A stretch of DNA of 64,000 nucleotides. Source: Bacteroidales bacterium. Lineage in GTDB: Bacteria > Bacteroidota > Bacteroidia > Bacteroidales > UBA3824. The position numbers were made by a program, and so were the translations under genes. A model generated the notes under the pieces. The model worked only from the letters and a program-made list of their open reading frames with translations. It was not told where the DNA came from and ran no database searches. Shown in pieces: positions 1-64,000 of this stretch. Where the stretch lies: the NCBI GenBank assembly GCA_017535325.1, contig JAFXUC010000080.1, positions 1,213 through 65,212 of the forward strand. Direction: 5' to 3'. Every line of letters begins with the position of its first letter. Within the stretch, counting starts at the first letter, position 1.

Positions 1-643
1 CCCAAAAACTCATAACATACGCCGCGAACAAAATCACTATTGAAAAGATTTTCAGTGTTTTAACCAGCCAATAAATCAGCGGAGAAAGTACCGTTACGAC
101 AATCAAATCCCTAAGAAACCAAAGAGGTAAATCAATCGGACCTGTTGCATACGTTGTCCAAGATAACCACGGACGGTTGGAATCACCCCAATGATTAATG
201 TCCCAAAGAAAATGCCAATTTTTTTCAGTAATAAAATCAGTTACAAAACTCGAAGATTCGCCTTTATAGAACATTAATGCGATTTTGACGGCAATCAACG
301 CAGCCCAAACCAAGACATTCCATAGTAAATACGGAATAATTAACGTTTTAATACGGCTTTTCATCTTTTTCTTGTAACCGTCCCAAGAAAATTCCCTGAA
401 ATTGTTGAAGAACAAAAAGCCCGAAATCATAAAGAATGTCGGTACGGCTATTCCGGCAAACAGCCTTATAGCATAGCCTAACAAGAAACACGCGCCTTCG
501 CACGACAAAAGGTCAACATCATTTTGCCACTCGGCGTAATAGCCGTCAGTGTGAATTAAAATTACAAGCAATGCCATCGGAAATCTTAACAAACTGATAG
601 TTTCCGATTGAGCCTTCGTTAAAAGGTTTTCGTTAGTTAACAT
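1..643 (-). CDS. acyltransferase family 3 membrane protein, C-terminus cut by the window edge
   Basis: Absent from the ORF track because it runs off the window. Reverse-strand ATG at 643..641. My translation MLTNENLLTKAQSETISLLRFPMALLVILIHTDGYYAEW...GIAVPTFFMISGFLFFNNF...PLWFLRDLIVVTVLSPLIYWLVK stays open to base 1. It is multi-TM with motifs typical of O-acyltransferases. Confidence 0.6.
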   Translation of the reverse strand, partial: MLTNENLLTKAQSETISLLRFPMALLVILIHTDGYYAEWQNDVDLLSCEGACFLLGYAIRLFAGIAVPTFFMISGFLFFNNFREFSWDGYKKKMKSRIKTLIIPYLLWNVLVWAALIAVKIALMFYKGESSSFVTDFITEKNWHFLWDINHWGDSNRPWLSWTTYATGPIDLPLWFLRDLIVVTVLSPLIYWLVKTLKIFSIVILFAAYVMSFW

Positions 644-1018
644 TTTGAATGATAGTATTTTGCGCATTTACTATCACTCACATTCCGGGCACAAAAAAGG
701 CATGAGCCTCTTATGCGTTCTCCAAGGTGCGTAGGAAAAAGAGACCTCGTGCTCCCATAAAGAAATGCCCATGCCGTGTGGCTGGACATCGCTGTTGTTT
801 GGGAGCATAAGTCCTTTTCGTCCGCTATGGAGAAAATGCTATACTTCTGTTTTTGAGTCCGTTATCTCTGATAAAGTTTCCTACGCTTTCAGGAGAACGC
901 AAATAACAGTCAATGCTAATTTTTTTTATATTTTTCGGTTGCAAAAATACAAAAAAATCTGTTTTCTCCATTTTTTCTGCGTAAAAAAATTTTTTTCTTT
1001 CTTTTTTAAAAAAATTTA

Positions 1019-1026
1019 TAATTTTG
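1019..1026 (+). promoter_or_regulatory. -7 promoter box TAatTTTG
   Basis: TAATTTTG begins 32 nt upstream of ATG 1051. It overlaps the track start at 1024, which argues for 1051 as the real start. Confidence 0.45.
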
Positions 1027-1050
1027 CATTTTAAAACTAATTTAAAAAGC

Positions 1051-3276
1051 ATGAAAGGAAAATACGTCCGCGGAATAACACTCGGCAAAAAAGGCAACGC
1101 GAATGAAAATCCTGTCTTCTCCTCCCCTCTTTCGGAGGAAAACAGCGGCTTTCTGAAACGTTATTTGCCTGTTATACTGATAATTATCGTTACGGCTTTC
1201 GTTTACTCCTTCTCTTTGAGCAACGAAGCAACCAACTGGGACGACGATAAATACATCGGAGACAATCCGCTTTTAAAAACTTTTGACAAAGAAACCGTTT
1301 CAAGAATGTTTTTCTCCGACGATCCCGGCGAAAAATATTTTATGGGTAACTATCACCCTCTCACCATGTTGACGCTGAACATGAACTACCAAATCGCGGA
1401 ACTCGGTGCAAACGGCAAGGTTCTCCCCTACACCTTCATTATGATTAACATCTCACTGCATTTGATGAGTGTGTTTTTGGTGTATCTCGTTTTCAGTCAA
1501 CTGTTTACGAAACGCCTCTACCCTGTCGTAATCGCGCTGCTGTTCGGTATTCACACGCTGCATGTCGAAAGCGTTACGTGGATTGCGGAAAGAAAAGACG
1601 TTCTTTATACAATGTTTTACTTTTTGTCGTTATATTGTTATATTCTCTATAAAAAGCGACAAAAAGTAATGTTTTATATATTCTCACTTATAATCTTCAT
1701 TATCAGCGCGTTATCTAAGGGTCAAGCAGTGTCCTTGACCGTAACTCTCTTTCTGATAGATTATTTCTTAACGGAAGAGTATTTAAACTGGAAAACGCAC
1801 CTGAATAAGATTCCGTTTTTGATAATCTCTATGGTTTTCGGTCTTATTTCTGTAAAAGCGCAGGCAGTTTCAACCGCACTCGCCGAAACAGACCAATATG
1901 AAGTGTATCAGAGGATTGCGTTCGGTAGCAATGGCTTTTTACAGTACATTTTGAGGTTTATTCTTCCTGTAAAACTCGCCTGCCTCTACCCCTACCCCGA
2001 CATTCTCAACCGTACAGTTCCTGTTATATATTGGCTTACGGTGCCGGTGTTTATCGCAGTGATTCTCTTGAATTTCTTTACGTACAAAAAAGATAAAATC
2101 TTTACATTCGGATTGCTGTTTTTTATAGCAAATATCGCTCTGTTATTGCAGTTTATTCCGGTAGGTAGCGCAATGTATGCTGATAGGTATTCTTACATTC
2201 CGAGTGTCGGATTGTCAATTTTGTTAGCGTATGTTATTGATTTACTGACAACTAAGTATAAAGACAACAAAGCAATTCTTTATGGAGTTTTTGCAGTTTA
2301 CGCCGTTATTCTCTGCATTATGACCATAAATCGCGAAAAAGTATGGCAAAACAGCCGTACATTATGGTCTGACTGCGTTGAGAAGTACCCAGAAGCGGTT
2401 ATAGGTTGGAATAATCTCGGCAGTTATATCAACATGATGGCAGACTCAACTCTCAAAAAGAAAGACGATAGCGAATATCTTAAAAATAAAAAACTTGCAA
2501 TCGATTGTTTCACGCAAGGAATTAAAAATAAACCCGATTATACGCACGCATTTTACAATAGGGGATTGGCTGAAAACGATGTTTTTGAATTAACGTCAGA
2601 TACGCTTTACGAAAAGTCTGCTTTAAACGACTTTTCTAAGGCTCTGACATACGATTTGAACTTCGCGCCGGCGTTCCAGAGTAGGGCAGCGATTTACGAT
2701 TTGTATTCCGAAAGGTTTACTAACATTAACAAAGATTCATGTACGTATTACTTTGCGTTAGCACTAAGCGACTTCAACCGTGCGTTGGAATTAAATCCGA
2801 ATCTCTATGACGTTTACGTAAATAGGGGAGTGGCTTACGGAAAATACGGAGATTTCAACCGCTCAATTGAAGATTTCAACACGTATTTGGAAAAATTTCC
2901 ACAAAACGCTTCGGCTTATTCAAATAGGGGACTTGCTTATAACGGTCTCAAACAGTATGATTTAGCATTGCAAGATTTCGCTAAATCCGTAGAGTTGGAT
3001 TCTCTTAACGAGGGAGCGTATTTCAACCGCGCAATCACTTACCGCACGTTAGGTGAAAACGACCAAAAGAAGCGCAAAGATTACATAAATTTAGCGAAAA
3101 AAGATATTTCAAAATGCATTCAGATAAACCCGAAAAACGGTTATTACTATTATCTGAGAGGCATTTACGCGATTAACACCGACGATAGGGAAGGAGCCTG
3201 CGAGGATTTTCATACCGCTGTTGAAAATAATTATCAAAACGCGCAAAATTTAGTTAACCAATTTTGCAACAAATAA
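1051..3276 (+). CDS. TMTC-like membrane protein: N-terminal multi-TM glycosyltransferase-like domain plus C-terminal TPR repeats
   Basis: About 10 hydrophobic segments in the first ~430 aa. These are followed by repeated TPR signatures (AFYNRGLA, VYVNRGVAYGKYGDF, AYSNRGLAYNGLKQYDLALQDF, AYFNRAITY). Confidence 0.7.
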   Translation: MKGKYVRGITLGKKGNANENPVFSSPLSEENSGFLKRYLPVILIIIVTAFVYSFSLSNEATNWDDDKYIGDNPLLKTFDKETVSRMFFSDDPGEKYFMGNYHPLTMLTLNMNYQIAELGANGKVLPYTFIMINISLHLMSVFLVYLVFSQLFTKRLYPVVIALLFGIHTLHVESVTWIAERKDVLYTMFYFLSLYCYILYKKRQKVMFYIFSLIIFIISALSKGQAVSLTVTLFLIDYFLTEEYLNWKTHLNKIPFLIISMVFGLISVKAQAVSTALAETDQYEVYQRIAFGSNGFLQYILRFILPVKLACLYPYPDILNRTVPVIYWLTVPVFIAVILLNFFTYKKDKIFTFGLLFFIANIALLLQFIPVGSAMYADRYSYIPSVGLSILLAYVIDLLTTKYKDNKAILYGVFAVYAVILCIMTINREKVWQNSRTLWSDCVEKYPEAVIGWNNLGSYINMMADSTLKKKDDSEYLKNKKLAIDCFTQGIKNKPDYTHAFYNRGLAENDVFELTSDTLYEKSALNDFSKALTYDLNFAPAFQSRAAIYDLYSERFTNINKDSCTYYFALALSDFNRALELNPNLYDVYVNRGVAYGKYGDFNRSIEDFNTYLEKFPQNASAYSNRGLAYNGLKQYDLALQDFAKSVELDSLNEGAYFNRAITYRTLGENDQKKRKDYINLAKKDISKCIQINPKNGYYYYLRGIYAINTDDREGACEDFHTAVENNYQNAQNLVNQFCNK

Positions 3277-3304
3277 CGGTGTTTTTTCGTATAACTTAAA
3301 AGAT

Positions 3305-4243
3305 ATGGAGTTTAGACGCGTTATATTATTGAATATTTTTATCTTTCTGATTGTCAATATTTTAGAGGCACAGGAAGATACGTTTAACCGTGTCAATAAG
3401 GATATGAAGAAAACCGGGCTGTGGATTTATTACTACGATACGCTCCATTTGGTGAAATTTTCGGAAGGCGAATACGTTGACGGTCAAAAGCAGGGCTGCT
3501 GGATAGAATATTACAGAAACGGAAACAAGAAAAGTGAAATCACGTATCTGAATAATGTTCCCTCAGGGCTCGCGAAACTATATTACGAAAACGGAAACCC
3601 TTCTGAACAAGGAACTTGGAATAGTTTCGGTTGGGTAGGGGAGTACAAGATGTTTTACCGCAGCGGAAGAATAGCCCGCGAACTAAACTACGACGAAAAC
3701 ACGCTCCGCTCCGGCATGCAGAAATACTATTCTGAGTCAGGACACGTTACAATGGCAGGTTATTGGGAAAACGGCATGGCGAAGGGACTCGTTACTGAAT
3801 ATTACGACAGCGGAAGACTCAGGGCGGAGAGTCAGTGGATGGGAGGACGTTTAAGCGGAATCACGAAAGAATATTACGAAACGGGAAGCCTTAAAGCCGA
3901 AATCGTTTACAACAACGGGGTCTATGATGTTGCCGCCTCGCGGACTTTCAAAAACCGTCAAGATGGCCACAACATCGCTGCTGTTGACAAACCTGCTGAA
4001 AAACCGTCCGTTACAAAACCAGAACAGCCGAAAGAAGATAAAGAATCTCCCTCGTATGCAGTTTTCCGCGGGACGGGTTACCACAAAATGTATGACCCTG
4101 ACACAAAACGCATAGAAAAGGAAGGCAATTTTATTGACGGCGTTCTTGATGAAGGAAAACGTTATTATTACAACTCGAAAGGCGAACTGATAAAGACCGC
4201 CATTTATGAACACGGAAAAATTGTTAAAATAATAGACAAATGA
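3305..4243 (+). CDS. MORN-repeat-variant (YwqK-like) secreted protein
   Basis: Signal-like N-terminus, then repeated G-x-W-x-x-YY-x-NG units ([54 protein letters not shown]). The stop overlaps the cysS start (ATGA). Confidence 0.65.
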
Positions 4244-5703
4244 GTAACTTGTTAATTTACAACTCGTTAAGCAGGACGACACAGAAGTTTGAACCGATAA
4301 ATCCGCCGTATGTGGGAATGTACGTCTGCGGACCTACGGTTTACGGTCCTGCTCACCTCGGACACGCACGTCCGGCTGTAACTTTTGACTTGATTTTCAG
4401 ATACTTGCGTTATCTTGGATATAAAGTTCGTTATGTGAGAAACATAACCGATGTGGGTCATTTGGAGCATGATGCTGACGAAGGCGACGACAAAATCGCA
4501 AAAAAAGCCAAACTCGAAAATCTCGAACCTATGGAAGTCGTTCAGACTTACACCGAGGATTATCACAAAAACATGAGGCTTCTGAACTGTCTGCCGCCCT
4601 CAATCGAGCCGCACGCATCGGGACATATCATTGAGCAGCAGCAACTTATCGACAAGATTCTCGCCAACGGTTACGCTTACGAGTCCAACGGTTCTGTATA
4701 TTTCGACATAAAGAAATACGCAGAGAAATACCGTTACGGCAAACTTTCAGGCAGAAACGTTGAAGACCTTTTGGAGAAGACGCGCACGCTTGACGGTCAG
4801 GACGAAAAACGCAACCAGTGCGATTTCGCGCTTTGGAAAAAGGCTTCGCCCGCGCATATCATGCACTGGCCGAGCAAATGGAGTGAAGGTTTTCCGGGCT
4901 GGCATCTCGAATGTACTGCCATGAGTACCAAGTATTTAGGCGAGTTTTTCGACATTCACGGCGGCGGCATGGACTTGCAGTTTCCGCATCACGAATGTGA
5001 AATCGCGCAAGCCGTAGGAGCGATGGGACACGACAGCGTAAAATACTGGGTTCACAACAACATGATAACCATCAACGGCAAAAAAATGGGCAAGTCCCTC
5101 GGCAACGCGATGACGTTGGAACAGTTTTTCGCCGGTCAGCACGAACTTCTTGAACAGCCCTACACGCCTATGACGGTGAGATTCTTTATCCTTCAAGCGC
5201 ATTACCGCTCAACATTGGATTTCTCCAACGAGGCTTTGCAGGCGTCGGAAAAAGGTCTTGAAAAACTTCTTTCCGCCGTAAAATCGCTTGATTCTTTATC
5301 AGCAGGCAAGAGTTCGTCATTCTCCGTGTCAGAATTGAAAGAAAAATGTTTTGACGCCCTTAACGACGATTTTAACACTCCTGTAATGATTTCGCACCTT
5401 TTTGAGGGTGTTAAGCATATAAACCTCATAAAAGACGGCAAAGAAAGCCTCACTGAGGCTGACTTAAACGACTTGAAAAAACTTTATCACGATTTGTGCT
5501 TTGAAATTCTCGGTTTGAAGGACGAAACTGCAAAATCCGACAACAGCGAAGTTATCGGCAATCTCGTTGACATGATTCAGCAGTTGAGGAAAACCGCAAA
5601 AGCGGACAAGAATTACGCTTTGTCTGACAAACTGCGCGACGATTTGAACAGGGCAGGGGTGAAGATCAAAGACACGAAAGACGGATACGAGTGGAGTTTG
5701 TAA
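4240..5703 (+). CDS. cysS: cysteine--tRNA ligase
   Basis: Class I signatures [12 protein letters not shown] (HIGH) and KMGKSLGN (KMSKS). [10 protein letters not shown] zinc/cysteine-binding region. Length 487 aa. Confidence 0.95.
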
Positions 5704-5738
5704 AAAAAGAATGTCAAAACTTTAAAAATATAAAAACC

Positions 5739-6032
5739 ATGGAAGTAACAATAGACCACAAATATTCCGAGGCGGAAGCCCTCGCAAAGATGAAGTCTTT
5801 TTTGACCAAACTCAAAGAAGAACATCAGGACAAAGTCGGCGGAATCACGGAAAACTGGAACGGCAACGAAGGCGATTATTCATGCAATTTCAACGGCATG
5901 ACACTTGCAGGCCACATTCAGGTAAAGGACGGCAAAGTCATAGTCAACGGCAAAGTGCCGTTTTTGCTGAAACCTTTTGAGTCCCTGATTGAAAACACTA
6001 TCAGAAACGAGGCAAACAAAGTTCTTAAATAA
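5739..6032 (+). CDS. small hypothetical protein
   Basis: ATG at 5739 (MEVTIDHKYSEAEALAKMKSF...). The track's upstream extension overlaps the cysS end. A strong terminator follows. Confidence 0.5.
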   Translation: MEVTIDHKYSEAEALAKMKSFLTKLKEEHQDKVGGITENWNGNEGDYSCNFNGMTLAGHIQVKDGKVIVNGKVPFLLKPFESLIENTIRNEANKVLK

Positions 6033-6038
6033 AAAAAA

Positions 6039-6060
6039 TCCCCGCCGTTGAAGCGGGGAT
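6039..6060. terminator. bidirectional rho-independent terminator
   Basis: ATCCCCGC-cgttgaa-GCGGGGAT, flanked by an A-tract (6031..6038) and a T-tract (6061..6067). It lies between convergent genes. Confidence 0.85.
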
Positions 6061-6064
6061 TTTT

Positions 6065-7582
6065 TTATTTCTTCGGCATTGCATTTCCGTCAACTTTTGC
6101 GATTTCGCCCTGAGAATATTCTATTTGCGTTTCCAAGAGTCCGTCTTCGTCATAAAAACTCCAAATGCCGTTTTCTTTTCCGGCGACATATTCGCCGTCG
6201 GTTTTTATTCTGCCGTTTTCGTAAAACTCGCGGTATCTGCCGTGAAGGTTTCCTTGCATATACTTGGTTTCGATTTTTAGTTTTTTCGTTGATATAAAGT
6301 AGACTTTGTATTCGCCGTGAAGTTCGCCGTCAGAGTAATTCTCTATAACCAAAGCGTCGCCGACGTCGGTTTTCCAGCGTCCCTCTTTTGAGCCTTCAAC
6401 AAATTCTCCGCTCTGAATCGTGTCGCCAATAGGGGAGAGTTCGTAACAAATACCGTCTTCCCTGCCTTTTACAAAGTTTTCTTCGCGGCGGAGTTTGCCG
6501 TCAGAATAATACCAAAGCCATTTGCCTTCGGGTTTGCCGTCCTTATAAACGCCTTTCTGCTCCGTCTGACCGCCCGGAAAACAAAACAGCCATTCGCCTT
6601 CGCGTTTGCCGTTTTTGTAACTGCCTTTGCCTGAGACGTTTCCTAAGGAATCGTACAAAGTCCATTTGCCTTGTTCCCTGCCTTTGCCGTCAACGATTCC
6701 GTCAGCGATTTTTTTGCCTTCTTCACTGTAAGTTTCGGAAGATTTTATTTTGCCCTGCTCGTTGTAAACGCGGTGAACTCCCACAGGAAGTGAATCCTTA
6801 TAACCGCCTGACTTTTTTAACGTTCCGTCTGAATAAAATTCGTTTTTGACTTTGACGTTTTCTTTGTTTGAAGCAAGCGCGTTTTTGTTTTCCTGCTGAA
6901 TTTCGCCGTTGATGTAACGCACGATTGAGGTTTCCTTGCCTTTCTGGTCAAATTCGCGGTAATAACCGTTAAGTTTGTCATCTTTGTAGTAACATTCGGT
7001 TTTTACCTTTTTATCAGGATAAAAAGTTTTAAAAACGCCCTGTTTCATTCCGCGAGAATCCACGCGGTTTATGTTGTTTTGGTCGATAAGAGAGCCGTTT
7101 TTGAAGGTCATAACTGCGACGATGTCTCCGTTTTTGTTGTAACGGTATCCTTCGCCCTGCTTTTTATTGTCTTTAAAAGGGATTTCATCGCTTAAAACGC
7201 CTTTTTCGTAATAAAACGACATGCCTTCTTTTTTGTCGTCGCGGTACAACTCTTTGGATTTCAAAACGTTATCGGCGTATGTTAACGTGTAGCCGTTTTT
7301 TTTGCCGTAATTATAGTTTATGACGTTTGTAGTGTCGCCTTTTTCGTCAAAAAACAGCCAAAGACTGTCGAGTTGAAAATTTGTGCGCCTTCCCGCCGAC
7401 TTTAAAACGCCGTCAGGATAATACGTTTTCCAAAAGCCGTCGGGCTGACCGTTTTTCAAAGTGCCTTCGCTCGAAATGCTGCCGTCAGGATAATAAAACT
7501 TGTTGTAACCGTTAGGGTTAACTTCCTGAGCCACAGCGTTTCCCGTTATAAAAAGCGATAATATAATAAAGAATTTCTTCAT
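6065..7582 (-). CDS. MORN-repeat-variant (YwqK-like) secreted protein
   Basis: More than 15 repeats of the G-x-W-x-x-YY-x-x-G type (GFWKTYYPDGVLKS, GEWLFCFPGGQTEQ, GKWLWYYSDGKLRR, GIWSFYDEDGLLET). Start moved to MKKFFIILSLF (7582) because a -7 box lies at 7596..7603. Confidence 0.7.
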   Translation of the reverse strand: MKKFFIILSLFITGNAVAQEVNPNGYNKFYYPDGSISSEGTLKNGQPDGFWKTYYPDGVLKSAGRRTNFQLDSLWLFFDEKGDTTNVINYNYGKKNGYTLTYADNVLKSKELYRDDKKEGMSFYYEKGVLSDEIPFKDNKKQGEGYRYNKNGDIVAVMTFKNGSLIDQNNINRVDSRGMKQGVFKTFYPDKKVKTECYYKDDKLNGYYREFDQKGKETSIVRYINGEIQQENKNALASNKENVKVKNEFYSDGTLKKSGGYKDSLPVGVHRVYNEQGKIKSSETYSEEGKKIADGIVDGKGREQGKWTLYDSLGNVSGKGSYKNGKREGEWLFCFPGGQTEQKGVYKDGKPEGKWLWYYSDGKLRREENFVKGREDGICYELSPIGDTIQSGEFVEGSKEGRWKTDVGDALVIENYSDGELHGEYKVYFISTKKLKIETKYMQGNLHGRYREFYENGRIKTDGEYVAGKENGIWSFYDEDGLLETQIEYSQGEIAKVDGNAMPKK

Positions 7583-7595
7583 GGTTATTTTTTTG

Positions 7596-7603
7596 CAAAG
7601 ATA
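7596..7603 (-). promoter_or_regulatory. -7 promoter box TAtcTTTG (reverse strand)
   Basis: Plus-strand CAAAGATA. It lies just upstream of the ATG at 7582. Confidence 0.45.
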
Positions 7604-7633
7604 AACAGATTTTTTCAAAAATTCTACAAAACA

Positions 7634-8893
7634 TTATTCCAACATCCATTTCCAAGCGGGAATTACTTCAATTGTTTTTCCGTTAGAGAGTTGCACGGTT
7701 TCTTCTTCGTCAAAAGTAATTACAACCATACGTTTCATGGGCATAAAACCATCCAATTTTTCCAAAGCGGAAAGTTCGCGGCGGCGTGTCGTATCGTCTG
7801 AAATCGAATATGAAACCTGAATCCCGTAATCTTCATCGGGTATGTAAAAATCAACTTCGATGTTTTTGTTGTAAAAATATAACTTTTCTCCGTATTTTTG
7901 ATAGAGAAATACTGCGCACAAATTCTCCAACAATGCAGTCTGTCCGTCAGAAAGAAATATGCTTAAAAGTCCGTTGTCTGTAAAATAATGCTTTTTGACG
8001 GTTGTTTTTTCTACAAATTTTGACGTAAAATTTTCCAACGCGAACATAAGACAAGCATCTTTCGCAAAACTAATATAATCAATAACCGAAGTAACGGACG
8101 TATTAAACCCAGCAGTTTTCATAAGGTTTGCAAGTCTGTTGTATGAAGTCGGCTGTAAAATATTGTCAGCGAGCCGTTTAATAATCATTCTGAGCGGCAG
8201 TTCGTTTTTGATACGGTTGCGCAGAATTACGTCGCCGAGTATAATTTTTTCGTATAAATCGTTAAGCCAGCGTCTTTTGTTTTGATAATTAAGCAGTTCA
8301 GGAAATCCGCCCCAAAGCATATACGAAATGAATTGTTGCTGAACAATTAATCGTTTTTTACCGTACTGCCATTCTTTTTCGAGCGTAATGTCCTGTGCTT
8401 CAAGATATTCTCTAAACGAGTATGGAAAAATATTTCCGCTTATATAACGGCCGCCGAGAGTCGTCTGTATATCGCGGCTGAGCATTTTAGCGTTGCTGCC
8501 CGTTATAAAAACCTGATATTTTTGGTTTGCCAACCGCCGCGCAAAATGTTCCCAACCATCAACATTCTGAATTTCATCAAAAAACAATACGGGTTTGCAA
8601 TCATAAACCAAACTATGTGTCTGCAAAATCAGGTCAAAATCTTCCGCCTTGAAGCCCAATAAACGCTCGTCGTCGAAATCTATGTAAACGATTTCTTCTT
8701 TTTTTGTACCTTGTTTCAAGCATTGTTTGGCTCTTTTGTAAAGCATGTATGACTTTCCTGCCTGACGTATTCCCACGAGGACATATCTGCCGTTAGGCTC
8801 AAAATCGTATGGACGGTCATAGAGTTCAATGTTTTCTATAAGTTCCTGACCTTCTTTGATTAAAACCCTGATTATGTCTTTTGTAACTGCCAT
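7634..8893 (-). CDS. AAA-family ATPase with DUF4143-like C-terminal domain
   Basis: Walker A GIRQAGKSYM, Walker B LFFDEIQ. The C-terminal half is typical of AAA_14/DUF4143 proteins. Start set at MAVTKDIIRV (ATG 8893), downstream of a -7 box. Confidence 0.7.
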   Translation of the reverse strand: MAVTKDIIRVLIKEGQELIENIELYDRPYDFEPNGRYVLVGIRQAGKSYMLYKRAKQCLKQGTKKEEIVYIDFDDERLLGFKAEDFDLILQTHSLVYDCKPVLFFDEIQNVDGWEHFARRLANQKYQVFITGSNAKMLSRDIQTTLGGRYISGNIFPYSFREYLEAQDITLEKEWQYGKKRLIVQQQFISYMLWGGFPELLNYQNKRRWLNDLYEKIILGDVILRNRIKNELPLRMIIKRLADNILQPTSYNRLANLMKTAGFNTSVTSVIDYISFAKDACLMFALENFTSKFVEKTTVKKHYFTDNGLLSIFLSDGQTALLENLCAVFLYQKYGEKLYFYNKNIEVDFYIPDEDYGIQVSYSISDDTTRRRELSALEKLDGFMPMKRMVVITFDEEETVQLSNGKTIEVIPAWKWMLE

Positions 8894-8911
8894 TTTAGTA
8901 ACATTTTGGCG

Positions 8912-8919
8912 CAAAGATA
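8912..8919 (-). promoter_or_regulatory. -7 promoter box TAtcTTTG (reverse strand)
   Basis: Plus-strand CAAAGATA, upstream of the ATG at 8893. Confidence 0.45.
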
Positions 8920-8921
8920 AC

Positions 8922-8950
8922 AATTTTATCCATTGGCAATGGATAAAATT
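8922..8950. repeat. 29-bp near-perfect palindrome; its right arm recurs as a direct repeat at 8969..8983
   Basis: AATTTTATCCATTG g CAATGGATAAAATT. GCAATGGATAAAATT recurs at 8969..8983 and overlaps the nadA stop codon. Confidence 0.8.
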
Positions 8951-8981
8951 TGTTATTTTTATACATTAGCAATGGATAAAA

Positions 8982-9953
8982 TTAACTCATCGCCATCATT
9001 CTGTTGATACAAACGACCGCTTTTTCTGAAAGTTCTTTCGGAAGGTCTACTTGCGGAAACTCGTATTTAAGCGTTAAGTAAATCTTTTTCAGAGAGTTAC
9101 GTTTCATGTTAACGCACATATTGAGCGGGTGTCCGTCGTTGCTCGGTACGGGAATGAAAGTTTTTCTGGGGTTGCGTTTTTTCATTTCGTAAAAAATTCC
9201 CGGCTCTGTTGCAACGATAAACTCTTTGTCGGGCTGTTCGGTGCTCATTTTCAGAAGGTAAGATGTTGCGCCAACAAAATCCGCAAGTTGCAGAATTTCT
9301 TCTGGACATTCGGGGTGGGCGAGAACCTTCGCCGAAGGATACTTTGACTTTAATTCTTTAAGTGCATTCGCGTCAAAACGGCTGTGAACATGGCAGCCGC
9401 CTTGCCAAATCACCATTTTTTTTCTGCCCGTAACCTTTTGAACGTAATTTCCGAGATTTTTGTCCGGTCCAAAAATTATTTTTTCGTCTTCAGGAAGTTG
9501 CGAAACAATCTTCACGGCATTTGACGATGTTACAACGATGTCAGTAAGGGCTTTTATTTCAGCCGTCGTGTTAACGTAAGAGATAACAGTGTGGTCGGGG
9601 TATTTTGCCTTTAAGTCTTTGAGTTGCTGCTCGTTGATTGAATCCGCCAAAGAGCATGAAGTGGCGAGATCGGGGATTAAAACTTTTTTCTTCGGCGAGA
9701 GAACCTTAGCGGTTTCTGCCATAAAATGCACGCCAGCAAAAACTATGATGTCGGCATCGGTTTTAGCGGCTTGTTGCGAAAGACCGAGACTGTCGCCGGT
9801 GTAGTCCGCGATTTCCTGAACTTCGTCCGTCGTATAATAATGCGCCAAAATAACGGCGTTTTTTTCTTTTTTAAGTTTCTTTATTTCCTCGCGAAAATCA
9901 ATTCCGTCGGGAACAGGCATATCCAAATGCCCGTTTTTCAATGTCAGTTCCAT
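8982..9953 (-). CDS. nadA: quinolinate synthase
   Basis: N-terminus ...EIKKLKKEKNAVILAHYY, and internal GVHFMAETAKVL, CSLADS, AHPECP, which are the characteristic NadA cysteine/histidine motifs. Confidence 0.9.
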   Translation of the reverse strand: MELTLKNGHLDMPVPDGIDFREEIKKLKKEKNAVILAHYYTTDEVQEIADYTGDSLGLSQQAAKTDADIIVFAGVHFMAETAKVLSPKKKVLIPDLATSCSLADSINEQQLKDLKAKYPDHTVISYVNTTAEIKALTDIVVTSSNAVKIVSQLPEDEKIIFGPDKNLGNYVQKVTGRKKMVIWQGGCHVHSRFDANALKELKSKYPSAKVLAHPECPEEILQLADFVGATSYLLKMSTEQPDKEFIVATEPGIFYEMKKRNPRKTFIPVPSNDGHPLNMCVNMKRNSLKKIYLTLKYEFPQVDLPKELSEKAVVCINRMMAMS

Positions 9954-9968
9954 AGTTTTTATAAATTT

Positions 9969-10241
9969 TTATTTATCATCATAATGTCCGTAAGTTGTCA
10001 GCACGAGAACGGTTATTTCGTTGTCGTTAACAGTGTAGACTAATCTGTGCTTGTCTGTTATGCGTCTTGACCATTGTCCTGCGCAGTCGCCAGAAAGTTG
10101 TTTGGGCTTGCCTGTGCCGGTTTTGGGGTGGTCAATGAGTTCTTCAAGTAGTTTTAACGCCTTTTTAAAAGCGGAAGGTTCGCTTTGACGCAATTTTTTT
10201 AAACCGTCTTCCGCCTTTTTTGTGTATTGAATAGCATACAT
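9969..10241 (-). CDS. yoeB: YoeB/Txe-family type II toxin
   Basis: 90 aa. WSRRITDKHRLVY...VLVLTTYGHYDDK is the YoeB C-terminal catalytic signature. Separated from the upstream small ORF by 1 nt. Confidence 0.8.
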   Translation of the reverse strand: MYAIQYTKKAEDGLKKLRQSEPSAFKKALKLLEELIDHPKTGTGKPKQLSGDCAGQWSRRITDKHRLVYTVNDNEITVLVLTTYGHYDDK

Positions 10242-10242
10242 T

Positions 10243-10494
10243 TTACAAGGAATTTAACCAGTTCATCATTTCTTGTTTGTCCGTAAATGTTTTTACCTCA
10301 CCTCTTTCTGCCTGAGCCCTTGCTTCTGCGATTTCCGCCAAAAATTCTTCTTTCGTCATGAGGGTTTCATCGTGTTTTTTAGCAAGAAGTTTCTTTACAA
10401 ACTGTTTTAATTCCGCAAAAAGACTTTTGTCCTGCGCAATATCCAAAATCTGTTGAAGAAAACTTATCTCCAATTTTGCTGCCGCTGCTGCCAT
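10243..10494 (-). CDS. putative antitoxin partner of YoeB
   Basis: 83-aa acidic/helical ORF immediately upstream of and co-directional with the toxin. The call is by position only. Confidence 0.55.
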   Translation of the reverse strand: MAAAAAKLEISFLQQILDIAQDKSLFAELKQFVKKLLAKKHDETLMTKEEFLAEIAEARAQAERGEVKTFTDKQEMMNWLNSL

Positions 10495-10639
10495 ATTTTT
10501 TCAATTTAAAAGTTTTTCCAGCGCAAATGTACAATTTTTAATTTACAATTCAAAAAAATTCAATTTAACGCTGTCAAAATATCTTTTTTGAATTATAATT
10601 TTTTCCAACAAAAAATTTTTGTGCAGACGGTTTTATTGT

Positions 10640-10647
10640 TATTTTTG
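10640..10647 (+). promoter_or_regulatory. -7 promoter box TAttTTTG
   Basis: Begins 33 nt upstream of the dut ATG at 10673. Confidence 0.4.
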
Positions 10648-10672
10648 TCTGCTGAAAAAAAAATTATACAAT

Positions 10673-11104
10673 ATGCAGATAAAATTAATCAACAAGTCAA
10701 AAAATCCGTTACCTGAATACAAAACGAAATATTCGGCAGGAATGGATTTGTGTGCAAATTTAGATAACGATTTGATTTTAAAGCCTTTGCAAAGGGTTTT
10801 AGTGCCGACGGGATTGTTTATGGAACTGCCTGAGGGTTTTGAAGCGCAAATCCGTCCGAGGTCTGGTCTCGCAATAAAAAACGGCATAACCGTCCTCAAC
10901 ACGCCCGGCACAATTGATGCCGATTACAGAGGCGAAATTAAAGTGATTTTAATCAACCTTTCTGACGAAGATTTCGTTATTCACAGCGGCGACAGAATCT
11001 GCCAGATGGTTATCGCGAAATATGAACAGGCTGAAATTCTCCAAGTTGACGTTCTTGCAGAATCGGAGAGGGGAGAAGGCGGTTTCGGACATACAGGAGT
11101 GTAA
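10673..11104 (+). CDS. dut: dUTP diphosphatase
   Basis: MQIKLINKS...[26 protein letters not shown] and [11 protein letters not shown] are the five dUTPase motifs. The track's upstream extension was discarded. Confidence 0.93.
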
Positions 11105-11177
11105 AAAATTACAAAAATTTTTCACAAACAACTTTTTTATGTAAATTTGCGCCAAAAAATTAATTTTAGAAACGATA

Positions 11178-11621
11178 ATGAACATAAAAAAATTATTCAT
11201 GGCATCTGACCATGCCGGTTACGAGTTAAAACTTTACTTAAAAGACTATCTCGTACAAAAAGGTTTTCAGGTTGAAGACCTCGGAACAAATTCAGCAGAG
11301 AGTTGCGACTACGCCGACTACGCTCACCCGCTCGCAGAACAAGTAGAAAAAGATCCAGAATTTTACGGAATCACTATCTGCGGCAGCGGCAACGGTATCT
11401 CCATCACCGCCAACAAACATCAAGGCATCCGCGCTGCATTGTGTTGGAACTCAGAGATTTCAAGACTCGCACGCGCTCACAACAACGCTAACGTTCTCTC
11501 GCTTCCGGCGCGTTTTATCAGCAAAGGCGAAGCAGTTGAAATCCTCGAAGCGTTTTTCAGCACAGAGTTTGAAGGCGGCCGCCATCAGCGCAGAATCGAA
11601 AAAATCCCGGTAAAGAAATAG
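11178..11621 (+). CDS. rpiB: ribose-5-phosphate isomerase B
   Basis: ASDHAGYELK, CGSGNGISITANK, ARAHNNANVLSLPARF, GGRHQRRI. A TAaaTTTG box lies at 11142..11149. Confidence 0.9.
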   Translation: MNIKKLFMASDHAGYELKLYLKDYLVQKGFQVEDLGTNSAESCDYADYAHPLAEQVEKDPEFYGITICGSGNGISITANKHQGIRAALCWNSEISRLARAHNNANVLSLPARFISKGEAVEILEAFFSTEFEGGRHQRRIEKIPVKK

Positions 11622-11661
11622 TTTTTTGTTCCCTTTTAAAAAAGGGAACCGGAAAATTTTT

Positions 11662-11720
11662 AAGAGCACGCTTCGCGCGGAGTTAGTTATGTACGCCACT
11701 ATCGCGCGAAGCGCGTGCTT
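11662..11720. terminator. GC-rich stem-loop between convergent rpiB and the VanZ-like gene
   Basis: AGCACG-CTTCGCGCG ... CGCGCGAAG-cg-CGTGCT, about 15 bp with a 2-nt bulge, followed by T-runs. The right arm encodes the last codons of the VanZ-like ORF. A smaller hairpin GTTCCCTT/AAGGGAAC lies at 11628..11649. Confidence 0.55.
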
Positions 11721-12097
11721 AAAAGTTTTTTGGTTCTTTTTTTCAAAAAAGAACATAACATCGCACCTACGACCGCGCCGCAAAAATCAGCGAGCATGTC
11801 ATAATAATCGAATCCGCGCCACGGGATAAAATATTGGATAATCTCAATCATTATTCCGTATAACGTGCTGATTATTACGATTTTAATTTTATCAGAGAGA
11901 CTGACGAACTTTTTTTCAAGACCGATTAACGAGGCGAGTATGAAAAAAATCCCGAAATGCACGATTTTGTCAGCGTGCGGAATATGAAATTTCATCGGGT
12001 CTTCGTCGTGCGGAAGGTCGACTTTCATTGTGCAACCAATGAGCATTATTACAGCCCAAAGGATACTAAATTTGTAATTTTTAATTTTTTCTTTCAT
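11699..12097 (-). CDS. VanZ-like membrane protein
   Basis: Four hydrophobic helices, KIVHFGIFFILA motif. The ATG at 12097 overlaps the divergent hemW ATG (12096) by 2 nt, so the exact start is uncertain. Confidence 0.55.
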   Translation of the reverse strand: MKEKIKNYKFSILWAVIMLIGCTMKVDLPHDEDPMKFHIPHADKIVHFGIFFILASLIGLEKKFVSLSDKIKIVIISTLYGIMIEIIQYFIPWRGFDYYDMLADFCGAVVGAMLCSFLKKRTKKLLSTRFAR

Positions 12098-13193
12098 GTC
12101 AGGATTATATGTCCACATTCCGTTTTGCGTAAGGAAATGCGGTTATTGTGATTTTTATTCCGTTAAACTCGGCAAAGATACACATTTGCTTTCGCTTTTC
12201 ACAGAAAAAATCATTAATGAAATTTTATTAAAATCTTATCTTTTTGACAAAGAAACAGTTGAAACGGTTTATTTTGGTGGGGGAACACCTTCAATTCTAC
12301 CCGTCAAAACACTTGAAACAATTTTCAGTGCCATTGCAAAAAACTTTTCGCTCGCAAAAACAATAGAATGTACTTTGGAAATCAACCCCGAACACGCAAC
12401 TGACGAATATTTCAAAGCGTTAAAAGCATCGGGGTTTGTCAACAGACTTTCTACGGGCTTTCAGGCTATGGACGATGACGGTTTAAAATATCTCGGCAGA
12501 AACCATTCAATATCAGATAATTACCGTTATTTGGACCTGTGCAGGAAATACGGTTTTGACAATTTTTCCGTCGATTACATTTTCGGTTATGAAACCCTGA
12601 CAGAAAAGGAAGTGGAAAAAAGCATGAAATTTTTTTGTGATGAAAAAATTCCGCACATCTCGGCGTATAGTCTTGGCATTGAGGACAATACACCGTTCGC
12701 ATTAAAACTCAAAAAAGGTCTTATCCACAAGATGGATGACGAGTTTTTTTTGCGACAGTTTTCGTTAATTCATTCTATTTTAGAAAGTTATGGCTATAAC
12801 CATTACGAAATATCCAACTATTCTTTACCGGGAAAACATTCTCGGCACAATTCCAATTACTGGAATTTTGTACCGTATCTCGGCTTTGGACCTTCGGCAC
12901 ACTCGTATTATGACGATTCGCGGTCTTGGAACAGCCGCAGATTGCAAGAATATTTTTCTCAAATAGGAGAGGGGCGACTTTTTGAAGAGCAGGAAATTCT
13001 GACAAAAACCGATATTTATAACGAAAAAATAATGCTCGGTTTGCGGACAAAACGGGGTCTGAAACTCTCTGAATTTCCAAAACTTAATTTGTCTAAGTTC
13101 AAGGATTATTTTGTAGTTGAAGACGGTTATTTAAAGTTAAACTTAAAAGGTTGGTTTGTTTCAGATTATATTATTTCTGAAATGTTTGAATAA
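12096..13193 (+). CDS. hemW: radical SAM heme chaperone / coproporphyrinogen-III oxidase-like protein
   Basis: YVHIPFCVRKCGYCDF (CxxxCxxC radical SAM), GGGTPS, HemN C-terminal-like domain. Confidence 0.85.
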   Translation: MSGLYVHIPFCVRKCGYCDFYSVKLGKDTHLLSLFTEKIINEILLKSYLFDKETVETVYFGGGTPSILPVKTLETIFSAIAKNFSLAKTIECTLEINPEHATDEYFKALKASGFVNRLSTGFQAMDDDGLKYLGRNHSISDNYRYLDLCRKYGFDNFSVDYIFGYETLTEKEVEKSMKFFCDEKIPHISAYSLGIEDNTPFALKLKKGLIHKMDDEFFLRQFSLIHSILESYGYNHYEISNYSLPGKHSRHNSNYWNFVPYLGFGPSAHSYYDDSRSWNSRRLQEYFSQIGEGRLFEEQEILTKTDIYNEKIMLGLRTKRGLKLSEFPKLNLSKFKDYFVVEDGYLKLNLKGWFVSDYIISEMFE

Positions 13194-13226
13194 ACGGTAA
13201 AAAAAGAGTAACTTTGCGGCATAAAA

Positions 13227-13259
13227 AAAGCACTCTGAATGTTGTTTTCAGAGTGCTTT
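13227..13259. terminator. bidirectional terminator
   Basis: AAAGCACTCTGAA-tgttgtt-TTCAGAGTGCTTT with a preceding A-tract. It sits between hemW (+) and the tRNA (-). Confidence 0.8.
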
Positions 13260-13260
13260 G

Positions 13261-13334
13261 TGGACCCACTAGGGCTTGAACCTAGGACCCCCTGATTATG
13301 AGTCAGATGCTCTAACCAACTGAGCTATGGGTCC
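13261..13334 (-). tRNA. tRNA-Met, anticodon CAT (elongator-like; tRNA-Ile2 with a lysidine-modified CAT anticodon not excluded)
   Basis: Reverse complement GGACCCATAGCTCAGTTGGTTAGAGCATCTGACTCATAATCAGGGGGTCCTAGGTTCAAGCCCTAGTGGGTCCA. It has a 7-bp acceptor stem, D-loop AGTTGGTTA, anticodon loop CT-CAT-AA and T-loop GGTTCAAGCC. No encoded CCA. Confidence 0.9.
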
Positions 13335-13397
13335 GATAAATGTTATCTTTTGTGAGTGCAAAATTAGAATAACTTTTTTAAATAAACAAATTTTTTT

Positions 13398-14003
13398 ATG
13401 AAAAATTTTGAAAAAATTAAAAACATTATCTTTGATCTCGGCGGAGTCTTATTTTGCCTTGACGGTGAAGAAACACTAAAAGCATTTGAAAATCACGGTG
13501 TTAAGAATATCCGTGAAAAATTTTCCGAGATAATTCTTTCTAACTGGTTCAGAGATTTTGAAATCGGAAACATCTCACCAAACGAATTTTTAGAACAACT
13601 AAACACACTCTGCGGCTCTAAATTGAGCATGGAAGATTTTGTTTTTTGTTGGAACGCTATGCTGACCGGCTATCCGGAAGAAAACCGCGATTTTTTGGAA
13701 AAACTTTCCCAAAAATACAACCTTTATGTCCTGAGTAACACCAATATAACTCATGTTGAATTTTTTGAACCAATAGCCAAGTGGAGGGACGGACTTTTCA
13801 AAAAAAGATATTATTCCAACGTCATTCATTTACGAAAACCCGATAAAGAGTGTTTTGAATTTGTATTGTCAGATGCAGAAATCAAGCCCGAAGAAACGCT
13901 TTTCATTGACGACAGAGCCGACAATATTGCAGCCGCTAAAACGTTAGGAATCAATACAATACATTTAACTTGCCAAAAAAATCTTTTCGGATATTTCAAA
14001 TGA
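13398..14003 (+). CDS. HAD-superfamily hydrolase (subfamily IA-like)
   Basis: Motif I IIFDLGGVL, motif II LSNTN, and motif IV FIDDRADNIAAA preceded by RKPD. Confidence 0.8.
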   Translation: MKNFEKIKNIIFDLGGVLFCLDGEETLKAFENHGVKNIREKFSEIILSNWFRDFEIGNISPNEFLEQLNTLCGSKLSMEDFVFCWNAMLTGYPEENRDFLEKLSQKYNLYVLSNTNITHVEFFEPIAKWRDGLFKKRYYSNVIHLRKPDKECFEFVLSDAEIKPEETLFIDDRADNIAAAKTLGINTIHLTCQKNLFGYFK

Positions 14004-15004
14004 GAGTTTTATTAATTGCATTGTTTTTAACGCTTACTTTCAGCGGTTTTGCCCAAAGTGATGCCGACAACCTGAAACAGGCTTTGGAACTTTTGGAAAA
14101 GGGCAGTTTCAACGAATCAAATGAATTGTTAATTCCTTTATATTCAAAGAATTACATGAAAGATTTGGTTTGCTATAACATCAGTTTGAATTTTTTCAAC
14201 CTAAACAACTTTACAAAAGCAGAAAAATACGCTAACGAATCGGTTGAAATGAATACGGCATATTCCATGCAAGCCGCTGTCATAAAAGGTAAATGCTTGA
14301 ATATCAAAGGGAAATTTTCAGAAGAAGAAAAATTTTACCGCAAAATGACGGATAAATATCCAAAAGAGTTTCTCTTTCATAACCTTTTAGCAGACAACCT
14401 TTTACGGCAAAAAAAATGCAACGAAGCATCAGAAGAGTTAAAAAAGTCGATTCTTCTTGACAGATTTGGCGCATCTTCGCATTACAAACTCGGCAAAATA
14501 GAAGAAGGCAACGCAAACTTTGCAAAATCTATGCTTTGCTATTATTATTTTTTGATGTGCAGCAAAGATTCAAGTCTACAGAAAGAAACAATATTATCAA
14601 TAGCGAAAATAATGAATTTTAACGAATTTGACAGAGTGATTTCAGAGAAAACTTCAAATGAAAATATTTCATTAGAGGAGATAAATATGAGTTCGTTAAT
14701 GTTTTTTTTAACAGACTTAGAAAAAATTTCTTTAAACGATTCTCTGCCAAACTTACAAAAATTTGTAAAAAATTCGAGACGTTTTTTGGAAGATGTAGCC
14801 GTTATGGGGTTAACTCATAGAAAAACAGGATATTTTTATGAGGATTTTTATGTTGATTTCTTTGCTAAACTTATGGAAAACAATCTGTTAGATACGTTTT
14901 TGTATTATTGTCTGATAAAGATTTATCCGAATGTATCCGAAGAAATTCACGGCGTCACCAAAGAAAAAATGCTGAAATTTGCGGAAATTTTGGAAGAAAA
15001 TTAA
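14000..15004 (+). CDS. secreted TPR-like hypothetical protein
   Basis: ATGA overlap with the HAD stop. Signal peptide MRVLLIALFLTLTFSGFAQS. Helical-repeat character. Confidence 0.55.
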   Translation: MRVLLIALFLTLTFSGFAQSDADNLKQALELLEKGSFNESNELLIPLYSKNYMKDLVCYNISLNFFNLNNFTKAEKYANESVEMNTAYSMQAAVIKGKCLNIKGKFSEEEKFYRKMTDKYPKEFLFHNLLADNLLRQKKCNEASEELKKSILLDRFGASSHYKLGKIEEGNANFAKSMLCYYYFLMCSKDSSLQKETILSIAKIMNFNEFDRVISEKTSNENISLEEINMSSLMFFLTDLEKISLNDSLPNLQKFVKNSRRFLEDVAVMGLTHRKTGYFYEDFYVDFFAKLMENNLLDTFLYYCLIKIYPNVSEEIHGVTKEKMLKFAEILEEN

Positions 15005-15038
15005 AAATGGAGTGCGGGCATCCCTGCCCGCTTTCCAA

Positions 15039-15794
15039 TTAATTCTTGAAATTCAACGGAAATTTTACGTTTTGATATTTCACCAAATCGACCTTTGCGC
15101 TGCCGACCATGAGGGACATTTGAGCGCGGACGGGTATTTTGTTATCGTCGGCGGTTATCCAAATGCTCAAAGCGTCTTCCGCCGTAAAAACTCCCGAAAC
15201 CTCAACCACAGGTATAAACTTATAACACTGAATCTTACCGAGTTTCGGAATCTTAACCGTCTCTGTCTTAACATATTGAAGCACTAACGGCCAGTTTTCT
15301 TCGCCGAAAAACGTGTCAAACTTTATCTGCTGACCTGATTTAAGGTTTTTCATATCCGTCATGCGGATTTTGTAACACGCCGCAACGATGTCATAACACT
15401 CCTGAGGAATCTTGTGAGTGCCTGAGTTTGTGCTTGTTACGGTCTGAGCGTCATGGTCAAAAGTATACGTAATGTAGCGTTTGTATTTTGCACTTTCGCG
15501 GACGTTTTTCAGGGCGCGGACGGGTTTTAAGGTTTCGGGGTCTGTCCAAGCCTCGTAATCCTCCATGATGTTGTAAATCTTGTCAATCAAACCAACCGTA
15601 TTTCCCTTTGCGATAAGGTGATACAAGGTTTTGCCGTTTTCATTAACGGTTTCGGTTTGAAGAGTCATGTGTGCACCCGTAACAAAAGCGTAATAAATCT
15701 CGTAATCAAGTTTCTCATTTGGCGAGATTACGGGGTTTTGACTGTTTGCAACAATGCAAAATACTGAAAATAAAAGCGTTAAAATTTTTTTCAT
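15039..15794 (-). CDS. DUF3108-like secreted protein
   Basis: Signal peptide, then GEKLDYEIYYAFVTGAHMTLQTE-type beta-rich sequence. Overlaps the tsaB stop by 4 nt. Confidence 0.5.
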   Translation of the reverse strand: MKKILTLLFSVFCIVANSQNPVISPNEKLDYEIYYAFVTGAHMTLQTETVNENGKTLYHLIAKGNTVGLIDKIYNIMEDYEAWTDPETLKPVRALKNVRESAKYKRYITYTFDHDAQTVTSTNSGTHKIPQECYDIVAACYKIRMTDMKNLKSGQQIKFDTFFGEENWPLVLQYVKTETVKIPKLGKIQCYKFIPVVEVSGVFTAEDALSIWITADDNKIPVRAQMSLMVGSAKVDLVKYQNVKFPLNFKN

Positions 15795-16486
15795 TGTTTT
15801 AATACGTTTTTCTTGCTGACCGTTGCAATAAAGTCTTTCAAATAAAACGGCTCAAAATACGCAACGTCAGCAAATTGTTTTTCGGTAAATTCTTTAAACG
15901 TGAGCCCCGCCATATAACGCGCCGAGGGCAAAACATCACGCAAGAAAACGGCGTTTTCGTTTTCGATGATTTTGCTGATTTTTTCGGAAGCGTTGCCTGC
16001 GAAAACTACTTTATAATGGTCGTTAAAATACTTCTCAAATGAATTTTTTTCTATTAATTCGGCTTTGCACGGCTCCAAAACGCGGTTTTCAACGTCAAAA
16101 ACCTCGCAGTAAACCTCGTTTCTTCCAGCGTCGATGCAGGAGACGATTACCGCCTTTTCGTTTTTGAAATTTTCGGCTGCTTTCAGTGCCATTGCCTGCA
16201 AAGTGTCAACTGCAATCATTTTAATATCAGCGAAATACGCCATTCCTTTTGCCGTTGACGTTCCGATTCTGAGTCCCGTGTACGAACCCGGACCTTTTGA
16301 AACCGCAACGCCTGACAACTGTTTTACCGTTAAGTTGTTGCGTTTCAAGACTTTCTCTATGAAAACCGTCGTTGTTGAAGCGTGGTTGCGGTCGTTGTTT
16401 TCTTCATAGTCAATTACTTGATTGTCAGCGGATAACGCCACAGAACAAATATCCGTCGAAGTCTCTATGTTAATAAAGTAATCCAT
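15791..16486 (-). CDS. tsaB: tRNA t6A biosynthesis protein TsaB
   Basis: INIETSTDICSVAL, GPGSYTGLRIGTSTAKG. Confidence 0.85.
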   Translation of the reverse strand: MDYFINIETSTDICSVALSADNQVIDYEENNDRNHASTTTVFIEKVLKRNNLTVKQLSGVAVSKGPGSYTGLRIGTSTAKGMAYFADIKMIAVDTLQAMALKAAENFKNEKAVIVSCIDAGRNEVYCEVFDVENRVLEPCKAELIEKNSFEKYFNDHYKVVFAGNASEKISKIIENENAVFLRDVLPSARYMAGLTFKEFTEKQFADVAYFEPFYLKDFIATVSKKNVLKQ

Positions 16487-16488
16487 AA

Positions 16489-17529
16489 TTATTCCTCTTT
16501 GTCGTAATAAAACTGGTAAAATTTCATTCCCGTATCCGGGTCAACGCCTTTTGAGACGCGGGATTCGTCGCCGTGAATGTAAATGTGAAAATTTTTGTCG
16601 AGTTTGAGAACGCTTTTCATTTTTGACTGCTGTTTTTTTGCCGCGTTTTCCGACACGCCGAAATTATCCTCCAACTTGACGTTTTTTTCTTCCTCGTACT
16701 GCTGTTTGTACTCGTTGAAAGCCTCTATGACTTCGGGCTGTTGAAGTACGTTTTCTTCAAAATCCTCTTTTGAAAAATTCTCGTTTTCTTTGAAGTAATT
16801 CTTTGATTTGTTGAGCATTGCGATTTGCTGAGGTTTTTCCACCTCGTGTTCTTCGTTGTAAACCTCCTCAACAAAATCCTTGCAAAGTTCCATGTACTTT
16901 TGCGTCTGGTAAAAATCGTCTTTGCGCTGCTCAATTCCCAAAAAGTCAAGACGCCAGTACTGCGCTTCCTGTTTGTTTGTGGCGTCGATGATGTTGAGTT
17001 TGTAGCCGAACTCCGCCTCGGTGTTATAAATAAGGCACGCCTTGTCTATTTTGTTGAGGTTGATGCCTTCTTCAATAACGATGTCGAGACCCCCAGCGGA
17101 GGCCTTTATCTGCAAAAAGTCCTGCTTGGTCTCTGATTTAAAGATACCTACCGCGTCAACGAGTTCGCCGTCAACCACAAGGTCAGAAAAATAAGCGACG
17201 TACAAATCGCCTTCCTTGATTTTCGGGTGCGTACCGGCGTCGTAAAGTTTTTGCGCGATGTTTACGCTTTCCAGAACAAAATTTCCGGGATTTTGAAAAA
17301 TGTCATTGACATATTGATAGACAGGATTTTCTGCCGGACCGTTTTCCGAAAAGAAATTATAATAATTTTCTTCTGCAAAATGCCCTAAGAAAAACTGCAT
17401 CAGTAATTCTTTTATGGAGTCATTTACAGAAAGTTCCTTGTCGGAGAGTACCATATCCTCTTCCCTTGACTTATTGCCTAACTTGTGTAGAATCACGTTG
17501 TTAAGCCTTACATTCGCAAAATCTAACAT
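16489..17529 (-). CDS. nucleoid-associated protein, NdpA/YejK-like
   Basis: N-terminus LNNVILHKLGNK and a size of 346 aa resemble the 37-kDa nucleoid-associated family. A -7 box TAtcTTTG lies at 17547..17554 (reverse strand). Confidence 0.5.
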   Translation of the reverse strand: MLDFANVRLNNVILHKLGNKSREEDMVLSDKELSVNDSIKELLMQFFLGHFAEENYYNFFSENGPAENPVYQYVNDIFQNPGNFVLESVNIAQKLYDAGTHPKIKEGDLYVAYFSDLVVDGELVDAVGIFKSETKQDFLQIKASAGGLDIVIEEGINLNKIDKACLIYNTEAEFGYKLNIIDATNKQEAQYWRLDFLGIEQRKDDFYQTQKYMELCKDFVEEVYNEEHEVEKPQQIAMLNKSKNYFKENENFSKEDFEENVLQQPEVIEAFNEYKQQYEEEKNVKLEDNFGVSENAAKKQQSKMKSVLKLDKNFHIYIHGDESRVSKGVDPDTGMKFYQFYYDKEE

Positions 17530-17648
17530 TATATTTTTACTTTTCGCAAAGATAGAAAATTTTTGATAAAATAAAAAATCTTAAAAATATTTTTGCGGTT
17601 ACAAAATATTGTATTAATTTTACGCCAAATTATATACGAAAACATAGT

Positions 17649-18041
17649 ATGGAAAAAATACAAATAGAACCGTTGCACAATGCACCGAAAATTGATTTCG
17701 ACCCCGAGGCGGGCGTGTTGAATTTCGAGGGCAAATCCTTGATGGAGGATTCAGAATCCTTTTACCTTCCTTTGGTAAACTGGATTATGGAGTATGCCGC
17801 TAACGAGCCGAAGAAGGGAACGGTTGTTAATTTTAAGTACGAGTATTTTAATACGAGCAGTTCTAAGTGGTTGATTACCATTACAAAACAGTTGAAAGTG
17901 CTTTACGAAAAAGACCCGTCTACGGTTGTAAACTGGTATTGGCCCGACGATGACATTTTGGAGTACGGCGAAGTTATCAGAGACTTGGTTGACATGCCGA
18001 TTAACCTGATTGAAATCGAATCCGAGGACGAAGATATTTAA
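17649..18041 (+). CDS. SiaC-like DUF1987 protein (partner-switch phosphoprotein family)
   Basis: PKIDFDPEAGVLNFEGKS, FYLPLVNW, FKYEYFNTSSSKW, VNWYWPDDDILEYGE. These are the family hallmarks. Confidence 0.8.
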   Translation: MEKIQIEPLHNAPKIDFDPEAGVLNFEGKSLMEDSESFYLPLVNWIMEYAANEPKKGTVVNFKYEYFNTSSSKWLITITKQLKVLYEKDPSTVVNWYWPDDDILEYGEVIRDLVDMPINLIEIESEDEDI

Positions 18042-18146
18042 TAAAACGCATTGAGAAAAAGCGTTGTTATTGATTTGATATATAAATAGGTGTAAAGCAA
18101 ACTTTATTTTAAGGGTTTCTTTACACCTTTTTAATTTGCTTTGTTT

Positions 18147-20015
18147 ATGCACACACTTGAAACCTTTATCGAAATATTAAAATCTCAGGACGATATTCTT
18201 GAAGTTGACGAATTTTTTTCGCCTGACTTGGAGATGACCGAACTCTCGGACAGAATGATGAAACTCTCCGGCGGCGGCAAAGCAATCCTTTTCAAAAACA
18301 CCGGGACGGAATTTCCCGTCGTTATAAATCTTTTCGGCTCTGAAAAAAGAATTTCCGAGGCACTTTACTGTAATGACACAAAGGAAAAATCCGACGAAAT
18401 AAAGTACTTTTTTGAGGCGCTGACTTCAAAAAAAGACACGATAGCGAAAAAGTTGAAGGTCTTGCCGTTATTAAAGGATATTTCGAGTTTTTTTCCTAAA
18501 CATCAAAGTAGGAGGGGAGCGTGTCAAGAAGTAGTGGAAACGGACATAGACATCTTTAAACTCCCGGTCTTAAAATGCTGGCCTTTTGACGGCGGAAAAT
18601 TCATAACGCTGCCCATGGTCAACACTCTTGACCCCGAAACGGGACAGAGAAACCTCGGAATGTACCGCGTCCAACTCTTGGACAAGGCTCTGACCGCGCT
18701 TCACTGGCACAAACACAAAACCGGCGCGATGCATTACAACAAATACAAGGCCTTGGGCAAAAGAATGCCTGTTGCCGTGGTTTTGGGCGGCGACCCGGTT
18801 TATACTTACTGCGCAACCGCGCCTCTGCCCGAAGGCGTTGACGAATATTTGTTGGCAGGATTTTTGAGGAAATCTCCTGTAAAACTTGTTAAGTGTCTGA
18901 CACAGCCCGAAATAGAAGTACCCGCAGATGCGGATTTTGTCATCGAGGGCTACGTTGACACGGCGGAAGATTTGGTTTTGGAAGGGCCTTTCGGCGACCA
19001 TACGGGCTTTTATTCGTTGGCGGATTATTACCCGAAGTTTCACATCACGGCAATCACGCACAAAAAAAACGCAATTTATCCCGCAACAATCGTCGGCATT
19101 CCGCCTATGGAAGACGCTTACATCGGCTTAGCGACTGAAAAAATTTTCACGTTCCCGATAAAAATGGCGTTTGTTCCCGAAATGAAACAACTCCACATGC
19201 CCGCAGCCGGCGTTCAGCACAACATCGTCCTTGTTAAAATACAAAATCTCTACGACGGCGGTGTTTTGAAAGTAAAAAACGCGCTTTGGGGTGCGGGACA
19301 AATGATGTTCAACAAGATTCTCTGCGTTTATGACGGCGATAGAGAATTAACTGATTATCAGGAGTTTTTAAAAGACGGTTTGAAAAATTTTTCTCCGGAA
19401 AGAGATGTTTACATCGAGCGTTCGGGAGTCTCTGACGTGCTTGACCACGCAAGCAAAAAATTTGCCTTGGGAGGCAAGATTTGCTTGGATTTTACCGCCA
19501 AGCCGACGGAAGATTTTGTAATAAAACAGGTTGACACGGAAAAATTATCAAAAAAATATACAACAATAACAAATTTTAACGTTTTATTGTTAGGGAAATC
19601 TGTTCCCGTCGTGTTTATAACGGTGAAAGACAAGACAGTCGCGGTAAAAGACCTTGCGGCGGCACTTTCAAAAGAGATAACGGCTAAAATTATTGTCTTT
19701 GTTGACGTTAATTTGCCTGACGACGGATTTCTTCATCTTGCTTGGTATGCCTCCGGCAACATCGACCCCGGGACGGATTGTTATGTCATTAACAATGTCC
19801 TGTGTGTTGATTCTACCGCCAAAACCCTTGAAAATGACGGTTTTACGCGGCAATGGCCTGAGCCGGTGCTTATGAATGAAGAGACGGTGAAAAAAGTTAA
19901 TGAAAAAAAATGTGTGAAAGAATATAAAAATTTATTAATTTCGCCGTCGGAGAACTTAAAAAATTTGCGCGGGGCAAACGGCGCGGTAAAATTTTTTAAT
20001 TCAGACGGACAATAA
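18147..20015 (+). CDS. UbiD-family (prenyl-FMN dependent) decarboxylase, probably quinone biosynthesis
   Basis: ITLPMVNTLDPETGQRNLGMYRVQ, ALHWHKHKTGA, GPFGDHTGFYS. ATG at 18147 preferred over TTG at 18141. Confidence 0.85.
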   Translation: MHTLETFIEILKSQDDILEVDEFFSPDLEMTELSDRMMKLSGGGKAILFKNTGTEFPVVINLFGSEKRISEALYCNDTKEKSDEIKYFFEALTSKKDTIAKKLKVLPLLKDISSFFPKHQSRRGACQEVVETDIDIFKLPVLKCWPFDGGKFITLPMVNTLDPETGQRNLGMYRVQLLDKALTALHWHKHKTGAMHYNKYKALGKRMPVAVVLGGDPVYTYCATAPLPEGVDEYLLAGFLRKSPVKLVKCLTQPEIEVPADADFVIEGYVDTAEDLVLEGPFGDHTGFYSLADYYPKFHITAITHKKNAIYPATIVGIPPMEDAYIGLATEKIFTFPIKMAFVPEMKQLHMPAAGVQHNIVLVKIQNLYDGGVLKVKNALWGAGQMMFNKILCVYDGDRELTDYQEFLKDGLKNFSPERDVYIERSGVSDVLDHASKKFALGGKICLDFTAKPTEDFVIKQVDTEKLSKKYTTITNFNVLLLGKSVPVVFITVKDKTVAVKDLAAALSKEITAKIIVFVDVNLPDDGFLHLAWYASGNIDPGTDCYVINNVLCVDSTAKTLENDGFTRQWPEPVLMNEETVKKVNEKKCVKEYKNLLISPSENLKNLRGANGAVKFFNSDGQ

Positions 20016-20063
20016 ATTTGCAACTATAAATATAGAGTATAAACCTTAAAAGAGAATATAAAA

Positions 20064-20894
20064 ATGATTAAAAATTTAGTTTTAACCGGCCTTATATCTT
20101 TGGCGGCTTTTCAGGGCTTTGCTCAGCAGGACAAGCCGGAAATGATAACAATAGAAGGCGGCTCATTTTGGATGGGCAACGATTATACGTTTAATACGTT
20201 AGGAACCACGGATGAAGCCCCTGAACATAAAGTAACAATCAGTACCTTCAAACTCAGCAAAACGGAAGTAACTTTCGCACTTTTTGACCGTTTTTGTGAT
20301 GCTACTGGTTATGCAAAACCTACTGACGGCAACAAGGGACGCGCTGAAAATTTTCCTGTATACAATGTCAGTTGGGAAGCGGCTGTGATGTTTTGCAACT
20401 GGCTTTCAGGCACGGAGCATATCGACAAGTATTATACCATTAAGCGCGACAGTGTTAATTTTACCGTAACAGTCAACAAAGGTGCCAAGGGATACCGTCT
20501 GCCTACCGAGGCAGAATGGGAATATGCAGCACGCGGCGGTGCCAAGGGTCAGACATTCTCTTATTCCGGCAGCAACAAGGCTGACGAAGTGGCATGGTAC
20601 AAAGGCAATTCGCAGTTGACTCCCCACGAAGTAGGCTCCAAACAGCCTAACGCTCTCGGACTTTTTGACATGTCCGGCAACGTTTGGGAATGGTGTTACG
20701 ACTATTACGACAAAGATTACTACAAAAAATCTCCGGAAGACAATCCTGACGGACCCAACAAGGGCTCTGACAGAGTTTACAGAGGCGGTTGCTGGACTTC
20801 CGGTTTTGACGATTTGCGTATGACTTCCCGCCACTCTTTCTCTCAAAACAAAGAGTACGGTATGATTGGTATCAGATTGGCGCAGGACAATTAA
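20064..20894 (+). CDS. secreted formylglycine-generating-enzyme (SUMF1/FGE) domain protein
   Basis: Signal peptide; GGSFWMGN, GYRLPTEAEWEYAARGG, GNVWEWCYD, RVYRGGCW. Confidence 0.85.
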   Translation: MIKNLVLTGLISLAAFQGFAQQDKPEMITIEGGSFWMGNDYTFNTLGTTDEAPEHKVTISTFKLSKTEVTFALFDRFCDATGYAKPTDGNKGRAENFPVYNVSWEAAVMFCNWLSGTEHIDKYYTIKRDSVNFTVTVNKGAKGYRLPTEAEWEYAARGGAKGQTFSYSGSNKADEVAWYKGNSQLTPHEVGSKQPNALGLFDMSGNVWEWCYDYYDKDYYKKSPEDNPDGPNKGSDRVYRGGCWTSGFDDLRMTSRHSFSQNKEYGMIGIRLAQDN

Positions 20895-20920
20895 CAGAAC
20901 AATAATTGATTTTTGGTTTG

Positions 20921-20949
20921 GGCTGGGGCAAAAAACCTCAGCCTTTTTT
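20921..20949 (+). terminator. rho-independent terminator
   Basis: GGCTGGGG-caaaaaa-CCTCAGCC followed by TTTTTT. Confidence 0.7.
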
Positions 20950-21202
20950 GTGTAAAATAGGGTAGGAGCGAGAAAAAAATATCATATAATACTTTGTTTT
21001 GTTGACTGTTTGAAAATAATAATATGAAAAAATTAAATAAAAATATACTAAAAATACCGTTTTGAAGTAATTAAAAAATTAAATCATTACTTTAAGTAAA
21101 AAAAAGTTTAAAAAAAATTTGGAAATTATATTTTTGTGTTATAAATTTGCGACATCAACTTTTAAGAGGCAGAGACCTCCGGCAATTTTAAAAATTAAGA
21201 AA

Positions 21203-21913
21203 ATGAGAGTCATTATCAGAAAAAAACTTGCGCATTTGAGCAATGCATCAGTAGTAGAATTCCTACAGCAAGTAATCGGCGAGATGCAAATCCTCGATTC
21301 TGAATCGTTTGTTCAAAATTTAGTGGTTAACTTCAAAAAAGCGGTCAACAATTACCAAACGGCTTTTTGTTTGCAGTCAACGGTCTCTTACACGGCTGAG
21401 GTTCAGAAATGCGCCAACCTTGCGCTCAGAAATTATGTCGTGTTCAGGGATATTGCTTTTGACAGTCTGAAATCCGGCAATCCGGAGCAGGCAGCCGTCG
21501 CAAAAGAACTTACTGACGCTATCGGTAATTATTCGTTTTCTTTGAGGGATTCCTACAAGGTGAAATTTTCAAGACTTCAATCCCTGATTGATTTTATTGA
21601 GGAAATGAATCCTGACAAACTCCTGATTATCAACGCGCAGGCGGAATATCAGTTGATTAAGGAATCCTTGGAGGCTTTTGACGAGGCGATTGTAAGGCGC
21701 AACGCTTACCGCTTGAAACGCAAGGCGAAGATTATTACTTCGCGTATGGCGGTTTTCAAAATCTACAACGCCCTTGTCAATTTTATTGAAGCGCAGTATG
21801 TTGTCGGCAATTTCAGACCTTACCAGCAGTTTGTAATCAGACTCAACGAAATTATATCCGCCTTGCCTATTCAGGCGTATGCAAAAATACAAATTTTGAA
21901 AAAAACCGCCTAA
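21203..21913 (+). CDS. hypothetical protein
   Basis: ATG 21203 (MRVIIRKKLAHL) lies downstream of a TAaaTTTG box at 21142..21149. The stop codon sits in the loop of the terminator ACCGCC-taa-GGCGGT plus T9 (21905..21928). Confidence 0.55.
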   Translation: MRVIIRKKLAHLSNASVVEFLQQVIGEMQILDSESFVQNLVVNFKKAVNNYQTAFCLQSTVSYTAEVQKCANLALRNYVVFRDIAFDSLKSGNPEQAAVAKELTDAIGNYSFSLRDSYKVKFSRLQSLIDFIEEMNPDKLLIINAQAEYQLIKESLEAFDEAIVRRNAYRLKRKAKIITSRMAVFKIYNALVNFIEAQYVVGNFRPYQQFVIRLNEIISALPIQAYAKIQILKKTA

Positions 21914-21989
21914 GGCGGTTTTTTTTTCAAAAAAAAATATTACCTTTGCCCTTTTAATTGAAGTAAAACTACTGCTTGTTTCTGAACAA

Positions 21990-23984
21990 ATGACACGGAT
22001 GACAAAAAAAATATATGTTTTTGTTTGTTTGCTTTTGCTGGCTTCGGTTTCCAAGGCGCAGAATGCCGCTCAAATCGATTCGTTGGTAAAAGTCGCAGAA
22101 ACTCTGCCCGACAGTTTAAAAGCGAGGGCATATTGTGATATATGTTGGAAACTCAGAAATTTTGACCCCGAAAAGGCTCTTGTCTACGGCAAAAAAGGTT
22201 TGGAATATGCCAAAAACATGCCTGATAAAAAAATACACATCCAAGCGTTAAGTTATGTCGGTGTATGTTACAGAAACACAGGAGATTATGATGAGGCATA
22301 TAATGTTTATAATGAGGGTCTCGAACTTGCCTTGAAGTACGGCATCAAAGATCAGGCGGCGTATTCTTACATCAACATCGGTAATCTTTACCTTTATCAC
22401 CACGAATACGCAAAGGCAGACAGCATACTTTTAAATGCCTTGAATATGGCTCATGAGATTAACGACTCGTCAATTTTGGCGTATGCAAACTTGAATTTGG
22501 GACGCATAAGCCTTGATATTGACAGTATTGCGCGTGCAAAAAAATATCTGGCAGCGGCTCTTGAAATCCGCGAAAAGCGTGGTGAGGAGTGGGACAGGGT
22601 TGCAACCGTTAAAAAATATTATGGCGACGCATGGCTTGCCGAAAAAAATTACAAAGAGGCTTTAAGGCTTTATACAGAGGCGATTCCGAGTGACAACCGT
22701 CTGAAAGACAACGACCTTTTGAGCGACCTTTACGGAAAAATTTCAAACGTCTTTCTTATTCAGAAGAGTTATGACAGCGCGCTTTATTACGGGAAAAAAT
22801 GTCTTGAAACCTCCGAATTGCGCGGCATTGACATCCGCATCAAAAACGCCAACAAATATCTCGGCGACGTTTATGCCGAAATGGGCAACTACCGTGCGGC
22901 TATTCAGCAGTACGAGGTTGTCATGGGTTATGCCGACACTTTTTTGAACAGGTCTGTTGAATACGGAATGTCAAATTACGAGTTTAAACTCAATCAGGTA
23001 AAAAAGAATGCCGAAATAGAACTTTTGAAAGAGCAGGAGAGGACCAAAAACTGGATAACATGGAGTTTGAGTGTTTTTCTTCTTATGGTGATCGGCGTAT
23101 TGCTCTGGCTTGCCAAAATCAACCGCGACAAAAAGCGCACAAACGAACTTCTTAAAAGTCAGAACGACGAAATCGAGGCACGCAACTCACAGATTTCCGT
23201 CCAGAGGGACACCCTTGCAAAACAGCAGAAGGAAATTACTTCGTCGATTGTTTACGCTAAGCGCATACAGTTTGCCCTGATGCCCGACAGCAGCATTTTC
23301 AAGGATTATTTTTCTGACGGCTTTGTTTTTCACGTGCCGAAAGACGTTGTCAGCGGTGATTTCTGGTGGACTTTCCACGATGAGGACTACTTTATATTAA
23401 TGTGTGCCGACTGTACGGGACACGGTGTGCCGGGAGCGTTTATGAGTATGCTCGGCGTTTCGCTTTTGAACGAGATTGTCGGCAGGGACAGAAAACGTGG
23501 TGCGGCTGACATTCTGAACTGTCTGCGTGAACTTATAAAAAGAACCGTCAACCAGAATATGAACGACGGCGCAAAACTTCAAGACGGTATGGACGGCGCG
23601 TTGATTGTTGTAAACAAGCATACAAACGTGCTTCAATATTCTGGCGCAAACATTCAGTATGTTTGTTACAGAGGCGGCGAGGAAATCGTTTTCCGTCCCA
23701 CACGCAATCCGATAGGCCTGTATCCGGCGGAAATTCCGTTTCAGCAGCAGGAAATGCTTTTGCAAAAAGGCGACATGATTTATTTGTCTTCCGACGGTTA
23801 CTATTCGCAGTTTGGCGGTCCGCATGACACGCTGATGAAAACCTCCGGTTACAAACGTATTTTAAGAAGTTTTCAGGGTTTTGACATACCGCATCAAAGG
23901 CAAATAATCGAGGAGAATTTTTTTGCGTGGAAAGGCAGCTATATACAAACCGACGATGTTTTGGTTATCGGTTTGCAAGTTTAG
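21990..23984 (+). CDS. TPR sensor - TM - coiled coil - SpoIIE/PP2C phosphatase
   Basis: Signal peptide, about 8 TPR-like repeats, TM WITWSLSVFLLMVIGVLLWLAKI, then SGDFWW...CADCTGHGVPGAFMSMLG...DGMDGAL...SSDGY...DDVLVIG (PP2C metal-binding motifs). Confidence 0.85.
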   Translation: MTRMTKKIYVFVCLLLLASVSKAQNAAQIDSLVKVAETLPDSLKARAYCDICWKLRNFDPEKALVYGKKGLEYAKNMPDKKIHIQALSYVGVCYRNTGDYDEAYNVYNEGLELALKYGIKDQAAYSYINIGNLYLYHHEYAKADSILLNALNMAHEINDSSILAYANLNLGRISLDIDSIARAKKYLAAALEIREKRGEEWDRVATVKKYYGDAWLAEKNYKEALRLYTEAIPSDNRLKDNDLLSDLYGKISNVFLIQKSYDSALYYGKKCLETSELRGIDIRIKNANKYLGDVYAEMGNYRAAIQQYEVVMGYADTFLNRSVEYGMSNYEFKLNQVKKNAEIELLKEQERTKNWITWSLSVFLLMVIGVLLWLAKINRDKKRTNELLKSQNDEIEARNSQISVQRDTLAKQQKEITSSIVYAKRIQFALMPDSSIFKDYFSDGFVFHVPKDVVSGDFWWTFHDEDYFILMCADCTGHGVPGAFMSMLGVSLLNEIVGRDRKRGAADILNCLRELIKRTVNQNMNDGAKLQDGMDGALIVVNKHTNVLQYSGANIQYVCYRGGEEIVFRPTRNPIGLYPAEIPFQQQEMLLQKGDMIYLSSDGYYSQFGGPHDTLMKTSGYKRILRSFQGFDIPHQRQIIEENFFAWKGSYIQTDDVLVIGLQV

Positions 23985-24010
23985 TTTAGGTTAAAGCAGA
24001 TTCTAATTAA

Positions 24011-25381
24011 ATGCAGTCAAATAACACAATATCAGCAATTTGTACGGGACACGGCGGCGCGATAGCCGTTTTGAGGGTTTCGGGCAATGACGCTTTGAAA
24101 ATCGTATCAAAGATTTTTAAACCTTTAAAAAAAGGCTTTTTGTTGGAAAATGCCGGGGCGAACCGCGTTTATAACGGTTTTATCGTTGACGGCGAAAACG
24201 AAGTTGACAGAGTAGTCCTGACAGTTTACCGTGCGCCTCATTCGTATACCGGCGAAGATGTTGTTGAAATTTCCTGTCATGCAAGCGTTTACATTCAAAA
24301 GGAGATTCTTTCGCTTTTGTTGAAAAACGGCTCTTTGTTGGCTCAGCGCGGAGAGTTTACGCGCCGTGCCTTTCAAAACAAAAAAATGGACCTCTCGCAG
24401 GCTGAGGCTGTTGCCGACCTTATTGCCTCAAAATCCAAAGCCGAACATGATATAGCAGTCAATCAAATGCGCGGCGGTATAACCTTAGAAATTAAGCGGT
24501 TAAGGGATTTGCTATTAAAGTTTACATCTTTGATGGAATTGGAACTTGACTTCTCGGAAGAGGACGTTGAGTTTGCCGACAGAAGTCAGTTGAAGGCGAT
24601 TCTGAAAGAGACTGAAAACTATCTTACAAGGCTTGTAAAATCTTTCAAATACGGCAACGCTATAAAAAACGGCATTCCGGTTGCGATTTGCGGCGAGCCT
24701 AACGCGGGAAAGTCAACACTTTTGAACGCGCTTTTGAACGACGAAAGGGCGATTGTCTCTGACATTCCAGGTACTACGAGGGACGTTTTGGAAGACTTTT
24801 TAACCGTTGAAGGTACGCTTTACCGTCTTATTGACACGGCGGGAATACGTCAGACGGATGACAAAATCGAAAAACTCGGCATCGACCGCGCAAAAACTGC
24901 GGTTTCTAAGGCGGAAATAGTTTTAATCGTTTTGAATCCTGCGGGCGACATTTTAAAGCAGTTCTCAGAGATTATACCAGAGGATTTTCCGAGAGAAAAA
25001 ATCATCGCAGTTGTCAATAAATCAGATGTTTATAAAAATGCAGACATTTCTGTCCTGCCGCCTGAGGTAAGCGTCGTAAAAATTTCCGCAAAACACAAAA
25101 CCAACTTGGAAGAACTTTTTTCAAAAATTTCCGCGCTCAGTGTTTCGGATTTTTCTCAGGACGAGGTTATTTTGACGAATGTCCGTCATTTTACGATATT
25201 TACAGAGGCTCTCTTAGCAATAGAGCGTGCAGAAAATGCCTTAAATTCAGGGCTTTCGGGCGAATTTGTCTCGCAGGACATCAGAGAGGCTTTAAGAGCC
25301 TTTGCCGAAATCACCGGCGATGAGATAACAACCGACGAGGTTTTAGGCAACATTTTCAAGAACTTTTGCATTGGAAAATAA
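24011..25381 (+). CDS. mnmE: tRNA modification GTPase MnmE
   Basis: DTISAICT, G1 GEPNAGKST, G3 DTAGIR, G4 NKSD, and the invariant C-terminal FCIGK. Confidence 0.95.
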   Translation: MQSNNTISAICTGHGGAIAVLRVSGNDALKIVSKIFKPLKKGFLLENAGANRVYNGFIVDGENEVDRVVLTVYRAPHSYTGEDVVEISCHASVYIQKEILSLLLKNGSLLAQRGEFTRRAFQNKKMDLSQAEAVADLIASKSKAEHDIAVNQMRGGITLEIKRLRDLLLKFTSLMELELDFSEEDVEFADRSQLKAILKETENYLTRLVKSFKYGNAIKNGIPVAICGEPNAGKSTLLNALLNDERAIVSDIPGTTRDVLEDFLTVEGTLYRLIDTAGIRQTDDKIEKLGIDRAKTAVSKAEIVLIVLNPAGDILKQFSEIIPEDFPREKIIAVVNKSDVYKNADISVLPPEVSVVKISAKHKTNLEELFSKISALSVSDFSQDEVILTNVRHFTIFTEALLAIERAENALNSGLSGEFVSQDIREALRAFAEITGDEITTDEVLGNIFKNFCIGK

Positions 25382-25382
25382 A
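25364..25382 (+). repeat. attL-like copy of the direct repeat (functional mnmE 3' end)
   Basis: TTT TGC ATT GGA AAA TAA A. Confidence 0.75.
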
Positions 25383-25400
25383 TTTACTTTATGACCATAT

Positions 25401-25434
25401 AAACCGACTATATATAAACATCAAACCGACTATA
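25401..25434 (+). repeat. two 12-bp direct repeats AAACCGACTATA (candidate integrase arm-type sites)
   Basis: Copies at 25401..25412 and 25423..25434, 22 bp apart. A second pair, ATCAATTATTTG, lies at 25446..25457 and 25481..25492. All sit between attL and int. Confidence 0.4.
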
Positions 25435-25582
25435 AATATTTAAAAATCAATTATTTGCGTAATTGTTGGGTATTGCATTTATCAATTATTTGTTGTTATT
25501 TTGCGGTGTAAAAATGTTGCTAATTTTACAGAAACAAATTTGCAACAAAATCGAAACGTAAAACAATTTAAAATTTTCAAAA

Positions 25583-26695
25583 ATGAATAATTTAAAAGAA
25601 CCCGTAAAATTACGCAAAAGGGAGCGTACAAAAGGCGGTTATTCGCTTTATCTTGACATCACTGTTGATGGAAAGCGTACATACGAGTATTTGAAACTTT
25701 ATCTTGTACCCGAAGTAAGCCGTGCCGACAAACTTAAAAACCAAGAAACTATGCGCTTTGCAGAGGCAATTAAAGCGCAAAGAGTTGTAGAAATTCAAAA
25801 CGGAAGATTCGGATTTGAAAACCGTAAAACTGCGAAAATCAATCTGTTTAAGTATTGGGACGTTGTTATGGAACGCCGCAAAAAAGAAGATTCTGTTGGT
25901 AATTATGGTAATTGGTATAGTGTAAAGACACATTTACTTAAATACGCTGGAACTGGTAATGTCCGAATGTGTGATGTTGATGAAAAATTTTGTCAAGGAT
26001 TTAAAGATTATTTAGAAAATGCTGTTACAAAATCCAACAAACCGTTAAGTCCAAACTCTAAGAACTCTTATTTCATTAAGTTCCGAGTGTTTATGCAGAC
26101 CGCCTTACAAGAGGGCGTTATTTATAAGAATCCGTGTGCAGGCATAAAGCCAGCCGCACAAAGCGAGGAAAAACGTGAGTATTTGACTATGGACGAACTC
26201 AAAGTGCTTGCACAAACACCTTGTTGTAAAGATGTTTTAAAACGGGCGTTCTTATTCTCTTGTCTTACGGGATTAAGGTGGAGTGATGTAAACAAACTTC
26301 GTTGGTCTGATGTGAGGGAACAAGACGGATTTAAGCGCATTGTTTTCCGTCAGAAGAAAACTAAAAATCTTGAATATCTTGATATAAACGAGCAAGCCTC
26401 AGCACTTATGGGCGACAGAACCGATGATGATAACCGTGTTTTTGTGGGTTTGAAATATTCAGCACAAATGAATCTCGAATTACAGCGTTGGTGTATGATT
26501 GCGGGTATTACAAAGAAAATAACTTTTCATTGTGCCCGGCATACCTTTGCGGTTATGTTGCTGACTTTGGGAACGGAGATTTATACTGTCCAAAAACTTT
26601 TGGGACACAAGGAACTTAAAACTACACAGATTTATGCAGATATTTTGGATAAGAAAAAGCAAGAAGCAGTTACAAAATTACCGCAAATTTTGTAA
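25583..26695 (+). CDS. int: tyrosine site-specific integrase
   Basis: Catalytic-domain motifs LTGLRWSDV (Arg I), HCARHTFAV (H-x-x-R) and LLGHKELKTTQIYAD (His/Tyr nucleophile). N-terminal SAM-like domain typical of Bacteroidota integrases. Confidence 0.9.
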   Translation: MNNLKEPVKLRKRERTKGGYSLYLDITVDGKRTYEYLKLYLVPEVSRADKLKNQETMRFAEAIKAQRVVEIQNGRFGFENRKTAKINLFKYWDVVMERRKKEDSVGNYGNWYSVKTHLLKYAGTGNVRMCDVDEKFCQGFKDYLENAVTKSNKPLSPNSKNSYFIKFRVFMQTALQEGVIYKNPCAGIKPAAQSEEKREYLTMDELKVLAQTPCCKDVLKRAFLFSCLTGLRWSDVNKLRWSDVREQDGFKRIVFRQKKTKNLEYLDINEQASALMGDRTDDDNRVFVGLKYSAQMNLELQRWCMIAGITKKITFHCARHTFAVMLLTLGTEIYTVQKLLGHKELKTTQIYADILDKKKQEAVTKLPQIL

Positions 26696-26882
26696 ATATT
26701 GGGGTTTGAGTAATTATTTTTCTTTGTTACGCGGAATTTTTAAACAGAGTTGATATTTTTTCTTTACTAAACAAGAAAAATAAAACTTTTTACTAAAATA
26801 TTTGGAAAATATAAAATAAACGTTTATATTTGCAGCCAAAACCAAATTTATTTTTTATTAATTAACTTTAAACATTCTAATC

Positions 26883-27482
26883 ATGGTAAAGAAATGTCAA
26901 TACTGAGGACGTACTTATGAAGGACGGAGTGATAGCCGTTTTTGTTCCGCAAAATGTAAAAACACCTATCACAACAAAAAACGTTTGGGCGAAATTCAAG
27001 ACCCCGAAAATGACGAAAACGAGGACGATGATGAACGTTTAACCGATTCAAAGCCGTTTAAACCCGTTGTAACGCTCCCTGATGATGACGATGAAAACGA
27101 GTATGAAGACGATTACGAAGACGAAAACGAGTATGAAGATGAAGACGAAGACGAGGACGAGGAAGACGAAGAAACGGATTCTAATGAAAGCGATTACGAC
27201 CAACTCGTAGACGAGTACAACGCTCTTGTTGACCAATACGAAAGTCTAAGACAACAAAATGCGCGGCTTGTCAAAAATAACTCGGCACTTGCCACAGAAT
27301 TAAACGCCGAAAAACGTAAACGCCAAAAAGCAGAAGAAAGGGCAACTTATTGGCAAGGTCAATACAACGAGTCGGAATCGTTTTTTCAAAAGTACATCAA
27401 AGAGAAAAAATCCGAACCCGAAGAGCCTGAAACGGAAGATAATGAGGGTGAAGATGATTATGGGTTACACCTTTTCGATTAA
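26883..27482 (+). pseudogene. zinc-ribbon plus poly-acidic plus coiled-coil protein, interrupted by an in-frame TGA at codon 8
   Basis: ATG 26883 sits downstream of a TAtaTTTG box (26825..26832). It reads MVKKCQY-TGA(26904..26906)-GRTYEGRSDSRFCSAKCKNTYHNKKR and is in frame with the track ORF 26985..27482 (TTG start). The stop occupies the second Cys position of a CxxC-x12-CxxxC ribbon. Confidence 0.6.
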
Positions 27483-27491
27483 CGTTTTTAG

Positions 27492-27510
27492 GGCGGCTGA
27501 AAATGCCGCC
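27492..27510 (+). terminator. rho-independent terminator
   Basis: GGCGGC-tgaaaat-GCCGCC followed by TTTTTCTTTT. Confidence 0.7.
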
Positions 27511-27577
27511 TTTTTCTTTTTTGTAAAATAGGAAAAAACATTTATATTTGCCGAAAACTTTTTAACACAATATAGTT

Positions 27578-27763
27578 ATGTCAAAGGAAGATAAAAAAGA
27601 GATTATGCGACAGCGTAAAGCGTTGCTTTTGTTGATTTTAGAGCGTACTAAAACACCAAAAAAAGCAATTATCGAGGACGCTTTGGACGAGTTTGTAAAA
27701 TCCAATCTTGACGTGGTTTCCGAAGAAGAAAGAAAGCAATTTGACAAACTTATTTTTGCTTAA
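27578..27763 (+). CDS. VapB-like antitoxin (by position)
   Basis: 61-aa ORF 3 nt upstream of the PIN gene. TAtaTTTG box at 27543..27550. Confidence 0.55.
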   Translation: MSKEDKKEIMRQRKALLLLILERTKTPKKAIIEDALDEFVKSNLDVVSEEERKQFDKLIFA

Positions 27764-27766
27764 AAT

Positions 27767-28228
27767 ATGGAAAGTCAAATTATTTCCGTCTATTTGGACA
27801 CCAATATTTTGGTAAATTATTGTTCGGGACAAGACGAAGATATAAAAATTGTCAAGTACCTTACGGAAGTTAGGTTTGCGCAAAATTTATATGTATCGGC
27901 TTTGTCCGTGGCTCAAACCGTGTCAATTATTCAATCACGGAAAGCCAAAACGAAAGAAACCAAACGTTTGGAAATCAACCGTTTGCAAGAAGTTTTGAAA
28001 AAAATTACGGTTGTCGGTCTGACAGATAAGGAAATTATTAATAGTTTTGAAATGTACAATAAGTTAAATTCTATTGACATTGAAGATACTATACATTATT
28101 TTGTCGCTAAAAAGATAAAGTGTGATGCCATTGTTACTCACAATAAATCTGACTTTTTGGCATTTGTCGGAAACGACATCAAAATTATAGAGGCTTTTAC
28201 ACCATTGATTAGACGGTGGGTAAAGTAA
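27767..28228 (+). CDS. PIN-domain (VapC-like) ribonuclease toxin
   Basis: VYLDTNILVNY (first acidic residue), DIEDTIHYFVA, AIVTHNKSDF. These are typical PIN acidic-residue positions. Confidence 0.75.
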   Translation: MESQIISVYLDTNILVNYCSGQDEDIKIVKYLTEVRFAQNLYVSALSVAQTVSIIQSRKAKTKETKRLEINRLQEVLKKITVVGLTDKEIINSFEMYNKLNSIDIEDTIHYFVAKKIKCDAIVTHNKSDFLAFVGNDIKIIEAFTPLIRRWVK

Positions 28229-28237
28229 GATTTTTTC

Positions 28238-28258
28238 AGGCGGCTATTTTAGCCGCCT
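28238..28258. terminator. bidirectional terminator between the PIN gene (+) and the repressor gene (-)
   Basis: AGGCGGCT-atttt-AGCCGCCT, flanked by T6 and T-runs. Confidence 0.75.
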
Positions 28259-28260
28259 TT

Positions 28261-28836
28261 TTAATTCTCTTTCAGTGATATTGTTTGTAATCTATTTGGC
28301 GATTTATGATACTTAAACCAAAAATCGGCAAAATCTTCTATGCCGCTGCGCTTGTAAACTATTCTGTATAAGGCTAATTTTAAGACCTCTTTATCTTTTT
28401 CTTCGTCAATATATGAAACTAAATCCTGAAATTCTCTTTCCGTATATTTACTCAAAATATCAAAAATCTGATATTTATCTATCTTTTCAAAACGCTTTTT
28501 TATAAGGTTGAAAATTTCGTCTTTGTCGTCAATAGTTATAGAGCCCATCATATTTTCTATAAAACTAAATGCATTTGCCAACACTTCTTTATATTCTACA
28601 TTCAGTAGTATATTTGTATTTTTCTGTAACAATGTTTTAGGCGTGTTTGTGTCATCAAAAAAGACATCAACAGGAACATTAAAAAATTTTGATAATCGTT
28701 CCAAATATTCAGACGATATTTTATTATTATTAATAGCCTTATATAATCCCGCATCAGTTATGCCGATTTCATTACATAAATCTTTGAATTTTATGTTTTT
28801 TCCCTCGCAAAGGGTTTTTATTATGCCTAAATTCAT
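28261..28836 (-). CDS. XRE-family HTH repressor (cI-like) with a C-terminal domain
   Basis: N-terminal KNIKFKDLCNEIGITDAGLYKAINNNKISSEYLERLSKFFNVPVDVFF is an HTH_3/XRE motif. Divergent from a Cro-like gene. Confidence 0.75.
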   Translation of the reverse strand: MNLGIIKTLCEGKNIKFKDLCNEIGITDAGLYKAINNNKISSEYLERLSKFFNVPVDVFFDDTNTPKTLLQKNTNILLNVEYKEVLANAFSFIENMMGSITIDDKDEIFNLIKKRFEKIDKYQIFDILSKYTEREFQDLVSYIDEEKDKEVLKLALYRIVYKRSGIEDFADFWFKYHKSPNRLQTISLKEN

Positions 28837-28918
28837 AATTATAAACTATTGAAAATTAACAACTTATATTTTCCTTTCTGTTCTTTAACGTTTCTTAACT
28901 AATTTTTGTTTGGTTATT

Positions 28919-28960
28919 ATACTAACTTTAGTTAATTTTGCAACTAATTAAAGTTAGTAT
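28919..28960. promoter_or_regulatory. operator-like 12-bp perfect inverted repeat bracketing a -7 box
   Basis: ATACTAACTTTA (28919..28930) and TAAAGTTAGTAT (28949..28960). TAatTTTG at 28933..28940 lies between the arms and begins 40 nt upstream of ATG 28973. Confidence 0.6.
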
Positions 28961-28972
28961 AAATATAAAATT

Positions 28973-29224
28973 ATGGACAAAATTACAAATTTTTCTAAAC
29001 ATTTCAATTCTGTTGTGAATAAAAAAACACGCGCAGAATTAAGAAATAGTATTATCGACATAACGGGTATTAGTTACGCTGGGTTTAGGCGTTGGGTAAA
29101 TAGCATTTGTGAAGTCCCTAAAATTTATCATACCGCTATTGCCGAAATTATGGGAGCGGAAGTTTCGGAACTGTTCCCTAACACAAATAACAATTCCGAA
29201 GTAACAATTAAAAACGCAAAATAA
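28973..29224 (+). CDS. small HTH protein (Cro-like)
   Basis: TRAELRNSIIDITGISYAGFRRWVNS is HTH-like. Divergent from the XRE repressor. Confidence 0.6.
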   Translation: MDKITNFSKHFNSVVNKKTRAELRNSIIDITGISYAGFRRWVNSICEVPKIYHTAIAEIMGAEVSELFPNTNNNSEVTIKNAK

Positions 29225-29225
29225 A

Positions 29226-29501
29226 ATGGCAGTAAAACAAACATTTAAAACTATTGATAAATATTTCAATGTTGAAACAGGCAAAAAGTTTCGTGATGAC
29301 AAATTTCAGTGGCAAGCAGTAGTAACACTTATAGATAGTCAAGGTAATCACGATGTTGATGGCATTGAATTGTCTGATTTGATTGGTCAAGAAGTCAAAA
29401 ATAAAATCTTCATAAACGAGGACGAACTCTCTTATGTCATTGAACTATTACAAGCAGTACAATCGGAGGTTTCCAAATGGGAAAATTCATCGGCGAAATA
29501 A
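29226..29501 (+). CDS. hypothetical protein (element)
   Basis: Starts 1 nt after the previous stop. No recognisable motif. Confidence 0.45.
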   Translation: MAVKQTFKTIDKYFNVETGKKFRDDKFQWQAVVTLIDSQGNHDVDGIELSDLIGQEVKNKIFINEDELSYVIELLQAVQSEVSKWENSSAK

Positions 29502-29579
29502 AAAAAGGTGTTTGCCGCTGCAACGACAAACACCTATAATCAACTTAAATTATAAACTTTTAAATTTGAGTACAAATTT

Positions 29580-29831
29580 ATGGACGCAAAGATAGATAAT
29601 ATTATTGAATATGCACCCATAAAACCCGAAAAAAAATTTTTTCAACGTTTGAGGGATTTTTGCGGCTGGGTGCTGAAAGGCTCTTTGAAACTTTCGGGCG
29701 TTGTATTGCTCGAAATGTTAACTCTTGTAATTGACCCTTTAAAGTCTTTTCTCTGCAAGTTCCTTGCGGTTCTTGGAGGTAGGGACGGCGGGGTTTGTGA
29801 TATGGCTGTTTTTTTACTGCGGATTTTATAA
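29580..29831 (+). CDS. hypothetical protein (element), weak
   Basis: 83-aa ORF. An antisense ORF of similar size exists, so coding status is uncertain. Confidence 0.3.
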   Translation: MDAKIDNIIEYAPIKPEKKFFQRLRDFCGWVLKGSLKLSGVVLLEMLTLVIDPLKSFLCKFLAVLGGRDGGVCDMAVFLLRIL

Positions 29832-29843
29832 GGAGGTGGTAGT

Positions 29844-29993
29844 ATGGGTAAAATCTATAATGCAATAAGAGGTGTTTTTGCTCTTATAGGCTACTTTGTA
29901 GTGTTTTATCATTTGATAATATCCGACTTACCGAGCCTTATAAAGTACCTTACAAATGCGGTAAAGAGTGTAATAATTTTTTTAATCTATTAG
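29844..29993 (+). CDS. 49-aa small membrane protein, below the ORF-track cutoff
   Basis: MGKIYNAIRGVFALIGYFVVFYHLIISDLPSLIKYLTNAVKSVIIFLIY*. Preceded by AAGGAGGTGG (29830..29839), a strong Shine-Dalgarno-like sequence that is rare elsewhere in this window. Confidence 0.45.
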   Translation: MGKIYNAIRGVFALIGYFVVFYHLIISDLPSLIKYLTNAVKSVIIFLIY

Positions 29994-29996
29994 ACT

Positions 29997-30782
29997 ATGG
30001 CAGAAAAAATTATCTCAACCCCTACCCTTGATGATGATTGCGATATGATAACTTTCATTCGGGATAAGGGTGCGACATCGGTGCAACGTGGATTTGACTA
30101 TGATTCTACTACGGCGCGACAAGAGTTTACCGAAAAAAACGGCAAATGCGACAATAATCGGACATCGGTGCAACGGTATAGCGACACATCGGCGGCACGT
30201 AGCAACAAGCCCAAACCGCCTACCGATAGAGAAATACTCTCTCTGAACGCTGATTTGGTTAAGGTCTTAAAAAACGACCGCTTTGTAAGATACAGCACCA
30301 ACGGCGACTACCGTAATTATTTGAATTTCTTTGACAACGTCCCGAAAAACCTTGTTAAAGAGGTCAATAAATTGGGTATAAAACGAGCGGACGGACGGGA
30401 GTATACACGCGAAACCATAAGCCGCGTAGTTACGGCAATGAAGATTGAGCGGCGGTTTAAGCCTTTTACGGTGTGGTTCATCGGGATTGCAGTATGTTTT
30501 TTCTCTGTTTATGCAACCCTGAAAATCTCGCAGTTTGAATTTGATTTTGGCAGCGTAGGCAGCGGAAACGGCGTTTTAACAAGTTCTTTTGGCGGCGGTT
30601 ATACTTTGGAGGACATTGACAAGCATATTAACGATTTGGCAAAAGAAAACAGAGTAACGATTTATCCGTTCAGACGTAACAAAATTAAAAAAGAAATTCA
30701 ATTAAGCGGCGATAACTCGCTGAAAAACATTGAATTAATTATAAATAACAATATTAATGAATTAAAAACCTTAACAAAATGA
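29997..30782 (+). CDS. hypothetical membrane-anchored protein (element)
   Basis: One TM (FTVWFIGIAVCFFSVYATL). Internal repeat ATSVQRG / RTSVQRY. No family recognised. Confidence 0.5.
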   Translation: MAEKIISTPTLDDDCDMITFIRDKGATSVQRGFDYDSTTARQEFTEKNGKCDNNRTSVQRYSDTSAARSNKPKPPTDREILSLNADLVKVLKNDRFVRYSTNGDYRNYLNFFDNVPKNLVKEVNKLGIKRADGREYTRETISRVVTAMKIERRFKPFTVWFIGIAVCFFSVYATLKISQFEFDFGSVGSGNGVLTSSFGGGYTLEDIDKHINDLAKENRVTIYPFRRNKIKKEIQLSGDNSLKNIELIINNNINELKTLTK

Positions 30783-31060
30783 AAGGATTATTCATAGGGT
30801 TGGTACTGTTGGCGGCGGTTTGCATTTTCAACGCCGTACAAAACCATCAGGCGGTAACGAGAGAGGAGTTTACCGAAACCCATAAACGGTTGAAAATGCA
30901 AGTTGACAGTATTTTAAGGAATTGTGATTCGCTCAAAAGTGAACTTCGGGCGGTGCGCTGTAATACTGATACGCTCCGAGCCGGTCAAGAGGTCATTTTT
31001 AAGACTATGAGTGAAAACCGCGAAAAACGGTCATTGTTGGACTTTATAATCGGGAGGTAA
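30779..31060 (+). CDS. hypothetical protein with N-terminal TM and coiled coil (element)
   Basis: ATGA overlap with the previous gene. MKGLFIGLVLLAAVCIF, then a helical region. Confidence 0.5.
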   Translation: MKGLFIGLVLLAAVCIFNAVQNHQAVTREEFTETHKRLKMQVDSILRNCDSLKSELRAVRCNTDTLRAGQEVIFKTMSENREKRSLLDFIIGR

Positions 31061-31062
31061 TT

Positions 31063-31284
31063 ATGGACACAAAGAGTAAAGAATACTTGGAAGAGTTGGA
31101 TACTATTCTCGACATCGGACAACAGCAACGGAAAATTGCGGATATAAATTGCAATAATCCGAGTTACTATGATAAACTCAAATTACAGAGTTTTATACTG
31201 ATACGAAAAATTAATAAATATAATCATAAATATTGTTGTAAAAAATGCAGAAAGAAAGAGAACCAACAAGGCGGCGGGGATTAA
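31063..31284 (+). CDS. hypothetical protein (element)
   Basis: Starts 2 nt after the previous stop. 73 aa. Confidence 0.4.
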   Translation: MDTKSKEYLEELDTILDIGQQQRKIADINCNNPSYYDKLKLQSFILIRKINKYNHKYCCKKCRKKENQQGGGD

Positions 31285-31496
31285 CGCCGAGTCCGTTCCA
31301 ATATGATTATTTTGGACGGCTGCAAAAAATATCCCCAATAACGGCGGCGCAAATCAGCGGATTTTATGAAACGTTGAAATTATGTGCCGACAGAAATAAC
31401 TTAGCGAAACTCTTACAAAACGCGGATTTAATACCGTCAAACGGCGACAAAACGCGGATTTTGGAGTTAGCGGAAATTATAAAAACCGAAAATTAA
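31245..31496 (+). CDS. hypothetical protein (element)
   Basis: 83-aa ORF overlapping the previous one by 40 nt, so the start is uncertain. Confidence 0.35.
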   Translation: MQKEREPTRRRGLTPSPFQYDYFGRLQKISPITAAQISGFYETLKLCADRNNLAKLLQNADLIPSNGDKTRILELAEIIKTEN

Positions 31497-31513
31497 TTAA
31501 TAAAATAAACAAA

Positions 31514-31834
31514 ATGAATACAGATACATTAGAAATACTGTTAAAGCAGTTGATTTCAGAAGTACACGATTCTCGAATGGCGACAATAATATCACAGAAA
31601 GAATGGCTCAATACAGAGGAAGCAGCATTTTTTCTTGGTATAACGCCGCAATCATTAAACCAACGTGCGGTTGATAAGACAATCGTCTATTATAAAGGTA
31701 ATGGTAAATATCGGTCATATAATAAAAAAGAACTTATGGAGAGTTTTTTTGGCAAACAAGACCGTGTTCCGACCAATAGTGAAATAGAAGAACGAGCGGC
31801 GGAGGAACGACGAAAGAGAATGTATGGAAAATAA
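31514..31834 (+). CDS. excisionase-type / MerR-like helix-turn-helix DNA-binding protein
   Basis: EWLNTEEAAFFLGITPQSLNQRAVDKTIVYYKGNGKYRSYNKKEL matches the winged-HTH pattern of excisionase-family proteins. The terminator CTGACGGT...ACCGTCAG at 31840..31865 follows. Confidence 0.6.
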   Translation: MNTDTLEILLKQLISEVHDSRMATIISQKEWLNTEEAAFFLGITPQSLNQRAVDKTIVYYKGNGKYRSYNKKELMESFFGKQDRVPTNSEIEERAAEERRKRMYGK

Positions 31835-31986
31835 AAAAACTGACGGTGCTTGGTTCTACCGTCAGTTTTAAAAATTCTTTATTTGGCTGTAAAACAGCAC
31901 TTGATAGTTGATAGATTTTTCAAGTGCAAAGATAAATATTTTTTCTTGTTTTACAGCCATTTTAACAAATTTTAATAATATAAAAA

Positions 31987-33198
31987 ATGGCAACATCAAA
32001 AAATAAAAAAGACGAAAATTACAACGAACCCACACAAATCAAAGTGGAGCGTTATCTCAACAACAATTACGATTTTCGATGGAACACCGTACTCAAAGAT
32101 TGTTTCTACAAGAAGAAAGGCGAAGACAACAGTTGTTACCAACAAATAAGTGTTCCCAAGTTGTGGCGAGAACTGCAAACGCACGGTTTCAAGTATTCTG
32201 CAACCAATTTGGAATACACGATGGGCAGCGACTTTGTGCCGCAATACGACCCAATCAAAGAGTATTTTGAGGGACTTCCAAAGTGGGACGGCAAAACCGA
32301 CCACATCCGCAAACTATGCAGCCATATTGTATTGGTGGACGAAACAGACGAGGAAATTGAACGCTTAAACACTATGTTCCAAAAATGGTTGGTGCGCTGT
32401 ATCCGTTGTGCATTAGGCGGACGGCTCAACCGTGAAGTGATTATGTTTAAGTCCGACAAGCAAAGACTTGGCAAAACGGAGTTTTTTCGCTATCTGACAC
32501 GTTGCACCAATTTGAGCGACTACTATATGGAAAATCCCGAAATCGGCAACAAGGATGCCCTAATCTCCCTCACCGAAAATATCATCATAAACTTTGATGA
32601 ATACGACAAGTATTTGCGCGAGGGCGACCTACCAAAAATGAAGTCCTACATATCGCAGGACTCGCCAAAGGTGCGCGTACCATACGGACGTAAACAAGAG
32701 AAAATCAAACGTATATGCAGTTTCGTTGCTACAACCAATATTCCCGATTTTTTGAGGGACGAAACGGGCAACACGCGGTTTATCTGTTTCGACATTGACG
32801 GCATTGATTGGCGCGAATATACCAAAATGGATATTAACCTGATTTGGGGTCAAGCATACCACCTCTACCAACTTTCTTTGTCAGGCAAATATAATTGCGA
32901 AATGACCGACAGCGAAGTACAAGCCAACAACCTCAACAACCTCAAATACCTTTATCATTCATCAGAATATGAATTGATACAGAAGATATTTGAGCCAAGC
33001 GACAACCCCGCTGACTTTATGACTACCACCGACATAGCCGACTACCTCCACGACAACACCCGGTACAAGAATATCACCACAAATGCCGTAGGTAGAGCGT
33101 TGACCGCACAAGGCTATAAAAAGGTGCATAATAAGACGGATAATGCAAAACAAGGTTATCAAATTCGAGAAAAAAACCGTACTACTGAACTATTTTAA
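31987..33198 (+). CDS. VirE/VapE-family P-loop protein (replication-associated, helicase-like)
   Basis: PKWDGKTDHIRKL, Walker A-like SDKQRLGKTEFFRYL, Walker B-like IINFDEYDK, TTNIPDFLRDETGNTRF. Confidence 0.65.
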   Translation: MATSKNKKDENYNEPTQIKVERYLNNNYDFRWNTVLKDCFYKKKGEDNSCYQQISVPKLWRELQTHGFKYSATNLEYTMGSDFVPQYDPIKEYFEGLPKWDGKTDHIRKLCSHIVLVDETDEEIERLNTMFQKWLVRCIRCALGGRLNREVIMFKSDKQRLGKTEFFRYLTRCTNLSDYYMENPEIGNKDALISLTENIIINFDEYDKYLREGDLPKMKSYISQDSPKVRVPYGRKQEKIKRICSFVATTNIPDFLRDETGNTRFICFDIDGIDWREYTKMDINLIWGQAYHLYQLSLSGKYNCEMTDSEVQANNLNNLKYLYHSSEYELIQKIFEPSDNPADFMTTTDIADYLHDNTRYKNITTNAVGRALTAQGYKKVHNKTDNAKQGYQIREKNRTTELF

Positions 33199-33240
33199 TT
33201 TTAAATTACTGTAATATAGATAGTTATGGTTAATATATAA

Positions 33241-33280
33241 TCTATACTATTCTATACTATTCTGTACTATTCTATACTAT
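33241..33280 (+). repeat. four tandem 10-bp iterons, candidate replication origin
   Basis: TCTATACTAT TCTATACTAT TCTGTACTAT TCTATACTAT. Inverted copies of the core (ATAGTACGG) lie at 33312..33320 and 33372..33380, and AATAGTGTAG at 33363..33372. Confidence 0.6.
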
Positions 33281-33669
33281 TTTAATGCTTTGCAAAAGAA
33301 AAAAGTATGAAATAGTACGGATTAGAACGGAAATATTTTTTGTAAGTTGCTGAAAATCAACGAATAGTGTAGATAGTACGGATTTTGCCAAATTTCGCAA
33401 AAAAATCTTACAAAACATTTTGCGTAAAAACAAGAGTTAACATATTAAAAAACAGACAATTATGCAACCAAAAATACTTAAAAACATATCATTGTCCGAT
33501 TTTATAAAACTCCGTAAGATAATGGACGAAAAAGCGGAAAAGGGAGAAGAAATACCTTTATTATTTCGCTTAATACCTAAAATCAGACCGTTATTGAATA
33601 ACATAGCAAAGAAAAAAACTCTTTTTCTTTTGCAATGCATTGATAATAAACTTTTAATATCACAAAATT

Positions 33670-34596
33670 ATGAATATAACAGAATTAAAAAAATACGTAA
33701 AAATAAGTGATTTTATGCACATAAATCACTATGAGCCAACAAGTAAGAGTGGCAAATATCTTCATTATAAAAGTCCTTTGAGAGAGGACAAAAAGCCGTC
33801 TTTTTGGGTGGACATCGAAAAGGACATTTGCGGCGACTTTTCAACGGGTAAAATTGGCGATATTGTAAATTTGGCAGCGGCGTTTTGGCGTTTGGATTTA
33901 AAGGCGGCAAAACAAAATTTGGAAGATATGTTCAGGCTTGGTTCTTTTTCTTTTGCAAAGCCGAAATATACTTTTCAAAAGAGCAGCGCACCGACCGCAG
34001 CCACCGAAAGCAAGGTTTATATAAAACACGTTCAAGACATTCAAAACGCGGCGTTATTGCAGTATATTGAGGAGCGCGGTATAAGTTGTGCCGTTGCAAA
34101 AGAGTATGTGAAAGAGGTTTACTATAAAACTGCGGACACCGAAACGGCGCGTCAATATTTTGCGTTGGCGTTCAGGAACGACAAAGGCGGTTATGAATTA
34201 CGAAACAAATACTTCAAAGGCTCAACATCACCCAAAGACGTAACAACCATAAAAAACGGCTCAAAATCCGTACTGATTTTTGAGGGATTTTTTGACTTTT
34301 TGGCGTGTGTGGAATATTGGAATGGTAAAAACAAGATAATCCCCTACGATATAATTGTATTAAATTCGGTCAGCAATGCCAACAAAATCAATCTTGACAA
34401 ATACGATACAATAAAGTTGCTGTTGGACAACGACACCGCCGGACAGAACACCGCCGAACTTTTAACAATACAGTACAGCGGCAAGACAGTTGAAAACGTA
34501 ACAAAAAAACTGTTTGTCGGTGAGTTTAAAGAGTGTAAGGATTTCAACGATTATTGGCGAAAGGTCATAAAAAGCATTAAAAAAAATGTTGTGTAA
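33670..34596 (+). CDS. Toprim-domain DNA primase-like protein
   Basis: N-terminal YKSPLREDKKPSFWVD...CGDFSTGKIGDIVNL (degenerate CHC2 finger region as in Bacteroides mobilizable-element primases). C-terminal VLIFEGFFDFL...LLLDNDTAG is a Toprim E...DxD pattern. Confidence 0.7.
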   Translation: MNITELKKYVKISDFMHINHYEPTSKSGKYLHYKSPLREDKKPSFWVDIEKDICGDFSTGKIGDIVNLAAAFWRLDLKAAKQNLEDMFRLGSFSFAKPKYTFQKSSAPTAATESKVYIKHVQDIQNAALLQYIEERGISCAVAKEYVKEVYYKTADTETARQYFALAFRNDKGGYELRNKYFKGSTSPKDVTTIKNGSKSVLIFEGFFDFLACVEYWNGKNKIIPYDIIVLNSVSNANKINLDKYDTIKLLLDNDTAGQNTAELLTIQYSGKTVENVTKKLFVGEFKECKDFNDYWRKVIKSIKKNVV

Positions 34597-34732
34597 TTAT
34601 GATAAATTACATACTTTTGCACTTTGTATTTACTATGAATAAATAAGTAAAATTGGTGCTAAAATGGTGCAATTTTTTATTAACTATGTATATAACTGTT
34701 TGGTATTCAGTTGTATATGTAATGATAACACT

Positions 34733-34751
34733 TTCTGCATTGGTAAATAAA
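34733..34751 (+). repeat. attR-like copy of the direct repeat (displaced mnmE 3' end remnant)
   Basis: TTC TGC ATT GGT AAA TAA A. Reads FCIGK* but has no ORF upstream. Confidence 0.75.
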
Positions 34752-34774
34752 CAAAACAAAAAGAGCAGCGTACA

Positions 34775-35668
34775 ATGGGAAAAATTCTGATAATATTTCT
34801 TTATTTGACGGTTTTCGGCATCGAACCCGATACTACTTCGCGGGTTTATTTTTCTGCGTCGCCTCAGGAGATGTCCGAAGCGGATTCCGCAAATTTGTAT
34901 ATGCCTTTTTCCTCTGAAAATGAAGGTGTTATCTTCACTGCTTTCGGTATCAAAGCGGAATATGTAAAAGTTAACCCGCCGGTTTATGACAGGTTTCATA
35001 TAGATTTGAACAAAGACAGGTTCAAGGAAGTATATCCGTGGCAGGTGTTTTTGCCGTTGCTTTTTTGCGTTGTGCTGATACTTTTGGCGCGGTTTTACGT
35101 CTCTGACAGCATAAGGCGGGTGTTTTTGGCGGTCTTTTACGACAACGCCTTTCAAAATGCGGTTTCGGAAAAAAACGTCAACGCCGACAAAGCGGGTTAT
35201 ATGCTTTTTATTTGTTACCTTGTTAACGCCGTTCTTGTGATTTGCGTCTGTCTTTTCCGTTACGGAAGTCCTTTCGTGGAAAATTTCGGCAGGGCGTTGA
35301 TGATTTTAACCGCCGCCGTTGCGGGATTTTATGTGATAAAGAGAATGATTTCGGGTGTTTTGTCCGAACTTTTCGGCTGCCGTGATATTTTTTCGCTTTA
35401 TTACAAACGCTCGTCTTTTATTTTTCAGGCGTTGGGAGTGGTGTTAACGGTCGTAAATTTCATAAGTTTTTATGTAGCCTCGGCGTCGGTTCACGATTTT
35501 GCCTTTTATTTTACCGTGATTTTGTGCGTTTTTGCGGAGATTTGGAAAATTTTTAAACTTTTTTCAATTATATTTGAAAAACGGTTTCCGATTTTTTATT
35601 TGTTTTTATACCTTTGCGGCGTGGAATTTTTACCCGCTGTTTATGCCGTCAAAATATTGTCCGATTGA
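34775..35668 (+). CDS. DUF4271-like multi-pass membrane protein
   Basis: Six or more hydrophobic helices. It lies immediately upstream of a hemD-like gene, a recurrent Bacteroidota arrangement. Confidence 0.6.
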   Translation: MGKILIIFLYLTVFGIEPDTTSRVYFSASPQEMSEADSANLYMPFSSENEGVIFTAFGIKAEYVKVNPPVYDRFHIDLNKDRFKEVYPWQVFLPLLFCVVLILLARFYVSDSIRRVFLAVFYDNAFQNAVSEKNVNADKAGYMLFICYLVNAVLVICVCLFRYGSPFVENFGRALMILTAAVAGFYVIKRMISGVLSELFGCRDIFSLYYKRSSFIFQALGVVLTVVNFISFYVASASVHDFAFYFTVILCVFAEIWKIFKLFSIIFEKRFPIFYLFLYLCGVEFLPAVYAVKILSD

Positions 35669-35731
35669 CGGCCGGCACAACAAAAGAGAGAGTTTACGGA
35701 CAGAATATGAATAAATTAAAAGAGAATAATT

Positions 35732-36490
35732 TTGAAAATAAGTAACGTACTGGTTTCGCAGCCCAAACCTGCGGCTGAGAGCAACAATCCTTACCAGCTG
35801 TTGGCTGATAAGTTGAAATTTAACGTTGAATTCAGACAGTTTATCAAAGTGGAGGGGGTAACTTCCAAGGAGTTCCGCGGTCAGCACATAAACCTGCCCG
35901 ATTTTACCGCCGTCGTTTTTACCTCCAAAATCGGGATAGACAATTACTTTAAGTTTGCAAAAGAGATAAAATTCAACGTGCCGGAGGATATGCTTTATTT
36001 TTGCACGACTGAGGCTATCGCGCTTTATCTTCAAAAATATATAATCTTCCGTAAAAGGAAAATTTTTTACGGCACCAAGACAATTTCGGACATAACGGAT
36101 ACCATCAAAAAGCATCTTGATGCAAAGGTTTTGATTGTAAAAGGCGATGTTTCCAACGATGAGATACCGAAGTTTTTCGACAAGATGAAAATGTTTCACA
36201 AGGAAATCACGCTTTACAAAACCGTCAGCGCGGATTTGTCGGATATAGAAAAGGATTTTTCAAAATATCAGGTCTTGGTATTTTTCACGCCTTCGGGTAT
36301 AAAATCTCTGAAAGAGAATTTCCCCGATTGGAAACAGGGCGATGTGAAAATTGCCGCTTTTGGTGCAACAACTCACGAGGAAATCAAAAAACTCGGTTAT
36401 ACGCTTGACATAGCAGCCCCGACGGAGGAAAACCCGTCAATGATTATGGCGTTGGAAAAATTTATTACCGCCGCCAACAAAAAGAAGTAA
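35732..36490 (+). CDS. hemD: uroporphyrinogen-III synthase-like protein
   Basis: (TTG)KISNVLVSQPKP..., two-lobed HEM4-like repeat (VVFTSKIGIDNYF / LVFFTPSGIKSL). Confidence 0.7.
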   Translation: MKISNVLVSQPKPAAESNNPYQLLADKLKFNVEFRQFIKVEGVTSKEFRGQHINLPDFTAVVFTSKIGIDNYFKFAKEIKFNVPEDMLYFCTTEAIALYLQKYIIFRKRKIFYGTKTISDITDTIKKHLDAKVLIVKGDVSNDEIPKFFDKMKMFHKEITLYKTVSADLSDIEKDFSKYQVLVFFTPSGIKSLKENFPDWKQGDVKIAAFGATTHEEIKKLGYTLDIAAPTEENPSMIMALEKFITAANKKK

Positions 36491-36499
36491 ATAATTTTT

Positions 36500-36898
36500 A
36501 TGCCTAAAAAATACGGACTTTCAAGAAGCGAAAAACTGAAAAGCGTTGTCAGGACGGAAAAACTTTTCACGAAGGGAAAATCTTTCAGGGTTTTCCCTTT
36601 CAGTGTATATTTTCATTTAAGTAACGACGGGGAACTTACACAAAATCAGTTTCTTGTATCGGTCGGAAAACATTATTTCAAACATGCCGTCGACAGAAAC
36701 CGTATGAAAAGGCTCGTCAGGGAGGCTTACCGCAAAAACAAACTGCCGCTTTACGCAGTCTCGGAAGAAAAAAAGGTGTTTTTCAATATCGGCTTTGTTT
36801 ACCGTCTCAACGTTTTGAGTGATTATAAGACTGTTGAGACGGCGGTTAAAAACGCCTTGCAGATTTTGTCCGAGAAAATTGAGGCGTTTAATGCTTGA
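36500..36898 (+). CDS. rnpA: ribonuclease P protein component
   Basis: AVDRNRMKRLVREAYR is the RNase P protein signature. 132 aa. Confidence 0.85.
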   Translation: MPKKYGLSRSEKLKSVVRTEKLFTKGKSFRVFPFSVYFHLSNDGELTQNQFLVSVGKHYFKHAVDRNRMKRLVREAYRKNKLPLYAVSEEKKVFFNIGFVYRLNVLSDYKTVETAVKNALQILSEKIEAFNA

Positions 36899-37061
36899 AA
36901 ACAAACTTGAAAGTATAATCTCTGTAACCGCTTGTGGTAAAGTTGTTTAGACAGAGATTGAGTCCGCAGTCCTTGCAAAACGGCTCAAAACCGTAGACAA
37001 ATTCTCCGCAGGCGGGGCAGCAGTGGTAAACTGTTATGTTGAAATATGAAAAAAAATTCAT
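36888..37061 (-). CDS. 57-aa zinc-ribbon-like small ORF, below the ORF-track cutoff
   Basis: MNFFSYFNITVYHCCPACGEFVYGFEPFCKDCGLNLCLNNFTTSGYRDYTFKFVFKH*. CPAC...CKDC pairs. Its 3' end overlaps the rnpA 3' end by 11 nt. Confidence 0.3.
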   Translation of the reverse strand: MNFFSYFNITVYHCCPACGEFVYGFEPFCKDCGLNLCLNNFTTSGYRDYTFKFVFKH

Positions 37062-37124
37062 CTTTTTCTCGTTTTTTACATCACAAATTTATAAATTTGC
37101 TTTTTTATTACAAAAAAAACTTTT

Positions 37125-38102
37125 ATGTCAAAAGTATTAGACAGGATAAAATCACCGATAGAAAACGAGTTGAAAGAGTTCAAACCGTATTTTAAGGAGT
37201 TGATGCACTCCAAAACGCGGCTTTTGAACTTTATTATCAATTACAGCCTCAAAACCAAGGGCAAGCAGATGAGGCCGATGCTCGTGTTTCTTTCCTGCAA
37301 AATGCTCGGAAAAGTCTCCGAGACCACAATGGTTGCCGCCTCGTTGATAGAGTTGCTCCATACGGCTACATTGGTTCATGACGATGTTGTTGACGAAAGT
37401 TTTTACAGGCGCGGTTTTTTCTCTATTTTCGCGCTTTGGAAGGCAAAAATCGCAGTTTTGACCGGCGATTATTTCTTGGCGCAGGGACTTCTTCTCTGCC
37501 TTAAAAAAAATCAGACGGAGGTTTTAAAAATAGTTTCAAACGCTGTAAAAGAAATGTCGGAAGGTGAACTCGAACAGTTGGAAAAAGCCAACCGCTTGAA
37601 TATCACCGAAGAAGATTATTATACTATAATTCGCAAAAAAACCGGTGCACTGATTTCGGCGTGTTGCGAGGCCGGTGCGTTTTCTTCCGGAGCCTCTGAG
37701 GAAGACGTTGCGGTTTTAAGGGAGTTCGGACTTCTAATCGGTACGGCTTTTCAGATAAAGGACGACTTATTTGATTATCAGAAAACGGGACTTATCGGCA
37801 AACCTAAATACAACGACATTCAGGAGAGAAAAATGACTTTGCCGGTGATTTATTCGTTTTCAAAGGCGTCGCTGACGGAGAGAAAAAAGATAACCTCAAT
37901 TTTTAGAAAACGCTCCAAAAGTCACGAAGATATTGAAAAAATCGTGGAGTTCGTAAAAAAATCAGGCGGAATTGATTATGCAAATGACAAGATGTATTCG
38001 TTTCATAATCAGGCTGTTAAACTTTTGGAAAAATTTCCTAATTCAGAGGCTAAAACTTCACTTTTGCTTTTAGCGGATTATATTGTAAAAAGGGATAAAT
38101 AA
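37125..38102 (+). CDS. ispB: polyprenyl diphosphate synthase (octaprenyl-type)
   Basis: First DDxxD LVHDDVVDES and second FQIKDDLFD. TAaaTTTG box at 37092..37099. Confidence 0.85.
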   Translation: MSKVLDRIKSPIENELKEFKPYFKELMHSKTRLLNFIINYSLKTKGKQMRPMLVFLSCKMLGKVSETTMVAASLIELLHTATLVHDDVVDESFYRRGFFSIFALWKAKIAVLTGDYFLAQGLLLCLKKNQTEVLKIVSNAVKEMSEGELEQLEKANRLNITEEDYYTIIRKKTGALISACCEAGAFSSGASEEDVAVLREFGLLIGTAFQIKDDLFDYQKTGLIGKPKYNDIQERKMTLPVIYSFSKASLTERKKITSIFRKRSKSHEDIEKIVEFVKKSGGIDYANDKMYSFHNQAVKLLEKFPNSEAKTSLLLLADYIVKRDK

Positions 38103-38135
38103 TCTGATTGTTAACATAAAAAAATTTTTTTAGAC

Positions 38136-38735
38136 ATGAAAAAAGCATTATCTTTTTGGATTTTTGCGGTTTTAGCGGTTTCGCTTTTGGCAGGCTGTTC
38201 CGTTTTGCAGAGCGCAAACTCGCTTAAAAGTTGCAAATTTGCGATGAAAAACGTTACCGACGTTTCCGTTGCGGGAATTAACCTTTCTAACAAGGCAAGT
38301 TTTAAGGACGTTTCCGCTGCTGACGTTATAAAACTCGGTGCGGCGTATCTTACAAAAAGTTTTCCTTTGACGATGAATGTCAACGTCAACGTTACTAATC
38401 CTAATCCTACGACTGCAAGGCTTGCGGGTTTGGAGTATATTCTTTGGATTGACGACGTAAAAATGACCGCAGGAAGCATGACACAAAGCCTTACGGTGGC
38501 TCAAAACGAAACCGCCGTTATGCCGCTGAGTTTTTCGCTTGACCTTTTGGAAATTCTTAAAGGCGAAAGTAAGGATAAGATTTTGAGTTTCGGCTGCGGT
38601 TTGGCGACAGGAAATCCCGATGTCAGCCGTGTAAAAGTATCTTTTAAACCGTCTTTCAACGTCGGCGGCTCAATAGTGAAATGGCCGACTTACATAACAA
38701 TCGGCGGCAACAAACTGATGCCTTCAACCAATTAA
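38136..38735 (+). CDS. LEA-2/WHy-like lipoprotein
   Basis: Lipobox LLAGC. MNVNVNVTNPNP...LEYILWIDDVKM pattern of LEA14-like domains. Bidirectional terminator CGGTGTA/TACACCG at 38751..38769. Confidence 0.55.
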   Translation: MKKALSFWIFAVLAVSLLAGCSVLQSANSLKSCKFAMKNVTDVSVAGINLSNKASFKDVSAADVIKLGAAYLTKSFPLTMNVNVNVTNPNPTTARLAGLEYILWIDDVKMTAGSMTQSLTVAQNETAVMPLSFSLDLLEILKGESKDKILSFGCGLATGNPDVSRVKVSFKPSFNVGGSIVKWPTYITIGGNKLMPSTN

Positions 38736-38773
38736 AAAAGAAATAAAAAACGGTGTATTTTTTACACCGTTTT

Positions 38774-39031
38774 TTATTTTTTCTTATCCCAATATCCTTC
38801 GTTTACGCGCTTTATGATTTCCTCAACAGAGAGAAATGAGTTCGGCAAAACGTTAACTGGTATCGGTTTTTTACATTCTTTGCTGGCGATAAAGCGTTTA
38901 CATTCTGTGTGTCTTTCGCGTGTACAGTAAAGGTTTTTGTACGAATCGCCTGTGAGTTTGTTAATCAAAATGCCTTCCTGAAAGATGGGACATTTTGCGA
39001 CCTTCGGACATATATTTGTATTTTCTTCCAT
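38774..39031 (-). CDS. small Cys-rich hypothetical protein
   Basis: 85 aa. Cysteines in ICPKVAKCPIF...LYCTRERHTECKRF...KECKK. No family recognised. Confidence 0.45.
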   Translation of the reverse strand: MEENTNICPKVAKCPIFQEGILINKLTGDSYKNLYCTRERHTECKRFIASKECKKPIPVNVLPNSFLSVEEIIKRVNEGYWDKKK

Positions 39032-39108
39032 CGTATTTTAATTTTATATTAACGGTGCTAATATAAAACAAAATATTTTCTTAACAAAAGAAAATTCCTA
39101 AAAAAACA

Positions 39109-39768
39109 TTAATTTGTTTCGTTTTTGTCTTTTGCCAACTCTTTTATTTCAAATCTTTTTTGGAAAATCAGCATAAGAGCCACGCCGACGGTTACGGCAG
39201 AGTCTGCAATGTTGAAAACAGGGGAGAAGAAGACGAAGTTTTTTCCGCCCCAAAACGGTACCCAGTCAGGCAAAACGGTGTCAATCATCGGAAAATACAG
39301 CATGTCAACTACTTTTCCCTGTAAAAAGGGAGCATAACCGCCGCCTGCGGGCATAAATTCAGCCACGGTGTTAGCGGCGTAACCTGTGGAAGAGAAAATC
39401 ACGCCGTAAAACATACAGTCAATCATGTTTCCGATTGCGCCCGCCAAAATCAGTGAGCCGCAGACTATTAATCCCGTTTTCGGCTGTTTGTATTTTATTA
39501 GCCAGCGGATTAGATAAATCATGCCGCCGATAGCGAGGATTCTGAAAACCGAAAGGAAAATTTTTCCCCATGCGCCGGGCAGTCCCCAACCGAAAGCCAT
39601 TCCGGGATTTTCCGTAAACGCCAACTGAAACCACTGCATCGGCCAGCCCCAGTGTTGATAACTGCTTTCGCCTATAAACATGTGGGTTTTTACCCAGATT
39701 TTTACGATTTGGTCAACAATGACAACCGCAAGTATGATAAAAACAGATTTTTTTGCTAATGAATTCAT
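39109..39768 (-). CDS. lspA: lipoprotein signal peptidase II
   Basis: VIVDQIVK, ENPGMAFGW, VFNIADSAVTVG. Start moved to MNSLAKK (39768), so it does not overlap the phosphatase gene. Confidence 0.85.
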   Translation of the reverse strand: MNSLAKKSVFIILAVVIVDQIVKIWVKTHMFIGESSYQHWGWPMQWFQLAFTENPGMAFGWGLPGAWGKIFLSVFRILAIGGMIYLIRWLIKYKQPKTGLIVCGSLILAGAIGNMIDCMFYGVIFSSTGYAANTVAEFMPAGGGYAPFLQGKVVDMLYFPMIDTVLPDWVPFWGGKNFVFFSPVFNIADSAVTVGVALMLIFQKRFEIKELAKDKNETN

Positions 39769-39803
39769 TTTTTCTAAATTTTGGGCAAAGTTAAAAAAAA
39801 ATT

Positions 39804-40946
39804 CTAAATTCTGTACCCTCCGATTAAAATATCGTCCATTTGCGCAAAACTTCCGCGCCACGAGGTTATAAATTCAAGCAGTTTTTCCTGTTGTTTTTCT
39901 GGCTCCTGCGTTTCGTTGTTGATTTCTATTAAAAGGTTTTTGAAACGGCCGTAACTTACTTTTTTGCCCGTCTCGCCGTTAAACTGGTCGGCAAAACCGT
40001 CAGAAAACATATAAATAAAGTCCCCGTCTTCCGCTTGAAATTCCTGAGTTTCAAACGGTTTCATTCTCGGATACAGTCCTATCGGATTTTTTACCGCCTT
40101 GTATTCCGTAAGTTCGCCTTTTCTGACAAGGTACATGGGATTGTTTGCGCCTGAAAATTTCAAGTGCTTGGTTTTTAAGTTCAAAATGCAAAACGACATA
40201 TCCATTCCGTCTTTGGGTTCAAGAGGGGAGGAGTTGTCCTGTTTTAGGGTCGTGATGATAAGTTCGCGCATGGTTTCGAGAATTTCCGACGGCATGGTCT
40301 CTTCGTTCAAATCCGTGCAGACCTCGTTTAAGAAAGTTACGCCGAGCATGCTCATAAACGCGCCCGGAACGCCGTGTCCCGTGCAGTCGGCAACCGTAAA
40401 GGCAAGCAGGTCGCCTTGACGCTTCATCCAGTAAAAGTCGCCCGAAACCGTCTCTTTCGGCAGCCAGAACAGAAAATAACCGCTCAGACCTTTTAAAACG
40501 TCTGTCTGAGGCAAAACAGCGTCCTGAATCCTTTTGGCATACGTTATTGAGTCGGTGATGTTGCGGTGCTTGTTTTCGATGTCGTTTTTTAGAAGTTGAA
40601 TGTGGTTTTTCTCCTTCTGAATCAAAAGCGACATTTCCCACAACTTTTTGTTTTTCAAGACGATTTCTTCTTTGTCCTGTTCAAGTTTTTTTTGCTCCAA
40701 AATAAAATTATCGGGCAATTTTTTTATGTCTCTCTGACTTTGTGCTGTCGGAGTTTGCGTTTCTTTTTTTTCTTGTAAAAGATAATTCAAACGGTCTATA
40801 TCTGATTCAAAATTTTTTATCTCGCTTTTGTATCTGTCTTTTATTTTTTCACTTGCGCGCGCAATTCTGCGGCTCATGGTAACTTGCATAATTACAACGA
40901 GTATGGCTAAAACTGCTGTCAAACATATAAATACAATTGTTAACAT
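39804..40946 (-). CDS. membrane-anchored coiled-coil SpoIIE/PP2C phosphatase
   Basis: N-terminal TM LTIVFICLTAVLAILVVIMQV, a coiled coil, then SGDFYWM...VADCTGHGVPGAFMSMLG...DGMDMSF...FSDGF...DDILIGG. Paralogous to the C-terminal half of 21990..23984. Start is ATG 40946 or TTG 40967. Confidence 0.85.
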   Translation of the reverse strand: MLTIVFICLTAVLAILVVIMQVTMSRRIARASEKIKDRYKSEIKNFESDIDRLNYLLQEKKETQTPTAQSQRDIKKLPDNFILEQKKLEQDKEEIVLKNKKLWEMSLLIQKEKNHIQLLKNDIENKHRNITDSITYAKRIQDAVLPQTDVLKGLSGYFLFWLPKETVSGDFYWMKRQGDLLAFTVADCTGHGVPGAFMSMLGVTFLNEVCTDLNEETMPSEILETMRELIITTLKQDNSSPLEPKDGMDMSFCILNLKTKHLKFSGANNPMYLVRKGELTEYKAVKNPIGLYPRMKPFETQEFQAEDGDFIYMFSDGFADQFNGETGKKVSYGRFKNLLIEINNETQEPEKQQEKLLEFITSWRGSFAQMDDILIGGYRI

Positions 40947-40979
40947 AATGATTATTTTTGTAAACAATAATTTTCTTCG

Positions 40980-43900
40980 TTAAAACTCCTCTCCTAAGAA
41001 TACTTTTAGTTTTTGATCGTTCAAAAACATGATACCGTCAGCACTTTTTACTTTCTGCATATATTTTTGAATGTCCATATAAAAATATCTCAGGGCATTG
41101 TCTGCGGTCAAAACATACAGAATATCATCTGAGGCATATCCCATGCAAACTACCGGTTGACGGTTCAATGAATGTTGCTCTATTACAAGACGTTTTGCGG
41201 CATCGTCTCTGGTGTTGATGATTGTTATACGGTTGTCAACTCCCGAAACTGCTAACAATCCGGAATGTATATTATAAACAACATTTTGTAAACCTGAATA
41301 ACTGCCTGCTATTTTTTCTGCTTGTGTATCGCTCTTAGTATCAACTACTTGGATTTCTCCGTTATCAAAACATATCGCAAGTTGACGTTTGTTCGGAATT
41401 GTAACCATATTGGTAGCCTTACTGCCTGATTGTGAGAACACTGTCTTCTGTGTGCCGTTTTTGATATTCCATTTTATTAAAGAACCTTTGTCAGTAAGTA
41501 TATACACTTCGGAATTATTCAATGCACAATTTACATCTGACAACTTTGTCTTTAAATTTATGCTCTTAATTACGTGAGAATCAGGGTCAGTATAGTTTAA
41601 GACTACAACTTTTCCCATTTCGTAGGCCAACACCAAAAGTTTTTTATCAGTTGAAACTGATGCTGCTTTTATGTAGTCGCCTTGTGAAGCCAACTTTACT
41701 TTTTCGCCGGTTTTGGTGTTAACGTAATACGTGTTTTTGTCGGAAGTGGAATAGACGAGATTTTCCGCGTCTGCAAAGCAAGCCTTTCTGACAGAAAATC
41801 TGCTGTCTTCGCCTTTGCTGATTTTTGTTTCTTTTGTTTTTTCTTTATCTAATTTGTAACCAATGATTTGTCCCTTCTCAGTTAAACAAATGATTTGATT
41901 GTCTTCATCGATGGCAAAACCCATTATTTTCTGAGAAGTGGTTTTCATTGGTTGCAAGAGATTGTTCTCTTCGAGGGCAAAAAGCACCGCATCGTAAAAT
42001 TCCGGCGTGTTTTCTGACTGATCGTTGAGGTTGTAGTAACTGTCAGCGGTCAAAATCAGGTTAAGGTTCATTTTTTTGTCCTTGTACTGGTTTTTGGCTT
42101 TCATGGCGAGCATGTTTGCCTTAGCCAAATTGTTGATTTCGTCCTTTTCGCGCTGAACTCGGTCGTTTTCTTCGATTTTGCCTTTCAACGAATCGCCCAA
42201 AGCATCGGAAATAAGTTTTTGTTCCAGCATTTTTTGATAGTTGGAATCCGCCCTGAGACGCTCCTCAACGGCAGTGCGGCGGTTTTTTTCTGCGATATAA
42301 CTTGCGTATTCGGCTTTTTTCTGCGCTTCAAGTGCTTGTAATGCCCTTAATTCAGCCGTGTCGCGTTGTTGAGAGGCAATTTCGTTGGCTCTTTCGGCGG
42401 CTTTTTGCTGTTCAACGGCGATTGCTTGCTGGTCTTGTGCGTATTTCTTTTGCTTTTCGGCTTCTACTTTTTGCTCCTCGGCGTTGTTTTTTTCCTGCAA
42501 CGCCCAATACGTAAAGCCTGACAAACTTGCGATAAAAATCAGCAAACCGTAAATTAGAAAATGTATTCTGCGTTTTGTTGCCTTTGCCTTTGTCTGAATA
42601 GCCACAAACGAGGATTCAAGAAAGTCAACGTAGTTTTCATAACGGAACTGCGCATTTTTTAACTTTTGTCTTGCAGGCAGTTTTGAACTGTCGTATTTAA
42701 CAAACAGATAAGGGTTTGGGTTACTTCTATTAAACCATTGGTTGAAGTAAGTGTAGTTTCCCGTATTTAACAGATACGACGGATTTTTCTCGCTTTTTAT
42801 CCAGAGTTGCATTTGAGAATTAAAGTCTTGATAATCCTTCATGTCTGCTGCTTCTTGTGTGTCCCATTCCGAAAGCATTTTCCAGTTTCTTATTAACGCT
42901 TCGTGCGTAACGTCCAAAACTGTATCGCCCGAAAGATATTGAGTTTCGGTTTTTTCGGGGTCAAGAAACGGCTTTATAAGCGAGTTGTCCGGAGTACGGA
43001 AAATGTTGATTACACCGCATACAGTGGCGTTTGTAACGTTTTCACGGTTGATAATTCCAGTGATTTCGCTCAACGTGCAACGGTTTCTTACCGGGCGGTT
43101 GTTGTCAACTTTTGTCAAAGATTTAAAAACGATTTCGATAATTTCTTTTGACTCGCCAACCGAAATGTTTTTTTCTGCCCAATCAGAATTTTCGATGAAA
43201 TAATCGTAAGCCGATTCGTACAAAATGCCCGCGTGAGCGTTCAAAACGTTGTTCAAATCGGTTTTTTCGTAGTATTTTTTCTGATATTCGGGCAGATTGT
43301 TGAACCAACGGTCAAATTCGCCTTTGTCGTCAGGACTTAAAACTTCACTTGAAATACCCGCTATTTTTGCTAAGTGAATCAAGTCCATAACATCTTCACC
43401 ATTGTTGGCAATCCTCCACAAAAGATTGAGTGCGTGCTGCAAAACAGGCAACTGGTCAAAACCCGAATTAAGGTTGTTGATGATAACCTCTGTTAAGCGT
43501 GAAGACACTTTTCCGCCCGCTAAAATAGCCGGCTCTTCTATAACTTGACGAATTTCGGTGCGTTTTAACTGCGGGACAAAAAACTGCGAATAAGCGATAT
43601 ATTCGGGCAGGTTTTTAAAGACTGTGCATTGCGAGATAAAGTCGCTTCGCATCGTAAAAATCACGTAAACAGGCAGTTTCTCCGTTATGGAAATTCTAAT
43701 TGTTTCCAAAAGTAAATTTATTGCTGTATACGATTCGTCAGAGGGACGGCCCTGATTGAAGTTTTCGATGTTTGTGAAAACTTCCTCAAATTGGTCAGCA
43801 ATGATTAAAAGGTTTTTGCCTGAATTAGAATCTTTTGTGTAGCATTTTGATGATTTATAGAGGTCTGTCAGTGCTGAAAAACCTTCTTTCAGTTGGTTCA

Positions 43901-44219
43901 TGCAGACGCTTTCATCGCAGTCTATTTGTTCAGCGAAAGCATTGGAAAGGCTTTCTAACGGATTTTTTTGCGGTTTGAAATCAGCGATTATCCAATTGTT
44001 GAATTGCGCTTTGAAAAAACCCACACGGATATAAGGAACGACACCGGCGTAAACCATACTTGATTTGCCGTCGCCGGAAGCACCGGTGATAAACGCCATT
44101 TTGTTTTCTTCTAACAGTTTGACGATTTGCCGTATGTGCAAATCTCGCCCTTTGAAGAAAATACTTTCCTCTTCTGTAAACGGTCTTAACCCCGGATATG
44201 GACAAACCCGCGCTGTCAT
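40980..44219 (-). CDS. STAND-type P-loop NTPase - TM helix - coiled coil - beta-propeller-like repeat protein
   Basis: CPYPGLRPFTEEESIFFKGRD, Walker A GASGDGKSS, Walker B LLIIADQFEEVF. Single TM FLIYGLLIFIASLSGFTYWAL (encoded around 42500..42565). Q/A/E/K-rich coiled coil. C-terminal ~350 aa made of ~40-aa beta-strand repeats. Confidence 0.8.
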   Translation of the reverse strand: MTARVCPYPGLRPFTEEESIFFKGRDLHIRQIVKLLEENKMAFITGASGDGKSSMVYAGVVPYIRVGFFKAQFNNWIIADFKPQKNPLESLSNAFAEQIDCDESVCMNQLKEGFSALTDLYKSSKCYTKDSNSGKNLLIIADQFEEVFTNIENFNQGRPSDESYTAINLLLETIRISITEKLPVYVIFTMRSDFISQCTVFKNLPEYIAYSQFFVPQLKRTEIRQVIEEPAILAGGKVSSRLTEVIINNLNSGFDQLPVLQHALNLLWRIANNGEDVMDLIHLAKIAGISSEVLSPDDKGEFDRWFNNLPEYQKKYYEKTDLNNVLNAHAGILYESAYDYFIENSDWAEKNISVGESKEIIEIVFKSLTKVDNNRPVRNRCTLSEITGIINRENVTNATVCGVINIFRTPDNSLIKPFLDPEKTETQYLSGDTVLDVTHEALIRNWKMLSEWDTQEAADMKDYQDFNSQMQLWIKSEKNPSYLLNTGNYTYFNQWFNRSNPNPYLFVKYDSSKLPARQKLKNAQFRYENYVDFLESSFVAIQTKAKATKRRIHFLIYGLLIFIASLSGFTYWALQEKNNAEEQKVEAEKQKKYAQDQQAIAVEQQKAAERANEIASQQRDTAELRALQALEAQKKAEYASYIAEKNRRTAVEERLRADSNYQKMLEQKLISDALGDSLKGKIEENDRVQREKDEINNLAKANMLAMKAKNQYKDKKMNLNLILTADSYYNLNDQSENTPEFYDAVLFALEENNLLQPMKTTSQKIMGFAIDEDNQIICLTEKGQIIGYKLDKEKTKETKISKGEDSRFSVRKACFADAENLVYSTSDKNTYYVNTKTGEKVKLASQGDYIKAASVSTDKKLLVLAYEMGKVVVLNYTDPDSHVIKSINLKTKLSDVNCALNNSEVYILTDKGSLIKWNIKNGTQKTVFSQSGSKATNMVTIPNKRQLAICFDNGEIQVVDTKSDTQAEKIAGSYSGLQNVVYNIHSGLLAVSGVDNRITIINTRDDAAKRLVIEQHSLNRQPVVCMGYASDDILYVLTADNALRYFYMDIQKYMQKVKSADGIMFLNDQKLKVFLGEEF

Positions 44220-44367
44220 AATTTAATTTTTTTTGATTTTCCTTTGAATTTTGTAGTTTTAAGTTGACATTATCAAAAAAAATGCCAAAAAATTTCCGAT
44301 TAATATAATCCCCGTTTGCAAACACGATGTAAAATTTGTAAATTTGCGACAGAAAATAATAAAAATT

Positions 44368-45039
44368 ATGCAAAACAAGATAATAAAAACCGCCGTATTG
44401 CTTCTTGTTGCAATAGCGTGCATTGCGGGCTGCCGGAAATGCTCCGAAATAGAAGACCGTCCGCTGACATATTTGGACTCTCTGCCCGTCTTGACAGAAA
44501 CGGCGCAGATTTTGGACGCGGTAAGCAGCCGTCATGAAAAAATCTATCTTATTGAAAACTACCGTTTTGAAAAGGCGAAAACTTTCAAAAACCCGTCAAC
44601 GCTCAGTCTTGTGGAAGGCGAGTTTGTCTATTACGGCATCACTGAGCAAATCAACGACGATATGCACCATACTTTCACAAAGTACGGTCGGCTGTTTTTT
44701 AGCGAAAATATTGAACTTCTCGGCTTTTACAACTCCCGCGTGCGGGGCTGTCCGAGCAAAAAAGACATGCGCGCTGTTTCTACCCGTACTCACAAAAAAG
44801 ATGAGGTAGACTGGTTTGTAAGTCCGGACGCCAAATTTACTTTTGTGGCAAAACTCGGCGCAAACAAAGCCGAACTCACCGGTTATGACGGCGAAAGGGT
44901 GATTGTTTCAGGCGGCGACAGAGAAACTCTTGCCGAGGCCTCGATGGCTCATCTCTGGTGGTTTAATATGAAGTACGTCCTCATATTAATAGTCGTTGTG
45001 ATTGTTTGCATAATCGGAGTTATCTGGACAAGCGATTAA
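44368..45039 (+). CDS. hypothetical lipoprotein with a C-terminal TM helix
   Basis: ATG 44368 is preceded by a TAaaTTTG box (44339..44346). Lipobox IAGC. C-terminal YVLILIVVVIVCIIGVIW. Confidence 0.55.
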   Translation: MQNKIIKTAVLLLVAIACIAGCRKCSEIEDRPLTYLDSLPVLTETAQILDAVSSRHEKIYLIENYRFEKAKTFKNPSTLSLVEGEFVYYGITEQINDDMHHTFTKYGRLFFSENIELLGFYNSRVRGCPSKKDMRAVSTRTHKKDEVDWFVSPDAKFTFVAKLGANKAELTGYDGERVIVSGGDRETLAEASMAHLWWFNMKYVLILIVVVIVCIIGVIWTSD

Positions 45040-45064
45040 TAATCTTAAAAAAACTATAAGAACC

Positions 45065-45910
45065 ATGAAAAAACTGTTATTGATTTCAGCGTTTTCGGCG
45101 GCGGTTTTCAGCGGCGTTGACGCGCAGACTCTCGACGGACAATGGACTGACGGTATCGTTACTTATTACGCCAAAAAAACCGGCAGCGATTATCTTTTTG
45201 ACGGCTTTTTGGGTGAAGACCGCAGTTTTACAATTTCAAAAACCGCTCAAAACAAGTTCGTCATAAAAAAAGAAAGCGAAGAGGAATACTATTCTCTCGG
45301 CAAAAACGGCAGCACAGTCAAGTACCTGACTATTACCGAAAGTTCTGGCAGAAAAGCCGAAATTTTGGCAAGTTACGGCACCGGCAACCAACTTTTTTAT
45401 GCGATTGAGAAGGATTTGACACAGAATGACAATTTTTACGAGTCGGGCATTGAGTATATGTTTGAAAACGTAATCGGCGGCGGTTTTGAAGTCCTTTATG
45501 ACGAGTACGGCTCAAATCATCACGCAGTGTTGAGAATTTCTGACAAAATTTACATCTTGAAGACAACTTCCGACGGCGTAACACTTTACAACACCAAAAA
45601 AGAAAACATTATGTACGAGCCGACCACTGTTTTCAAAACTATAAAATATACCGATTCAGGACAGGGCTGGTGGCCTAAGACCTCGAAAATTGTTCTCTCT
45701 GTCAGCATTTTGAGCCTTTTTGACAAGTCTCAGTTGCGGCTTATGCGCAATGAGATTTATGCGCGGCACGGCTGGCAGTTTTCGTCAGAAGACTTGAAAA
45801 GCCATTTTTCCAAGTTTTCGTGGTACAAACCTTCGGGAAACAATTCAACAATAAAACTTTCTGATTTGGAACAGTTTAACGTCGATTTGATTAAAGCAAT
45901 GGAAAAATAA
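45065..45910 (+). CDS. secreted YARHG-domain protein
   Basis: C-terminal LRLMRNEIYARHGWQF. Signal peptide. Terminator ACGCTCCG/CGGGGCGT plus T-run at 45935..45966. Confidence 0.75.
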   Translation: MKKLLLISAFSAAVFSGVDAQTLDGQWTDGIVTYYAKKTGSDYLFDGFLGEDRSFTISKTAQNKFVIKKESEEEYYSLGKNGSTVKYLTITESSGRKAEILASYGTGNQLFYAIEKDLTQNDNFYESGIEYMFENVIGGGFEVLYDEYGSNHHAVLRISDKIYILKTTSDGVTLYNTKKENIMYEPTTVFKTIKYTDSGQGWWPKTSKIVLSVSILSLFDKSQLRLMRNEIYARHGWQFSSEDLKSHFSKFSWYKPSGNNSTIKLSDLEQFNVDLIKAMEK

Positions 45911-46049
45911 TCCAGTCAAAATTAAAATCTAAAAACGCTCCGATTTGTTTCGGGGCGTTTTTTTTATGCAATAGTGCAATTTTTTACCTGCTGATTATGT
46001 CAAATATATGTATTATTTTTGCGCTGCAAAACAAGACTGACAATAAAAA

Positions 46050-47393
46050 ATGAGAACACTGATTATCACATCGTTAATAATTTTTTCAGCATTTTCGGTT
46101 AAGGCGCAGAGCCATGTAAAAACCGGTTGGACGTTTGGCGTATTGCCGTCGGTGGCATACGATGCCGATTTGGGTTTTCAATACGGCGCACTCACCAACA
46201 TTTACTATCACGGCGACGGCTCGCATTATCCTGAATATCTTCATTCTATCTATACCGAAGCCTCTTACACCACAAAACACAACGGGTTAATCAGACTGAA
46301 TTTTGACAGCCGTGCCGTTTTGCCTGGTTATCGTCTCAGCCTTGATATATCGTATATTCCCGACGAAATGAGCGATTTTGCAGGTTTTAACGGTTATCAG
46401 GCGGTATACAACGACGATTGGCGCAACGACGAATCCTCTGATTATCTGTCCCGCGCATTTTACAAATACCGCCGAAATATGTTTCGCGCCGCTGCTGACA
46501 TTCAAGGCTCTGTAACAGAGAAACTTAAATGGAACGCAGGGTTAGGCGTTCTAAGTTTTAATGTCGGCAGCGTTGACATCAACAAACTTAATAGGGGAGA
46601 GGACGAGAACAACAAACTGCCTGATATTGAATGTCTTTACGACAAATACTTTAAATGGGGATTAATTTCTGACAAGGAAATTAGCGGCGGAAGTTTTCCT
46701 TTTATCCACGCCGGAGCAACATTTGACACGCGCAATATGTCGGCAGCACCGTCAAAAGGCATTTGGGCAGACGCATTTTTAACTTATTCAGCGGCATTTG
46801 GCGACAAATCGGAGTTCAACAGTTTGAAATTAAACGCTAATTTCCGTCAGTACATTTCGCTCGGTACACCAAAAGCCGTTTTAGCCTATCGCATTGGAAC
46901 ACAGTTGACTTTGGCAGGTTCAACGCCGTTTTATATGCTCTGTTACCACAACAATTTGGTTTTGAAACGCGCAGTGTACGAAAGTTTGGGCGGGTCAAGT
47001 TCTTTGCGCGGCATAATGCGCAGCAGGATTTTGTCAAACGGTTTTTTGCTTGCAAATGTTGAAATGCGCCTTCGCATTGTTAGTTTTGACATCGGAACGC
47101 AGCATTTTTACATAGCGTCCAATCCGTTTGTAGATGCCGGAATAGTGGTTCAACCCGCTGACATAGACGAAGATAATTTAGCACTTGCGACTGTCCTCAC
47201 CGGCGACAATGCTGCCAATTATTTCGACTTTGGCAAATCAAACATTTACCGTCCGCATGTTTCAGGCGGCGTGGGATTAAAAATTGCCATGAACGAAAAC
47301 TTTATTTTGTCAATCGACTGGGCAACCCCGTTCAACACTCAGGATTCAGGCAAAAAGTCAAATCTTTATATCAAAATGGGGTATTTGTTTTGA
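46050..47393 (+). CDS. Omp85/surface-antigen-family outer-membrane beta-barrel
   Basis: Signal peptide, alternating beta-strand pattern, GGSSSLRG motif, terminal aromatic ...MGYLF. TAttTTTG box at 46014..46021. Confidence 0.65.
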   Translation: MRTLIITSLIIFSAFSVKAQSHVKTGWTFGVLPSVAYDADLGFQYGALTNIYYHGDGSHYPEYLHSIYTEASYTTKHNGLIRLNFDSRAVLPGYRLSLDISYIPDEMSDFAGFNGYQAVYNDDWRNDESSDYLSRAFYKYRRNMFRAAADIQGSVTEKLKWNAGLGVLSFNVGSVDINKLNRGEDENNKLPDIECLYDKYFKWGLISDKEISGGSFPFIHAGATFDTRNMSAAPSKGIWADAFLTYSAAFGDKSEFNSLKLNANFRQYISLGTPKAVLAYRIGTQLTLAGSTPFYMLCYHNNLVLKRAVYESLGGSSSLRGIMRSRILSNGFLLANVEMRLRIVSFDIGTQHFYIASNPFVDAGIVVQPADIDEDNLALATVLTGDNAANYFDFGKSNIYRPHVSGGVGLKIAMNENFILSIDWATPFNTQDSGKKSNLYIKMGYLF

Positions 47394-47428
47394 AAATTTT
47401 TACATACAGAACAATGGAATAAAGAAAA

Positions 47429-47719
47429 TTATAAAATTTCATAAATTTTAAATATTTTCTCCTTTAATTCATTGTCGTTGATTTTAGTAAAATAGTATTT
47501 TATTGTTTCTCTAAAACCGTACGGATCCCACTTGCCTATATAGGCTGCTATATAAGATGCTATATCAAACGCCGCATTGTTTTTTATAACATTTGGTTCT
47601 TTTTCGCAGATCCATTGTTCTGCATACCATAACTGACATTCTAAATCGTTAAATTTTTTCGGGCATTCTTTTTCTCCGTGATAGAATTTGCAGTACTTTA
47701 ATATATCTGTCTTTTCCAT
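47429..47719 (-). CDS. hypothetical protein
   Basis: 96-aa ORF. No motif recognised. Confidence 0.4.
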   Translation of the reverse strand: MEKTDILKYCKFYHGEKECPKKFNDLECQLWYAEQWICEKEPNVIKNNAAFDIASYIAAYIGKWDPYGFRETIKYYFTKINDNELKEKIFKIYEIL

Positions 47720-47822
47720 AGTCTATTTTTCCTAAACGGTAAAATTTTATTTCACTCTTTGTTGTAAATTTTTAGGACTTTGACGTAAATTCCAAAAATC
47801 AATTACCGTAACATTGTTATTG

Positions 47823-48095
47823 TCAATACGATATATGATTTTGTTCAATCTCTTTGTCAAACTCCAATTCTTCCGCTATCTGTCTGAATGTCTCTTCTGA
47901 CGTAGTATATTCTCCGTTTGCGATTTCTTTTTCGATTTCGTCAAATCTTTTGTCAAGTTCCTCTTTGGTGTACGGACACTCTGAAACTTCCTCTTTTTCA
48001 GATGTTTCCAGTTCACTGACAAGCCACATTCTGTCCTCGAAAGAAAGAGTTTCCAAAAGATATTCGCGTAAGTTTATCAATGCTTCTCTGCTCAT
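47823..48095 (-). CDS. hypothetical acidic protein
   Basis: 90-aa, E-rich ORF. No motif recognised. Confidence 0.4.
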   Translation of the reverse strand: MSREALINLREYLLETLSFEDRMWLVSELETSEKEEVSECPYTKEELDKRFDEIEKEIANGEYTTSEETFRQIAEELEFDKEIEQNHISY

Positions 48096-48203
48096 AATCT
48101 TATTAGTTTTTAATTCGTTGTAAAAATACTGTTTTTTTTAGAAAACGGCAAATAAATCCAAAATTTTTTCCTATCTTTCGCCCGAAATTTAACACAAAAA
48201 AAT

Positions 48204-49109
48204 ATGAAAAAACAATTAACAATTCTTTCCCTTTCAGCATTGACATTGTTTTCGTGCGGGGGAAACCAAACTCAAAATCAGAGCGGTGCACAGAGTGCAG
48301 ACACCACTTCAAAAAATGTTGAGACGGCTCAGAAAACCGAACAGCAGGAAACTCCCAAACCGGAAGAAAAGCCCGAAATTCCGCCTTACGAGGTTGATAA
48401 TTTCAGCGGCAAAAATGTTGATTTTTCAAAGCCGGTTTTGATAACTACAAATACGCTTTGGAAAGATGAGGACGGCAGTTTAAAAGAAGACGGCACACCT
48501 TCCGTTGCGGAATATTGCCGTTATGATTCCAAAGGCAGAATCCTTGAATACGGCTGTTTTACGGGTCAGTTTGACTACGAAGGCTATATCAGAATGTTCA
48601 AAATCTGTTACAGCGGCGAAAAAATAGACTCTGTTCAGTGGAAAGAGGTTTACAGCGGAAAACTCGAAGAAAAGAAAGGCGAAATTTTCAAAAAAGATGT
48701 CAGCATTTTTGACATCGTAACCGGCGAAAACATAGGTTTTATTCATGAGGCAGACAAGGAAGTCAAAGACCTTGACCCGTATTCAATAGCCTCAATGCGG
48801 CATTACGCCGACACCAAGACCGATATTTTGGAGCGTCAGTTCGGAATTATGTACGATTTCAGCGTCGTTGAAAAATGGAACAAGCAGGAGCGCGACAACA
48901 GCGGAAGGGTTACTTATGCCGAATATAAAAACGCGTTCGGCGAAGGCGAGTACGAACTTTATAAGATAAAATACACTTACGGCGAAGATTTCGTCAAGAG
49001 AACTTTCAACAAAAAACAGCGCGTGGAGTTTGAAGGCGATTTTGACGAGAATGAATATGATTATGTTCAGGTAGAAAAATATCTTCATACGGACAGTGAA
49101 GTAAAATAA
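48204..49109 (+). CDS. lipoprotein, family member 1 (conserved signal peptide)
   Basis: MKKQLTILSLSALTLFSCGGNQ. Shared upstream TATCTTTCGCC at 48172..48182. Confidence 0.75.
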   Translation: MKKQLTILSLSALTLFSCGGNQTQNQSGAQSADTTSKNVETAQKTEQQETPKPEEKPEIPPYEVDNFSGKNVDFSKPVLITTNTLWKDEDGSLKEDGTPSVAEYCRYDSKGRILEYGCFTGQFDYEGYIRMFKICYSGEKIDSVQWKEVYSGKLEEKKGEIFKKDVSIFDIVTGENIGFIHEADKEVKDLDPYSIASMRHYADTKTDILERQFGIMYDFSVVEKWNKQERDNSGRVTYAEYKNAFGEGEYELYKIKYTYGEDFVKRTFNKKQRVEFEGDFDENEYDYVQVEKYLHTDSEVK

Positions 49110-49116
49110 TTGAATT

Positions 49117-50319
49117 ATGAAAAAACAATTAACCATTCTTTCCCTTTCCGCACTGACGTTGTTTTCGTGCGGGGGAAACAAGTCGCAAAATCAGAGTGTT
49201 GCAGAAAAAACCGATTCTGCTAAAACCGTAATGACAGAGCCGTCAAATAATACAGTGGAGGCTGCGGAAAAAACAGCGGAAGTCAGCGAAAACTTGGATT
49301 CTGTTCTTCAAAAAATTAATCCTTGGCTGAAAAAACTTCCTGAAAATCCCGACAGACAGTTCTATTTCTTTGAACATGAAGTCGATACCATTAAAGGACT
49401 TGCTTATTTCAAAGACTTTTTGTACGCCTACCCGTTTAAAACCGGCGGTTATCTGACTGTATCAGAACACAGCGAAATGTCAGAGGAAAATTATATTCCG
49501 ATGACACAGCGCGAAACTTATATTTACAAAGACGGAAAACTATCTTCTGCAAAAAACGTTTTGCCCGTACCTGACCCCGTCATGTTTACCAACGCAGAAA
49601 AAAGAACGGCACATAAAGCCGATTTCGATGCTATGTCCGCGCTTTACAAAAGACGTTCCAGCGATTATGTAAATTATATATTTTACAACGACAAACCTGA
49701 AATCCGTACTGTTCTCCGTCTTATCAACTACGATGATTCCGACTGGAAAAAAGAATATTCTGACCTGCTTGAAGGTAATGACAAGCCAAGTTACAGATGG
49801 GACGGCGAAAAGTTCGTGTTTTTTGACCCCTTTGAGGAATTTATGAAAAGCCTGCCTGAATCACCCGACAAAGCCGTTTATCAAAACAACAAAGTCGAAT
49901 ATATTATGGACGAGTTTTGCTCTGTCAGTGAGGACTGTTATGCCTTTCCGATAACCGGCGGCGGATACCTTGGCGTATTTAGTTACAACTGTCAGTGCGA
50001 GGCTTCAATGTCTTGGTATGACAGCACTTACGTTTACAAAGACGGTAAAATAAAGAGTGTTTCAAACGTTTTGCCCGTCCCTGAAATCTCAGCGTTGCTT
50101 GATGAAGAAAAGTGCAAGGGCAACGACGGTTTGGTCAGGGAAATTGTTGAACAATACAACAAATACCCGAAGGATTATCTTCTTTACTACATTTCTGACG
50201 ACGGCACACTGAGCGTCAGCGCGGAAGGCAACGGCTGCGAGCAGTGGGGCGAAAACCAGTTGGAATTAATGAAAAATGCCGTTTACAAATGGGACGGCGA
50301 AAAATTTATAAAACAATAA
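49117..50319 (+). CDS. lipoprotein, family member 2
   Basis: MKKQLTILSLSALTLFSCGGNK. Two internal domain copies, each with ...GGYL...Y(I/V)YKDGK(L/I)...NVLPVP... and ending in (Y/K)WDGEKF. Confidence 0.75.
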   Translation: MKKQLTILSLSALTLFSCGGNKSQNQSVAEKTDSAKTVMTEPSNNTVEAAEKTAEVSENLDSVLQKINPWLKKLPENPDRQFYFFEHEVDTIKGLAYFKDFLYAYPFKTGGYLTVSEHSEMSEENYIPMTQRETYIYKDGKLSSAKNVLPVPDPVMFTNAEKRTAHKADFDAMSALYKRRSSDYVNYIFYNDKPEIRTVLRLINYDDSDWKKEYSDLLEGNDKPSYRWDGEKFVFFDPFEEFMKSLPESPDKAVYQNNKVEYIMDEFCSVSEDCYAFPITGGGYLGVFSYNCQCEASMSWYDSTYVYKDGKIKSVSNVLPVPEISALLDEEKCKGNDGLVREIVEQYNKYPKDYLLYYISDDGTLSVSAEGNGCEQWGENQLELMKNAVYKWDGEKFIKQ

Positions 50320-50329
50320 CAATCACAAT

Positions 50330-51904
50330 ATGAAAAGAACAATTATACTTTCCCTTTCTGCATTGACGTTGTTTTCGTGCGGGGGAAATCAGCCGCAGCA
50401 AACGCAGTCTCAGCCGCAAAACACTGCTGAAACTGCCGCAGAAACTACCGGCGAAAAAACTTTCAAATACGTTGAGCCTCAGGATTCTGTTGTAAAAACA
50501 ATCTGGGAAAAACTCAAAAAAGAGGACAAACATATTTCAAACGTCATAACAGACGCTGTGAATTTTGACTATATTCCTCAGAGCGAGGCGGAAATTTTCA
50601 AGTCGAAAACCGCCATGGAATACGATTACCTTGTTCCGATGGGCAGCGAAGAGCCGGATAATTGCATTGCGGCAAACTACCGTATACAATGTTACCAAAC
50701 GCTTGACAATGCGTGGATTGCAATTATTGACGCTGTGGTTCACGGTTACGATTTGGATTCCGTCGACCATGCAGATAAGGTTTTTACGGTCAAGTTTAAG
50801 GACGGCAAAATTTCTTATCCCGACAACAAAGATTTTTTTCCCGAAAATTTTAAAACAGTAGAGGCTCATCACCGTGGCTTTTACAATCCGAGCATTATTT
50901 TCAGCAATACCGGTTTGAATTTCGTTCATTCGGAATACTGGCCGCTGAAATATCACTGGAACGGCAACAAGTTTGAGTCAGACTCAAAATTTATATGCAG
51001 TTCTGTTGACATGTACCGTGGAAATTTCTGCATGGAAGGCAAATGTGCAAACATAGGCGCTGAATGGACGGGAAGTCCTGACGGCGTTTTCAAGTCCGAT
51101 GACGGAAAACCTCTTGCAAAACTTGAATTAAAAGACGGAATCATAGAAGGTTATACGATTTTGGATTCGTCATGCGGTGTGGTTCAGGCTACCAATACCG
51201 ACAGTATTACTCACAATCCTGTTGCGCTTGGTTATCCTATAAAAAACGTTCTTGACTTTAAACGTGCTACTGCGTGGATGAAGGATACTGTCATAACCAA
51301 AGGTATGAAAGACGGCAAATACGTTATTACACAGCAACTTTGCCATGACACTCAGGACAAACGCCGCGATGTTTTTATAGAATTTGCCGCAAAGGACGAA
51401 AATTCCGAAATCGAAAGCATCAGGGTTTATTCAACGCCTTTGACGGTAACTCTTATGAGCGAGTTTGAGGCTGCAAAGTCTCTGTCAGATGAGGCGAGAA
51501 TGATTTTCAAAGCCTTGAATTTCAATGAGAAAGAATACGGAGTGTTTAAGCGTGCCAGTATTTATAACAAAAACGGTTTTAATATTGAGTTTGACAACGA
51601 TTTAGAAGTCCGTTTTCAGATTTATAAGGCTGACGGCGGCAGATTTTTGGTTGTTCTTTCAAAGAAAGAGGGGTATTTTAAAAGTCTTGGCGAAAAGTTC
51701 TGGTATTACGAGAACGGACAGTTTACTCCGGCAAAGATTGACATTCCCGCGCCGCATTATTACAAATCGGAAGACGAGTGTATGTATTATTTCACAGACG
51801 AGGGGCTTGAATGGGACAACGACGATGCCGACATGGAAAACCATTTTCATGAGGATTTTCCTTGGAACGGAAAAGAGTTTGAGTCTCAGGTAGGAGAAGG
51901 ATAA
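50330..51904 (+). CDS. lipoprotein, family member 3
   Basis: MKRTIILSLSALTLFSCGGNQ. HWNGNKFESD mid-protein and PWNGKEFESQ at the C-terminus. Confidence 0.75.
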   Translation: MKRTIILSLSALTLFSCGGNQPQQTQSQPQNTAETAAETTGEKTFKYVEPQDSVVKTIWEKLKKEDKHISNVITDAVNFDYIPQSEAEIFKSKTAMEYDYLVPMGSEEPDNCIAANYRIQCYQTLDNAWIAIIDAVVHGYDLDSVDHADKVFTVKFKDGKISYPDNKDFFPENFKTVEAHHRGFYNPSIIFSNTGLNFVHSEYWPLKYHWNGNKFESDSKFICSSVDMYRGNFCMEGKCANIGAEWTGSPDGVFKSDDGKPLAKLELKDGIIEGYTILDSSCGVVQATNTDSITHNPVALGYPIKNVLDFKRATAWMKDTVITKGMKDGKYVITQQLCHDTQDKRRDVFIEFAAKDENSEIESIRVYSTPLTVTLMSEFEAAKSLSDEARMIFKALNFNEKEYGVFKRASIYNKNGFNIEFDNDLEVRFQIYKADGGRFLVVLSKKEGYFKSLGEKFWYYENGQFTPAKIDIPAPHYYKSEDECMYYFTDEGLEWDNDDADMENHFHEDFPWNGKEFESQVGEG

Positions 51905-51926
51905 GAAGAACTGAACTAATCGAAAT

Positions 51927-52415
51927 ATGAAAAAGATAGCCATTTTTTCCCTTTTCGCATTGACGTTGTTTTCGTGCGGGGGAAACAGGACACAGGCACA
52001 AAGCGTTGAGGAAATCAACCAGACAATCAGCGGTCTTATAAAATACATTCCTGACCACAGAATTGACGAAAGCATAAAACCGCATTACACGGAAGAGTTT
52101 TTTACGCTTTTGCAAAAGGCTTGGAACGTGCCTTCGCCGGAGGACGGCATCGGCGATGAGGAGTTTTTGTATTATTTCATTGAAGGCAACGGCGACTGTT
52201 ATGCTTCAATCAACGGCACTGAGCACGAATGTAAGAATTTTAAAACGAAAATCGACGGCAATACGGCGGTTTCTACGTTTGACTACGTTCATGGTCCCGA
52301 AGAAACTGACAGTCATACCATAACACTCAAAAAAGTCGGAAACTCTTGGCTTATAGACGACTGGGACGACAACAAAAAAGCCGTTGCCGAATTTTTAAAG
52401 AGCAACGGCTTCTGA
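51927..52415 (+). CDS. lipoprotein, family member 4 (short)
   Basis: MKKIAIFSLFALTLFSCGGNR. Same 26-nt signal-peptide DNA core at 51960..51985. Confidence 0.7.
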   Translation: MKKIAIFSLFALTLFSCGGNRTQAQSVEEINQTISGLIKYIPDHRIDESIKPHYTEEFFTLLQKAWNVPSPEDGIGDEEFLYYFIEGNGDCYASINGTEHECKNFKTKIDGNTAVSTFDYVHGPEETDSHTITLKKVGNSWLIDDWDDNKKAVAEFLKSNGF

Positions 52416-52418
52416 TGC

Positions 52419-53330
52419 TTATTTTATTTTTGCAGAGGCTGCGCGTTCACCGATTTCAATCATGTCTTCGCAGTTTCCTTTGCCGAAACTCAGAGCGTCA
52501 TACTGTGTTAATACCGGGTGAATATAAATATCTGATTTCTGGACGTTTGAATCGTATTTTTCAGCATCGGGACGGGATTTGTAATATTCCGTTACAAGGT
52601 CGGTTGCTTCTCCGAAATATTGTTTGGCGAGGTCGGGCGTAACGGTAAGAGCCTCGATTAAGAACGAATATTTTTTCGGGAAAAACGATTCGCCTTCCTG
52701 ACGGAGGTCTACCACGACAGTAAATTCAGCACCCATGTCAAGAGCCACGTCAACGGGCAGATTGTTGTAGAAACCGCCGTCAACATAACGGTTGCCGTCT
52801 ATGATAACATTGTCGTATACGTAAGGAATTGCAGATGAGGCCATGATTGCGTCAAGCACGTCGCCTTCTGAAAGAACTACTTCTTTCAATTCTTTTGTGT
52901 CGGCGACAACGCATCTGAAAGGAATTTTTAAATCTTCAAAAGTTGTTACGCCTTTGTCCTGCAAAAGTTTGGAGAGAATTTCCCTGATTTTTGAACTGTT
53001 CTTTGCGTCGTTTTCATCGAGATTTACGAAAAATTCTTCCAACTCGTCGGCTTTGTAACCAGCCGCATACAACGCACCGAGCATAGAGCCGATACTTGTG
53101 CCTGAAATGTAATCGATTTTTATTCCGTGTTGTTCGATGATTTTCAGTGCGCCGATTTGAGCCGCGCCTTTTGCACCGCCGCCGCTGAGTACAAGTCCTA
53201 TTTTTTTGCCTGAAAAATCGGGCATTACATAATCGGGATCTTCATAATCGTGATCCATGTCATCTTCTTTGTCGCACGCCGCGGTCATAAGAATAAGCGG
53301 CAACAATAATAAGTAAAACAGTTTTTTCAT
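52419..53330 (-). CDS. patatin-like phospholipase lipoprotein
   Basis: Lipobox MTAAC. GLVLSGGGAKGAAQIG (oxyanion hole), GTSIGS (GxSxG), DGGFYNN (catalytic Asp). TAtaTTTG box on the reverse strand at 53364..53371. Confidence 0.85.
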   Translation of the reverse strand: MKKLFYLLLLPLILMTAACDKEDDMDHDYEDPDYVMPDFSGKKIGLVLSGGGAKGAAQIGALKIIEQHGIKIDYISGTSIGSMLGALYAAGYKADELEEFFVNLDENDAKNSSKIREILSKLLQDKGVTTFEDLKIPFRCVVADTKELKEVVLSEGDVLDAIMASSAIPYVYDNVIIDGNRYVDGGFYNNLPVDVALDMGAEFTVVVDLRQEGESFFPKKYSFLIEALTVTPDLAKQYFGEATDLVTEYYKSRPDAEKYDSNVQKSDIYIHPVLTQYDALSFGKGNCEDMIEIGERAASAKIK

Positions 53331-53461
53331 GTCAGTGAAGTTTTTTTATTATATTTTTTGGTGCAAATATAGTTGTTTTTTTTCACTTTTCAGATGATTG
53401 TAAAATTTTGTTTTTTTGTAGGTTTTGTTTATTTTTGTGGCAAATCAAAATTTATGTGAGT

Positions 53462-53614
53462 ATGACTACAACGATGAAATTGAGAGCGGAATTTACTGAC
53501 GAAAAAATAGAGAAAAATCTCCGTCAGGCGTTCGGAGAATTGAAAGATTACAAAGATGGAAAAATCGATTTTCAATCAGCGGAAGATTTTTTGAAGGAGT
53601 GGGAGGATAAATAA
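53462..53614 (+). CDS. 50-aa hypothetical protein
   Basis: MTTTMKLRAEFTDEKIEKNL...FQSAEDFLKEWEDK. The TAttTTTG box at 53430..53437 begins 32 nt upstream of the ATG. Confidence 0.4.
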   Translation: MTTTMKLRAEFTDEKIEKNLRQAFGELKDYKDGKIDFQSAEDFLKEWEDK

Positions 53615-53625
53615 TAGAAAAAAAC

Positions 53626-54318
53626 TTATAATTTCGTCAGCCTTTCTCTGTTGCTTATATTATCCAAAATGCAGTCTAATAATGCTTTAACATTGTATTC
53701 TTGCGAAGCGGAATAACATATTGGGCGGTGGATTTTTCTGTTGATGCTTATTTCAATTTGTTTTTGGAAAGAGTCAATTTGTCTGTTTAGAAAGTCATAT
53801 AAAACATTGTCAGGTTTGCCGTTAGTCCAATGTCGTCCGCTCATTGCAACATCTGCTTGGTTGATTGCAAAAATGATTCGGTTGTTATTAATATTGCTAA
53901 GGAGTGTTTGATTAAGCAACTTATATATACCCCCCAAGTCTCTGCGTGAGCCATCGATTACAACGAGCACCATATCAATTAGATAACAAGTGTTACATAC
54001 AGCATCATCTTTGTATACATCAACAATTTCATTTAAATAAGTTGCTAGTTTTTGTAAATGTTCTTTGTCTTTTTGCGGAGAATCGCCTATACCGGGCGTA
54101 TCCCACAAGCGGACATAATCATTTAGAAAATAAGAATTAAAGTCCTGAGTTTCTGGATTTACGCCGTGTCCTATTTTTGCGGTTTCGCTGCCGATAAGCG
54201 CGTCTATTGTTGACGATTTTCCTGCGCCTGTTACACCGACAAGCATAATATCAAGCGGGCGAACAGGTACTTTTGCCATAAATTCGTCCAACCGATAATT
54301 TGACAATTCATTACTCAT
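53626..54318 (-). CDS. IIGP/YfjP-like small GTPase, paralog B (soluble)
   Basis: G1 GVTGAGKSSTIDAL, G3 WDTPGIGDS, G4 NQAD. Start is ATG 54318 (MSNELSNY) or TTG 54345. Confidence 0.8.
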   Translation of the reverse strand: MSNELSNYRLDEFMAKVPVRPLDIMLVGVTGAGKSSTIDALIGSETAKIGHGVNPETQDFNSYFLNDYVRLWDTPGIGDSPQKDKEHLQKLATYLNEIVDVYKDDAVCNTCYLIDMVLVVIDGSRRDLGGIYKLLNQTLLSNINNNRIIFAINQADVAMSGRHWTNGKPDNVLYDFLNRQIDSFQKQIEISINRKIHRPICYSASQEYNVKALLDCILDNISNRERLTKL

Positions 54319-54345
54319 ATCTGTTCGTCCGCTTAATACGTTCAA

Positions 54346-55338
54346 TTACCAAAAAATGGATTTTAGCAATCCACAGACACCTCCAATTGCGCCACCCACA
54401 GCAGTACCAACACCCGGAATCACACTGCCTAATGCAGCACCAATAGCAGCACCAGTTGTTATATCTTCGATATAATCAGGAACCATTTTATTGTTGATTT
54501 CGATGTCGTAGTCCTTCTTACCGTCATCATACGTGTACCTGTCTTTTTTGTTCTTGTTTTTCTGCGATACAACCGCAAGTCGCTTGTTGTTCGGTATCAA
54601 ATCAACGATATAGTACAACAACTTGGAAATGTTGTACGATGGTTCTTGTGGCTTTCCTTCTTCCTTATATCCCGCTGCATACGAAAGCGTTTCAATAGAA
54701 AGTCCACAGCCCTCTTTGATTCGTTGCCTTACCGACCTTTCTTTTTCTGCGAGGAAAACTCCGAGTTCTGCATCTGGCTTGTGATTCACATCGTCCCAGT
54801 GCTTGCCTTTCATTGCCATATCCGCCTGATTGATGCCAACGAGAAGCCTTTTCTCCGGATTTTTGCCAAGATGAGGAACTATCACATCTGTTATCAGACC
54901 GTATGAAGTTCCCATATCGCGGCTTGAACCATCAAGAATTACAAGCACGACATCAATTAGCAAGTTGCCTTGTGCATCTTTTTCTTCTAACGTCTGAATG
55001 ATTCCTTTTTTATGTAGTTCATCCTTTTCAGGGCTGTCGCCAAGTCCCGGACTGTCCCAAATGACAAGGTTGCCCAAGTCATACTTGTCAATGTCCATAG
55101 TCATAGGGTCTGCCCCCGTACCAACAACAGCCTTTTCCATACCGAAAAGTGCGTTGATAGTTGAACTTTTGCCGCAACCGGTAGCACCCGTAACGAGAAT
55201 GTTCGCCTTTGCGTTTTTGCTTTCTTCAAGCCATTTAAGAATCTTCTCTTTTTGGCTCTCTGTCAAGCCTCGGAGATAATCCTTATCTCGCTGACTCAAT
55301 GATTTGTTCAGCGTTTCTAAGATACTTGTTACATCCAT
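54346..55338 (-). CDS. IIGP/YfjP-like small GTPase, paralog A, with a C-terminal glycine-zipper membrane helix
   Basis: G1 GATGCGKSSTINAL, G3 WDSPGLGDS, G4 NQAD. C-terminus ITTGAAIGAALGSVIPGVGTAVGGAIGGVCGLLKSIFW. Confidence 0.8.
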   Translation of the reverse strand: MDVTSILETLNKSLSQRDKDYLRGLTESQKEKILKWLEESKNAKANILVTGATGCGKSSTINALFGMEKAVVGTGADPMTMDIDKYDLGNLVIWDSPGLGDSPEKDELHKKGIIQTLEEKDAQGNLLIDVVLVILDGSSRDMGTSYGLITDVIVPHLGKNPEKRLLVGINQADMAMKGKHWDDVNHKPDAELGVFLAEKERSVRQRIKEGCGLSIETLSYAAGYKEEGKPQEPSYNISKLLYYIVDLIPNNKRLAVVSQKNKNKKDRYTYDDGKKDYDIEINNKMVPDYIEDITTGAAIGAALGSVIPGVGTAVGGAIGGVCGLLKSIFW

Positions 55339-55726
55339 ATTGTTGATGGATTTGATGGTGAAACAATGCAGAAAGAAAATTGTACGGACACAAAAAAAGC
55401 GTAGCCTTTTTTAAATGTGTCATACTATTAATGAGGTCGTGGAAAGTACCTTGGAATCAATATAACACAACAGACCACGCCCATATACGTAAGGCGCGGC
55501 AGTTGTGCGTAACCGATTCCTTTGAAATTTTCCACGTTTCATTAATGGTTACAGCACAATGCCTTTCAATATTACCTATGATGGATTGCAATCCGTTGCA
55601 AATATGTGAAGATTTTTTTATAAAAACAAATAGAAATTGAAGTTTTTTTAGAAAATATATCAATATATTTCTAAAATTCATATTACTTTATGCAATAAAC
55701 AATTAAGTTGTTATTCGTTAAAAAGT

Positions 55727-55777
55727 GTTATAATCTGCGGAATCTTGTTTTTTTTTGCAGATTCCGCAGATTATAAC
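55727..55777. repeat. perfect 19-bp inverted repeat (stem-loop), function unknown
   Basis: GTTATAATCTGCGGAATCT - 13-nt T-rich loop - AGATTCCGCAGATTATAAC. Confidence 0.9.
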
Positions 55778-55780
55778 AAC

Positions 55781-55818
55781 AAAAAAACCTTTCAGGTTCC
55801 GAACTGAAAGGTTTTTTT
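55781..55818. terminator. bidirectional terminator-like hairpin in a divergent intergenic region
   Basis: AAAAAAACCTTTCAG-gttccgaa-CTGAAAGGTTTTTTT. Confidence 0.6.
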
Positions 55819-56166
55819 TATTGAACTATCATTTTTTATCATTTAAACTTTTTCTTTTCTTATAAGCAATCCTCCTTTTTCTTTTTTAAAGGGTTAAACA
55901 ATCGGGTTAACTACTCTCTAAAACAAATATTTGTTTGTTATCGATAACGTTACAAAATTATAAAAAAATATTTAAACCACCAAATTATTTTGCACTTTTT
56001 TTCTACTTTTTTTGAAAAAAAATACCGTCAAATTTTATTGTTGCTTAATAATAGAAAAATGTAAAATATAAATAACTAAAAATTTTCTAAAAAATCAGAT
56101 TTGTTGATTTTTTTACATTTTTTCAAAAAAAATCCTTATCTTTCGCCAAAAATATTTTTTTTAATC

Positions 56167-57270
56167 ATGAAAAAGCAATTAACAATTCTTTCCCTTTCTG
56201 CATTGACGTTGTTTTCGTGCGGGGGAAATCAATCTCAGACACAGAATGTTGCGGTTAAAACCGCTGACACTACGGCAAAAGTTTCAACTCCTGAACCTGA
56301 AACTCAAACGCCCAAAAAAATCGAACTTTCAGAGTCCGTTATGAAAGAAATCTGGAAACAGTGGGATTTGGAATACAAAGACAACGCCGAACCCGAATTT
56401 TCTTTCAGTAGCGTAAAATTCAAGGATTGGAGCGTTGTTTGCGAGGGCGAACTCAGGGCTTATCCGCTTGACGAAACCTCTTTGAAAGTCTATTCCGTTT
56501 ACAATCAATATTCTTCTGATCCTAAGGACGATTCTGACGGTTTTTACAAAATCGATATTTACGTATTCAAAGAAGGCAAACTAACTGAGACGGATTATCA
56601 GCCTGATTTGACTGTTGAAAACGGCGTGCGTGCCGATTTTTCCGTAACCGGCGACACGCTTACGATTTTGAAAAACGACGACTCGAAACTCCAATTTGCA
56701 AGAGACGGTGAAAAATTCGTCAAGATTGAAATAAAACCCGGCATTGCCGAGGAGATTTTCAAAAAAGAGTTTCCGAAAATCAAGGAGATTTACAGCCGCA
56801 ATCCGCTTTTGGCATCGGGCAGCGAACCTGAGGAGAGTGAAGGCTGCGATTCCGGCGAAGAGTTGGCTTGTTATCCGCTCAAAAACGGCGGATACCTTGT
56901 GGTTTTTAAACACGATTTCAGCGGACCGGGCTGCGCTTCTGAATATTCTTTCTGGGCAAAGAAGTATAATGACGGCAAACTTTCAGCGGTAAAAGACGTT
57001 TTGCCGGTTCCCGCTTTGGAGGATTTGCTCGATCCCGGCAAGGCTGCCGATTATAAAAAAGACGTGGACGAGTTCAGAAAAATGTTTCAAGAGGCTCCTG
57101 AAAATTATTTGTGTTACGAGTTTCAGCCGCCTGAGAGCCTTACAGTAAGGCTTCACCCTTGGGAATGTGAGGAGGCGTATTTCAACATGGACAAAGTAAT
57201 GAAAGACCCTTACAACGGAGACAAAGTTCCCGAATACAAATGGGACTGCGAGAAATTCGTAAAAAAATAA
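56167..57270 (+). CDS. lipoprotein, family member 5
   Basis: MKKQLTILSLSALTLFSCGGNQ. Upstream TATCTTTCGCC at 56137..56147. ...GGYLVVF...YNDGKLSAVKDVLPVP... and C-terminal YKWDCEKFVKK. Confidence 0.75.
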   Translation: MKKQLTILSLSALTLFSCGGNQSQTQNVAVKTADTTAKVSTPEPETQTPKKIELSESVMKEIWKQWDLEYKDNAEPEFSFSSVKFKDWSVVCEGELRAYPLDETSLKVYSVYNQYSSDPKDDSDGFYKIDIYVFKEGKLTETDYQPDLTVENGVRADFSVTGDTLTILKNDDSKLQFARDGEKFVKIEIKPGIAEEIFKKEFPKIKEIYSRNPLLASGSEPEESEGCDSGEELACYPLKNGGYLVVFKHDFSGPGCASEYSFWAKKYNDGKLSAVKDVLPVPALEDLLDPGKAADYKKDVDEFRKMFQEAPENYLCYEFQPPESLTVRLHPWECEEAYFNMDKVMKDPYNGDKVPEYKWDCEKFVKK

Positions 57271-57389
57271 AAAATTTTGTAAATTTTAAAAAAGTCAGTA
57301 TCTTGCGGCGTTTTTTCCGCGGCGTTTTCGCGGAGAAAGAAGACAAGTAATTTTTTTATTAAACAACTATTTTTAACAAATAAATTTAA

Positions 57390-57953
57390 ATGAAAAGAAC
57401 ACTTATGACTATCGCTGCGGCAGCATCGCTTTTGCTTGCTTCATGCGGCGGTAACGGCGGCAACAATGCCAACGGCGGCAACAACGGTGCGGCAACTGAA
57501 ACAAAGGCAGCGGCAGAAGAATTTGTTTTGCCCGTTGATCCTTCCGCAAAACTTGACAAGACTTTTGACCACGAGAAATTTACAGTTCAGTATCCCTCAA
57601 CGCTTGAACCCCAGACTACGTTAGGCTCTGATTTGTCTTTTGCAACCCCCGACGGCTCTGTAAAAATCACCGGCACATACAACACTGAGGGTGTAGCGGT
57701 TGCTGATTTGGCATCTATGGCTGAAAACATGAAAGCGGCTGCCGGCGCAATGGGCGAGACTGCTGAAAATCCCATTGTTAAAGGCAAGGCTTACGTCATC
57801 AAAAGCAAAACCGAAGACAAAGTGATTTATCATTACTGCGTTATGAAAGAAGACAAAGTCGGCATCATGGGCGATTTTGAAATGGAAAACGAGGCTGTTG
57901 CTGAATACGAAAAATACGTCGGCGCAGTGCTCAGTTCAATTAAGTTCAAATAA
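57390..57953 (+). CDS. lipoprotein (divergent signal peptide, G/N-rich linker)
   Basis: MKRTLMTIAAAASLLLASCGGNGGNNANGGNNG. The mature part is unrelated to the family. Confidence 0.65.
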   Translation: MKRTLMTIAAAASLLLASCGGNGGNNANGGNNGAATETKAAAEEFVLPVDPSAKLDKTFDHEKFTVQYPSTLEPQTTLGSDLSFATPDGSVKITGTYNTEGVAVADLASMAENMKAAAGAMGETAENPIVKGKAYVIKSKTEDKVIYHYCVMKEDKVGIMGDFEMENEAVAEYEKYVGAVLSSIKFK

Positions 57954-58114
57954 CAGAAAACTGAACTTTTTTTTGAAAAAAGTTTTTTATAGCACGGAAT
58001 CTTTTAGGTTCCGTGTTTTTTTGTTTAAATTAAAGGGGCGGGAGAGGAGTTTTCTTTTGGCACTTTTTTTGAATTTTCTTTGGAAAACGAAAATACGAAA
58101 AACTTCATAATAAA

Positions 58115-58972
58115 ATGTTTTTAACCTTTTTCAGTCAGGATATAAAAGTTTTTTTGGCAGAATGTACCTCTGATGTTACCGAATCAAGGCAAGAATTAAA
58201 AAGCGTTTTGCTTAGGGCGGGAATTGAAGTCGTTGAACCTCTTGATGGTAATATTGAAGAGGCTTTATCTTCTTGTGATTGTGCGGTTTATGTTTTGGGA
58301 ACTCTTAATTTTTACAGTCCTGACGGCGCGGGTTACGATACGCCGGCGGGTGTTCAGTACCGTCAGGGCAGACAGGTAAAAAAAGACGGCTTTAAAATAT
58401 TTCTATGGAATCCTACGGGGCTTATCAACACGCGGAATTTTTACATCAACAGCATACGCAGAGACATCGTTGAAAACACGATTTATTCTTCAACCACCTC
58501 GCCGATAGTTTTTACCGAGGATTTGAGAACGATAATGAACGTCAGGACGGCAGCCGTCAGCGATTTGTCAAGTGCGGACGTTTATTTTATTTACAACGAT
58601 TTGGACACTGAGAGCGCGAAAGAAATTCTCTCGATGCTTTCGGATATTGTCTCTGTTAAACCTCTGTGTATCAATATGAACTCTGATATTGAATACAACG
58701 AAAAAATCTCGTCGGAACTGCCGGTTTGCAAAATAGGCGTTGTTTATTACGATTATGCTTCTGACTGGGCTTTGAGTTTTTCGCGTCAGGTTTGGAAAGA
58801 TAACGGCGGACAGGGCGGAAAAACTCCGCTCCTTGTTGCCGCAAATCAGAGTCATGCCGACGCGGAGGCTTTGAAAAAGGTTTTGAAAGGCATTATGGAA
58901 TTTTCTGTCAACGACAAAACGCTGATTCCCCTCGATATTAAGATTTTTTTCGACAAAGCGGCGGAAAAATAA
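58115..58972 (+). CDS. hypothetical protein with an N-terminal DUF4062-like (TIR/deoxyribosyltransferase-like) module
   Basis: IKVFLAECTSDVTESRQELKSVLLRAGIEVVEP...CDCAVYVLG fits the DUF4062 pattern (VFxSS..D..eeR......G..v). A second similar module may begin at ADVYFIYNDLDTESAKEILSML. Confidence 0.4.
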   Translation: MFLTFFSQDIKVFLAECTSDVTESRQELKSVLLRAGIEVVEPLDGNIEEALSSCDCAVYVLGTLNFYSPDGAGYDTPAGVQYRQGRQVKKDGFKIFLWNPTGLINTRNFYINSIRRDIVENTIYSSTTSPIVFTEDLRTIMNVRTAAVSDLSSADVYFIYNDLDTESAKEILSMLSDIVSVKPLCINMNSDIEYNEKISSELPVCKIGVVYYDYASDWALSFSRQVWKDNGGQGGKTPLLVAANQSHADAEALKKVLKGIMEFSVNDKTLIPLDIKIFFDKAAEK

Positions 58973-59035
58973 ATTTTTTTTCAGGAAAAAAGTTACTACT
59001 TTTGCGCGGTAAAAAGTTTTTTTTGGGAAAAATGA

Positions 59036-59926
59036 ATGAGAAATATTTTTAAACTGCTGTTGGTAATCTTTCTTTTTTCTTCGTGTTTGGGACAGAGAAA
59101 AATCGCTTCGATTTTGCAGACCGCCAATCAGTTGTATTATGAAAAAAAATACGGTGAAGCATTTGAAAATTATTCACAAGTGCTTGATTATTACAATATC
59201 AAAGGTTTGACTCCGGGGGGTGAGGTTTTGGTCTCCGCCGGAAAGTGTCTTTTTTACACCGGTTCCCAGCGCAGGGCTGTGGAGTATTTTGACGATGCAA
59301 AAAAACATAATTACGAAGACGAGCAGTCCGCCTTTATGACAATTATGTATTACGAGACAGGACAGGATATTGACAAACAAATCGAAAGCCTTGAACATTA
59401 CGCCGAATTTTTTTCTTCCGGCGACGAAATAGAATACGTAAGGGAAAAACTTTTTGACAAATATTACGAAAAAGAAGATTACAGAAAAGTTTTCTACGCT
59501 TTCAACAATTTGCCGTTGGAAAAAACTGACAACATCGCCGTTTTGGAAAAATATTTCGTTGCGGCTCAACAAATCGGCAGTCAGAAAAAAACCGAAGAAA
59601 CCGCTCAAAAACTTTACAATCTCGACCCCAATAATTTTACGGGGCTGAGTTTTGTGGCAAAAAAAACTTTTAACGAGGCGGAAGAAGAGTTTTTGGAGGC
59701 GCAAAAAATCTACAACGCCAAGAAAACCAACGCCAATTTGAAAATTTTTAAAAAGAAACAGGAAGAGTTGAAACCGCGCTATACATTGGCAAAGGCTTAT
59801 TATACAAGACTTTACAAACTTTACAAACGTCCCTCTGACGCGGCGGATTTGGCTGTAATCTGTCAGAGACTGGGCGACAAAACAAACGCGGAATATTATA
59901 CCAAATTGTCAAAAAAGAAAAATTAA
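59036..59926 (+). CDS. TPR-like lipoprotein
   Basis: Lipobox FSSC. Helical-repeat sequence. Confidence 0.55.
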   Translation: MRNIFKLLLVIFLFSSCLGQRKIASILQTANQLYYEKKYGEAFENYSQVLDYYNIKGLTPGGEVLVSAGKCLFYTGSQRRAVEYFDDAKKHNYEDEQSAFMTIMYYETGQDIDKQIESLEHYAEFFSSGDEIEYVREKLFDKYYEKEDYRKVFYAFNNLPLEKTDNIAVLEKYFVAAQQIGSQKKTEETAQKLYNLDPNNFTGLSFVAKKTFNEAEEEFLEAQKIYNAKKTNANLKIFKKKQEELKPRYTLAKAYYTRLYKLYKRPSDAADLAVICQRLGDKTNAEYYTKLSKKKN

Positions 59927-59946
59927 AAAATAAAAATTTAAAGAAA

Positions 59947-60393
59947 ATGACGATAGAACAACAGATTCAGGAAGACATGAAGTCTGCCATGAAAGAAAAA
60001 AATCAACTTCGTTTGGCAGCAATCAGAGCAATCAAAGCCGAAATCCTTTTGGCTAAAACCTCAGGCAAGACCCCGGAACTTGCAGATTCCGACGTTTTGA
60101 AAATCATTCAGAAAATGGTAAAACAGCGTCAGGACTCCATCGCTATTTACAAGGAGCAGTCGCGCGAAGACTTGGTTGAGGAAGAAAGCAAACAGTTGGA
60201 ATTTATAAAATGTTATCTTCCAAAACAGATGAGTGCAGAGGAAGTGGAAGCCGCTGTAAAAGAGATTGTTGCAAAAACCGGCGCAACCTCAATCAAAGAA
60301 ATGGGCAAGGTTATGAAAGAGGCAAATTCTGCTTTGGCGGGAAAGGCTGAGTCAAAAGTTATTGCTGACTGTGTAAAAAAACTGTTGTCATAA
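59947..60393 (+). CDS. GatB/YqeY-domain protein
   Basis: IQEDMKSAMKEKNQLRLAAIRAIKAEI and EEESKQLEFIKCYLPKQMS are typical of YqeY. Confidence 0.85.
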   Translation: MTIEQQIQEDMKSAMKEKNQLRLAAIRAIKAEILLAKTSGKTPELADSDVLKIIQKMVKQRQDSIAIYKEQSREDLVEEESKQLEFIKCYLPKQMSAEEVEAAVKEIVAKTGATSIKEMGKVMKEANSALAGKAESKVIADCVKKLLS

Positions 60394-60927
60394 ATGCAGA
60401 AACTTTCAATGGAGCAACTCGGCAGGCTGTCGGTGGAGGAATACAAAAAAACTTCCAAAACGCCTGTCGTTGTTGTTTTGGACAATGTAAGAAGCGCACT
60501 GAACGTCGGAAGCGTTTTTAGAACCTCTGATGCTTTTAAACTGGAAAAAATTATGCTTTGCGGCATAACGGCAACTCCGCCTAATCCTGAAATCAGAAAA
60601 ACCGCCATCGGCGCGGAACAATCTGTTGATTTTGAGTATTTTAAAACCACCGTTGAGGCTGTTGAAACCTTAAAAAACGCGGGTTATAAAATTTTTGCCG
60701 TGGAGCAGGCAAAAGAGAGCATTCCGCTTAACGCCCTTGATTTGAGCGGCGTGGAAAAACTCGCCTTGGTTTTCGGCAACGAGGTAAAAGGCGTTGACGA
60801 TGCTGTAATGGAACTGTGTGAAAAATGTATAGAGATTCCGCAGTTCGGCACAAAACACTCTCTTAACGTGTCGGTGAGCGCGGGAATAGTAATTTGGGAA
60901 GTTTTTAACAGGTTAAAGAAAAGTTGA
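60394..60927 (+). CDS. SpoU/TrmH-family RNA 2'-O-methyltransferase
   Basis: LDNVRSALNVGSVFRTSDAF, LVFGNEVKGV, IPQFGTKHSLNVSVSAGIVIWE (SPOUT knot motifs). Confidence 0.85.
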   Translation: MQKLSMEQLGRLSVEEYKKTSKTPVVVVLDNVRSALNVGSVFRTSDAFKLEKIMLCGITATPPNPEIRKTAIGAEQSVDFEYFKTTVEAVETLKNAGYKIFAVEQAKESIPLNALDLSGVEKLALVFGNEVKGVDDAVMELCEKCIEIPQFGTKHSLNVSVSAGIVIWEVFNRLKKS

Positions 60928-60931
60928 CCGA

Positions 60932-62725
60932 ATGAAACGTATTTTTTTGTTAATAGTTTTGGCGTTGGTGCTGAAAATTTCTTGGGCGCAGTCTCAGGAC
61001 GACCTTCAATTGGCGTATTCTTATTACAGTGCGCAGGAATATGAAAAAGCATCGTATCTGTTTGAAAATATGTTTAATAAGACAAAATCCAAAACATATT
61101 TCATCTATTTTGTAAATTGTCTTTTGAACTCCGACAATTTTGACAAGGCTGAAAAAGCGGTCAAAAAACAGATTTCTTCATCAAAAAACGATTTAACATA
61201 TAAAATACTTCTCGGCTTTGTTTATCGCCGTCAGAATTTTATTGACAAAGCCGCGGCACAATACGAAGAGGCTCTTTCGCAAATCACCGCCGACAAAAAC
61301 CAGATTATCCAGTGCGCAAATATGTTTTCGTCGCTCAGCGAGCCTGACTGGGCCGAAAAAACTTATCTTAAAGGCAGAGACCTGACCGGAGAAAAATTTA
61401 CTTCGGAATTGTTTTCTGTTTATGCCTCGTCAAGAAATCAAAAAAAGATGGTTGAAACGGGGCTTGACCTCTTGGACGAAAATCCGCAGAATGTCTCAAC
61501 CGTTCAGGGAATGTTTCAGTATTACGTCAACAACGATATTAACAACGAATTTTATGACCTTTTGCGTTTGGGTATTTTGCAGAGGATTCAGAAAAGCCCT
61601 TCAACTGAGAAATCGGAACTTTTGATTTGGTTGTTTTTGCAGAAGAAAAATTTTAAGAGTGCGTTTATTCAGGCTAAGGCTTTGGACAAGAGGCTCAACG
61701 AGGAGGGTCAGCGTATGATTATTTTGGGCGATGAGGCTCTTAACGCGAAGGATTTTGAAACGGCTTCCGACTGTTATTCCTACGTCATGGAAGAAAAAGG
61801 CATTGAAAACCGTTATTACAAACGCGCGGTTTACGGGGTGCTGACTTCTATGTACGAGAGAATTGCGGGCGGTATGATAACGGATTCGTCAGAGATTTAC
61901 GCTTTGGAAAAACGTTACATAAAAACTTTTGAAGAGTTCGGTCTCAACAATCAGAGTGTCAACGATATAAAAAACTTTTCCATACTCGAAACCTATTATC
62001 TTAATTCTCCTGACAAGGCTAAAACGTGGGTTGAAAAAACTCTTAATGTCCCGTCTCTGAATTATTCTCAAAGAGCACAGTTGAATCTTACTTTGGGTAA
62101 TATAGAACTTTTTTCGGGCGACATTTGGGGTGCGGTTATGACTTTTGCAAAAGTTGAAAACGACAACAAGCAAAACGAATACGGCGACGAGGCTAAATTT
62201 AATAAAGCGCGGATTGCGTATTATACGGGCAATTTCAAATGGGCAGCCTCTCAGTTGGACGTTTTGAAAGCGGCTACTTCAAAACTTGTCGCAAACGACG
62301 CAATGGAACTTTCGCTTCTTATCACCGACAATCAGGACGCGGATTCGGTTTTGGAAATTTATGCACGCGGAGATATGTATTTTTCTCAAAATCAATTTGG
62401 AAAATCAGAAGCCTCGCTTGATTCCATTATTGAAAAATATTCAACTTCGCCCCTTGTGGACGAATGTTATTTCTTGAAAGCAAAGATTTATGAGCGCAAA
62501 CTTAATTGGCAAAAGGCGGCTGACTATTATAAAAAAGTTGCCGATGACTATTCTTATGATGTTTTGGCTGACAAGGCTGCGTATAATTTTGCGGAAATTT
62601 CTGCTTTCAGACTTTCAGACAAGGAAAAAGCGAAGGAATATTATATGAAAATTCTGACGGATTATCCGGGCAGTGTTTTTGCGACCTCGTCAAGAGAAAA
62701 ATACAGGGAATTGGAAAAGAAGTAA
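60932..62725 (+). CDS. TPR-repeat protein with signal peptide
   Basis: Signal peptide, multiple TPR-like helices, C-terminal YNFAEI...KAKEYYMKILTDYPGS. Confidence 0.6.
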   Translation: MKRIFLLIVLALVLKISWAQSQDDLQLAYSYYSAQEYEKASYLFENMFNKTKSKTYFIYFVNCLLNSDNFDKAEKAVKKQISSSKNDLTYKILLGFVYRRQNFIDKAAAQYEEALSQITADKNQIIQCANMFSSLSEPDWAEKTYLKGRDLTGEKFTSELFSVYASSRNQKKMVETGLDLLDENPQNVSTVQGMFQYYVNNDINNEFYDLLRLGILQRIQKSPSTEKSELLIWLFLQKKNFKSAFIQAKALDKRLNEEGQRMIILGDEALNAKDFETASDCYSYVMEEKGIENRYYKRAVYGVLTSMYERIAGGMITDSSEIYALEKRYIKTFEEFGLNNQSVNDIKNFSILETYYLNSPDKAKTWVEKTLNVPSLNYSQRAQLNLTLGNIELFSGDIWGAVMTFAKVENDNKQNEYGDEAKFNKARIAYYTGNFKWAASQLDVLKAATSKLVANDAMELSLLITDNQDADSVLEIYARGDMYFSQNQFGKSEASLDSIIEKYSTSPLVDECYFLKAKIYERKLNWQKAADYYKKVADDYSYDVLADKAAYNFAEISAFRLSDKEKAKEYYMKILTDYPGSVFATSSREKYRELEKK

Positions 62726-62857
62726 AATTATCGCCCTAAAAAAAGTTTACAATAACTTAATCTTGAAAATTTGTTAAATTTATAAAAAATAAAGAAATTT
62801 GGGCATAAAATAACAGCAGAATTAATATGAAAATCAACAACTTGGCACAAATATTGC

Positions 62858-62881
62858 GCATCGCATCGCATCGCATCGCAT
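62858..62881 (+). repeat. pentanucleotide microsatellite (GCATC) x 4.8
   Basis: GCATCGCATCGCATCGCATCGCAT, inside an 18-codon mini-ORF (62827..62883). Confidence 0.9.
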
Positions 62882-62939
62882 AAAAAATTTGCCCTTAAAC
62901 GTCTTGAAAAACCGGCGTTTGAGCCGTTGAATAATATAC

Positions 62940-62983
62940 ATCCCCTTGCGGACAAAAGTGAAGACTTCTGTCCGCAAGGGGAT
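62940..62983 (+). terminator. strong rho-independent terminator
   Basis: ATCCCCTTGCGGACA - 14 nt - TGTCCGCAAGGGGAT followed by TTTTGTTTTG. Confidence 0.75.
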
Positions 62984-63026
62984 TTTGTTTTGTAAGAATG
63001 TTTAATGTTTTAATCTATATAATAAT

Positions 63027-63206
63027 ATGAAAGATTTGAAAAATGCCGCCGAAGTAAAGGCAGCGGCAAACAAAAAGCCTTACGTTAAGCCCGATTTTGA
63101 GGTAATCGACCTCGAAGAGACGCCGAAACTTTTGGCGGCAAGCGGAGAATCAAAACCGACAGATGGCGGTGTTGGAACAAACGGTTTGAACATTTTTAAT
63201 TTGTAG
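63027..63206 (+). CDS. 59-aa small ORF, below the ORF-track cutoff
   Basis: MKDLKNAAEVKAAANKKPYVKPDFEVIDLEETPKLLAASGESKPTDGGVGTNGLNIFNL*. Confidence 0.35.
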   Translation: MKDLKNAAEVKAAANKKPYVKPDFEVIDLEETPKLLAASGESKPTDGGVGTNGLNIFNL

Positions 63207-63237
63207 TAATTAACCTTTTAAAAAAAATTGATTTAAA

Positions 63238-64000
63238 ATGAAAAGAAGATTTCTTTTAATTTCGATGTGTGCTGCGGTTATGTTTTTTTCATCTTGCAGC
63301 AAAGAAGACAACACTGTTGATACAAAAGAAGTTAACAATCAGACAGAGGTTAACGCTACAAAGGCTATAACTGTATCAGCAAAGCAAAAATCGTCAGTTT
63401 CAAAAGTTGCTTTGGGCAGCGAAAACCAAGGCAAATACGAAGAAGTATTTTCAGAAGGCGAAGTTTTGAAGTTGTATTTAAATGGCGAAGAAATAACAAC
63501 GCTTACACTTACAGACGGTGCAGGTAAAACAACGGCAACATTTAGCGGTGAAATTCCCCTTTCGGCAGACGGCAAGACTATTTCTGCAAAAATTCTTCCG
63601 AAAGAAACACCTTCGGGACTTACAGAGTGTGCTGATTTTGCGACTGCTGTAAGTAATTATGCTTCTTTATCAGGAACTTTTACATATAATGCCACTGCTG
63701 AAAATTTTGCTGTAACTCTTTATGATGAAGTTTCGTATTTTGTTGTAGAAACAAATAAGTTTTCAGAAGTTGACATTAATGACAATCCTTACAGCAGTTC
63801 TGTTGTTTTTGCTTTCAAAGAGAATCAAACTGTATTGAGTACAGCACTTGAACTTAACAGTGTTGAACTGTCAGCCGGCGGCAATGTTTATTTCAAGACG
63901 TTGAATGTGGTAACGGGTATCTCCCTCAACAAGACCTCAACAGAAATCACCGTAGGCGATAAAGAAACCTTGACGGCAACAATATCACCCGCCAATGCTA
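63238..64000 (+). CDS. lipoprotein with a Big_2 (bacterial Ig-like) domain, truncated by the window end
   Basis: Absent from the ORF track because it runs off the end. MKRRFLLISMCAAVMFFSSCSKED (lipobox). The last residues VTGISLNKTSTEITVGDKETLTATISPANA are a Big_2 signature. Confidence 0.7.
   Translation, partial: MKRRFLLISMCAAVMFFSSCSKEDNTVDTKEVNNQTEVNATKAITVSAKQKSSVSKVALGSENQGKYEEVFSEGEVLKLYLNGEEITTLTLTDGAGKTTATFSGEIPLSADGKTISAKILPKETPSGLTECADFATAVSNYASLSGTFTYNATAENFAVTLYDEVSYFVVETNKFSEVDINDNPYSSSVVFAFKENQTVLSTALELNSVELSAGGNVYFKTLNVVTGISLNKTSTEITVGDKETLTATISPANA

Follow-up and report, generated by a model that had tools for sequence, protein, structure and literature searches.

A two-gene cassette of paralogous IRG/GIMAP-like GTPases with a putative membrane tail and a possible role in bacterial defence

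What could be the function of two adjacent genes for paralogous GTPases, of which only the first encodes a glycine-rich C-terminal tail? This question is raised by a minus-strand locus in a stretch of 64,000 nt from a genome of the Bacteroidales lineage UBA3824; the whole stretch is called the window below. An original prediction had described the locus as a two-GTPase module in which hetero-oligomerisation controls a membrane-active tail, possibly in abortive-infection-like defence. The layout given there holds. The two ORFs (genes A and B, Table 1) are adjacent and lie at the predicted coordinates on the same strand. They are separated by 27 nt if translation of B starts at its ATG and by 0 nt if it starts at an alternative TTG at 54345 (ORF 53626-54345, 239 aa), in line with the predicted spacing of 0-27 nt. 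The ATG start is the form chosen by gene callers on contigs of the same species. The pair was also said to be oriented opposite to its neighbours, and this is true for the plus-strand lipoprotein genes among which it is located, but the patatin gene downstream of B is also on the minus strand.

Table 1. Features of the A-B locus, with positions in the 64,000-nt window.
Feature	Position	Strand	Description	Basis
Gene A	54346..55338	-	ATG start, 330 aa, IRG/GIMAP-like GTPase	ORF, Pfam IIGP/MMR_HSR1/AIG1, AF2, Foldseek
Gene B	53626..54318	-	ATG start, 230 aa, G-domain-only paralog without membrane tail	
Presumed promoter/leader, A-B operon	55339..55723	-	Upstream boundary: two hairpins at 55724-55818	
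A, G1 P-loop	55165..55188	-	GATGCGKS, aa 51-58, invariant in 37 homologues	
A, G3/switch II	55036..55059	-	WDSPGLGD, aa 94-101, IRG-type WDxPGxG signature	
A, SSRD loop	54916..54927	-	After strand beta-4, contains invariant R140	
A, G4	54820..54831	-	NQAD, aa 170-173	Motif located in sequence and homologue alignment
A, linker	54463..54570	-	aa 257-292, here the basic variant KNKNKKDRYTYDDGKKDYDIEI	
A, glycine-zipper helical hairpin	54349..54462	-	aa 293-330, tail ITTGAAIGAALGSVIPGVGTAVGGAIGGVCGLLKSIFW	
B, G1 P-loop	54214..54237	-	GVTGAGKS, aa 28-35	
B, G3	54082..54105	-	WDTPGIGD, aa 72-79	
B, G4	53851..53862	-	NQAD, aa 153-156	

No promoter of the A-B operon was confidently identified in the region 55339-55723, a sigma-70 scan being uninformative for a Bacteroidales genome. 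Among the contigs of the same species no empty site was found, and every contig with the patatin gene also has the pair. The patatin-like phospholipase gene (52419-53330) was considered as a third component and rejected as unlikely, because its product carries a lipoprotein signal and a charged export motif, the gene has an own promoter box (TAtaTTTG), a small convergent ORF lies in the spacer of 295 nt between B and this gene, and none of 77 other loci had a patatin partner.

All motifs quoted in the prediction were located in A and B where expected. G1, G2 (PET), G3 (WDxPGxGD), G4 (NQAD) and G5 (YSA) are intact and invariant in both families, and thus both proteins look active as GTPases. 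In the alignments of the two families, a hydrophobic residue occupies the position of Ras Gln61. The invariant arginine R140 of A, which is part of a DGSxRD loop, is two residues off the position aligning with the arginine finger R103 of GIMAP7; judging from the sequence, this loop may act as an arginine-finger-like element. The proposed paralogy of A and B was confirmed by BLASTP (40% identity over 220 aa, E = 3e-44), and alignment of the two family profiles with hhalign (probability 100%, E = 9e-84) places it far beyond chance. A consists of N-terminal helices (aa 1-41), a G domain (approximately aa 45-235), a conserved linker and the C-terminal glycine-zipper hairpin; the AF2 models have a pLDDT of 79.7 and a pTM of 0.82 for A and a pLDDT of 86 for B.

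The predicted affiliation of the G domain to the interferon-inducible (IRG, Pfam IIGP) GTPases agrees with Pfam, PDB profile and Foldseek matches. Both A and B score above the cut-off of IIGP (PF05049; 34.6 and 31.2 bits, cut-off 24), with a match which covers only profile positions 23-99 or 23-111 of 375, and slightly exceed that of AIG1 (PF04548; 27.5 and 27.7 bits, cut-off 27), here over only positions 2-82 of 212. The best PDB sequence and profile matches are Irgb10, Irga6, GM4951 and Irgb6, followed by a Campylobacter jejuni dynamin-like protein, HydF, septins and GIMAPs. In the alignment to Irgb10, the IRG signatures GxxGxGKSS-x-IN in G1 and WDLPGxG in G3 are present in A and B. Foldseek also ranked IRG proteins first for A (TM-scores of 0.40-0.46, rmsd of 8-12 Å), while for B it returned EngB, GIMAP2/7/5, Toc33/34, IRG and LeoA. 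Among solved structures, IRG proteins are the nearest relatives in both sequence and fold, and GIMAP, Toc34 and EngB come next. The hhalign comparison to GIMAP7 gave a probability of 95% over 71-97 columns, which span only the part from G1 to beta-4. The full IRG architecture of approximately 400 aa was not found: in A, the G domain is followed by a linker and tail of approximately 70 aa, and B has 230 aa in total. The eukaryotic relatives work by nucleotide-dependent dimerisation of their G domains. That A and B may do the same is supported indirectly by their conserved adjacency and the fusions of B with a second A-type paralog (see below), by the hydrophobic residue at the Ras Gln61 position and by the invariant arginine near the position of the GIMAP7 finger.

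The sequence that follows the G domain of A deserves special attention. The linker KNKNKKDRYTYDDGKKDYD was found where expected, and its family motif is N-x-D/N-x2-M-W-x-S-D-D-x3-D-Y-x2-E-I. In the AF2 model, the mean pLDDT is 89 in the segment aa 271-280, which suggests that this part of the linker, at least, packs on the G domain; in the segment aa 281-290 the mean is 77. The tail has the pattern GxxxGxxxG, a P/G turn, GxxxGxxxGxxxG and aromatic residues at its end; its composition is dominated by Gly (26%), Ala (17%), Ile (13%) and Val (11%). In 35-36 of 37 diverse homologues, the register of glycines G296/G300/G304-(P308)-G311/G315/G319/G323 is retained, and therefore the tail is a conserved element and not a low-complexity accident. 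Moreover, the most hydrophobic 19-mer of the protein falls in the tail in 35 of the 37 homologues (median Kyte-Doolittle score of the best 19-mer 1.77). As predicted, the glycine zipper is restricted to the upstream paralog, and B has no tail. Long variants of A bear a Cys-rich C-terminal extension, which like an insert of 280 aa in B of a single locus had no Pfam match.

The predicted resemblance of the tail to glycine-zipper membrane peptides stands, in the form of weak matches to Bacteriocin_IIc (PF10439, E = 0.0017), the C-terminus of P22 gp7 and Gly-zipper families, all of them below threshold; the scores for PF13488, PF13436, PF13441 and PF10439 are about 16-19 bits against cut-offs of 25-29. 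Its description as pore-forming and its control by hetero-oligomerisation, in contrast, were overstated. Because the hairpin was modelled with low confidence (pLDDT 32-55), its helices are short (approximately 13-20 residues each) and charges are found in the turn and the first helix of many homologues, a pore and an anchor that is re-entrant or bound to the surface are equally likely.

Is the pair a chance neighbourhood of two similar genes, or a unit? In 69 of 77 species-representative GTDB loci, a paralogous GTPase gene adjoins the A-type gene on the same strand, with gaps mostly between -35 and +30 nt, some of which are uncertain as they were calculated from longest-ORF starts. These loci span at least 10 phylum- or class-level groups, with A proteins about 45-60% identical, and the two genes are paired in Bacteroidales, Treponema, Clostridia, Negativicutes, Synergistota, Campylobacterota, Fibrobacter, Desulfovibrio, and Gamma- and Betaproteobacteria. 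In addition, B is naturally fused to another paralog of the A type (A') in several sequence clusters, and triples of the order A-B-A' were also seen. The fusions argue for physical cooperation of the two GTPases and, together with the adjacency, bear out the concept of a two-GTPase module. A conserved third gene was not found when two genes on either side were compared in approximately 73 loci.

More than 3,900 homologues of A were found. With 343 clusters at E <= 1e-30, and approximately 900 at E <= 1e-10, in a set of 1.84 billion representatives, the family is a rare one. Its distribution is patchy and points to horizontal transfer; in related Bacteroidales, the pair is located in another context than in the window. 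The best explanation is that A-B is a self-contained, horizontally mobile two-gene cassette. A phage origin was rejected: no match was detected in 50,697 phage genomes (INPHARED), only one contig matched among 2.9 million viral contigs (IMG/VR), and the viral fold search in BFVD retrieved giant-virus AIG1 or dynamin folds only.

The genes around the cassette are variable and often of the defence type. Full-length prokaryotic viperins (E = 1e-68 to 1e-76) are encoded directly upstream on the same strand at three loci from three phyla, in two of which a PD-T4-6-like kinase protein is encoded downstream; genes for 440-aa proteins upstream of LRAT-A-B in Oscillospiraceae were wrongly considered as viperins and had no PADLOC match. 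In the closest GTDB relative, PDC-M10A/B is found upstream of the pair. On a Vibrio conjugative plasmid, the pair is located between hsdM-hsdS and PD-(D/E)XK-hsdR of a type I restriction-modification (R-M) system and lies beside AbiEii, while on a Photobacterium plasmid it adjoins Csm6-Cas1-Cas2 and a second locus with a GTPase plus a dynamin. Cas13d, Cas1/2, CARF and type I R-M genes are among the other neighbours. Approximately nine neighbour genes match WYL-domain proteins, and the WYL domain is present in some regulators of defence systems. Thus, the synteny survey did not reveal the fixed neighbourhood of housekeeping genes, which the prediction had named as evidence against itself. The evidence for a defence role is nevertheless circumstantial. 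Several loci have no recognised defence genes nearby, among them those in the window, in a very widespread Oscillospiraceae lineage and in Pseudoalteromonas.

Based on these observations, we favour with moderate confidence a reading in which A-B is a mobile cassette of a membrane-anchored and a soluble GTPase, which would act by GTP-dependent heterodimerisation and probably serve in anti-phage or membrane-directed defence. By analogy to its relatives, we infer the following sequence of events. A would be held at the cytoplasmic membrane, or insert into it, through its C-terminal glycine-zipper hairpin, while B would be its soluble partner, reduced to the G domain. The two would meet via their G domains as a GTP-dependent heterodimer or oligomer, like IRG, GIMAP, Toc34, septins and dynamin-like pairs, and B could regulate GTP hydrolysis by the anchored A and hence the assembly state of A. 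Assembly on the membrane would gather the GxxxG hairpins, by which the bilayer could be perturbed or permeabilised. Most likely, this process would protect the cell from phages or other invading DNA, either by abortive infection or by guarding the membrane.

It is tempting to go one step further, although we regard the following version as rather doubtful. The pair could be an undescribed anti-phage system which represents, in minimal form, the prokaryotic equivalent of the IRG/GIMAP immune GTPase pairs of animals, and is possibly related to their ancestors. In such a system, the anchored effector GTPase would be checked or triggered by the soluble regulator, infection would lead to a GTP-driven hairpin lesion which aborts the infection, and lipid hydrolases of the LRAT type could be swapped for, or added to, the second GTPase.

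The favoured reading has to be weighed against the possibility that A-B is a miniature bacterial dynamin pair of the DynA, IniA/IniC or LeoA/LeoBC kind. Such a pair would assemble on a damaged or phage-perforated membrane and seal it, remodel it or shed vesicles, and would be protective and not suicidal. Bacterial dynamin-like proteins are usually encoded as pairs or fused pairs, of which one partner binds lipid by a glycine-rich hydrophobic paddle and the other may not (PMC4159319). The title of PMC12998192 states that membrane binding of DynA is needed for phage defence. Paralogous GTPases are also paired or fused in Eleos (an anti-phage system), DynA, BDLP1/2, C. jejuni DLP1/2 and IniA/IniC; one partner has a glycine-rich hydrophobic paddle or anchor, and the two have been proposed to hetero-dimerise through their G domains. 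The paddle region of LeoB (PADLOC LeoB 412-477) is weakly matched by the tail of A, B matches the G domain of LeoA, and lipid-acting neighbours recur: genes of the LRAT/NlpC-P60 family are directly adjacent in seven loci, where they are located upstream, downstream or in place of B, and phospholipid-synthesis genes are found near the pair in another locus. However, the neck and trunk (stalk) helical bundles which transmit force in dynamin-like proteins are absent from A and B (330 and 230 aa compared to 560-730 aa), which are smaller by a factor of two to three. The pair is not represented by a model in PADLOC 2.0, and the best matches there, LeoBC and LeoA, each cover part of the protein only: of the 601 positions of LeoBC, A matches 26-135 and B 78-142, and of the 559 positions of LeoA, A matches 18-122 and B 55-119, so that only 65-110 of approximately 600 positions are covered. 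As these matches are limited to the stretch from P-loop to switch II, membership in Eleos/LeoABC was rejected; the score for the NCBIfam model DLP_LeoA_gen was 24.6 bits (cut-off 325). Patchiness and horizontal transfer are equally expected for defence and do not separate the two explanations. All in all, we consider a miniature dynamin pair unlikely.

Alternatively, the cassette could serve the mobile element that carries it, in establishment after transfer, exclusion, addiction or anti-defence, in the manner envisaged for the uncharacterised proteins YfjP, YkfA and YeeP of Escherichia coli integrative elements. At several loci, the pair is carried by conjugative or integrative elements, in which relaxase, DUF932 and ERF genes adjoin it. 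Phascolarctobacterium has the gene order relaxase, Xre-HTH, A, B and DUF932, with ERF and resolvase genes farther on, and this parallels the order yfjP-yfjQ (DUF932) in CP4-57. Plasmids, both conjugative and mobilisable, also carry the pair; on one of them, a MOBQ plasmid of 19.9 kb, it lies beside a RelE toxin-antitoxin pair. On the other hand, conjugation or integration genes are missing within 7-8 kb at most loci, including the one in the window, and only seven close matches were obtained in 72,556 plasmid records. Since such elements typically carry defence systems as cargo, their presence cannot decide between the two and fits a mobile-element function as well as defence.

YfjP itself, with which the prediction had also linked the pair, turned out to be a distant relative only. 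It is detectable as a homologue with a hydrophobic C-terminal tail, but this tail lacks the glycine zipper, the similarity (25-26% identity over approximately 171 aa, pairwise E = 2e-10) is confined to the G domain and does not extend over the full length as expected for the YfjP subfamily, the motifs differ (VDLPGVGES without the Trp, and SQSD as G4), and yfjP is a single gene and not part of a pair. As YfjP is itself uncharacterised, it explains nothing about the function of A-B. A function for the carrier element appears improbable to us.

The source annotations name the proteins "50S ribosome-binding GTPase", which would make them housekeeping GTPases of ribosome assembly similar to Era and EngB. 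The label is understandable, with Pfam MMR_HSR1 among the best matches and EngB/YsxC structures among the Foldseek matches, but the NCBIfam equivalog models score far below their cut-offs (EngB 27.6 vs 164, YsxC 32.4 vs 124, Era 25.5 vs 237, Der 20.3 vs 307), and KH or other RNA-binding domains are missing. By its rare, patchy and horizontally transferred distribution, its variable synteny and its architecture with a conserved membrane tail, the family effectively refutes this explanation. Finally, the idea that A is the carrier or pro-form of a bacteriocin-like glycine-zipper peptide acting on other cells, with B as processing or immunity factor, draws on the Bacteriocin_IIc match and on a PDB sequence match of the tail to plantacyclin B21AG (E = 0.5), and is hardly credible in view of the sub-threshold Pfam scores, the lack of a signal peptide, a double-glycine leader and a conserved export ABC transporter or protease nearby, the constant fusion of the tail to an intact GTPase, and an identical architecture in diderm and monoderm phyla.

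The cassette is important for several reasons. Paired membrane-acting GTPases are central to cell-autonomous immunity of animals (IRG, GIMAP, GBP and Mx), and dynamin-like pairs are central to one known bacterial anti-phage system, Eleos. A-B is this idea reduced to two small proteins, a G domain with a glycine-zipper hairpin of 38 residues and a G domain on its own. Should A-B act in defence, it would add a family of GTPase-based systems which the PADLOC 2.0 models do not detect beyond the partial LeoA/LeoBC matches, it would offer a tractable model of 560 residues in total for the control of a membrane effector by nucleotide-dependent heterodimerisation, and it would strengthen the case for bacterial roots of IRG- and GIMAP-type immunity. 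Even if its role is a different one, the name "50S ribosome-binding GTPase" is a mis-annotation of several hundred to a few thousand proteins, which are members of a two-gene module that is mobile and directed to the membrane.

The prediction had known of no characterised system with such an architecture, and a full-text literature search retrieved no description of the pair or its architecture, just as the PADLOC models contained none. Its parts can nevertheless be compared with known systems. Repeated GxxxG motifs on two short hydrophobic helices are common to the tail of A and to glycine-zipper peptides (Gly-zipper_Omp, Gly-zipper_OmpA, YMGG, class IIc bacteriocins and the C-terminus of P22 gp7); however, those peptides are secreted or located in the outer membrane, while in A the motif forms the C-terminus of a cytoplasmic GTPase. 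With the IRGs (Irga6/IIGP1, Irgb6, Irgb10 and GM4951), the pair shares G1 of the form G(E/A)TG(S/C)GKSS-x-INAL, G3 of the form WDxPGxG and helices before the G domain. IRGs act on membranes via GTP-dependent oligomerisation of their G domains, and among them the GKS proteins, which are effectors, are regulated by GMS paralogs bound to membranes. The differences are also clear: the C-terminal helical domain of IRGs (approximately 200 aa) is absent from A and B, the profile match ending at G3; G4 is NQAD instead of TKxD; the membrane element is a glycine-zipper hairpin in A and a myristoyl group or an amphipathic alpha-K helix in IRGs; and the genes of the pair, unlike those of IRGs, are bacterial and organised in an operon. 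The conserved box of GIMAPs between G3 and G4 and their C-terminal helices, which fold back on the G domain, are likewise absent from A and B. In its logic, A-B parallels the pair of GIMAP2, with two hydrophobic segments at its C-terminus, and GIMAP7, which is soluble and stimulates GTP hydrolysis by GIMAP2 (PMC8201404): an anchored GTPase is combined with a soluble, dimerising paralog that stimulates hydrolysis, and this is the logic proposed here for A and B.

Two consecutive GTPase genes, A and B, were recovered by ORF calling with the coordinates and strand originally proposed for them (see the table), and the gap between them is 0 or 27 nt because B may start with TTG or ATG. The ATG form was chosen by gene callers in same-species metagenome contigs. 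Each of the GTPase motifs quoted in the original prediction was located at the expected residues, and the proposed paralogy is borne out by 40% identity over 220 residues in BLAST (E = 3e-44) and by a profile-profile alignment of the two families (probability 100%, E = 9e-84). Compared to A, B is devoid of the N-terminal helical segment of about 40 residues, of a 9-residue insert after G5, and of anything matching A past residue 256, where the linker and the tail are located. The observation of the pair is confirmed and its description is accurate. At this locus, a 50-aa ORF convergent with B ends 11 nt from the B stop codon; it is gene-called in all same-species contigs, and a search for a family match gave none. 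Further, the divergent intergenic region upstream of A contains two back-to-back hairpins, the position of which is odd for terminators; they could be an insertion remnant or a regulatory element.

Genes and elements discussed (positions in the window, or in homologous loci of GTDB species representatives, L handles; P and H handles are homologous proteins or plasmid matches)
Feature	Location	Strand	Remarks
A	54346-55338	minus	ORF, ATG start, 330 aa
B	53626-54345 or 53626-54318	minus	ORF, consecutive to A; TTG, 239 aa, or first ATG, 230 aa
Short ORF	53462-53614	plus	MTTTMKLRAEFTDEKIEKNLRQAFGELKDYKDGKIDFQSAEDFLKEWEDK
Two hairpins	55724-55818		arms AAAAAAACCTTTCAG...CTGAAAGGTTTTTTT and ATAATCTGCGGAATCT...AGATTCCGCAGATTAT
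Five lipoprotein genes	49117-52415 and 56101-57953	plus	near-identical signal peptide and lipobox (LSLSALTLFSCGGN...)
Patatin-like phospholipase	52419-53330	minus	lipoprotein signal LMTAAC then DKEDD
nSTAND1 NTPase	40980-44219	minus	1,079 aa, C-terminal WD40 propeller
SpoIIE/PP2C phosphatase	39804-40967	minus	after nSTAND1 gene
Signal peptidase II	39109-39861	minus	after phosphatase gene
Viperins	L036:1921-2769, L038:4104-4925, L046:5894-6811	that of the pair	upstream of A-B; three phyla
LRAT/NlpC-P60-family genes	L010:9831-10451, L043:7217-7879, L047, L050, L054, L071:9004-9744, L081:9013-9765		
Long A variants	P0044, P0048, P0052, L029:7938-9293, L045:11142-12224		
B with insert	L001:8966-10522		one Bacteroidales lineage
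A, B-A' fusion, A''	L106:3495-8835		A', A'': further A-type paralogs
Eleos-like locus	L100:13138-14774		GTPase, hypothetical protein, dynamin-family protein
YfjP-like GTPase	L007:7711-8574		listed with plasmid matches H9-H14

Five motifs are invariant in both families (G1 GxTGxGKS, G2 PET, G3 WDxPGxGD, G4 NQAD and G5 YSA), and therefore B is not a degenerate pseudo-GTPase. The G3 glycine is followed by Leu or Ile at the position of the catalytic Gln of Ras, as is typical of GTPases which hydrolyse via a partner or dimerisation (HAS-GTPases, dimerisation-activated GTPases). Strand beta-4 is followed in both proteins by a DGSxRD loop whose Arg (R140 of A, R126 of B) is invariant and may be a trans-acting arginine finger. 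In the hhalign alignment, for which the GIMAP7 sequence was checked against PDB entry 3zjc, the GIMAP7 arginine finger R103 aligns two residues before R140 of A. The G domains are confident in the AlphaFold2 models of A (pLDDT 79.7, pTM 0.82) and B (pLDDT 86.3, pTM 0.87). The B protein of one Bacteroidales lineage is interrupted between G3 and strand beta-4 by some 280 additional residues, for which no family match was found.

The linker of A has the family motif N-x-D/N-x2-M-W-x-S-D-D-x3-D-Y-x2-E-I, and the mean pLDDT of 89 for its residues 271-280 suggests that they pack on the G domain in the model. The last 38 residues of A are predicted to form two helices with a P/G turn between them. 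The glycine zipper proposed for this tail, which is absent from B of the window, was recovered in the family: glycines 296, 300, 304, 311, 315, 319 and 323 are kept in 35-36 of 37 diverse homologues, and in 35 of the 37 the most hydrophobic 19-mer of the protein lies here. The tail consists of 26% Gly, 17% Ala, 13% Ile and 11% Val. Its low pLDDT (32-55) is what one would expect when a membrane element is folded in the absence of a bilayer. Since some lineages have charges in the first helix and in the turn (e.g. GADIGGAIGSVFGESGRRIGK), a hairpin that spans the bilayer is no more plausible than a re-entrant or interfacial one.

With Pfam, A and B matched IIGP, MMR_HSR1 and AIG1 at or above threshold, only over G1-G3. 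Single-sequence and profile searches of the PDB both placed IRG proteins first (E = 5e-9), with a C. jejuni dynamin-like protein, HydF, septins and GIMAPs next. Using Foldseek, the model of A matched IRGs first (TM 0.40-0.46), then EngB, Toc34 and Rag, while the fold of B matched EngB, GIMAP2/7/5, Toc33/34 (TM up to 0.68), IRGs and LeoA. These sequence and fold matches place the pair in the septin/AIG1/Toc34/IRG/dynamin neighbourhood of TRAFAC GTPases with IRG closest, in agreement with the suggested affiliation to interferon-inducible GTPases. In its architecture, however, the pair does not fit any of the named families. The best PADLOC 2.0 matches were LeoBC and LeoA, with only about 65-110 of 560-600 positions covered, and the tail of A matched the LeoB paddle region; the score for the NCBIfam equivalog LeoA was far below its cut-off. 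The suggested link to E. coli YfjP is detectable (25-26% identity over the G domain) but weaker than implied, since YfjP is unpaired and has other motif variants. Like A, YfjP ends in a hydrophobic tail (...VVSVARAVWDFFF), a discussion of which was not found in the literature searched. YfjP-like GTPases are also among the very few genes of small E. coli and Salmonella plasmids (4.8-9.6 kb; H9-H14).

More than 3,900 matches to A were found in a collection of 5.8 billion proteins, along with 489 to B of very uniform length (224-235 aa). Among 1.84 billion 50%-identity representatives, the A profile detected 343 clusters at E <= 1e-30, a number that rose to 889 at E <= 1e-10. This is a genuine family, though not a common one. 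When each GTDB species was represented by one genome, at least 318 relatives were obtained. The best 80 of these belong to Bacteroidales, Treponema, many Clostridia, Negativicutes, Synergistota, Sulfurovum, Campylobacter, Fibrobacter, Desulfovibrio, and Gamma- and Betaproteobacteria, and are all about 45-60% identical to A. Such similar identity across distant lineages indicates horizontal transfer.

ORFs were called in 77 loci and compared by BLAST with A and B. The two genes do co-occur: a second paralogous GTPase gene is adjacent on the same strand in 69 of the 77 loci, with A almost always preceding B and, based on longest-ORF starts, mostly at distances of -35 to +30 nt. Three of the eight "single" loci end at contig boundaries. 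We also found A-B-A' triples, in which the third gene bears the hairpin too, and B variants that have acquired either a zinc ribbon or a glycine-zipper tail like that of A. In several sequence clusters B is fused to the following A' gene, once flanked by two further A genes; natural fusions of this sort are a classic "Rosetta stone" argument for joint action of the partners. Long forms of A (about 440-455 aa) have an extra Cys-rich C-terminal domain, C[YF]ITTA-x-CE-x2-GKPD-x-CYEL-x2-FR-x-FRD-x-WL, for which Pfam gave no match; in a shorter form of 360 aa (L045) it stands in place of the glycine zipper.

In about 73 loci, the two genes on either side of the pair were scanned against Pfam. No family, and thus no conserved third partner, occurred in more than 5 of 130 proteins per side. 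There is no fixed synteny around A-B, including the housekeeping kind named at the outset as speaking against a defence module. What does recur next to the pair is of the kind usually met in defence islands and mobile elements: WYL/WCX regulators (about nine), Xre-type HTH proteins, integrases, resolvases, McrBC, type I R-M subunits, Cas13d, Cas1/Cas2, CARF proteins, and PDC-S01, PDC-S02 and PDC-M10. One Synergistaceae, one Selenomonadales and one Fibrobacter genome harbour full-length prokaryotic viperins (E = 1e-68 to 1e-76) directly upstream, and the former two (L036 and L038) also encode, downstream, a large protein that contains a PD-T4-6-like Ser/Thr kinase domain; viperin, A-B and this protein may be a composite island moving as a block. 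In the closest GTDB relative (L008), PDC-M10A and PDC-M10B precede the pair. On a Vibrio alginolyticus conjugative plasmid it lies between hsdM-hsdS and PD-(D/E)XK-hsdR, just past an AbiEii toxin. On a Photobacterium toruni plasmid (L100) its neighbours are a radical-SAM/HD/AAA block on one side and Csm6-Cas1-Cas2 on the other; beyond the latter, about 4.5 kb from A-B, the Eleos-like locus is found. The family gave no match in 50,697 phage genomes, a single contig among 2.9 million IMG/VR contigs, and only seven close matches in 72,556 plasmids. A location in defence islands, put up for checking in the original prediction, would suit the loci above; counter-examples are a very widespread Oscillospiraceae lineage, Pseudoalteromonas and the window, where no recognised defence genes are near the pair.

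An LRAT/NlpC-P60-family gene (NCEHF motif) directly adjoins the GTPase genes in 7 of the 77 loci, as A-B-LRAT, as LRAT-A-B, or in B's place 11 nt after A (L071, L081), which hints at a swappable lipid- or cell-wall-directed effector. A phospholipid connection is hinted at a second time, though in a single case: in L106, genes for CDP-alcohol phosphatidyltransferase and CDP-diglyceride synthetase immediately precede the GTPase genes and share their strand.

Within the window, paralogous lipoprotein genes and the gene for an apparently exported patatin lipoprotein surround the pair, an arrangement kept in all same-species contigs. The five lipoprotein genes have no Pfam family and seem to have arisen by lineage-specific expansion of paralogs; the true start of the ORF at 56101 is probably the internal MKKQLTIL. 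The patatin-like gene, on the strand of the pair, has its own Bacteroidetes-type promoter box (TAtaTTTG) about 40 nt upstream and probably encodes a separate, exported product. The only conflict-type gene, 10 kb away, encodes the nSTAND1-WD40 protein, and its arrangement with the phosphatase gene looks like a conflict or signalling system. In related Bacteroidales (B 84% identical; A about 61% in one) the pair is at a different site, with Sod/MFS or TPR/Rce1-like genes on one side, and an AAA-ATPase_like/PDDEXK_9 gene then BacA on the other.

Thus, A and B are paralogous GTPases, both intact, that form a conserved and mobile pair, and A has a conserved glycine-zipper hydrophobic hairpin. We propose that the hairpin associates A with the membrane, that A and B form a GTP-dependent heterodimer across their G domains, and that B acts as a regulator, either activating hydrolysis or serving as a gatekeeper. 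Nucleotide-driven assembly would then cluster the GxxxG hairpins and damage or remodel the membrane, and the physiological role would be defence against phages or other invaders. We regard the module and its membrane action as quite likely, and give the whole proposal, defence included, roughly even chances. The original interpretation is partly supported; the pore and the defence role that it suggests remain inference.

That the same hairpin-bearing pair protects membranes by repairing them is unlikely. Somewhat less likely still, the pair serves the mobile element carrying it. In a Phascolarctobacterium integrative element the order is relaxase, Xre-HTH, A, B, DUF932 and, further on, ERF and resolvase, resembling yfjP-yfjQ of E. 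coli CP4-57. Those A matches that bear a name in their source are called no more than "GTPase family protein", "50S ribosome-binding GTPase" or "predicted GTPase", but a housekeeping role at the ribosome is most improbable; all scores for the NCBIfam equivalogs Era, EngB, YsxC and Der were far below the cut-offs. A bacteriocin-like product is hardly credible.

The predicted role of A-B as a membrane-acting GTPase pair is a plausible functional hypothesis. The original prediction knew of no characterised system with this architecture, and the full-text literature searched likewise contained no description of the pair; PADLOC 2.0 has no model for it, and GTPases enter a 2026 review of defence systems solely via the Eleos-GIMAP link. 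There are three near functional analogies. GIMAP2, with a double hydrophobic C-terminus, forms a GTP-bound scaffold, and its hydrolysis is stimulated by soluble GIMAP7 (PMC8201404), much as proposed for anchored A and soluble B. Another is provided by the effector and regulator paralogs of the IRG family, and the third by paired bacterial dynamin-like proteins, one partner of which is on the membrane via a glycine-rich paddle (PMC4159319); Eleos is such a paired anti-phage system. A-B would belong, as a novel variant, with the known paired, dimerisation-activated, membrane-acting GTPases, among which its architecture is unusually minimal.
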